Of a stretch of 64,000 nucleotides of DNA, positions 1-64,000 are shown piece by piece. The DNA is from Chrysomallon squamiferum (lineage: Eukaryota; Animalia; Mollusca), in assembly GCA_012295275.1 (NCBI GenBank), contig CM022671.1, forward strand, positions 22,630,001 through 22,694,000, read 5' to 3'. The position numbers and the translations under genes were made by a program. Each line of letters starts with the position of its first letter. The stretch's first letter is position 1. The notes beneath the pieces are model-generated. The model was not told the origin of the DNA. It saw only the letters and a program-made list of their open reading frames with translations, and did no database searches.

Positions 1-454
1 ATTATTATTATTATTATTATTATTATATCTTTATTATTATTATTGTTATTGCTATTATTATTATTATATAAATATATTTATATATCTTACAAGGTAGCAC
101 AGTATCATAACACAACAGTTAACAAGATATCACATAATATCTTTGGCATCATATACAACATAGCTTAACATTGTGTCACATAACGTTACATTACACAACA
201 ATACAGTTCATGTCAGAATAGTATGTTGTATCGGGTAACATTACATTGCGTAATATAACAATAGTGTTTCCCCTGTGCAGAAATAGGAGGGCAGCCCAGC
301 TTGCCTCTTTTTGGGGTCACCCTTGTGTCTGAAATTCAGAAAATGTCCACCCTCGTTTGCCTAAATTTTCAGTAAAACATACCCATAGTTATCACAATGT
401 TGCCTAGAATCTGACTATAATTACTGTTGTCTGCAGGCATCAGTTTGTCTAGAA

Positions 455-1200
455 AATGACACTTTTTGGTACTAATAAACAAATACAAACAGCATTTTGT
501 ATTGTCATAAATACAAATGACGTTTTTAGTGCTAATCAACAAATACAAAATGACACTTTTTAGTGTATCAAATATTCACAAATGTTGAACTGCATCATAT
601 ATCATTACAATGTATCATACAACATTATTTTGCATCACTTAATATTACAGTATATATAACATAGTGTATAATAAAATATTTCAGTATATATAACATTATA
701 GTGCATCACAAAATATTACAGTATATATAACATTATAGTGTGTCATATAATATTTCAGTATATTGTATAACATAATGCATCATATAACATTATAGTGCAT
801 TTACATAACAAAGTGCGTAACATAATATTACAATATATCATATAACCTTATTGTGCATCACATAATATTACAGAATATCATATAACAGTATAGTGCATCA
901 CATAACATATATATCGTATACCATTATATAATATAACATAGTACATCGTATAACATTACAGTGTATCACATAATATTGCAGTGCATCACAGAACATGTAA
1001 TATTACAATAAATCAAATAACATTACAGTACTTTACGTAGTGTTACAGTATATTACACAGGATAGTACATTATAGAATATGTAACATTACAGTGTATCAC
1101 TAATGTAGATAACAATACTTAATAAAACAACATCCTCATACAACATAACAGTACATTACAATACAGCATATATCATTACACTACAGCATAACATCTTGGT
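455..1200. repeat. Degenerate tandem repeats: a ~40-bp unit at ~455-570 and a ~20-bp minisatellite (TAACATTACAGTGCATCACA-like) at ~590-1200
   Basis: AAATGACACTTTTT(G/A)GT-like words recur, and TAACATTA(C/T)AGTG(C/T)ATCA(C/T)A variants recur, inside the BCL7 upstream intron. Confidence 0.7.
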
Positions 1201-1299
1201 ACACATTTGTTCAATACACAATATTATATCACAGAACATAAAAGCACATGACAGAGTATACAGGACAGAAGTACATTTTATAAACTTGATTCACTGTAG

Positions 1300-4200
1300 G
1301 GAGAAGAAATGGGTGAATATTGGAGACACGTCAATGAGAATTTTCAAATGGGTTCCAGGTAAGTTTATTTATTATTTTACTGCTTGTCTGAACCATATAA
1401 GTTTCATAAGATTCTAAATTAAAAATTATCTCAGCTATAAAATATTAAAAAGTTTCACAGAAAGATGAGATTTCAAACGTAGACTGCTTTGAAACGTGGT
1501 AAGAAGTGACTCGTCAGTTTGTTTTATTTACTTTGCCCACTGGAACAAGATAAAATAAGCCAAATCTAGTTTATGGTTATCTGTTTAAACCTCTGTTACA
1601 TTTACTCTATGCAAAGAGGTTTCATGGATTGCAGGATCTGTCCTTCTCAGTGACTAAATAAGATAAAGTAAGCCAAATCTACTTTAAGGTTGTCTGTTTA
1701 ACATTTAAATGTCAGTTAAGCTCTATAGTGACTCCCATGTAAAGAGCTGGGTTGTGAAAAAAGTAGCTGAACTTTCATGGATTGTAGGATCAGTCCTCAG
1801 TGACTACAAAAGATAAAAAATAAGCCAAATCTGCTTTAAAGTTGTCTGTGAAATCTCATAAATCTCTATTAAACTTTACATTAAAGATTTGTATTATAAA
1901 ACATTTAACTGACGTTTTGTAGACTGCAGGATCAATCCTTCCCAAAAGATAAAATAAGCCGAATCTGTTTCAATGTTATTATCTGTTTTATTTTTAAATC
2001 TATTAACTTTTACATTAAAGATTTGGATTATAAAACATTTAACTAAAGTTTTGTGCAATGTAGAGTCAATTGTTCTCAGTGACCACATAAAATAAAATAT
2101 GCCAAATCTACTTTAACATAATAATTATGATATCTAATATTTAATATTATGTTTTACTTCTAAATCTCTGTTAAAACTGAATCTAATGTAAAAAGTGGGG
2201 TTGTAAAGGATTTAACAAAAGTTTCATAGGCTGTAGAATCAACCCTTGTAATTCTAAATGACTGTTGTAGTGAATAACTGGCTATTTTTCAGTTCAGTTA
2301 GCATTCTGTTCAACATTTACTATGACCCAAATTTTCAGTCAAGTTGATACACGTATATATATATATATATATTATAAAATAAGTCAACATATCATAGCTT
2401 GTGAAAACAAGTACATAAATGTGCATAGATGTTGATGAAAAATATTCAGATAAAAATGTGAGTTATAATTTATATGTATTTAAAGAAATAAAAAATAAAG
2501 ATTACTGATTCATATCATTTTTTTTTCTTTTATTTTAGTTTCCAATCCTGATTCCCCTGGAGTAAGTATTGAAATTATATTTTAAAAATTAAAACCAGTT
2601 ATCTTTATTTATTTATTTATGGATTGTTTTTTAATTTACTTATTATATTTTTATTATTATTTATTTATTTATTTTAACAATAGATAGATAATTTGATTTT
2701 TTTTATTTATTATAAATCTTTTTTTCTTTTTACATAATGCTATTTTTACTTAAAATATTATAATTTTTTTTTAAAGTAGTTTGTTTATTTAAATATATAA
2801 CATCGCTATTATTTGTACTTACGAAAGGTATGACCTGTACCATACCAAAAAACATTAAAAATCAACAATGTTTTTATGTTGTGGTTTTTTTTATGTTCTA
2901 ATTACATGTACCTTTTTTTGTTGGTGAATAATTTGTTGCTATTACAGTTTTATTATTATAATTATCAGAACCATCAAAGCCGTAAGAAACTATTTGCAAG
3001 TAAAGGAAACAAAACTCCACAGAATGACAAAGAAAACATCAAAGAGAGTTCAAACAGTGAGTAATTTCTTTGATTAGGTTTTCCTGACAACTAATAACAA
3101 TAATCTTTTAACGTATTTTAGAAATAAAGATTAGAAATTTATGAAAAAGTGAAAATATAGAATTTTATTATCGTTATTAAGATTTACATTGTATGTGTGT
3201 AACTACAAAGTCCAGACAAAAAAAAAAAAAAAAAAAAATTATGATGAAATGAAATTTTAAATTTTATAAATATGGAGGAAAAAACTCATCATCTACAAAA
3301 AAGTTAAGTATTTTAGCTATGGCTACACAAACATTTCCACGTTATGGGAATGTAATATTCTCTAAATTGAACTGAGTGGAATCTTCTGAATTAAATTTTA
3401 ATTTAAAACAGAACTGCACAATACAACAGCATATGATGTAGGAATCATTTAATCTTTTGAAAAGCAGTGGTTTTGTAGCCCAGTGGTTAGAGCTCTGAAC
3501 TGAAGCACACCAGGTCACAACTTCAGTTCTTGCAGATTTTTTACCTTTTATCAACAGATTGCCATTCAGTGACATATAACTGATTATATTAATGATTACT
3601 CAAGACTGTAATATTATTTAGATTTATCTCTTGGGTTAAAAGTCTTGAGTAAAATGTTTTCAGTTTGTTGAACAGGTTAATGTATGATACTGTTGGTGAT
3701 GTGAACAAATTAGTCTGAAATGTTTATGTTATATATCACATATTTATAATCTCTGCCAATGATATACGGTATGAGACTGAAATTATGAGCTTGAGGTTTA
3801 AAACCAAAAAATTCCTTTTCTTTTTCTTTTTTTCAGTATTTTATTTCAAAAACCAATGTTTTTTTTTTTTTTTTTTTAAATTATTAAAAGACAAAAAAAA
3901 AAATGTCTGAATATTTTAACTGTAGTGAGCAAAATTTTTTTCACTTTTTTTTTTTTTTTAAATGCATTCAAAAATAATTACAATAATAATAAATAAATAA
4001 ATAAAAATTTGTTTTTGCATAAAGAATGAAAAAAAAAGAGAGAAAGAAAAGAACTTGCTGATTTAGTGTTGCTTTAATATATCAACAGTTTGTAACAAAA
4101 TAACAATAACTGAAACTGTAACATAATGTATTTAGACCATTTGTTCCAGCCATCACATTTACACTTTATATATTTAAATTTAATCAGTTCTTATCAACAG

Positions 4201-4488
4201 TTCTGTGACTTTCACATACATGTATTTATTATGTAATTAGATAGTAGTTAGTTCTTTTAATTCTAATCTGCTTCAGTAGGAATCTCTTTATTGTTTTAGC
4301 AGTAGTAGTTTTATTTTACATTTTCTAAGACTTCTTGCACAGCATGATGTTCCTATTAATAAATATTAGTTGAATTTCTTTTTTAATAATATCTGCTTGG
4401 ATTCTTAGATTTTGTTAATAATGTTTGCATGGTACTTTACATCAGGGTTGTTTATTATTTGACAGTATTTTTTATTAAAATCTTAAAA

Positions 4489-4520
<32 letters not shown>

Positions 4521-4870
4521 TTTTATTTGAAGTATAATTTCACCACAACTGCTTCAGTTTTATTAGTATTATTATTTTTTTATTTTATTTTTTATCAAAT
4601 GCATTTGTTTTTGATACAAAATTATATATATCATTTTTTATTATGCTATGCAGTTTATGCAAATAATATTTTTCAATGCAGATTCTATTCTTTACTTTCT
4701 TCTTTAGTTTATTTCATTTTCTTTTTTAAATTTGAATGAATGGTAGTTATTTGTAAATAACAAATCACTGAAACATGACATTCACATTAAATCATACAGA
4801 ATCTTTTAACACTTTAATTATAAATATATATTTTTATTATATCTATATCTATATCTACACACATATATAG

Positions 4871-4918
<48 letters not shown>

Positions 4919-5306
4919 TTTTTTTCTTCATTATTACATAGTTTTTCCATTTTACATATATACACGTTATTTTAACAACTGCAACTCAAAGCTAACTCTG
5001 TGTGCTGTTTTTGTTTGGCCCAGATGTACAAACCTCACCTCAAACATCCCAGCTGACTCCATTGCCCACACCTGGCACACCAGAACAAACAGGAGCCACT
5101 AAAAATGGTGGCCCTATAGTTAATGGAAGAACAAAAGACATGAATGGAACTTCAGAATCTATTTCTGTTGCTTGTCATCAGTCTAACTTAGGTTTGCTTT
5201 TCATGCCATCTTTATTTAATATTCCTTTTGTTTCTTCTTCTTTCTTGTTTCTGTCCATCCCCATTTTGGTTTCGTTAATGTTTTATTTATTTTTCAAATA
5301 TTTTTT

Positions 5307-5341
<35 letters not shown>

Positions 5342-6006
5342 GTCCTGAATAGTTTTCAGAAGTGTATTGTGTACTGAAGATAATTAGAAAGTGATATATT
5401 TCTCATGTAAAATTTTGTTTTAAAAATTAATAAAAATAAAAATTAAAAGAAGCCTATTGGTAGGGACATCTTGAATTTCACTGCATTTTATTTGGGTCAG
5501 CTTCATTAAATAACATCACAGAAATATATTTATAATTAGCTTATGTAGAGGGAAAAAAGTGGAAACCTAAATCACTTATGTAATTATATCAGTTCAATGC
5601 AAAATATTTTATACTTACTGAATTAGTGACCCATAAACTATAATTTAAAACAAATTTTGACAAAAATTAATAGAAAGAAAAATGCCCGACAGAATGAGTA
5701 AATCCAACTGCACAGCAGCAATGTTTCCTCATATTATGTTATTGAATTTTTTAATTGTATGGTTTTTATTGTAATGAAAAGCACAGCTTTTATTATTAGT
5801 TTATTTATTTATTTTAAATATTTAAAAAAAAAAAAAAAGTATAATAATAATTAAAAAGGAATGGAATCTAGAATTTTCTGTTTAAGAAATAACTGATACA
5901 AAATTGTGTAGAATAATAAGTACAAAAAAAAAAAAAAAAATCTCAAAAGTTAAAAGAAAGAAAAATGCCTGGCAGACTGAGTAATGCAATTCAACAGTTT
6001 ATTTTA

Positions 6007-6046
<40 letters not shown>

Positions 6047-6675
6047 TTAACTTAAAGATAAATGAAAAACATGCAACATTATTGACATTCTTTATTATTA
6101 GCAAAATTAAAATTAATAAGGAAGTATGTAAAATGTATTCAGTCTGTTTTAACTTTAATAACAAAATTATTATTATTATTGCAGTTACATCAACATTATC
6201 TTATCAGATTCATTTTTTTATTATTATTTCTTTTTTCTTTTCCTTTTTTTTTTTTTCTTGATAATAAAAAGATCAAAAAATATTTTTCTGAATATGATTT
6301 CTGTTTGCATACCAATCCTTATTATTTTTTACTGTTTTGATTTATTTTTTACATCCTGCATTGCATGAGTTACATAGATAACTTGCTTGTCAGCTGCATC
6401 ATATCTTGTTTTAAAAACAAGTTATTTATTTTTAGCACTGGATATTTATATTCCAGATGCAAATATCATAGTTTGAAATGTTAGAGCTTGCAGCATGTTT
6501 GTTTTTGATACAGAACTATTTCTGTAGTTGTAAATCAAATAAAATGCAGGTGCAGAAGGCAAACAAAACATGTCTTTGATGAAGCAGTGTAGAATGGAAT
6601 TTTTAACATGACTTTTTAATTGTTTTTAAAATTAATGGTTATTAAAATTTATCAATATTGATAATATCAATATAT

Positions 6676-6738
<63 letters not shown>

Positions 6739-8575
6739 TAAGATGATAAATTAGATATGAAAATAAAATTTAAAAAAATATATATATTTAAATTAAACTC
6801 TTGAACACACTCACCCATCCACCTACATAAACTCAAAAAAATGTTTAAAGACCATTAACTGATGTACTTTAGATATTATTCTTTCTAGAAAGGCTTCTTC
6901 TGATTCTGTTATTAGAACATTGATTTTTTTTTTGATTTTTTTTACTTTGTTTTTTTTTGATTTATGCTTATTTTCTCATTTTATTTCTAGAACAGTTTTT
7001 ATATTTGCTTGTAACGAAACTAATATAGAATTTTCTTTATTGTATGAGCTTATATTAATTTTCCTCTAGCATCTTCCTTTTTCTTTTTTAATTTTATTAT
7101 TCTTTTTTTTTTTTTTTAAAAACATCACCTTACTTTCACTTACACCTTGATTAAGTTTTATTTTATGGATACTTTTAACTAAAAGCGTGGAATTTAAACT
7201 GATTTAGCACTGTTGTAATTATAGCCTCATTGTATGGAGATGACAGTACCAGGCAGTCTAGCAATGGAAGTGAAAATCTGAATGAAGATTCTAACATGTC
7301 TTTCCCTGACAATTCAGTTCCTGATTTCTCACAGGACAGTAACGATGCCTCTGATCTCAGAGTTGGTGAGTGTGAGTTGATTTTGAATTTTTTTTTTTTT
7401 TTTTTTTTTTTTTTATCTGACTGATTGTTATAGTTGTAAACCTCTGGAGAGATGCAGAAATAAGTATAAATATATTCTGGATATTTCTGAGTTTAGTTTT
7501 ATTTATTTTCTTATCCATTGTTAATCAGTAATGAAAGAAGGATACAGTGACTTGTTTGTTAAATTAGTTTCTGTAATGTATTTTAAAAGCTTAATGAATT
7601 TTCCTTTTCCTGTTTAATTTATAAGTAAACTTCAGACACAGTAATTATTATTTTTTGTTTTTTACTCGATAAATTTTCAATTTGATGTTAAATGGGTACG
7701 CAAGGTAGTGTCAGAAATACAAAAAAATCTAAATTTGGTTTTAATATATTTGCAAAAAATTGTTTTGTTTTTGTTCGATTTTTTTTTCTCAATAAAATGT
7801 GACCATAAAGTAATAAGAGCAAAATAAGTAGTTTAATCTTGTTGGTGTCATTTTGTAGATAAAAATTAAAAGAATAAAACTATACCAATACATATAAAAA
7901 ATCCCTATGAGTGTGTGTATGTGTGTGTATGTATAGACAAGTGTATACACACACACATGTATTACTGCAGAGTTCATCTTAGATCTGTGTACAAATATTG
8001 CTATCCTTATTTCCTTTCATTTTACAAACAGTTTGGCTTTGTTGTATTTTAGCTATGAGAATAATCAGAGATGAAAAGGACAGACTAATGAAGAATGGAG
8101 ACGACACAAATGGTGAGATTAAGAATTTTTGTTCAGTTATTTATTTTTATTATATTTATTTATTAGTATTTTTAAAGTATTTGTCAGTTTAATTACAGAA
8201 TGTATTGGGTTTTTTTACTTATTATTTATTTATTTAAATAAAAACTGATAAAAATATGTTATTTCCTTATTTAAATTAATAGGTTTGAAACCTTTTGTGG
8301 GATTGTTTTAGATATAATTTTTTTTAATTAATATATATAAATATAGATGTGTGTGTGTGTGTGTTTTCTTTCTTACTTACAATTTCTCCTTTAAACATCC
8401 AAATTTGTTTTATTTTTAACTTTACTTTTTCGTTGTACACTTCCTAGATCCTAAATACTTTTTATTATTATTGTTATTATTTTTAATTTCAGATTCAGAG
8501 CCTCCTGTCTTGGAGCCAGAAACAGATGAACCATTAACAAAAAAACCGAGAAGTGAAAACTCTGGATCTAGTTGA
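1300..8575 (+). CDS. BCL7: BCL7 family protein (BAF/SWI-SNF subunit), 5'-partial; first coding exon lies upstream of the window
   Basis: Exon 1300-1358 encodes (W)EKKWVNIGDTSMRIFKWVP, the BCL7 N-terminal signature. The frame continues through GT-AG, phase-consistent exons 2539-2561, 2969-3056, 5024-5191, 7225-7365, 8053-8112 and 8493-8575 (...EPPVLEPETDEPLTKKPRSENSGSS*). Candidate poly(A) signal AATAAA at 9427-9432. Confidence 0.88.
1545..2240. repeat. Intronic tandem repeat, about 5 degenerate copies of a 110-150 bp unit
   Basis: The anchor GATAAAATAAGCCAAATCT recurs near 1550, 1662, 1811, 1948 and 2090, each followed by TTTCATGGATTG(C/T)AGGATC...CTCAGTGAC-like text. Confidence 0.75.
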
Positions 8576-10552
8576 AATTTAGCTACGGCATAATTTTGTT
8601 AAATTTAATCTTGTCACTGATGTGTGTGGTGCAACAAACTTATTCACATTTCAACCACTTCTGTCCTTGTGTGGCATTATTGCTTTTAAGACGGAAGAGT
8701 TATCTCCCTTTACATGATCACTCTTCACAAAAGGCTTAATTCACAATTTTTTTTTAAATGAAATTCATTTTATATCTTTCATCATTTTTATTTTTTCAAA
8801 TAATTATATTATTATTATCATCATCATCATCATCGTCGTCGTCATATTTTGTTTTTCCAAATAATACTTAAAATTAATTTGGACAATTTGTTTGTTTTGA
8901 GAAATCATGTTGCATTCCCCACCAATTCAGCACATCACCTGTGGAATAAATTTTAGTCTTTTTATATCAGGCAGCAGTTTTGGTCATTGATGTTTATATA
9001 ATGATAGCCAATGAAATTTTTCTTATCAAAAATGAAAAATAAATAATTATATGTGTATATAATTTATCTTATCATCATTAACATCTAACTGTAATAGTTA
9101 AAGTGACAAAAGTGTGTGTTTTTTTGTTATTGTTGAAAATGCAATATATCCTTCCCCAAAAATGTAGTTATATTTTATATTTTTTTAAAATTTTTTTTTT
9201 TAAATTAATAATTTATTAATTTTTTAAATTATATAATTAATTTATTTCTATTTATTTATTTTTATTTATTTTTATTTTTATTTTTTTAAATTTTTTGAGC
9301 TACCAATGTGCCAACATTGAAAAAACTTGAAGGACTTTTTTTTTCCACAATTCATGTCAGTGGTGGCTGGCAAATTTCAAATTCATCATCATAATCTTCA
9401 AAACATCTGTATATGTGTGCTATGAAAATAAATACACTGAAACAACACAATTGTTTGTTGTTTTTTTTCTACCACATTTTTTAAATTGTTCTTTATTTAG
9501 TTGATTTTCTCTTATAGATATAACCATATTTGTTTTACTTAAATATTTATCTTTGTTATTATTATTATTATTAATAATTAATTTTTTTTTTTTTTTCGGT
9601 TTGCAATGACTGGATTTTTATTTTCATAATTTTTATAAAATTCTTAAGATTTCACCTTAAGAGTTACAATTCAAGCATTACATACAGGACTGTTTATACA
9701 GCATGATTCAGTTGCATGTAAGAAAACGTATAAAAAAAAAAAAAATATATATATTAGATATTCCTCCCCAACTACAAGAATCAATATTTGAACAACAAAA
9801 AAACCCACACACTTTCACTTAAATACTTTTTAATAATTTTTTCTTCTAACATTTGCCTGCTTGGCATACATTCTACAAAAAGACAGAAACAAAAAAAGAG
9901 AAAACAAATACTAAACATAACCTCAAGAAGAATCTGTGACAGAATGAATTGGGTTGTACAAGTTAATCCACAATTACTGAATATGTTCGTATAATTCAAA
10001 GTTACGATAGAAAACTTTTTCAACTTGAGTACACTTTTCATTATTACTAAATTACTAGCATTATGCATATTGATTATCTGTGCAATAAGCAGACAATGCA
10101 AGCTTGCTATTAATTCTACACTATTCACAATATTAACTGCAAACTAATGACCAAAACATCAAATTCAAAAAAATAAAACGTCCGCCAGATGCAGTTAAAA
10201 TTAAAACCTTTTCAGATTGAACATTGTGGAAAATAAAAATGACTTGGTAATCAGAAAACACAAACAAAAACAATATTTTACACAGCTATATGGACGGGTC
10301 AAGAGGTTTTTTTTCCGTTAAAATATTTTTTACTATTATCTTTTTTTAAACAAACTTTACTGAAGTGTATATTATTACATTTGTGTTAGTAACAAAATAC
10401 AAATTTCACTGAAAAAGTTCATTTATTTAGATTTTTTTTTTCCTTTTGTGATTAGTTACTTTGGTTTATTTATTTATATATATTTATTTATTTATTTATA
10501 TATTTTTGGAGCCAAGATTAATAATTTTAAGTATAATATTTCATGAGTTGAT

Positions 10553-10607
<55 letters not shown>

Positions 10608-11107
10608 CGTAAGGCTTTTATTGTAATGTAATGCACTGCATTTATTATTTTATTTATTTAATTTAAATATGAAAAAATAAAATCAATAAAAATATAATGA
10701 ATTTAAAAAGAAATGAAATCTAGAATTTTCCACTTAAGAAACAACTGATACAAAATTGTGTAGAATAATTAATAACAAGCCCACACAAATTTCTCTTCAA
10801 TACAAAGAAATGGAAAGACAGGTGAAAAAAAGAGTCAAAGAAGGAGAACAGGTAATACATGTTTTTGAGTGTACATTTTGTTTCTATAAATAGATATCTA
10901 CAAATGAGGTATTTAAAAAAAAAATTAAATGAAAAATAATCCAAATAATAAAAAAAAAAATAAAAAAAAAAATAAAAAAAAAAAAAAAAAAAAAATAAAA
11001 TAAAATAATATTAAAAAAAATTAGTAATATGTAATGCCAGAAGAAATATGTTAGTAATTAGCACCAATCAGCTAATCCAGAATTATCACAACAAAAAATA
11101 GTAATGA

Positions 11108-11166
<59 letters not shown>

Positions 11167-11395
11167 ATTTAAATTTAATAAAACAGATCAAGAGTGAACA
11201 TTATATTGTTTACATACAAGTAAATAACAGCTCTAAATTCAGATTTGTGTTTTCTGGAAAAGCCTAAAAATGGGATGAGTTTATATAATTAAAAAAAAAA
11301 AAAAAAAAAAATATTTACAAAAAAGTAAAGCATGTTTTAAAATAACAACCATGTGAAAGCAGTTTTACATAAAACAATATTCAATTGAGCACCTG

Positions 11396-11431
<36 letters not shown>

Positions 11432-12204
11432 GCTATGTAGAAAAAATATCTTCAACCATTCTGAAATGTTATTATGGTACTTTTTATGCAATAATGTAAT
11501 ATTTCTTGCAAGCAAGCATTCTGTAAAGCTTCTATTTTTCAAAATAATTATTACAAGAGAATTCCTTTCTCTTTTTGACAGAAGTGAAAATAAGAATGAA
11601 AGAAAAATCTATAAAAATGAAAAATTATATAAAAAAAAGTTTTCTTTGCACCAGTGCATTAAAATGGTTTAATAATAATTATGACAATTACTTAACATAC
11701 AAGCAGGTCATGTATATTGTGCTTTCCAGTAACAACAATTTAATTATATAAAAAAAAAAACACAATAGACTAAAGAAATAATGAAATGAATACAACCAGA
11801 ACAACCATTACAATGTACCAAAATTAAAACAAACATAAAAAAAATTAAAATTTTAAATATACAAATATATATATATAAAAAATATAAAACAAACAAAAAA
11901 TTGATTTTGTAAAACAGTAATAACAAATAACAAAAAAAAAAAAAAAAGAATTTACAAATAAAACAAAAAAATAAAAAATCTAAAAAAGTAATTTACGAAT
12001 GAAACGACAAAGTAACAGAAAAGTAACAACAATAATCCCTTGTTGTGAAACAACCAATTGTGAGCAGTGAAAGTGTCACAATTTTTTATATTTTAAAAAG
12101 AAATAAAAAACAATAATAAAGGAAAAGAATACTAAAGTTAAATACAACACACTTGAGCAGTGTAGGTGTGTGTATAGTGTGGTAGACAGAAGCACTGGAG
12201 TCAC

Positions 12205-13046
12205 TCAGTAGATGGCGGTTTCAATGCGTCTGCGAGCTGTTCTCATCTTCAAACTGCCATTTGTAAGAGGAGAGGTTGGGGGATTTCTGTAAATAAATAA
12301 ATACATATATATATTTTCTTTTAAATTAATTGTGCAAAAATCTCACTCTGTGTGTGTGTGCATGCATGCATGCATGCACATACTTTTACATAATTCACGT
12401 TTGTATTTTGCTCATATAAGATTAATTACATTAAAAGAAAACATCCCAATCTGTTTTGCTTTCTAATGTAGCACACTTAAATACAACCAAACCTGAAATG
12501 CCATGCTCAGTTAAAAGGGATACATAGTAAGTAAAAAAAAATAAATAATAATATTACATTGTCAGTCATTAATGATTTATATCAAAGGATCGGTGGTGGT
12601 AAACTAGTGTATGATGATTATGTACAGTACTAATATTTTCTTGTCACTCAGTCTTTTAAGTGCTATGCTTGAACCCCAAACACATTTGTGATAATATCTG
12701 TTTGAAATAATATAACAAATATGTCTTAATGACATTTATTATCAACATCTGTTAGTGCTAAAGAATAGTTTTTTTATTTTTATTAACATAAAATATAAAG
12801 GTGTCTGATTTGGCTGTCTGGTATTTTGACCTACCTGCGTGTTCTTTCTCTCAGAGTTGTGGGTGTGAGTGCAGAAAGAGCCTGCATGTTGGCTGTCAGA
12901 GCCTCTACCTCGCGTTTAAGTCGTGTCGGAGTCTCAACGGAAAGACTTCTGAAATTTAAAATTAATCCAGAATAAAAATTTGATAAGAGTTTTAGAAACA
13001 GAACAGAAAATAATGTGTACTTAGTGATGAGTAAAATTAAATGAAT

Positions 13047-13080
<34 letters not shown>

Positions 13081-16000
13081 ATAATCACCCACCTGTAACA
13101 AAATGTATATTAGAAATTTCAGCAGCTGGGTATGGGTAATATGTTGTGGTATATTTCAAATACTAAGTAGTTTATGCATGACTTCAGAATTTGTAAGAGT
13201 CACATAATTTTAGTGCAATAACTTTCACTTAATGTAAGTTTATCATAGTACTGCAGCCTTAGAATTGAACCTTGATTTTGTGATACACTTTTTTCTTCTT
13301 CTGGTTATAATGATCTGACACTTTTACAATTATATGTCAAGTCTTTTTTTTTTTTTCATAAACAAAAAATCCAGCATACACATAGCTCTGTTTTTCAAAA
13401 TTTTGATTATTTCCAGGGATAATTACAAAACATTTAATACTCAAAAACAAGATAGCAAAATCATGTAACACATTTCAGGATTGTTTAGCATGAACATTTT
13501 AAACTCAGGAGTTACAATTACGAAAGTGTGTGTATGTTTAACACCTACCCCATTCTGGTTCCATTCCTTTGTTTGACCAACTCTTTTGGAGTTTCGATGT
13601 AGAAGGGTGAGTACAGCTTGACATCCGATCTGCATGAACGGGGTGGTGTTTTAAACGCTCCCCTTTTTGAGTCTCTCTTTGAAATTTTGGGTGACAGAAC
13701 CTTTCCTTCTTCAAGTCTGGTCCTTCGACGAGTGGACATTCTGAATCTCTATTTTATTAAAAAAAAAAAAAAATTAAATATTAAAAAGATATTACATTTC
13801 AATAAATGTAAGTCATGAGCTGAATTAAATAATAAATAATAACATACATTTTACATAAAAGTAAAAGTAAAAGTAAAAGTAAAGTAGAATAAAGTAGAAT
13901 AAAGTAGAATTAGAAGTAAATAAAAGTAAAAATAAAGTAATGTAATGCAATGCAATGTAAAATAAAATAAAATAAAAGTAAAAGTAAAAATAAAAGTAAT
14001 AATAACTAAATAAAATGGTTAATACAAATAACTAATTAAAATATACTCTGTAATCTCTTGGAATACATGAAATAATAAAACATAGATATCTAAAGAAAAG
14101 ATTAATGATTTTCAAGTTGTAGAAAACAAGGAATATATTACAACATTAAAACTTTACAGGAAGTTATTTTTATTTATTATTAATATTAATTTTTAGCTTT
14201 TTGTTATTGAATTATTGTTTATGTTTGTTTTCTTTGCAAAAAAACAATCTAATGATTTATGACCAATGCACCCAACACAACTGTATTCTGGAGTTCTGAT
14301 AAAATATTCCTTTGCATGAAATATTGTTATAATGAAAATGAAGAATAAATCTTTGATAATCAAATAATTGTTGTTTTTTTTTAATGCACTTTTATTTACA
14401 TTAGAATATTTCCTTGGACATTAAAGAACATTTAAATGTGACCATTTGGAAATGTAGACATTTTAATGGGTAATAAAAACCTATGGAATTATGTTAAATC
14501 AGTTTATGTACGTGAGTGATCAAACATCAAAGCCCAGTACCTTACAGAAATAAACATGTAACATGTCATTGTGTTCAGGCCTCTTTTTTTTTTTTTTTTT
14601 GTTTTGATTGTTTTGAACCTTTATTTTGTTTTGTCCTTCTTTCTCACATGGCCCACCACCTGTCTTCTCACCACAGCTTCTGGACAACAAGAACATCAAT
14701 TACCACATGCTAACAGTCAAAGCTATAAAACACCAAGAAGAGCACAGCCCCACAATTACATTACATAAACCAGTGCTAATCCCTGCTGTTGCTCAAATCA
14801 CACACTGAAGTAACAAGTGGACTGAGACAGGCCTCAGCCAGTACACACAGTTGCTAGGAACAACAGAACCCCTGAGGGATCTCTGTGAAGCAATTAAGCT
14901 GGCACAACATGGGCCTCCTCCCACAGGAGGAGTTAACAGAGGGATAGGGGAAACAAAGGAAGCCTTCTCAGCTATTCCCTGAGGTCGTATGGTGTTGGAG
15001 AAGTTAATCTTTAATCAGACGAAATTTACATTATTTTTTCTTCTTCTTTAATTCCTTTCAATTCAGATTATGGTAATGATGGTTTAGGTTGAAGGTGATA
15101 CAACAGTTGTATAAATGTGACCATCTGTTGTATCTTTTTCTATTTTTTTTAAAAAAATAAAAAATTACTGGATAACTTGAAATATTTTGTGCCTAACAAG
15201 TATCTATTGCAGATAATCTTAGATTTATGTAAAGCTGTGCTTTGATTAAAAAAAAAAAAAGAGAAAAGAAAGAAAAAAATAATTATAAAAATCATGAGGC
15301 AGTTATCAGACTAATGTTAGTAAATTAGTTATATTTATTAATGTCATTATTTCATTATTATTATTAATTTATTTTTATTCACTTGTTTATAAATTAATAT
15401 TTATTTATTTATTTATTTTATATATTTTATATATTTTATATACTTTATTTTTGGACAGAATTCAAATAAAGCAATCCACTGGACAACTGTCCAGGGCACA
15501 CATTTTAGTATTGTATTGCAAAAACATGAATATAATTCTCTTCAGCTGTCACTCTGTTAGGATGTCTCACCTGCTAACTGAATATTACCCTTTAGGTTAT
15601 AATGCACCTGTATATATTCAGTCAAAACTGAATTTATGTATGTCAAAACATATTCTATTTTTGGCTCAAGCATTTTTGTTTTGTTTTACATGCAAAAAAA
15701 AAAAAAAAAACAGTATACATATATTAATCTTGATCAATAATGAACTTTTTTATTGTTGTTCTTTAATTTATTTTTGAAGGGGTTGGATGTAGTTTTTGAA
15801 TTGAAGATTGTTTTTAATTATATTTTTTAAGTGATTTATATGTTTAAAAATTAAAGTGAGTTATTTAATATACTAATAACACAGGCTTTTCTTTCACCAA
15901 AATAAAAATCTGAAACTATTTATTTAGGTAAAGATACATGTGTAATTCTGGAAAATAGGCTAACAGAACAAATCTGACCTTTAACAGGGTAAGCCATTCA

Positions 16001-16969
16001 TACAATCCTTAATTTACATCCTGTCTAAACAAAACTGATAATAAAAATGACTCATTCAACGAATCACCCAACTTATAATTTAAAAAAAAAAAAAAAAAAA
16101 ACAGAACTTAAATAAACAACAATAAAAAATTTGGAAAAAGTGTGAATTAGTTATTCGTAATAAACCATATTTAAAAAACCTCATGTCAAAATAAATCATT
16201 CCACAAAGAAACGCGATCAAACAGCTCTGCTTATAAATGTACATATATTAGCAATAAAAAAACACACACACTAATGTGGCCACCTCGTTCTCTGGAGGAA
16301 TTCAACAGATGTCTAGTGTGGTGATGATGGGAGCGAAGGACGCACAGTTTACAAGCACTGCTCCTGTAAACCAGTTTGAAAAAGGCGCCAGATGCTAGCT
16401 GTGTAACAACAATCTATCACACTTACTGCCCATTCAGATGTAACTGGCTCCCTGGGAGTACACACAGTCAGTTGAATTAACAACAAAAACGTAGTCAGTC
16501 AGCCAGCCATGTATTTAGTCATCTCAAGTCTTTCTTCTTCTTTCTTTCTGGTTTTTAAATGTCTGGGTACGTTTTCAAATCAAATCTTGATTATATCAAA
16601 CAATTTTAAATTTTTGAAAAGTATTTTACTTATTTACTTTTTCCAGTATCTATATTGATTTAATTTTAATTTTTTATATATATATATATATGTATACATA
16701 CTGGAAATACCAGTCTTAAAAGGAAAAACACAATTTTTTAAATTAAAAGCCCATTTCAGCATTGCAACAATTATAAATGAATGAAAAAAAAATGACAAGA
16801 AGTTCTAGCTATATTAATATTCAGAATTTGTTTTAACAATAACAACAAAACTAGTAAAAATAATAATAAAAGATTAAGTTACATATTGCATATATCTGTG
16901 AGTGTGTGAGTGTGTGTGTGTGTATGTTTGTATGTGTGTGTGTGTGTATGTTCGTATGTTTGTATGTGT

Positions 16970-17035
<66 letters not shown>

Positions 17036-18271
17036 TTTCAAATTCAACATGTGGCTTGCAGTTGTCTGAACATTCCAACTGTCATCTCATCTTGCTGAGC
17101 TGTCAGTAGACACTATCTCTAAATGTCAGAGAAACACGTGTGAGTTGACATTAACACAGACAGAAGCTGATACAGTGTTTGAATTTCCCTCCAAATTTTC
17201 ACACATATAATTATAACATAAACATAAACATGTGCTGAAGGTGACTCTATGTGTCCTGCATTCAATGTCTTAGTATTAAATTTGTTTTAAAAATTAAAAA
17301 GTATACAGTACTCATTTACATTATGAGAATGCAATGAATTACATATAGACAGGATAAATTGAAATATAAAATGTTTGGAATTAAGTATGAAATACTTTAA
17401 AAAATTGTTTTTAAATTGTCAGTTAATATTTGAATAAACTGCAATATATAATATATTTTTCAGCACTTTTTATCATTTATTTTTTAAAAAATTATGTTAT
17501 TTGAATTCAAGCATCTTCATACAGAACAAAGATGTTACATAACATTAATTTACTTGTGTATACAAAAAATAGCAGTAGGCAATGAAAAAGCTGCTTTAAA
17601 TATGTAGGACTATTTTAACACTGCATGTGTACTAACACATGATGAGTTTCTATTGTCTTGATACCAGAGGTAATTTGCTGTGTAAATTTAGGAAGACATG
17701 AACAAAAGAGGCTGGTCACACATTTTGAGCTGTGCCCATTGTCTAACCTTTGAGTTTTCTTTTCATTTGATAAAAGTGTGAACAACAGAACATTTAATGA
17801 ATAGAAATGTGACACAACACACATGTGCACACACACACACACACACACACAGCTCAGACATACACAAAGCACATATACAATACACACACCAGATAAACAC
17901 AAGTACAACACACATACAGACATACGCAAGGACTGCATTCTTTGTTAAGAGGTCAGTTTTCAATAATCACTAGCTGACCTCAATTTAAATAAACACAATA
18001 TACATTAATTGCAGTAAAATATGACACTGATTGGCCCATGGTGATATATGACATCTGAGCATATATAAAAAAATCCGGAGCCAATGACCTCAAAAATATA
18101 TTCCTGTCACTCATGTGGCATTTTATCAAATTGCTAATTATTATTATTATTATTATTTTAGGTATTAATCATTTATTGTTCATCATGGTGCAGTCATAAT
18201 AATGAGTTATGATTATAAAATTACAATTTACATATTGATACTATTCAAGAAAATCTAATTCGTCTTTATTG

Positions 18272-18351
<80 letters not shown>

Positions 18352-18717
18352 TTGAAATTTAAAACGAGCCAGTAACAGTAAGCTCTGAAAGACTGAAGAA
18401 TAATATAATAATAATAATAATAATAATTTTCTGAAATCTGAGTCATACACTGTAAATAAAAATGCAAAATGAGATACCTGTTTTAGTGTACCGACTGCAT
18501 CTCGCACCGATCTTGTCAGCCTGTCACTACGTCTCGGTAGCCGTCTCGTGTTTTGTAGGTCATCGCTTTCTGGTGTCGAATCTCCATCAGAATTTGAACG
18601 TGTAGTTCTCACCCTAGTCGGTTTTGGTGTGTTAAAATAATCTGATTGTTTGCCATTTATCACATTATATCTTCTGCCTCTCCATGAAAAACGTAACGCT
18701 TTCTTAATTGTGGCCAT
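12205..18717 (-). CDS. PIMREG/FAM64A (RCS1)-like basic, TP/SP-rich protein, about 211 aa, 4 exons
   Basis: Exons 18717-18478, 13748-13549, 12948-12835 and 12286-12205 join in phase at GT-AG sites (MATIKKALRFSW...LTRSVRDAVGTLKQ/RFRMSTRRR...KLYSPFYIETP...LKREVEALTANMQALSALTP...RRIETAIY*). Three blocks resemble recalled PIMREG segments in order. The gene model is solid; the family call is tentative. Confidence 0.6.
13858..14010. repeat. Simple repeat (GTAAAA / GTAGAATAAA)n
   Basis: Directly visible tandem units. Confidence 0.8.
16897..17034. repeat. (TG)n microsatellite
   Basis: Directly visible; source of several spurious ORFs. Confidence 0.95.
18275..18349. repeat. (GA)n microsatellite
   Basis: Directly visible, in intron 1 of the PIMREG-like gene. 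Confidence 0.95.
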
Positions 18718-18751
18718 TGCAAAATTTTCACGTCAGTAGTTCACGTTCAGT

Positions 18752-18766
18752 TTCAAAACAACCGCC
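18752..18766 (-). promoter_or_regulatory. CDE/CHR tandem element (GGCGG-N4-TTTGAA)
   Basis: The minus strand reads TGGCGG TTGT TTTGAA, 35-49 nt upstream of the ATG at 18717. An E-box TCACGTGAC lies at 18814-18822. Confidence 0.7.
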
Positions 18767-19325
18767 AAGTTTCGTGATCGCCGCAGAATCAACAGGAAGA
18801 CGATTAATTTGTATCACGTGACCTATTTAGGGATTCCTCGTGCTCATACTATTAGTCAAACGACAGTTCGTAGCATATCCTTCTGCCGACGTCTATTGGA
18901 TAAAATTGTAATGAACGTCGAGTTATACTATGGCTTTTATAACAATTATTTTTATTTAAAATTACCCTTAAATGTTACGTATAATAATAATAATAATAAT
19001 TAAATTATCCTGTTATTCAGTAAAAGACATTATTGATGTATATATTTATTAATATTATAAAATGTAATTAGGAAATAATGTTAAAAGAAACTAGAACTAG
19101 TGACTTACGCGTTTAAAGACGTTTATATTAATATTATTATTTTTATTTTTTAAATGTTTATTCAATATATGGGATATTTACAAATATTTAATGTAAACAA
19201 ATAAATAAAATTTAACAATAATATTTTGTAATATAAACTTATAGTAGCATACTCTTTCAGTATCATTGATTTAAAATATTATTTGCTATATGTGTGTGGC
19301 TCTGTGTGTGTTCGTGCGTGCGTGC

Positions 19326-19365
<40 letters not shown>

Positions 19366-19605
19366 TTTCTCATATCAAGATCTGGGTCATTATTGATCTT
19401 TTTCTTCCTTTCCTTTTGTCATACTCCTTCTTCATCTTCTGCTTACTACTGTATGCTATGTTTATGAATCAATATCGTATGTTAAACCATTTAATGATAT
19501 ACTGTTTTATGACAGACACCGATTTTAATGCAAAATCAAGTCAATGGTTAAATAAAAAAAATATATATATATATATATAAACAAAAAAAACCACAAATTA
19601 AAAAG

Positions 19606-19678
19606 AGGTTTCGGCGAGGCTCGAACTCGCGACCTTCTGCGTGTTAAGCAGACGTGATAACCACTACACCACGAAACC
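19606..19678 (-). tRNA. tRNA-Val (AAC)
   Basis: 73-nt cloverleaf GGTTTCGTGGTGTAGTGGTTATCACGTCTGCTT-AAC-ACGCAGAAGGTCGCGAGTTCGAGCCTCGCCGAAACCT, with A and B boxes and a T5 terminator right after. Confidence 0.95.
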
Positions 19679-19947
19679 GTTGTAAACAAATTTGTTTAAG
19701 AAGCCCTTATGTCCGTATATATGAAAATAATTACAATCCATAGCTCTAAGTAGATAGCAAAATTTTTGAAACGTCGAAAAGAAATAAAACTAACATGTGT
19801 GTCGATCAGCAGTTTGGCTTTATAACCAAAATGGCACTGCAAACTGAGTCAGAACGTTCTCACTTCGTCGAATATCATAACACTACCGCACTCGCTCCAT
19901 ACGTTTTTCATCATCAGTCTGCATTTTCAGATTCCAATAGTTACGTA

Positions 19948-20020
19948 GGTTTCGTGGTGTAGTGGTTATCACGTCTGCTTTACACGCAGAAGGTCGCGAG
20001 TTCGAGCCTCGCCGGAACCT
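19948..20020 (+). tRNA. tRNA-Val (TAC)
   Basis: Same body, anticodon TAC at 19981-19983, stems pair, TTTT about 10 nt downstream. Confidence 0.95.
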
Positions 20021-20220
20021 TGGTAATTACTTTTGATCAAGTTTCTATTTTATAATATTTATTACGAGTTCTAACTTGTTTTGTGTGTCTGTTTACTTTA
20101 TATATTTTAGTATTTGTAGAAACAGAAGAAAGAAAAGTATCTCTTTTAATAATGTACCCAAAGTCCCTTTTAATGTGACGCTAATTTCAAAATATAAAAG
20201 GTTTTTTTGGGGGTAATCGA

Positions 20221-20255
<35 letters not shown>

Positions 20256-20968
20256 TCGTTAAAATTAATTAGTAAATAAATAGTATTTTGGAGGATAAAC
20301 ATAATAATTCATCGCCTACATAATTAAAACTAGGTGCATTAATTCATCGACTGTTGCACTGAAAAGTATTTAGTCGACGTGAATTAATAATGTACTTGAT
20401 CAAATTGTTGCTACAGTTTTTTCAAATACACCTTTTTAACAATGCACTGAAGTTAAAATTTACCAGTTAATAAAATTAATAGATCATTAATTTTTACGGG
20501 CTATTTTGCAGCTATCTGTTGTTTTGTTCGTGGCTTATATAAAATGGTTATTATTATTATTATAATTGTTTTTTTTTTTATTTTTTATTTTTTTAAATTG
20601 ACTAGATCGCTTTGTCTTGTCAAATAAACCAATTTTTCTCTCATATCGTTGCCGATCTGTGTAAATTATTTATTAATTTAATTTAATTTAATTTAATTTT
20701 AGGTGCAGAAATAAGACACGCAGTCCGCTTTTAACGACCGAGTTCCGTTCCATTGACCAGGTCGTTAAGCGACATTTCAGCTGGTAATGGGTTTGTGTTA
20801 TCTGTCTTTTGATAGTTTTAATTTTGCACCGTTTTGAAAGTACATATTAAAAAAATAAAATAAAAAATAAATAAATAATGAGAGAGAAATGAATTGATAA
20901 CTGCAACCAAATCAGAATTTACTTAATGGTGGCAGTAGAAATAACTTTTGCAGTAAAATGTTAACTAA

Positions 20969-21041
20969 AGGTTCCGGCGAGGCTCGAACTCGCGACCTTC
21001 TGCGTGTAAAGCAGACGTGATAACCACTACACCACGAAACC
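20969..21041 (-). tRNA. tRNA-Val (TAC)
   Basis: Identical to the 19948 copy, on the minus strand; TTTT downstream. Confidence 0.95.
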
Positions 21042-21289
21042 TGTTATACCTAAGCTTTCTACGAAAGTCTTTAGGTGCGAAATCCACAAAACCTCTTCGT
21101 GATAATGCAAGAATAAATAATGTCAGTAACAACCGAAGACGTAATAACCAAAAATTTTTTTTTAAATTCGGTTGCATTTTTTACGATTAAGAAATGGTGG
21201 AGAAAAAATAATTATAAAATAGTTTAAAAGGAAAGCATAACTAACTTTGTTTACAATTATTATGCTTTCATTGAAATTAAATCATTGTC

Positions 21290-22200
21290 GGTTTCGTGGT
21301 GCTTGGTTTTAATATATTCTGGAGACCAGTTTGGAAATGGATACATTACTGAATTTACTGACTTAGATTTTAGAACAGTTCATCATGTAATATATACAGA
21401 TAGTAAATTATATAGATATGGAAAAATCTCAAGTAGTATATGTCCAGTGTGTTTGAACGATGATGAAAATTTGTGCCATTTATTTTTGTATTGTGAAGAA
21501 TTGTCGGAATTAATATCTGTCATTCATGAAATATGTATTCAAATATTTAAGAAAACCGTTTTTTCTTTAGGTCAGTTAAAAAGATTATTAATATTTGGAT
21601 GTTTTCTAAGAACTGAAAATTGTTCATATAATAGAATTTATTAATATTGTTCTTTCAATTTATGGAATATCAGTGTTCAAGAGGCGCGTGATAGCTCAAT
21701 TCAAAGGAACAAACATTAATATAATACATTTTTTTTTTAGACATTATGTGTATCAGTGTTTCGAAATCATTCTAAATCAATATCGTATTCGAAACAAACT
21801 TTCAATTTTCATTAACAAATACATTAAGGATAATGCTTTTCTAGAATTTAAACATGATATACTTATTTTCAGATATCCTTTAGCAAACAAAATAATGAAT
21901 ATCATTGTATCATAAAAAAGGATAAAAAAAAAAAAAAAAAAAAAAAACACATTCATTTTTTTACTATAAAATACAGTTAATATATGTGAATGTTCTGAGT
22001 AAATAATTATGTGTGCGTGTGAGTGTGAGTGAGTGTGTGAGTGCATGACATTTTTTTTGTATGTTTGATATTTATTGTTTTAATGGATTTTTTATTATTA
22101 TTATTATTTATGTACAAAAATTATTTAAAGATATATAAATAAATAAATCAATAAACTCGTGCTTAACACGCATAAGGAAAGTTCGAGACTTGTGGCGTCT
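21290..22200 (+). pseudogene. Split, decayed tRNA-Val (AAC) pseudogene interrupted by a LINE fragment
   Basis: 5' remnant GGTTTCGTGGTGCTT at 21290-21304. 3' remnant CTCGTGCTTAACACGCATAAGGAAAGTTCGAG at 22156-22187. Confidence 0.75.
21305..22155 (+). mobile_element. 5'-truncated non-LTR retrotransposon (Tx1/L1-like): ORF2 C-terminus plus 3' UTR
   Basis: Frameshifted reading DLDFRTVHHVIYT...CPVCLNDDENLCHLFLYC...LLIFG...NIVLSIYGISVFKRR... contains the CX2CX7-8HX4C zinc knuckle found downstream of the RT in L1/Tx1 ORF2. Stop at 21915; AATAAA-rich tail ending at 22155. Confidence 0.8.
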
Positions 22201-22640
22201 TTTTTTATTTTAATTACAGTGAAACATTTAGTAATTAAATAATTACATTTAACTAAAAAATAGAAGCATAAAACAAGGATTTAGAATTCTCACAGTAATT
22301 TGCTAAAGACTGTCCTCCTAGCTTTGTTGAACTGATTGTAAATCTCGATGAAATGGTTAATAACGTGACATATTCAATATCATGTTACTCAGACTCGCCA
22401 AGCTGATTCTTTTCACTTTCATAAGGAAAACAGAATGATAGAAACATTCAGTGAAAACTTTTCACAACTTATTTTGCTACGTCTTCATTGTTTTTTGTTT
22501 TTTCAGTGAGATATCTTCTTACAGTATCAAGTAACATTGTCGTCATGTCTTTTATCTAGATTAGTCATTCATTAAGCAAGAATGTAAATATATATAAATA
22601 AACAATATACCAACAATACTCAAATCTATCAAGTACTGAC

Positions 22641-22675
<35 letters not shown>

Positions 22676-23003
22676 ATAATTGTGATCAAATTTGCCACTA
22701 AAATTGAGTAAAGGTTGTTTAACAGTTCATTTCAATGAACTATTTTCCTTGAAGAACATCTTTCTCAGTTTGGGTTGTAAAAAAAAAAAGGAACAACACG
22801 AAACGATAATTATGTAACTGTAATAAAAACAATAATTTTTAGCAACAACAATGAAGCTTTCCAGACAAACATTTTATATTTTGTTTCGCACCTTTTTAAT
22901 AGTTATTCGGGACCTCATACATTCATATACTATCACTTGTAGGTTTCTTGGTGGTAACATTTTAAAAGATTTTCAGTGTGAAATTAATTAATTATTTTAC
23001 AAC

Positions 23004-23076
23004 GGTTTCGTGGTGTAGTGGTTATCACGTCTGCTTCACACGCAGAAGGTCGCGAGTTCGACCCTCGCCGGAACCT
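23004..23076 (+). tRNA. tRNA-Val (CAC)
   Basis: Same body, anticodon CAC at 23037-23039, T-loop TTCGACC, T5 downstream. Lies in the spacer of the inverted duplication. Confidence 0.95.
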
Positions 23077-23771
23077 CGTTAAATTTTTCTAATATTGAAA
23101 GTTGTTTTTGTATCATTATTGCGTTTTAAAACGGCTCCAGTTATTATTAAAATTTTTCATATAATATACTTATTGTTATACTTATACTTATATAATATAT
23201 TGTTTATATATATTTACATTCTTGCTTAATGAATGACTCATCTAGATAAAAGACATGACGACAGTGTTACGGTGACACTATAAGAAGATATCTCACTGGA
23301 ACAAGAAACAATGAAGACAGCGAAATGAGTTGTGAAAAGTTTTCACTGAATGTTTCTATCCTTCTGCTAACCTTCTGGAAGTGAAAATCTTGGCGAGTTT
23401 GAGTAACATGAAATTGAGTATATCACGCTATTAAAAGTACTTGGTTTTTAACATTTTTATCGAGCTTTACAAAACTGGTAGGATGTAGTGTGTAAATAAA
23501 ACAGAGAAAGAACAGCAATTCTGAAATGTATCGTGATGTGACAGTCTTTAACAAAACTCCATATGGAATTATGTAGAATGTTTTGAATGATTACCTTTCC
23601 TTGAAATATCTTTCTTGACGTCTTATTAACTGTCAGATTTTATTGCTGAATAGCAAAAAATTCTCACATCTAAATCTTTGTTTTATGTTTCTATTTTCAC
23701 TTAGATATAATTCTTTAATTACTCAATGTTCCATTGTAATGGGAACAGAATAATTTAAATGTAGAAACAGA

Positions 23772-23836
23772 AGACTCCTGCGAGGCCCGAACTCGCCACC
23801 TTCTGCATGTAAAGCAGACGTGATAACCACGAAACC
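23772..23836 (-). pseudogene. tRNA-Val (TAC) pseudogene
   Basis: GGTTTCGTGG--------TTATCACGTCTGCTTTACATGCAGAAGGTGGCGAGTTCGGGCCTCGCAGGAGTC: 8-nt D-arm/A-box deletion, B-box change and broken acceptor stem. Confidence 0.9.
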
Positions 23837-24118
23837 GATAAATAGTTAACCGCAATGAAACCATAATAATTATAAACAACATTAGTTACAATTTCCTGAG
23901 ACATTATTATTATTATTATTATTATTATTTTCTATTTCTACGTGTCGTTATAATCGAAGAAACTGTAACTGGGAAATGCAAAAAGCAAACTTCCTGTAAT
24001 GTACTGGGCCATCGGTTATTGCTGTATGAATTATCACTTGTAGATTTCAAGCTGTAGGATGCCGCTTCATGCTTTAAAAACAACAACAAAACAAAACAAA
24101 AACAACAACAATTACAAC

Positions 24119-24191
24119 GGTTTCGTGGTGTAGTGGTTATCACGTCTGCTTTACACGCAGAAGGTCGCGAGTTCGAGCCTCGCCGGAACCT
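24119..24191 (+). tRNA. tRNA-Val (TAC)
   Basis: Identical to the 19948 copy; TTTT about 10 nt downstream. Confidence 0.95.
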
Positions 24192-24563
24192 AGTTGACAT
24201 TTTACTGCAAATTTTATTTCCGTTTCAACCACTTGGTTGCAGTTACTAATTTATTCTCTCTCTGATTTTTATTTTATATTATTATTTTTTAAATTTAATA
24301 TTACTTTCAGAACAACAATTGGAAATATATTTTGAAAATTTGCTCATTTGTAATTTCTCTGCTTTCATTATAAATAATCGATACTGATGAAACTTTCTAA
24401 TGCAGAAAACAGTTATGACGTAAATTATCGGGCCATTTAATGTATGCATTCATATATTATTATCACTTTTAGGTGCATGGTGTTGCAGTCACAGCGTCTT
24501 AAGGTTTTCAACGAAATAGTAGCTTACAGCGGTTTCGTGGTGTAGTGGTTATCACGTCTGCTT

Positions 24564-26531
24564 GCTTCCGGGCGACGAAATGAAGAAAGTCAGTTAACAT
24601 AAACTCTTTTACATGAAAAACGAAATACAGAACTACTGCAAGATATAGTTTTCAGCAAGTTCAGTGTTTCACGATTGCCTTTCCCACTTTTTGACAATGT
24701 TGCCTAAGGAATTTTCTTTACAAACTAATAAATTAATAATAACAACAACAATAATAATCTGAAGGAAAGCACGAGGGAAAAAATTAAATACCGTATATAC
24801 TTGTGTACAAGGCGACCTTATGTATAAGTCGATGTGTATTTTAAGACCAAAATTGCGTCATTTTAGGTATTACTTGTGTATAAGTCGACTGTAGATTCCA
24901 GGCACCGTCACTTTGTTTTCGATTTGTCGGTAATGGATATTAATGATGATTGCAATATTATTTCACCAAATTCTTTACAATTACACAAGTCAGTTTTGTT
25001 TATGAAATTAGGAGTCTGCATTCCTAGATCATTGCACGACGCCGTACTGACGGTTTTTTCGCTTTAAAATGTATTGTTATGTCATTAAACGGAAGAATAT
25101 CATGTTTTACATTCATATTTGGTTTTGTTATTTAATTTTTCAAAAATTTTTATACGATAAAATTATATTTTTGAAAAGCTGAAAGACCGCGATTATTTTG
25201 GATGCATCCCGCAGCAAAAAATAGTCAAAATGGCGACTCTTCAGCAACAGCTACAAAAGCATTACCTCCAAAATATTACCTTAATATAGTCTCCCAAAAA
25301 TTTGACTTATACACAAGCATATACGGTACATTCATTTTAAAAACATTCACAATGTCACGTGAATGTGTGTTATTTTACTTTTTAGACTGGGTGCCATTCA
25401 TTGATTTGATTTTGGGGTATAGCAGTCGTTGCAGTTAAAACAATAATGCCTGGTCGAGGAAAGGGAAAACATAGCATTCAGTATGTTCAGAATGAGGAGC
25501 CAACCTTTATTCGTCAATTTAAAGAAAGAATCGGATATGATGAAGGGCCTGTTGTTAATACCAAGCGACAACGACTGGAGATTAATGACGAAGATGATGA
25601 TGATGATGATGATAAACCAGAGATAGTTGTATTAAAAGAGGGTGATTTAACAGCAGAAGGAAGTGGAAAAACTGGACAAAAATAAGAAAGCTGATGATGA
25701 ATCTACAACAGTTAGAAAGGGGAAGATTGTATTTACTAAACCCACAAAGAAAGAAAATGACACTAAGAAGTCTAAATTAAATCTGTCATCATCACACGAA
25801 TCAAAAAAGGAACTGAAGAAAGACAAGAAACCTTTGGTGAAAGAAGTCAGGAATTCTAATCTTCTGTCATTTGATGATGAAGAGGAAGATGATACTTGAA
25901 GTAATGACCATGTTAGGAAGAGATGAAATCTATTATACTGAAAAAATCCATCAGTTTGTGTTAAATTGATTAGTATTGTCAAAAAAAAAATGTTCATATA
26001 GAACAACCCACAGATGTGAGAAATTGTAGAATAAAGTTTTGAAAACAAAGATGGAGGATAAAATAAAACAAAATCTGAACTGTACATTAAAGTGATTTTT
26101 TATGATTTTATTTAACCTTCCTAATTTTGTGATATGCTATTATTTATATGTATCTTTATACTGCAAATATATAAAAGCTGACTTATAGCCAGATATTAGC
26201 TTGTAAATAAATTTCACAATAATTTTTGATCTATCATTTGTCTGAAAATATCTTAGCCAAACAGTTGAAAAGTATACTTGTTTCCCTAAAATTATTTGCT
26301 AAATAAACTTGGAGCAGAGTGGTTAGACCATAATAGATTACAGGATTACTAATCTTATATCAGTTTTTCCATTTAGCTTGTGCCCAACAAATGTTAAAGG
26401 CCTGCTAACTAAAGTGCTTATAAAATATTTGTTCCTGCAGATTGATGTATGGCTCATAGACTGGTCATACTGGGGTTAATACATGTTCATAATAAAATGT
26501 GTTGAAGGTTTAAAAAAAAAAAAAAAAAAAA
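24564..26531 (+). pseudogene. KIAA1143: Processed retrocopy of a KIAA1143 homolog (CDS 25446-25899 with one +1 frameshift)
   Basis: Protein motifs IQYVQNEEPTFIRQFKERIGYDEGPVVNTKR...PEIVVLKEGDLTAE / EVEKL...GKIVFTKP...VRNSNLLSFDDEEEDDT match KIAA1143. Removing one G at 25659-25660 fuses the two ORFs. The CDS is intronless, with AATAAA at 26491-26496, a poly(A) run from 26512, and a 13-bp TSD. Confidence 0.9.
24791..25326. mobile_element. Non-autonomous Tc1/mariner-superfamily (pogo/Tc2-like) MITE, 536 bp, TA target-site duplication
   Basis: Left end TA|CCGTATATACTTGTGTACAAGGCGA. Right end TTGACTTATACACAAGCATATACGG|TA, an imperfect inverted repeat. TGTATAAGTCGA is repeated subterminally at ~24821 and ~24877. 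No transposase ORF. Confidence 0.85.
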
Positions 26532-28011
26532 ATCACATCTGCTTAACACGCAGAAGGTCGCAAGTTCGAGCCTCGCCGAAACCTCGTATAAATTTTTATT
26601 ATTATTTATAATTATGAATTAATTATAAAAATTAATGATGTAATAAACGAATTCTAATTTTTAGTAATTACAAAATATGTTTCTTGTGGTTTTCTAATTT
26701 AAACCTATGTGAAATAAGTCTTTCGGTTTTTTTTTTTTGTTTGTTTAGGATCTATTTTGTTTTGTAATATGTTATTGAACTTGATTTATCTTTTTAAATT
26801 TTGTTTGTTCTTTCGTTCTTAATTTATTTATTGTCAGTAGCAATAGTAGTAGTAGCAGCAGCAGAAGCAGTAGTTTTTGTAGAAACAGTAGCAATAGCAC
26901 ATACGAATAAAAAAAAAAAACATTCTGCCAATTATACCAAAAAAAAAAAAAAAAAATAATAATAATAATAAAAATAAACTATTGTTGATAAGGTTACATG
27001 ATATATTTCATTCATGCGTAGATAAAAAGGACGTTGAGATCATCTCAATGAATTTACATTAGATCATCTCAACATTTTGACTCCTGTGATCAAAAAATCA
27101 ACAGGCTTAACCAGTAACTGCAAAAAAAACAACCTTCAGTTAATGATGTCTTATGTATTTTGTTAATTTTTCATTAATATATATTTGACTTATGATTTCT
27201 TTCACGAATTTTATCACAGTAATTTGTATGTGTCATAGATTAACTGTTCGGTCAACAGTATTACATACTGTGTTAAACTGTAATAAAGTTCAAATAAATA
27301 TATGAAAACTTGGATTTTGTTTGCAAGTTCAAAATTAAGTTAAATTCATTTGATGTTGAGAATAATAATAATAATAATAATAATAATTATAATATAAAAA
27401 TTTTAAAAATAAAAACCCCATAAAATGTAAATACAAATATATAAATTCTTTATTTCATTGATTCTCTTCAATACATCAAATACATAAAAACAATTTCAAT
27501 AATGATTTTTAATAACTGATATTCACATATATTTAATTGAATAAAGTATTTTCTAAGCAATTTGTAACAATTAAACCATATACAAATATCAGTAATTGTA
27601 TTTGCTCTACCTGATCACTGTTATAAATTAATGTTCAATAACAAATTTTTATATTAACATCTTTATCAAAATACATTCATGATTATTTATCTTAAAAAAC
27701 TTTTTAGATAAGATATTTATGTAGCTTTTTCTTTTTTTTTATCAAATCTCCAAACTGAAAAATTATTATTTTTCAATGGTAGTTAGTAACTTGGAATATT
27801 AAAATAAATTCTTGAGTATTTTCTACAAGAGCCATTATATAAGATATTTAAGTAGCATCTTGAATTTACTGTTAAAACTAAACATTAATGACTGCAAGGA
27901 ATGTTTCAGATTCAATGAGAAGGTTGTTCAATATTCCTTATTTACCTCATTTGCCTCAATGCAGTTACAGCCATGTACATATAAAATAATACAATGTCAA
28001 GTTGAAATTGT

Positions 28012-31000
28012 TTATGGTATCCACTGATATGAATGAACAGGTGATGAACCATTGAACAACATTGTTGGAAAGTGAAACAAATCAGGATGTCCGTAATGTG
28101 GGAACTCTTCATTAGAAAAGTTACTTTTGCTCCACACAAACGGCACCTGCTGGTCATATGTTGGACTCAAAATGGCGACGAAAGACAGCTTGTTGTGGAA
28201 TAGTTCAAAAGATGTCAGCTGAAAAACAAACAGTTATTACAGTGATTACAAAACAGATTTAAGTAAGATTGAAACAGAAAATATCTCAATTGCGAAGAAT
28301 TGTTAATTTAGTAATGAAAGAATCAGTTACGGTGCATGAAATACATTTGTGTTATTTATTAAAAAAAAAAATTAATAATAATAATAATAATTACACTTTT
28401 TTTTAAAACTGTAAACTGTAATATTTTAACTGTTTTACTAAAAATAACAAAAATATTTTTATATGATAAACTATTTGTTTAAAATTAACTTTTTCTTTAC
28501 AATTAGACTTTATTTGAAAGTTGAACAACATTCTGAATCTATCCATGATATATTTATACAGATATATTGGTAATTGCATGCATGTATATGTGATATAATT
28601 TATGCATGCACTTTCACACACACACATGCATGCACACACAACCAAACATGTGAATGAAAAATACCTTCATGTCTGTGCCTCCATGTGCTCGGTGACCTAG
28701 AGCACCGAAAGGATATTTACCACTGACCGGATTGAGATCACACCTCGCAGAGATTCCGTTCTCTCCACTGAAAGGTGGGGTGCAGTTACAGCGAGACAGT
28801 GGGTCATGCTGGAAGTCATTGTATCTGTCAACAAAATAAATACACTGTTATTTCAATAATCGTTTAAAGTTGTCGCAGAAGAGAATTAAAAAACTTTGAA
28901 GGATAAAACAAATTAATACCATATACTGATATTTTATGAATTTTTAAATTTTTTTTTTTTAATGAAACTAAAATGAAGAATGCAATGTATACTAGTATTT
29001 AATGAAATAGATTTTTTAATAATGAAATTATCAAGTTGAAGAATTTGTTTAAGAAAACTGATGAGGATAAAACTGAACAAAGTATTAAAAATAATAAAAC
29101 AGTTGAAAAATTGATTAAAATGATTATGTTACCTCATTAGTTTTTGCATTGACTTGAGGTCGTGAACTTTGACATGGTCTCGTTTGAAGATCCGAGCTCG
29201 AGGAGCACCACTGTAAGAAAACCAGTCTCCATATTTCTTCACATTTTCAGGTCCTCCACTGGCATTGAACACTTTAGGGAAAAACCTGGTGTGCCAAAAA
29301 AAATTATTTTAAAAAATTTCATTCTAACAAATTATTTAAGTAAAACTGTCGGAGGCTGAGAATTTTCATTTTTTCAACAAGATAAAGTTATACCTATACA
29401 GATAAATAACTTAATTAAACAGATTTGTTTAAAAACCTATATTATTATAACAAGTAAAGATATTAATCTTAAATACTAATTAAAGTTAATTAATTTTGAA
29501 ACTGTTTTACTGGTTTTTGTATTTATAAAAAGATTATTTGAAAAAAAAAAAAAATTTTGAATGCATTAAAACCTATTTAACAGTTAAAATGCAACACACA
29601 AAAATAAATATCTTACGCTGTATTGTAACTGGGAAAGTATCGTTGACTTTCTAGTATGTTTGTTGTGTCATTAAATTCCACCATTCCTCTACATAAAAAC
29701 AACAACAACAATATATAAATAAATGTTTTGTTAATAAATATCCTTTCTTATCAGATAAAATAAAACATAAAAGGTGGAGAAAGATTATAGTATAAATTTT
29801 ACTTGTTAGTTATTCTCTACTATACAAATAAATAGTGCTAAAGAAACTCTGCAATTTACCACAAACATCAAGAAATAGTGATATAATATTAAATAAGTGG
29901 TGATTATATATTTCAGACAATTTTTTATTTTATAAAAATTAAACACAATAATTATTTTCTGAGACTTTGAAGTAAAAAGCAAGAACATAAAAATAAACAA
30001 ACAAACAAGGAGCAAAGAAAAAGAAAAAAAAGAAGTGAAATAGAAAGAAACTTCCACATTACTGACCAAATCATATTATTAAATTGTTTTTAATCTTTTA
30101 TTAATATTTATAATTAATACAATTTCCACTATTTTTTTATTTTATAATCACAGTACCACTTAATAAAATAGTTAAATATCAAAAACTTACGGTATCTGTT
30201 CAAGAACTGTCAGTGTTCCTGGTTTCAGATGGCTCATTCCTGGTTTAAAAAGTTTGTAATTCACAATTAGCCATTCATTGTTATATCTAAAACAGAAAAA
30301 TGTATCGTTGTGTGGAAAGTGTTTTATAATTTGCTACATTCAGCATTATTTAAAGAAACCTTTTAATATTCTAATAGTAATTTTCTTTTATTTATAGAAT
30401 GTATGATATCTGTTGTACCTTGAGAAATGTTGTATTCTGAATTAGATAATCTTACGTTCCACTGTTGTACTGAGAGAAGATTGATGCCCATTCTTTGCCT
30501 GTGTTTGCTAGTCTGTTTGCAACCTGAGTACGAATCTCTTCCAGAACTGATTCAAATGTTATGTACTTCCACAGATCAGCATTACTATTCCCAATTGTCG
30601 TTTCCAAGGACACCTAATAAGTACACAAATGAAGAGAATTCTGAGACAAAACAAAAATCTGCAAGATAACAACAAATAGTTCCTAATAACAAAGTTACTT
30701 TCCTATTTACATTTAAATTTCTTTCCATGGATAAATAGGTAACTATTTTAAAATTAACTGTTTACAAAGCACAAGAGTAAATTATATAAAAATCAAAAAT
30801 AAATTCCATATCATTAAGACAGATAAGTAATTTAAACATTTTAAGTTTCAGTAAACTGAGACGTGCAGTTAAGGCTAGTAGAATATTAGAATAACATTTG
30901 CTTCTTTATTTTACAAAATTTAAAACATTTTTCAATCATTTTTTTTTTCACAAGTATCAAAATTACAGCAGGTCATAATCTTTTCTTCATTGTTTTTGTT

Positions 31001-33618
31001 CAGATAATTTTGAAAAAGGTCTACAAGACATGCTCAAAATAAATTTACGTATGACCTGTTTAAAAACAAAACTTTAAATTAACAGTTCATTAATCTCTGT
31101 AACTAACAAACTAATATAAGACAGAGAACAAACAAGTAGTAAGATGAAAATAAAATTTTAAAACTCACCAGTCCAGAGTTTAGCTGATAAAAGTCATCTC
31201 CTGACAATAATATTCCAGGATATGAGGAAAACGTCATAACTGAACCAGGAACACGTTCTAGCAAATTAATAAATAACAAACAGTAAAAAAACAAACAAAC
31301 ACAAAACAAAAAGACTATAAGAATTTAATATGAAACAAGAAACTTATGTTCTTTAATTTTTTTTATCTTTATTTAAGCACAATGATATTTCAAATTTTAT
31401 TTTGTTATTGTTTTCTTTTTAAACAACACAGTTTTTTTACATCATCATGTCAATGACAAGAGTCATGACATCATATCTTTACAAGTTTTGGTTTAATAAA
31501 ATGATTTCATAAAATAACTGAAATGCTGGATTCAAATACCTGTCAGATGTGTACATGAAGTCTATATAATGTCCAAACATTGTTAAATTTTAAAACTTTC
31601 TGATCTTGTTGTACAAGCTGTTTTTTAGACCATATTAGTTATACGTATATATTCTTTATACGTTATAAATAAAATGAGTTAGAATTGTTTTGACATGCCT
31701 GAAGATGATTCTGTAAGTGTGTAAGGAAATGTATATTTCTTGAGGATTCTCAGCATGGAGTTGTACGTGCTCCACGTAACTTGAGAAACATACAGATCCT
31801 TGTTGCCTGGCAACACTTTAATCAGAGCAGAGCACGATCCTGATCCTTTGACTTTAGTTGAAGTTGGTTTGTGCAGAGCAGGTTCCAGATCTTCCATGTT
31901 ATCACCAATTTGTAGCATACTGGTGTTGGAAAATGAAACAAGTCAGAAGATAGTTCAAACATTATTTATAAAACAAAGTGAAAATATTTGTCATACTTTT
32001 TAAATTAAACAGACAGCAAATAAAACAGATTCTTTTAAAATATTTTTACATATTTATTTCCGGTTTGAAATTATTTGCAAGTATAATTTTATTTTGTTGA
32101 ACTAAAAAATAGTAGATTTATGGATTAAATAAATAAACAGGACAAAATCAAGAAAAGAGAAAAGAAATATAAAGAAAGTAAAATCTTTTAAAAATGATAA
32201 TAAGAATTGTTAAATTTGTTTATAAATTTTTTAATAATAATAATAATAATAATAATAGTAGTAGTGGTAGTCGTAGTAGTAGTATTAGTAATAATAAAAT
32301 CGATTTTTTTAAAGAGCATAAAACTTACTAAAGTCCAAATATATCTATGTCCATGTGTGGTTTCCTGGGACTGTTAAAATATCCATCCTGAAGGCCTGCT
32401 ATTTGGTAGTAGAAAAGCTTAATCTGAAAATCAGAGAGAAATAACTGAACTTTTTGTTTTAATTAAGATTATAGTTATATTATATTAGTTTTGTGTGTCA
32501 CAGGTGACAACAAACAGTAGGAAATGTAATATGATCATAATTAGCTTTATTTAGATGGTAAAGCACAAATAACATGGATTTGATAATGAGTAATGCTTGG
32601 AATAGGAAATATTCCAGTGAGAAGTACTGATCCTCTGACTTGTCCTGCATCAGCCTTTTCACCCTGACTAGATGAAGAAATAGTTTCTTTTCTTAGTTTT
32701 CTAAATATAACTATGTATAAAACGATTTTGTTTTTATTTTTGCCTATTTTCTTGATGAAGAATGTTTATACATGAAAGTGTAGAAAAAATATTTATTACC
32801 TGTTCCCAGTATCTGTCATTTTTATGTGAGTGTATCTGAAATTTGATCCATTTCAAATTTCGAGTGAGAAATTGTCTCAGTCTCTGGCAAAATGGTGTGT
32901 ATGGTTCTGGACACGTGTATGCTGTGTTTCTGAAGTGTAAAGATATCAGTTCCTTCGTGATGTGACCCTCGGTCAAACCTGCTGCATAGGCCTGGACACT
33001 GTTCTCATTGACTGGGTTTGTTTGTATATCAAGGTACGCCCAGCTGTAAACAAATGAATGGACACGATTCGAAAATATTTTTTTTTTCTTTTGAACAGGC
33101 TTAAACAGTAAAACATAACTAAATAAATAAATATACCATAAATTAATAACATAGTCGAGGCGTTTAAAAGTTGTGTTAAGAATGGCCTCAAACGACGGTA
33201 AAGAGGTTACTGATTAAAATGAAGTGTATTTTTGAATAATAATAATAATTATAATACATTAATAGTAACAACGATAATAATAATAATAATAAACCCCACA
33301 ACAACTACGTGCACACCACAATTATTATAACTTAGAATCACAGTGATACAGAATGATGCGAATGATGGCGAGTATTTAATAATTTATTCTTAATTCAGTT
33401 ATCGAGTCTTGACACTTCACAAAAACATACCCGGTTTGGTTGACACTATTGACAAACTCTGCTTTTGCCGCCCAGTTGGAAATTGAAGTATTTGACACCT
33501 TATATGTTTTAGTATATTGATTATACGAAACATACAGAATTTGCTTTTCAGGCAAAGATTTCACATGAAAAGAAAATGAAAACAAAAACAAAACAATGAA
33601 CACTGGAGTACCCTCCAT
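28012..33618 (-). CDS. PLBD2: Phospholipase B-like 2 (lysosomal Ntn-hydrolase), 560 aa, 11 exons
   Basis: Exons 33618-33431, 33043-32800, 32423-32329, 31919-31699, 31257-31169, 30613-30456, 30286-30191, 29688-29617, 29285-29133, 28824-28665 and 28218-28012 are all phase-consistent. Signal peptide plus motifs TGWAYL, GSGSCSALIK (catalytic Cys), FSSYPG..SGDDFY, ETTIGN, NSGTYNNEW, RYNDFQHDPLS and HGGTDMK. Confidence 0.95.
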
Positions 33619-34178
33619 TTTACAATCATGTGGTCTGAGATCACGTGCATAGTTTTAACTTAGTGTCTCAGTTTCGGAAATCTCCGATAATGAAAATTAC
33701 TTCCTGTTTAGTGGGCGTGTAGTAAACGACAGTTTTAAAAAAGTTATTTCACGAAATTTTGGAATATCATTTTTGTAACAGTGGTTGTTGCCATTATTCC
33801 ACTAGTTAACTATCATTATATATGTTTTAATACCGACAAATTTAATAAGTTTTAATTAAACACGAATATTAGATGATTAGAATTTAGATTGTCGGTCACT
33901 ACAGTAACACTGGGTCACCAGTGGGTGTCATCATGTCCAAAATAATTATTGCTATTTATTATCAATGTTTCTGTTAATAGTATTATTTAATAAATATTAA
34001 CAGAGAAATTTTTTAAATAACAAATCTGATTAAGGAATTATTTACGGATTACTCTGGACAAGATGATCACTAGGAAATAGAATACGACTGTCATTTGTGC
34101 CAAAATGTTTCAATTCAAATGTTTATAAAGGGTATATTATTATCTTGTGGTTTTAAGTGAAATAAGTGAGGAAAAAAA
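33619..34178. promoter_or_regulatory. Probable bidirectional promoter with E-box/CLEAR-like, ETS and GC-box motifs
   Basis: 560 bp separate the divergent ATGs. TCATGTG at 33626-33632, TCACGTG at 33641-33647, ACTTCCTG at 33699-33706, GGGCGTG at ~33713. Confidence 0.55.
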
Positions 34179-34928
34179 ATGAAAATTGTTAACGCCAAAA
34201 GTTTGACATTATATGCCAGTTCTGGATCACCAGCAGACAAAGAAGGTTATTTAATGAAGAAAGGGGAAGTGAACAAAACATTCCAAAAACGATGGTTTGT
34301 TTTGAGAGGAAACCTTTTCTTCTACTATGAAAAAAAGGGTGACAGAGAACCCATTGGTGTAATTGTTTTGGAAGGATGTACAATAGAACTAGCGGAAAAC
34401 GCTGACAATTTTGCATTCCAAATATACTTTTCATCAGATGGCTTTCGCACCTATGTCATAAGTGCTGACACTCAGGAAAATATGGAATCATGGATGAAAG
34501 CACTGTCTGCTGCTAGTTATGAATACACCCAGCTACTGGTAGCAGATTTACAGCAGAAAAGTCTGGAAGTCAGCGCCGAACAGCAACGAAAAGTTGTAGA
34601 AGAAGCCGATCGACAGAGCCACATACTGGCACAGAACTACACAGAAAGTCTGAAAGAATCGAACGTCTTGAATGTTCCACCAACTCAGAGAACAAATCCT
34701 TTTAACAGTAGAAAAAGTTCAGGTTCAGATTATGATGCACCAAATCTGTTCAATGCAATGGAACTAGGAGCTCCAGAGCCGTACACGAAATCACATTTGA
34801 AACCATCGGCAGACAAAAAGTCAACATTTTTGACTATGCATTCAACATTACAGAGACAAATGGAGGTGTTTACTGCTGAATGGAATGCAAAACATTCAAA
34901 TGGTGTTGAAAAAAATCAAAATATGTAA
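34179..34928 (+). CDS. PHETA1: Sesquipedalian / PHETA (FAM109, IPIP27) PH-domain endocytic adaptor, 249 aa, single coding exon
   Basis: N-terminal PH domain (KEGYLMKKGEVNKTFQKRWFVLRGNLFFYYEK...MESWMKALS), a coiled coil, an NPF motif, and a C-terminal F&H-type motif (STFLTMH). Confidence 0.9.
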   Translation: MKIVNAKSLTLYASSGSPADKEGYLMKKGEVNKTFQKRWFVLRGNLFFYYEKKGDREPIGVIVLEGCTIELAENADNFAFQIYFSSDGFRTYVISADTQENMESWMKALSAASYEYTQLLVADLQQKSLEVSAEQQRKVVEEADRQSHILAQNYTESLKESNVLNVPPTQRTNPFNSRKSSGSDYDAPNLFNAMELGAPEPYTKSHLKPSADKKSTFLTMHSTLQRQMEVFTAEWNAKHSNGVEKNQNM

Positions 34929-35100
34929 AAATGAAAAAAGTGGACATTTATGTGTATGATGTGTACCAGTAATCAGTATTTGTAGGAAAAATGTCAGAAA
35001 GTGTGAAATTCCTGATTGCAACGAAATCCTTTGTCAAAAAGTGTAAATTGTCATGATATACATATGCATATGGCCACAGTGTCTTTTTGTGATGAAGAAG

Positions 35101-35170
35101 TAATATATTGTCTAGTGCTTACATATTGGTGTCTAAAATAATATATTGTCTAGTGCTTACATATTGGTGT
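35101..35170. repeat. Short direct duplication in the 3' UTR region
   Basis: TAATATATTGTCTAGTGCTTACATATTGGTGT occurs twice, 38 nt apart. Confidence 0.85.
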
Positions 35171-37553
35171 TGAAAAATAACAGTTTAAACTATGAGGTGC
35201 GTGAGTTAGTTAAAACATGGCTAACATAGTTATCATTTTTTCTTCAATGTACACTTAAGATTAAATTTATTTGGAAGAAAGAAAACAAAACTATTTGCAC
35301 AATGATAACATAAAGTAAAAAAAAAAACAATAACACATTTTTCCAAATATGATGAATTGGTAATATAATTTAAACTGAATTTTTTTTTTTTTTTTATTTT
35401 TTAATGGTTATTCTTCTGTAAAATGTTGCATATTTAAACTGGTCTTTACATAAATAGTTATTATGTATGCCATTTTTCTACTTCATTTTTTTAAATCTAA
35501 AAGTCGATCTTGATTTTTTTTTTTCATTTCTTTTGTTTTCTTCACTCTCCACAACAAACATTGGCTTTTCTCCTATTTTACATTCATCATTCATGTCTTT
35601 AGTCTAGTGAATCATCAGTAGTATGAAATACTACTTATCAGGTCACAATTTTTTTTTCATTTTACATTAAAAACAATTATGTACAAATTTAAATACAAAA
35701 GCTGTACTGATTCTCAACCATTAACTGATTTTTAATTTTATTTCCATTTTTTGTTCATTTTTTTTTTTTTTTTTTTTTTTTTTTAATGCATTAAATATCA
35801 ATTATACTTATCAAAGGCATGCCATGCAGAAATGTGCACACTACTGCTAATATTTCAACTTAGAAGATTACATCACAATAAACATCCATCAGATGTTTGA
35901 AATCTTGTAGCAATAATTAGTATATTTTTTTTAATTTTTATAATGGTTTGAATTGGATTAAGAAATTTAATTTTGCATTTGTTCTATTTTTAAGTAATCA
36001 GAAACAGAGAGCTTTTAGCGAAAAGGCCAATATATACTTAGTAACTTAGGTACTGCCAGTAATTTATGTTTTCTATTGATTGTAGTTAACAAAATAAAGC
36101 ATATAATAAAGAAATATTTTCTTTCTCCTTTATTTTACCACAGTGCTCTTAATATGAGATTATGGAATTTGAGCAGAAGACTTGTAGGTGAATTTCCAGG
36201 TTGAGAAAAGAAACATTAGATTTTCTTTTATGTCTGTTATCTCTGAAGTGCTGAAATTATACAAATAATGATTATTTCAGTTTCTAATTATTGTTGATGA
36301 TTTTTTTTTTTTTTATCTTTTTAAAATAAAGAATGAAAAAACAAATGTTTTGTGTTTGATATCTATTATTAATTTTGCTTTTACATAACAACTAAACTAC
36401 TTTAAGCTACTTTTCATCCTTTTATTTATTACAATTTATTTTGTTTTAATATACATTAATTATTATTTTTATTATTATTTATTGTTCATTTAAAATTACA
36501 AGGGAAAATGTTTTATCTCATTGTTCATGTAAAAACTAGTAAATTGTTTTAGTATCGTCTTCAAAAATAGCATTTGAAATACTTAAAGATATGTACAGAG
36601 ACAGTTATGCACTAGCAAAAGACCAATAGGTCTAAGTTTAAGGAAGTAAAACCCAACATGGTGGACATTTGTCACTTTTTTGGCAGTATTCTTCTGAGAG
36701 CTGACAATAACAGTGATTTCTCTTTGACTAATAGTCTACCTTTTGCTGGATAAACAATGTGGAATATTTTTTATTATCTGTCTATCTATATATGTATCTA
36801 TCTATCTATATTTATATATGTATTATTTTTTTTTATCCAATAAATAAATTGATATTTTATTTTAAGTGTCAGAAATTTACTAAATAAATTATGATCTTTG
36901 TTATCTTAAAAATTACTATTATAAATATAAATATTGCATAATTATATATCATTATTTAATGGAATAGACAATTTGTAATTAATTTGAAAATCAGTCACTG
37001 GTAAATTTATTACTTTTAGATGCAGATTTCATCGGTTAATTGTACATGTCACAACATCAGTTACACTAAGCTGCATCAAGTCATGTTTAAAAATAATTTA
37101 TGAAAGTCTGTTCTAACTGAATTTTTTATTTCAGTCTTGTATGGTAAATTGTAACTGATCTGTAGAAGTTAATCAAGTTTATAAATGCAGATGTTTTATT
37201 TTATTCACAAAAAAATATTTTTTCCTGTGGACTGCATTAACATAGATTACTGGAAATGTGTCTGCATTCAAGCAGTCTAATGATTTAATACATTACATTA
37301 CTATCACCACTGACATGGTGGCACTTAGATCATTTCTAGCTACAAGTCTGATAAAATGTGTTCAGAATATTTCCTGCCTGTCAAACTGTTATCTTCTGAA
37401 TGATAAAAAAATATTAAAAAGTTTTATTTTCACCTGTTATTTCTGACAAAGGAAATTGTAAATAAAAAAAAAGATAAGAATAAATCATATTTAACTGATA
37501 CATAACAGTTCTGACATTTCATTTGAACAAGGCTTTTATTAGCAAAACAAGTC

Positions 37554-38361
37554 ATGTTCTGTTTGTTATTTTTGTATTTGTTCACTTTCATAACTCACTC
37601 AGTTTCTCAGCCTAAAGATTATGTCACCAAAGAGGAACTAGCAGTTCTACAAAACAGCATTCGGTTACTGGAAAGTAAAGTTCAGTCACTGGAAGTGCAG
37701 TTGAAAGCAAAACAAGGTAGTTACAAGTTGGTTATAATGATCAGATTAATAATAAATATAACTTTAATATATGACTGTATGTGCAAACTGGTTTTAATGA
37801 TCAAAATTAATAACAATCGTAACAGTAATATATGATTACATGTGCATAAAATTTTAAACGATATACATACATATATAAAAAAAAAAAAAATTATTTTCTA
37901 AATGAAACACATTTTATTTTGTAGATCGAACCCCACTGTTCAGTTTCAGGGCTGGATTCAGCTCTGATCCTGTTCCAGTGAAGTACAGCAATGGGCAGGA
38001 TGTTGTTTTTGATAGAGTCTATTACAACGATGGTAATGCATACATAGCACACTCTGGGAAGTTTCTCACTCAAGTCTCGGGACTCTACATGTTTAGTCTG
38101 CACGTTTTGCCAGCATCCGCAGAAATGGAATTTGAGATATTTAAAGCAGGCAGAGCTGTAGCCTCTGTGGTAGCTACAAGTTCAGGAGGAACAGAGAGCA
38201 TGCAGACGATAATGCATGTGACAAGGGGTGAAGAGGTCTGGGTGGTGAAACACTGGGGAGGCGACACTCTCCGTGGCTCGCTGTGGACATCGTTTAGTGG
38301 ATTTCTTCTGAGAAGTGACGAAGACAGTCCTCTGAATGGTGGCTCTGGTGTAGTAGGATGA
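37554..38361 (+). CDS. Secreted globular C1q-domain protein, 199 aa, 2 exons
   Basis: Exon 37554-37716 gives a signal peptide and short coiled coil. Exon 37925-38361 gives FSFRAG...VVFDRVYYNDGNAY...SGKF...SGLYMFS...GEEVWV...TSFSGFLL, a gC1q fold with no collagen repeat. Confidence 0.9.
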
Positions 38362-41300
38362 ACAGAGAGAGCAAACTCATCTCTTTTCTTGTTTCAGTCA
38401 TGTTTTAAAATATATTAGACTTTAAAAAAAAAAAGAAAAGAAGAGAATATAACTTGATTTTTGTCCCGTTTTCATTGTCAATTTTCAGATCAAAAAATAA
38501 TTTATGGGGATAAATTATTTAAATCCTGTTGCTCTTGTGTCATGTTTTAAGTCATAATGTTATCACGTTATTGTTTTTACACTAGAATATGCCTTGGAGC
38601 AAATCATTCTGCATTGATGTCATGACATGGTGGCACCCAGGTATTTTTAAACTGTACTCTTTTGTTGGTTATAACTTATTATAAAATTGGATAGTCAAAA
38701 ATAATAAATAAATAAATAAATAAATAACAATAAACTAAAACTTAAAAGTATGCTGAACGTATTTAGATCATTTATGCATCTCTCAACAGATTTATGTTTT
38801 CAGGTTTACCTGCATGAAGCTTGTCAGTGGGTATCACTTGTTACCACTTAGCAGTCAAATTATAAAACAAAACACAAACATCACAGTTGACAGTGGTTTA
38901 ATTCAACATCACTTTGATGCACTTTCACAACTGATAACAATGTTATGACCATATGGCAAATATAATTATGCATCAAGAAACATGGAAGATGTCATATTGT
39001 AGCAATGTGTAGTATAACAATGAACAGTTAAATTGCTGCTGTCAATGCAAGCTTTGTCATACCTAAAATGAATTCATCTAAGTCTCCAAGAGAAAGCATT
39101 TAATTTTGAGGTATTAAAATACGGGCCTATGAAATAAAAATAAAAAAACATTACTAAAACACATCCCTGTGATTTTGATGTTTTAATGAATGTATATTAG
39201 TGACCAAATTTCACATTTAATCATTAATTATTTGTTATTACTCGGTACAGTATGTCTAAGAAATTTCTTTTAACAGTATCAATATGCAATTTTATGTAAT
39301 TATTTTGATATTTTTGGATTTGCTAAAATTATCAAATAACTAACAGATTATGATTTTATTTTCTTTCTGTCAAATAATATCCATCCTAATTTGTATATTT
39401 ATAAATGCATGCAAAATATCAGAAAAATGCTATTATAATATGTTAAAACCTATTACTAGCACTACATATGTAACTTAAATTAAAAAAAGAAGACAAATCC
39501 TTCATGTCTGTTAAAAAAAAAAAAAAAAAAAAAAGTTCCTACCATGCACTCGAACAGTCTAAATAAACTGCAATTGTTTATACAGAATACATTTTTCAAG
39601 CGTATTCTACTTTGTGTTTTGTGTTAAGCTAAATTACTACAGTATAATTTCCATACATTCTGATGCTATCAGGTCTTCTTCAGTGATGTCACAGCTCACT
39701 TGGTTTTCCAACAAAATATCGACTGTTTGGTATGACAACACCAATACTGAAAGCAGCAGAGTAACAGAATGTGAACAACACTATGTACAAACAAACTTAC
39801 AGTTAACACTGCAAGGAACGGGTGAAAACGACAAACTCCTCTTGAGCACAAATGTACGTAGTCGTGACGCACGATAATGATGAGAGGACAACAATATCAT
39901 TTATAAAACCATAATAAAACAACAAACGTTTGCAAAACAAAACTTTCGTAAAACTGTCACAAAATGAGATCTACTTTCAGGAAAATCTAACCACCTTCCA
40001 GCTTTGGTAATAATAATCTACTAATCAACAGACCTTCAGTTATACCTAGAAGTGCTGGACAGAAAACATTTATAGACAATAATAATGTTGTTTTTTTTTT
40101 GTTTTTTTTTTTTTTTTTTTTAATATTTGTGACTAGAGTAACATTACCTCCATTACATTTATACTGAATATAAAAGTTTACATGCAAACATAATTATTAC
40201 AACATTTAATTAACAGAGTTCTTTGGATTTTAATTACTTAATAACTCACATAATCATTACAAATTTTCTTTTTTTTTTTATTTCTCATGAAAACACTATA
40301 TAGAATTATATTCTTTTAATCAAAATTTTCTTAACCCAAAGCTGGGGCATTTTGTGAAATCACTTATAAATTTTCATCAAACAAGGAATTATTACTATTA
40401 TTTTTTTTTTTGTTAATCAAAGGCAGTTCAGGACTATTCTAAATTTAATTATAAAAAAAGCATTTTGTCACAAACTATAAAAAATATCTTGGCTAACAGT
40501 GCTAGTGTATTTCTGATTAGATAGTATATCAACACAATCAAATCTAATATATATAAAGTTCCAAAAAAAAAAAAAAAAAAAAAAAATATATATCAACAAG
40601 TATGTTTTCTAATTATAAAGGCAAGATATGTTCAACAGGTATATCTGTTCTCAACAGCCTGACCACTCTAAGCCAATCCTGTTTCCTCGCTCCAAGCATA
40701 ATTATGCATCTTGATGTCAGTTACATATACATTTTTTCATTCTACAACAAGTATCCCATTAAAAATATAAAATCTAATAAGAAAATTTTCATCGTGGCAG
40801 TGGTATAATCTTCAGATAAAAAATAAAAATATTTTTTTTACATTTTATGTCATTTATTATACTCTTTAATAAAATCTAAATTCGAAGGCTAATAAATTCT
40901 GTGTGGTTTTAGCATTATTATTATTATTATTATTAGATTAACAGTGTTGAAAGACGAAGGGTGTAAACACAAAATAAACTTTGTAAATGTTCAACTGTAA
41001 CTATAAAGTAATTTAATCTGAACATGGTAATTACGTTTAAACTGAAAAGTTTAATTCAAGCCCTAATGAGTACATTTGTAGCTGAGTGTTGTAATTCTTA
41101 ATTTAATTCATTTTTCTCTTTGATCACTAGTTAACAGGAATGTTACACTGAACACTTAATACATTATACTGTGGCTAAATTAAAATGTAGATAAATAAAT
41201 ATATGCTTTAAAAAAAAATAAAAAAAATAAAAAAGTTACAGATATTTGAATATTAATGAACAAAACAGAATTGGTCCAAGTTATACTAGATTTGTTTACA

Positions 41301-42413
41301 ATCTTGTACATACAATGAAAACATCTAAAAAAAAAAGCATGCCACTAAATCACAAAGGATTAAAAAAATGTTTTAAAAAAATTAAAAAAACAAAATAAAA
41401 GGGAGTAACTCCAATACATTAAATATTTAATTTTATAGATACATATAAAATAGCAATAACAAAATTGTTTAATTCAATTAAATATAATATGAATTCAACA
41501 ATTCTGCTATAATCTCAAGCCAGAGAAACCATTTAAAATAAACATTAAAACATTTTTTTTTGTATCTTTTAAGATAAAATATTATAAAATTGCACACGAG
41601 AAAAGGAACATATTTCAGATAATAATACACTGGTTCACAATATATATTTTAATGTTTTACAAATATGAATGTGAGTTACAAGTCTGTAGTCAAAGCACCA
41701 AACAAACAACATATTTAAATATATAATCCCCTGAAAAAAAAAACCCGAAACCACAACACCCAAAATTATTTTATTAACACTATCTTTTTAAAGTTTAGAC
41801 ACACAAAGAATATTTTTTTAATAATGTTCTAGGTCTGTTTTGCTTATAAATTGTTCTTGTGAATATGTAACCTATAACTTGAAAATGTTCAATGAAACAA
41901 AATGGACATATAATGGAGAAAACAGGTTTAACTGATTTGCAATTGGGCAAATCTTTTACTGAAATATCACGTCCATTTTTTTTTTTTTTGATGAAGATAG
42001 TTAAATTTGTTTTCATCATTTATTTTTTCAAGTTCCATATAAAAAAGACTGATGTGTTTCAAACAGTATATAATTCCAAACGAAAAATATTTGAAAATGA
42101 AAAGTATTTTGTTAAAAACAATGAAGTTAAAGTTCTGAACTTTTAAACACAAAGTGATTACAAGTTTTCTTTAAAATTCACATAAATGGATTTTAACTTG
42201 TGACAAAGTAAAACATGATGGACACCTCCATTAAAAAAGATAATATTAATTACATTATGATAAAATGGGTCCACTCCAAACCAAATACTTAAAGTGAACA
42301 GAATGTTTATACATTCAGTTATTTATGGTCTGCAGATAACAATGTACTATGTACAGCACAGTAAAAATATCACACTACACAGGTGAAAAACTCGTGTTTT
42401 AATATTAAAAGAT

Positions 42414-42458
<45 letters not shown>

Positions 42459-42942
42459 ATAAAGTTAAAAAGAAAACAACATCAAAACAGTCAAAAAAAA
42501 AAAAAAAAAAAAAAAAATAAAGAAAGAAGAAAATTATACTTATATATATTTAAAAAATAAAATGCAAAAACTAATTCAACCTCTGGTAGTTTTCTTTAAA
42601 CAATATAATTAATGTTCACAACAAGACAACTTAACTGATTTCAGTAACAAACATTATCTTGGTTATAATAAAAACACCGAAGACTAGAGAGATATGTAAG
42701 AATGTTTCCACAAGAAACACAACCTTGGAATTTACAACCTATCATCCAGTGTTGTAGCTAAAAAAAAAAAAAAAACAACAACAAAAAACCCCCCAAAAGA
42801 CAAAAAGGGGCAGAGAACTCCCTCACCCTCAGTTTTAAAACAAAATTACAAAAGTGTTAATTTATTTTTTAAAAAACAATGGCAGAAATTAAATCTATCT
42901 TAAACATATTTTGTGAATTAACACATTAATTTAGTTTAAAAA

Positions 42943-42983
<41 letters not shown>

Positions 42984-43195
42984 CATCATCAACATCAATA
43001 AAAATTCATTAAAAAAAAAAAACATTCTTCAAACATTTGGCTTTATTACTAAAAAACGCTTTTAATGAAAGTTATGTATTTACACAATTAAAAAAAACTT
43101 TCACCCTCATTATAAACTGAATACCTGTAAATTCAGTAACCAAAGCTATCAAAAAAAAAAAAAAAAAAAATCCTACCAAACAAAAATGGGTTTAC

Positions 43196-43227
<32 letters not shown>

Positions 43228-43727
43228 ACATAAATGAAACATCTGAAATTATACCTCTGATACATTTGGTTGTAAAAAATTAATTTGATCAACAATGGTA
43301 ATGGTAGCAAAATGATTTTAATTTTGATTTATTATTTACTTTTTTTTTTTCTTCTTTTTTTAAATCTAAAACTGTGGTTATACACATTAATATCCACATC
43401 AAAGTCTGAACATTGGGCGATTTCAACATGATTTTATGTCACATGATCAGTTCGTCTATCAGCACTCTTCTGACATTAAAAAAAAGTTTTGGAGTTTTTT
43501 TTTTATCAAACAAATACAGTTTCACAATATACAAAACTTAATCAACAATGACGATAACAATAAGTAACACTTTGATAACTGTACATTATTTCTTTTTCAT
43601 ATGTAACAAATTATGTTATTTTGTTTTTCTCCTTTTTTCTTTTCTTTTCTTTTTTTGAAGGTGATATAAAAAGGGCCTGCCTTTCCGAAACTAATTTACC
43701 AGAAATGAAGAAACAACAAGCTAAAAA

Positions 43728-43758
<31 letters not shown>

Positions 43759-43843
43759 GAATCCGTTCGTCTGTAATTCTTCACCAGATGTGTTAAAAAA
43801 GGCAATAATAAAAAATATCTGTAACTCGCTCTCTGTCTTATAG

Positions 43844-62942
<19,099 letters not shown>

Positions 62943-64000
62943 CTAGAAATGAGGAACAGATGGTTAACAGAAGCAAAGAAAAAGGCAAGAATTGCTATAT
63001 ATTCGACTAATTACAAGTTTGTTAGAGAAGTAATAGTTTTTTTTCTACTGATTTAATTTAAAAAATAAAATAAAAAATAAAATAAAAAATAAAAAAAAAA
63101 ATACCCTCTGCATTCCACAAAGAAATGTTTAACTGTAAAGCTAAGTCTACCTGAGTTATTGCTTCGTATTATACTTTAATTCATCGACTGTAATAATAGT
63201 TTAAGGAAAACCTGTTTGTAATATCAGATAACATTTTTTGTAAATTTATTTTTATTTTTAAAAAAAAATTCCTTCATGAAAATAATTTTGCAATAGGTTT
63301 GAATAAAGGTTTAATAGGTTATTGAATATATTATTATTCAAATGACAGAAAGAAATATTTATTTAAATTGTTACATATTAATTTTGAATCATTTGCATTA
63401 ACATGTGATTTTAGTATAACTATACTGTCTAAATGAAAAAACTGTTAAGATAATACTTTATTATTTATTTACTAATGATTTTAAAGTCCTCATGGGCAAA
63501 GTGCAGGTTTTTTGTAAGAACAACATACAAATTAAAAACATAATACCCATTTTAATTATCTTTTTTTCCTGCATACTTCAATATATCTGATTATAATTAT
63601 ATACAAGCTATTGTTTATAATTACATATAAGCAGTGGTTTATAATTACATACATGCAATTTTTTATTAAAGAAAAAAAAAAGAAAAAAAGAATTTGATGA
63701 TTTTTCACAATGGACTGTATCTCTATTTTGAAATCTTCACTTTCAAAATTCTGAAAATAAAACTGTCGACAGGTTTTCCTGTACACTTTATAAACTAATT
63801 AGTTTGTTACTTCTCTAAATAATATTAATACTATTATATCAGAAAGCAGAGCTAAAATTTATTATATGAATAAAATATGTAACAACATCTATAATTTAAT
63901 TTTATTATAAATACAAACCTTTTTTTCCAGTGAGTGCAAGTAAAAGAATATATAAATTTGTCACCCCCAAAATATAATTATTATTAATATCAATTTGATT

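Follow-up and report, generated by a model that had tools for sequence, protein, structure and literature searches.

Host mRNA and LINE insertions in tRNA-Val genes of Chrysomallon squamiferum, probably made by a Tx1-type lineage nicking tRNA genes at the D-loop end

Introduction

Two tRNA-Val genes are interrupted in the 64,000-nt stretch of the Chrysomallon squamiferum genome that was analysed here (the window), one by the 3′ part of a LINE (site 1) and the other by a copy of a KIAA1143 transcript (site 2). The locus raises the question of whether both inserts were placed by one element that recognises tRNA genes. Target-specific LINEs are known, as are mRNA retrocopies produced by unspecific L1, and descriptions usually treat these two properties separately. 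In the passage of PMC3747384 that deals with them, R2 and SART1 are stated to require their own 3′ UTR. Our literature search, which covered sources outside Repbase, found no report of the present lineage or of a host mRNA being placed at a target of this kind.

Results and Discussion

The anatomy proposed in an earlier note on this DNA for site 2, a KIAA1143 copy that ends in poly(A) and splits a tRNA-Val gene, was borne out (Table 1); the junctions and the frameshift were read from the genome assembly alone. The left tRNA part, nt 1-33, matches the intact AAC gene of the window at every letter, and the right part, nt 21-73, differs from it at 2 of 53 letters, both of them G-to-A changes at CpG. 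The tRNA nt 21-33 are present on both sides of the insert as a 13-bp target-site duplication with one mismatch. Like this duplication, the poly(A) found shortly 3′ of AATAAA is a feature of a processed copy. The run of 21 A letters occupies 26512-26532, and its final A doubles as tRNA nt 21.

Table 1. Features of the two split tRNA-Val genes and of the neighbouring tRNA-Val genes in the window
Feature	Position	Strand	Remarks
Intact tRNA-Val(AAC), empty target	19606..19678	-	
Intact tRNA-Val(TAC)	19948..20020	+	
Intact tRNA-Val(TAC)	20969..21041	-	
Site 1 tRNA-Val remnant	21290..21301	+	nt 1-12; last letter common to LINE
LINE ORF2 C-terminus, 5′-truncated (zf-RVT region)	21301..21891	+	frameshifts near 21345 and 21626
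Probable LINE 3′ UTR	21892..22155	+	internal A run 21924-21947, TG-rich patch, AATAAA at end
Site 1 decayed tRNA-Val 3′ part	22154..22205	+	firm from nt 29 (22160); start at nt 21 compatible
Intact tRNA-Val(CAC)	23004..23076	+	
Uninserted tRNA-Val(TAC) pseudogene	23776..23836	-	8-nt deletion; flanks paralogous to site 1 flanks
Intact tRNA-Val(TAC)	24119..24191	+	
Site 2 left tRNA part	24531..24563	+	tRNA-Val nt 1-33; 24551-24563 = left duplication copy
Probable first (5′ UTR) exon of KIAA1143 transcript	24564..24588	+	inferred from donor-like site 3′ of segment
Intron-like segment within insert	24589..25385	+	GT...pyrimidine tract, AG ends; splicing predicted only
540-bp element	24789..25328	unassigned	terminal inverted repeats (23/28 first letters match), TA ends
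KIAA1143 (DUF4604) coding region	25446..25899	+	continuous but for single frameshift near 25659
Site 2 polyadenylation end	26491..26531	+	AATAAA at 26491, then templated poly(A) tail
Site 2 right tRNA part	26532..26584	+	tRNA-Val(AAC) nt 21-73; 26532-26544 = right duplication copy

The DUF4604 (KIAA1143) domain was matched in two frames of the insert (E 8.9e-15 and 0.031). As read from the insert, its coding part is uninterrupted apart from the frameshift, and one intron-like segment is kept in the 5′ part. The identification as a KIAA1143 mRNA copy stands, but the insert differs from a plainly spliced transcript, which the earlier note had not recognised: it retains a GT...AG segment, inside which lies the 540-bp inverted-repeat element that we take to be a Tc1/mariner-type MITE. 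The canonical donor and acceptor in the 5′ segment, together with a single extra base as the sole break in the coding region, would also suit a working gene, that is, a retrogene whose 5′ UTR contains an intron and whose frameshift is an assembly error. This possibility is compatible with the explanation preferred below, and we assign it a small probability. The insert begins directly at tRNA nt 33, which leaves no room for a promoter, the two differences in the flanking tRNA half suggest a recent event, and a partly spliced transcript would likewise give a retained first intron. The sequence words of 21200-26700 are present in two RNA runs at fractions of 0.20 and 0.18, close to the portion of the insert that is exonic; this is word overlap only and is not used as evidence.

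Site 1 is more decayed. The earlier note had described a Tx1-like LINE 3′ fragment lying in tRNA-Val in the tRNA sense orientation and starting just after nt 33; the fragment and its orientation were recovered, while the junctions are blurred and the start could not be upheld. The tRNA sequence 5′ of the LINE comprises nt 1-12 only. Assignment of 21301-21304 to tRNA nt 30-33 was rejected, as these letters are LINE-coding and continue the frame of the relative P0121 and of family contigs extending 5′ of 21301. An original junction at nt 33, involving 4 nt of microhomology and followed by a deletion, would yield the identical sequence and is possible. Contigs span the 5′ junction as far as 21330, short of the 31-letter rule. 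The fragment represents the C-terminal part of ORF2 only, with 60-72% identity to P0121, and ORF1 is absent from the window; the zf-RVT match (E 1.9e-4) is short of Pfam's cut-off. The probable 3′ UTR weakly resembles that of the relative L082, a likeness equalled by 2 of 500 shuffles. The 3′ tRNA half stands above background (score 40, against a best of 31 among 2,492 background windows), and the 3′ junction is within tRNA nt 21-29. Because this half is firm only from nt 29, no target-site duplication is demonstrable at site 1. The site 1 flanks and those of the pseudo-tRNA at 23776-23836, which has the anticodon TAC, are paralogous in inverted orientation. No tRNA-like sequence was found among the 24 listed loose ends of contigs over site 1 (147 more were unlisted; 21912-22117 was left out as repeats). 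At 22155 the loose ends match AT-rich sequence with low agreement, and no inference was drawn from them.

The HMMER search with the LINE fragment returned 135 relatives; the word-index search with the same fragment gave no relative among 110 candidates, and none was found in viral contigs, which were scanned twice. A set of 98 loci was assembled from the best 80 of 357 metagenome matches and 18 loci from a second fetch. Five of the 98 belong to the clade of the window LINE. Four of these five have flanking sequence, and all four adjoin tRNA halves in the sense orientation, which bears out the proposed tRNA targeting; the flanks in question are those of relatives in other genomes, not of other copies in this snail. 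L082 lies in a tRNA-Asp array, with its 5′ junction at nt 10 and its 3′ junction at nt 21. L003 is bordered on the 5′ side by tRNA-Lys up to nt 38 and on the 3′ side by tRNA-Tyr, which starts at position 20 of the Rfam model (E 0.0011); since the tRNAs differ between its two sides, this contig may join two copies. The 5′ junction of L002 is at nt 33/34 of a sequence matching a tRNA-Gln at 31 of 34 letters (E 0.017), and that of L001 is at nt 26 of a weakly matched tRNA (E 0.5), presumably a Ser-like one. L001 and L002 have a common assembly prefix and may come from one host.

The poly(A) adjoins tRNA nt 21 at site 2 and in both L082 and L003, thus at all three readable 3′ junctions; L082 and L003 are the only relatives that reach a 3′ end, and both show poly(A) there. 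This agrees with the first nick that had been predicted between tRNA nt 20 and 21. The 5′ junctions vary, lying at nt 10, 26, 33/34 and 38 in the relatives and at nt 11/12 (or 33) at site 1, and this scatter over nt 10-38 in the relatives does not support a fixed second cut after nt 33. Site 2 has the 3′ junction of L082 and L003 and about the 5′ junction of L002. Specificity of the lineage for tRNA-Val was rejected on the Asp, Lys/Tyr, Gln and Ser-like targets of the relatives, and the same targets fail to bear out the claimed anticodon-arm specificity. The targets (Val, Asp, Tyr, Lys, Gln) have little sequence in common besides G18-G19-N-A21. Because the 3′ junctions share A21 and the 5′ junctions vary, a cut at the D-loop end across tRNA types emerges as the common feature. 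The motif survey of the other 93 loci, many of them without flanks, revealed no split tRNA, and those of them with legible ends adjoin U2 (6), U1 (6) or 5S (3). No second copy of the L082 3′ end was found in the two genomes behind L081 and L082, and no further split tRNA-Asp in the remainder of the L082 array.

A single mRNA event, chosen post hoc from many windows and accompanied by blurred junctions at site 1, might also reflect coincidence, an unspecific L1-like element having put the mRNA into the tRNA cluster by chance and site 1 being an unrelated older event. We regard this as very improbable. The relatives, which were fetched once the hypothesis was fixed, show the identical nucleotide. 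Moreover, only 8 tRNA nt 21 sites exist among the 128,000 strand positions of the window (about 6e-5 per random insertion), against 436 occurrences of TTAAAA, the preferred L1 target word.

The relationship of the elements was assessed in trees of the C-terminal region and of the RT. The C-terminal tree was built from the 42 rows in which 110 or more residues were aligned, the N-terminal piece P0257 being left out; the window fragment grouped with P0121 and L082 (100/99), then with L001 and L002 (99/97) and then with L003 (97/96). The same tRNA group was recovered in the RT trees (SH-aLRT 95; 97/94 in the second tree), which had 111 rows (97 of the 98 loci, L055 being too short) and a 47-row subset. 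In these trees, built with no outgroup and no named Tx1 references, the clade stands beside U2-, U1- and 5S-inserted elements, forms a group separate from them, and has the zebrafish pol-like protein BAC82613.1 on its side of the 97/94 split. Named members are CAG2243758.1 of Mytilus edulis, CAC5405809.1 of M. coruscus and KAK6165442.1 of Patella caerulea; P0263 stands for a cluster of 55 members. An ORF1 with CCHC zinc knuckles is a criterion of the Tx1 clade; CCHC was found in ORF1 of L001 (E 6.7e-9) and L002 (E 0.016), and none in that of L003. The full-length relatives P0123, P0127, P0133 and P0263 carry an AP endonuclease, an RT and a C-terminal zinc-binding region in ORF2. The Exo_endo_phos domain is N-terminal, and its best solved relatives are L1 ORF2.

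The endonuclease of L082 aligns without gaps to its best match, 2v0r, a chimera of L1 carrying a Tx1L loop; the section of PMC1950540 on this chimera implicates the betaB6-betaB5 hairpin loop in target choice. This loop has 11 residues in the clade, as in Tx1L (9 of 11 proteins scanned, the other 2 being without a pattern match, and L003). In the U1/U2 loci it has 9 residues, and in the single 5S locus that was read it has 13. Such a distinct loop speaks against the alternative that, with the same lineage and events, the site is set by RNA polymerase III tethering (TFIIIC/TFIIIB on the A box) and not by sequence reading of the endonuclease. Tethering would fit targets with so little in common and a cut that borders the A box, and TRE5-A ORF1 is described in part of PMC5911963 as binding TFIIIB and requiring the B box. 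The same part of that source, however, has tethered elements landing within windows next to the gene rather than at a single internal nucleotide, whereas the three readable 3′ junctions fall on one base. We consider tethering unlikely.

We propose that the KIAA1143 copy and the LINE fragment were probably both inserted by target-primed reverse transcription (TPRT) of a Tx1-type LINE lineage whose predicted nick in tRNA genes is at A21. The AP-type endonuclease of ORF2 would nick the bottom strand across from nt 20/21, immediately 3′ of the conserved G18-G19 that closes the A box, A21 being the last D-loop base. From the freed 3′ end, reverse transcription would be primed on poly(A), in most cases that of the element itself and once, it seems, that of a host transcript with the first intron still present. 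The second strand would be cut or joined at a variable place: joining downstream would give duplications, as for the 5′ junctions at nt 26-38 and the 13 bp of site 2, and joining upstream would give target deletions (nt 10 in L082 and nt 11/12 at site 1, both 5′-truncated). The ORF2 protein that acted on the mRNA probably came from a younger family member than the decayed site 1 fragment. It is likely that LINE machinery placed the host mRNA at the fixed tRNA spot of the lineage, and the earlier proposal of delivery in trans is in this way supported by inference. As no LINE sequence is present in the insert, mRNA and LINE are linked by position alone, in one event, and the same single event underlies the suggested "landing pad" for unrelated poly(A) RNA.

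Several known systems resemble parts of this arrangement. Mutsu is a Tx1-clade LINE of 5S rRNA genes. Keno is the corresponding element of U2 snRNA genes, according to the portion of PMC4494074 concerned with it. Both are, like the present clade, AP-endonuclease LINEs that enter multicopy small-RNA genes at one fixed base; the present clade differs in targeting nt 21 of several tRNA types and in forming a separate group in the RT tree. Dewa, a zebrafish element of the Tx1 clade, was reportedly associated with tRNA tandem arrays by Kojima and Fujiwara in 2004 and is said to insert at varying array positions. It is likewise a Tx1-type LINE linked to tRNA arrays, but by this description it is unlike the present lineage, whose three readable 3′ junctions, site 2 included, are all at nt 21 within the gene. 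The non-LTR elements NeSL-1_TV (tRNA-Pro), LIN15_SM (tRNA-Arg) and LIN25_SM (tRNA-Glu) are listed as tRNA-specific in a section of PMC4640811; they belong to a NeSL-related group with a restriction-like endonuclease, whereas the present clade has an N-terminal AP endonuclease.

As to the mobilised RNA, Tx1-Mar is thought to move non-autonomous SINEU RNAs into its own target, as mentioned in part of PMC4494074. There an amplified SINE enters a Mariner element, and here a single cellular mRNA enters a tRNA gene. For L1 processed pseudogenes, the relevant lines of PMC3747384 describe mRNA mobilised in trans through poly(A), and they resemble site 2 in the poly(A) after AATAAA and the target-site duplication. 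L1 integrates at dispersed T-tract/A junctions, as given in an excerpt of PMC1950540, whereas the site 2 copy lies at the fixed target of the lineage. Dada-tV elements insert inside tRNA-Val genes and other tRNA types too, but they are DNA transposons, which in the account excerpted from PMC8869645 lie in opposite orientation within the anticodon arm and have no poly(A), unlike site 2.

Conclusions

A wider reading is advanced tentatively, as a real possibility: a widespread Tx1 lineage, present in molluscs at least, may read the near-universal D-loop end G18-G19-N-A21 and accept any poly(A) RNA. If our explanation is true, relaxed RNA choice and a fixed target would be combined in one lineage, the RNA choice being that of L1 and the target fidelity R2-like. 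Such a lineage would act in nature as a site-specific writer, placing arbitrary mRNA within redundant tRNA genes, and would provide a candidate enzyme for adding plain poly(A) RNA to a locus that is redundant. The clade's own 11-residue loop would offer a direct test of how an AP endonuclease gains specificity. The same activity, if true, would account for some of the split tRNA pseudogenes of mollusc genomes.

Two split tRNA-Val genes

The better preserved of two split tRNA-Val copies, site 2, is a tRNA-Val(AAC) gene interrupted by a copy of KIAA1143 (DUF4604). Its left half, tRNA nt 1–33, is identical to the intact AAC gene, and its right half, nt 21–73, differs from it at 2 of 53 positions, both CpG changes. 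Since the halves cover nt 1–33 and nt 21–73, nt 21–33 are duplicated on either side of the insert. The insert ends with an AATAAA motif and a run of A, the last of which is tRNA nt 21. DUF4604 is matched by the coding region in two frames, separated by one frameshift. In the 5′ part, a short first exon is followed by an intron-like GT...AG segment enclosing a 540-bp inverted-repeat element with TA ends, whose entry may predate or postdate retroposition. Judged from its sequence, the insert is read as a retrocopy of a transcript with the first intron still present.

Site 1 is a decayed tRNA-Val holding a piece of the ORF2 C-terminus of a LINE, which shares 60–72% identity with the relative protein P0121 across three frames. 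This LINE belongs to a multicopy family (contigs from four sequencing runs aligned to site 1). The summed depth in run X1, which is not a copy number, was ~3,000–15,000 over the LINE reading frame versus 50–126 on most flank bins, and one long family contig shows 47 letter differences and 7 gaps over 359. The earlier note had described both tRNA-Val copies as split by insertions; the anatomy of site 2 agrees with that description, but the four letters assigned at site 1 to tRNA nt 30–33 are LINE letters, because family contigs continue 5′ of 21301 in the LINE reading frame. The sequence fits two 5′ junctions alike: one at nt 11/12 with target loss, the other at nt 33, where there would have been microhomology and a later deletion. 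For the 3′ tRNA half the score is 40, while the highest among 2,492 background windows is 31; its match is firm from nt 29, and the 3′ junction is compatible with A21. The site 1 fragment is far more decayed than site 2, so the KIAA1143 retrocopy was probably made by a younger family member.

The window has a G+C content of 28%. Its stretch from 19.6 to 26.6 kb contains the two split copies together with five intact tRNA-Val genes and a pseudogene. Parts of this cluster are old inverted duplicates of one another (78–86% identity). Mixed anticodons (AAC, TAC, CAC) on a near-identical tRNA-Val body, and differing anticodons on paralogous flanks (AAC at site 1, TAC at its paralog), suggest switching of anticodons. 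The host is a gastropod, as seen from a PH-domain protein encoded near the cluster, which shares 72% identity with a Gigantopelta aegis, 60% with a Haliotis and 55% with a Patella protein.

Table. Positions of features in the window; names and coordinates of the last four rows are paired by listing order.
Feature	Position	Strand
tRNA-Val genes with AAC, TAC and CAC anticodons	19606-24313	
Site 2, left tRNA half	24531-24563	
Site 2, GT...AG segment	24589-25385	
Site 2, 540-bp element	24789-25328	
Site 2, frameshift	near 25659	
Site 2, AATAAA	26491	
Site 2, A run	from 26512	
Site 2, right tRNA half	26532-26584	
Sesquipedalian-like PH protein frame	32734-33213	-
C1q domain frame	34170-34928	+
Phospholipase-B-like gene frames (named by eye)	37906-38361	+
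Exon-like frames, probable neurofibromin (NF1) gene (named by eye)	43844-61860	-

Relatives of the LINE and their targets

Six long ORF2 relatives were aligned to make the query for further ones. The 98 loci comprise 80 from metagenome contigs (the best 80 of 357) and 18 from prokaryote genome records. The latter, L081–L098, are animal-type LINE loci; their records bear the titles of metagenome-assembled bacterial genomes, and one contains a long eukaryote-like tRNA-Asp array. These records are probably host contigs binned by mistake.

Five of the 98 loci group with the window fragment in trees (the tRNA clade); named members of the wider clade are from Mytilus and Patella. L081 has both ends inside ORF2, and the other four loci each adjoin a tRNA half in the sense direction. 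The closest relative among the loci fetched, L082 (60–67% identity to P0121), is a 5′-truncated copy in a tandem tRNA-Asp array, with tRNA-Asp nt 1–10 on its left and poly(A) plus nt 21–72 on its right; 11 intact tRNA-Asp genes lie in the locus and 24 in an adjoining, slightly overlapping stretch. A second, much older LINE remnant lies upstream of the array (L082:5697-6390; 26–44% identity to long ORF2 queries). L003 follows tRNA-Lys nt 1–38, beside an intact copy with a similar flank, and its poly(A) is joined to an intron-bearing tRNA half (Rfam model 20–71, E 0.0011), which by our own reading would be tRNA-Tyr; two copies may be joined in this contig. L002 is preceded by tRNA-Gln nt 1–33/34 and L001 by a 26-letter piece from the 5′ end of a tRNA (weak match, E 0.5), presumably tRNA-Ser; both contigs end before the 3′ junction.

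A motif survey found no split tRNA in the other 93 loci, many of them flankless; six adjoin U2, six U1 and three 5S (labels by eye and Rfam). The target labels require three changes on the RT tree, the minimum possible and a value reached in none of 200 shuffles, although near-copies favour such clustering. The U1 loci (L005, L012, L021, L022, L023, L075) are Tx1-like elements with 3′ ends joined to U1 snRNA genes at their start; the legend of PMC4494074 Figure 3 does not name U1 as a target. The LINE at L097:3576-9692, from another branch that neighbours the U1 group in the RT tree, was apparently inserted in a Gln/Gly tRNA cluster, with ~5 bases between it and an intact tRNA-Gln downstream. 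By eye only, poly(A) tails are followed by U5 snRNA-like sequence at L071:5097-5170 and by U2-variant-like sequence at L049:5433-5500.

Cut site and mechanism

The 3′ junction is readable in L082, L003 and site 2, and falls at A21 in all three; since A21 merges with the poly(A) tail, nt 22 is conceivable as well. Target-primed reverse transcription is established to leave its 3′ junction at the place of the first nick (PMC3747384), so these junctions support the first nick predicted in the earlier note, at nt 20/21. The 5′ junctions range from nt 10 to 38 (nt 10, 11/12 or 33, 26, 33, 33/34, 38). What the earlier note observed holds in part. Its core idea, a tRNA-targeting LINE, finds support at lineage level (four clade loci), but its Val-specific anticodon-arm target gives way to the end of the D-loop in many tRNA types (Asp, Lys, Tyr and Gln in the relatives), and the first cut alone is fixed. 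Target sequence is missing at both truncated copies, and the full-length copies imply duplications; these numbers are too small for a rule.

The L082 endonuclease most resembles an L1 chimera carrying the Tx1L loop (PMC1950540), and the tRNA clade has a common 11-residue endonuclease loop, mostly with arginine at its start. Together with the A21 junctions, these loop features suggest that ORF2 of the lineage would nick tRNA genes at the D-loop end. The site could be chosen either by the enzyme reading the sequence or through guidance by polymerase III factors.

The lineage is very likely a member of Tx1. It would work like Keno and like SINEU/Tx1-Mar, but its target is not the U2 of Keno, the 5S of Mutsu or the tRNA-array target of Dewa. 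Dewa and Mutsu were reportedly described by Kojima and Fujiwara (2004). Among Tx1 families with fixed targets are Keno, Kibi, Koshi, Tx1L and Tx1-Mar, and the last of these probably brings SINEU to the site that it targets (PMC4494074). Restriction-like tRNA-specific non-LTR elements are named in PMC4640811, the DNA transposon Dada-tV enters tRNA-Val (PMC8869645), and TRE and NLTR elements insert beside tRNA genes (PMC5911963). The available text of PMC6719617, PMC11203168, PMC10294476, PMC2684134, PMC4889948 and PMC3623868 mentions no tRNA-internal Tx1. The literature searched, which takes in few subscription journals and not Repbase Reports, yielded neither an AP-endonuclease LINE at tRNA nt 21 nor a cellular mRNA delivered to a target of that kind. 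The lineage may already be filed in those sources, and tRNA targets may stand in PMC4494074 Figure 3 or its supplements.

We consider it likely that the KIAA1143 copy and the LINE fragment were both inserted by a Tx1-type lineage with an endonuclease predicted to nick at A21, whose ORF2 would once have reverse-transcribed a host poly(A) RNA.
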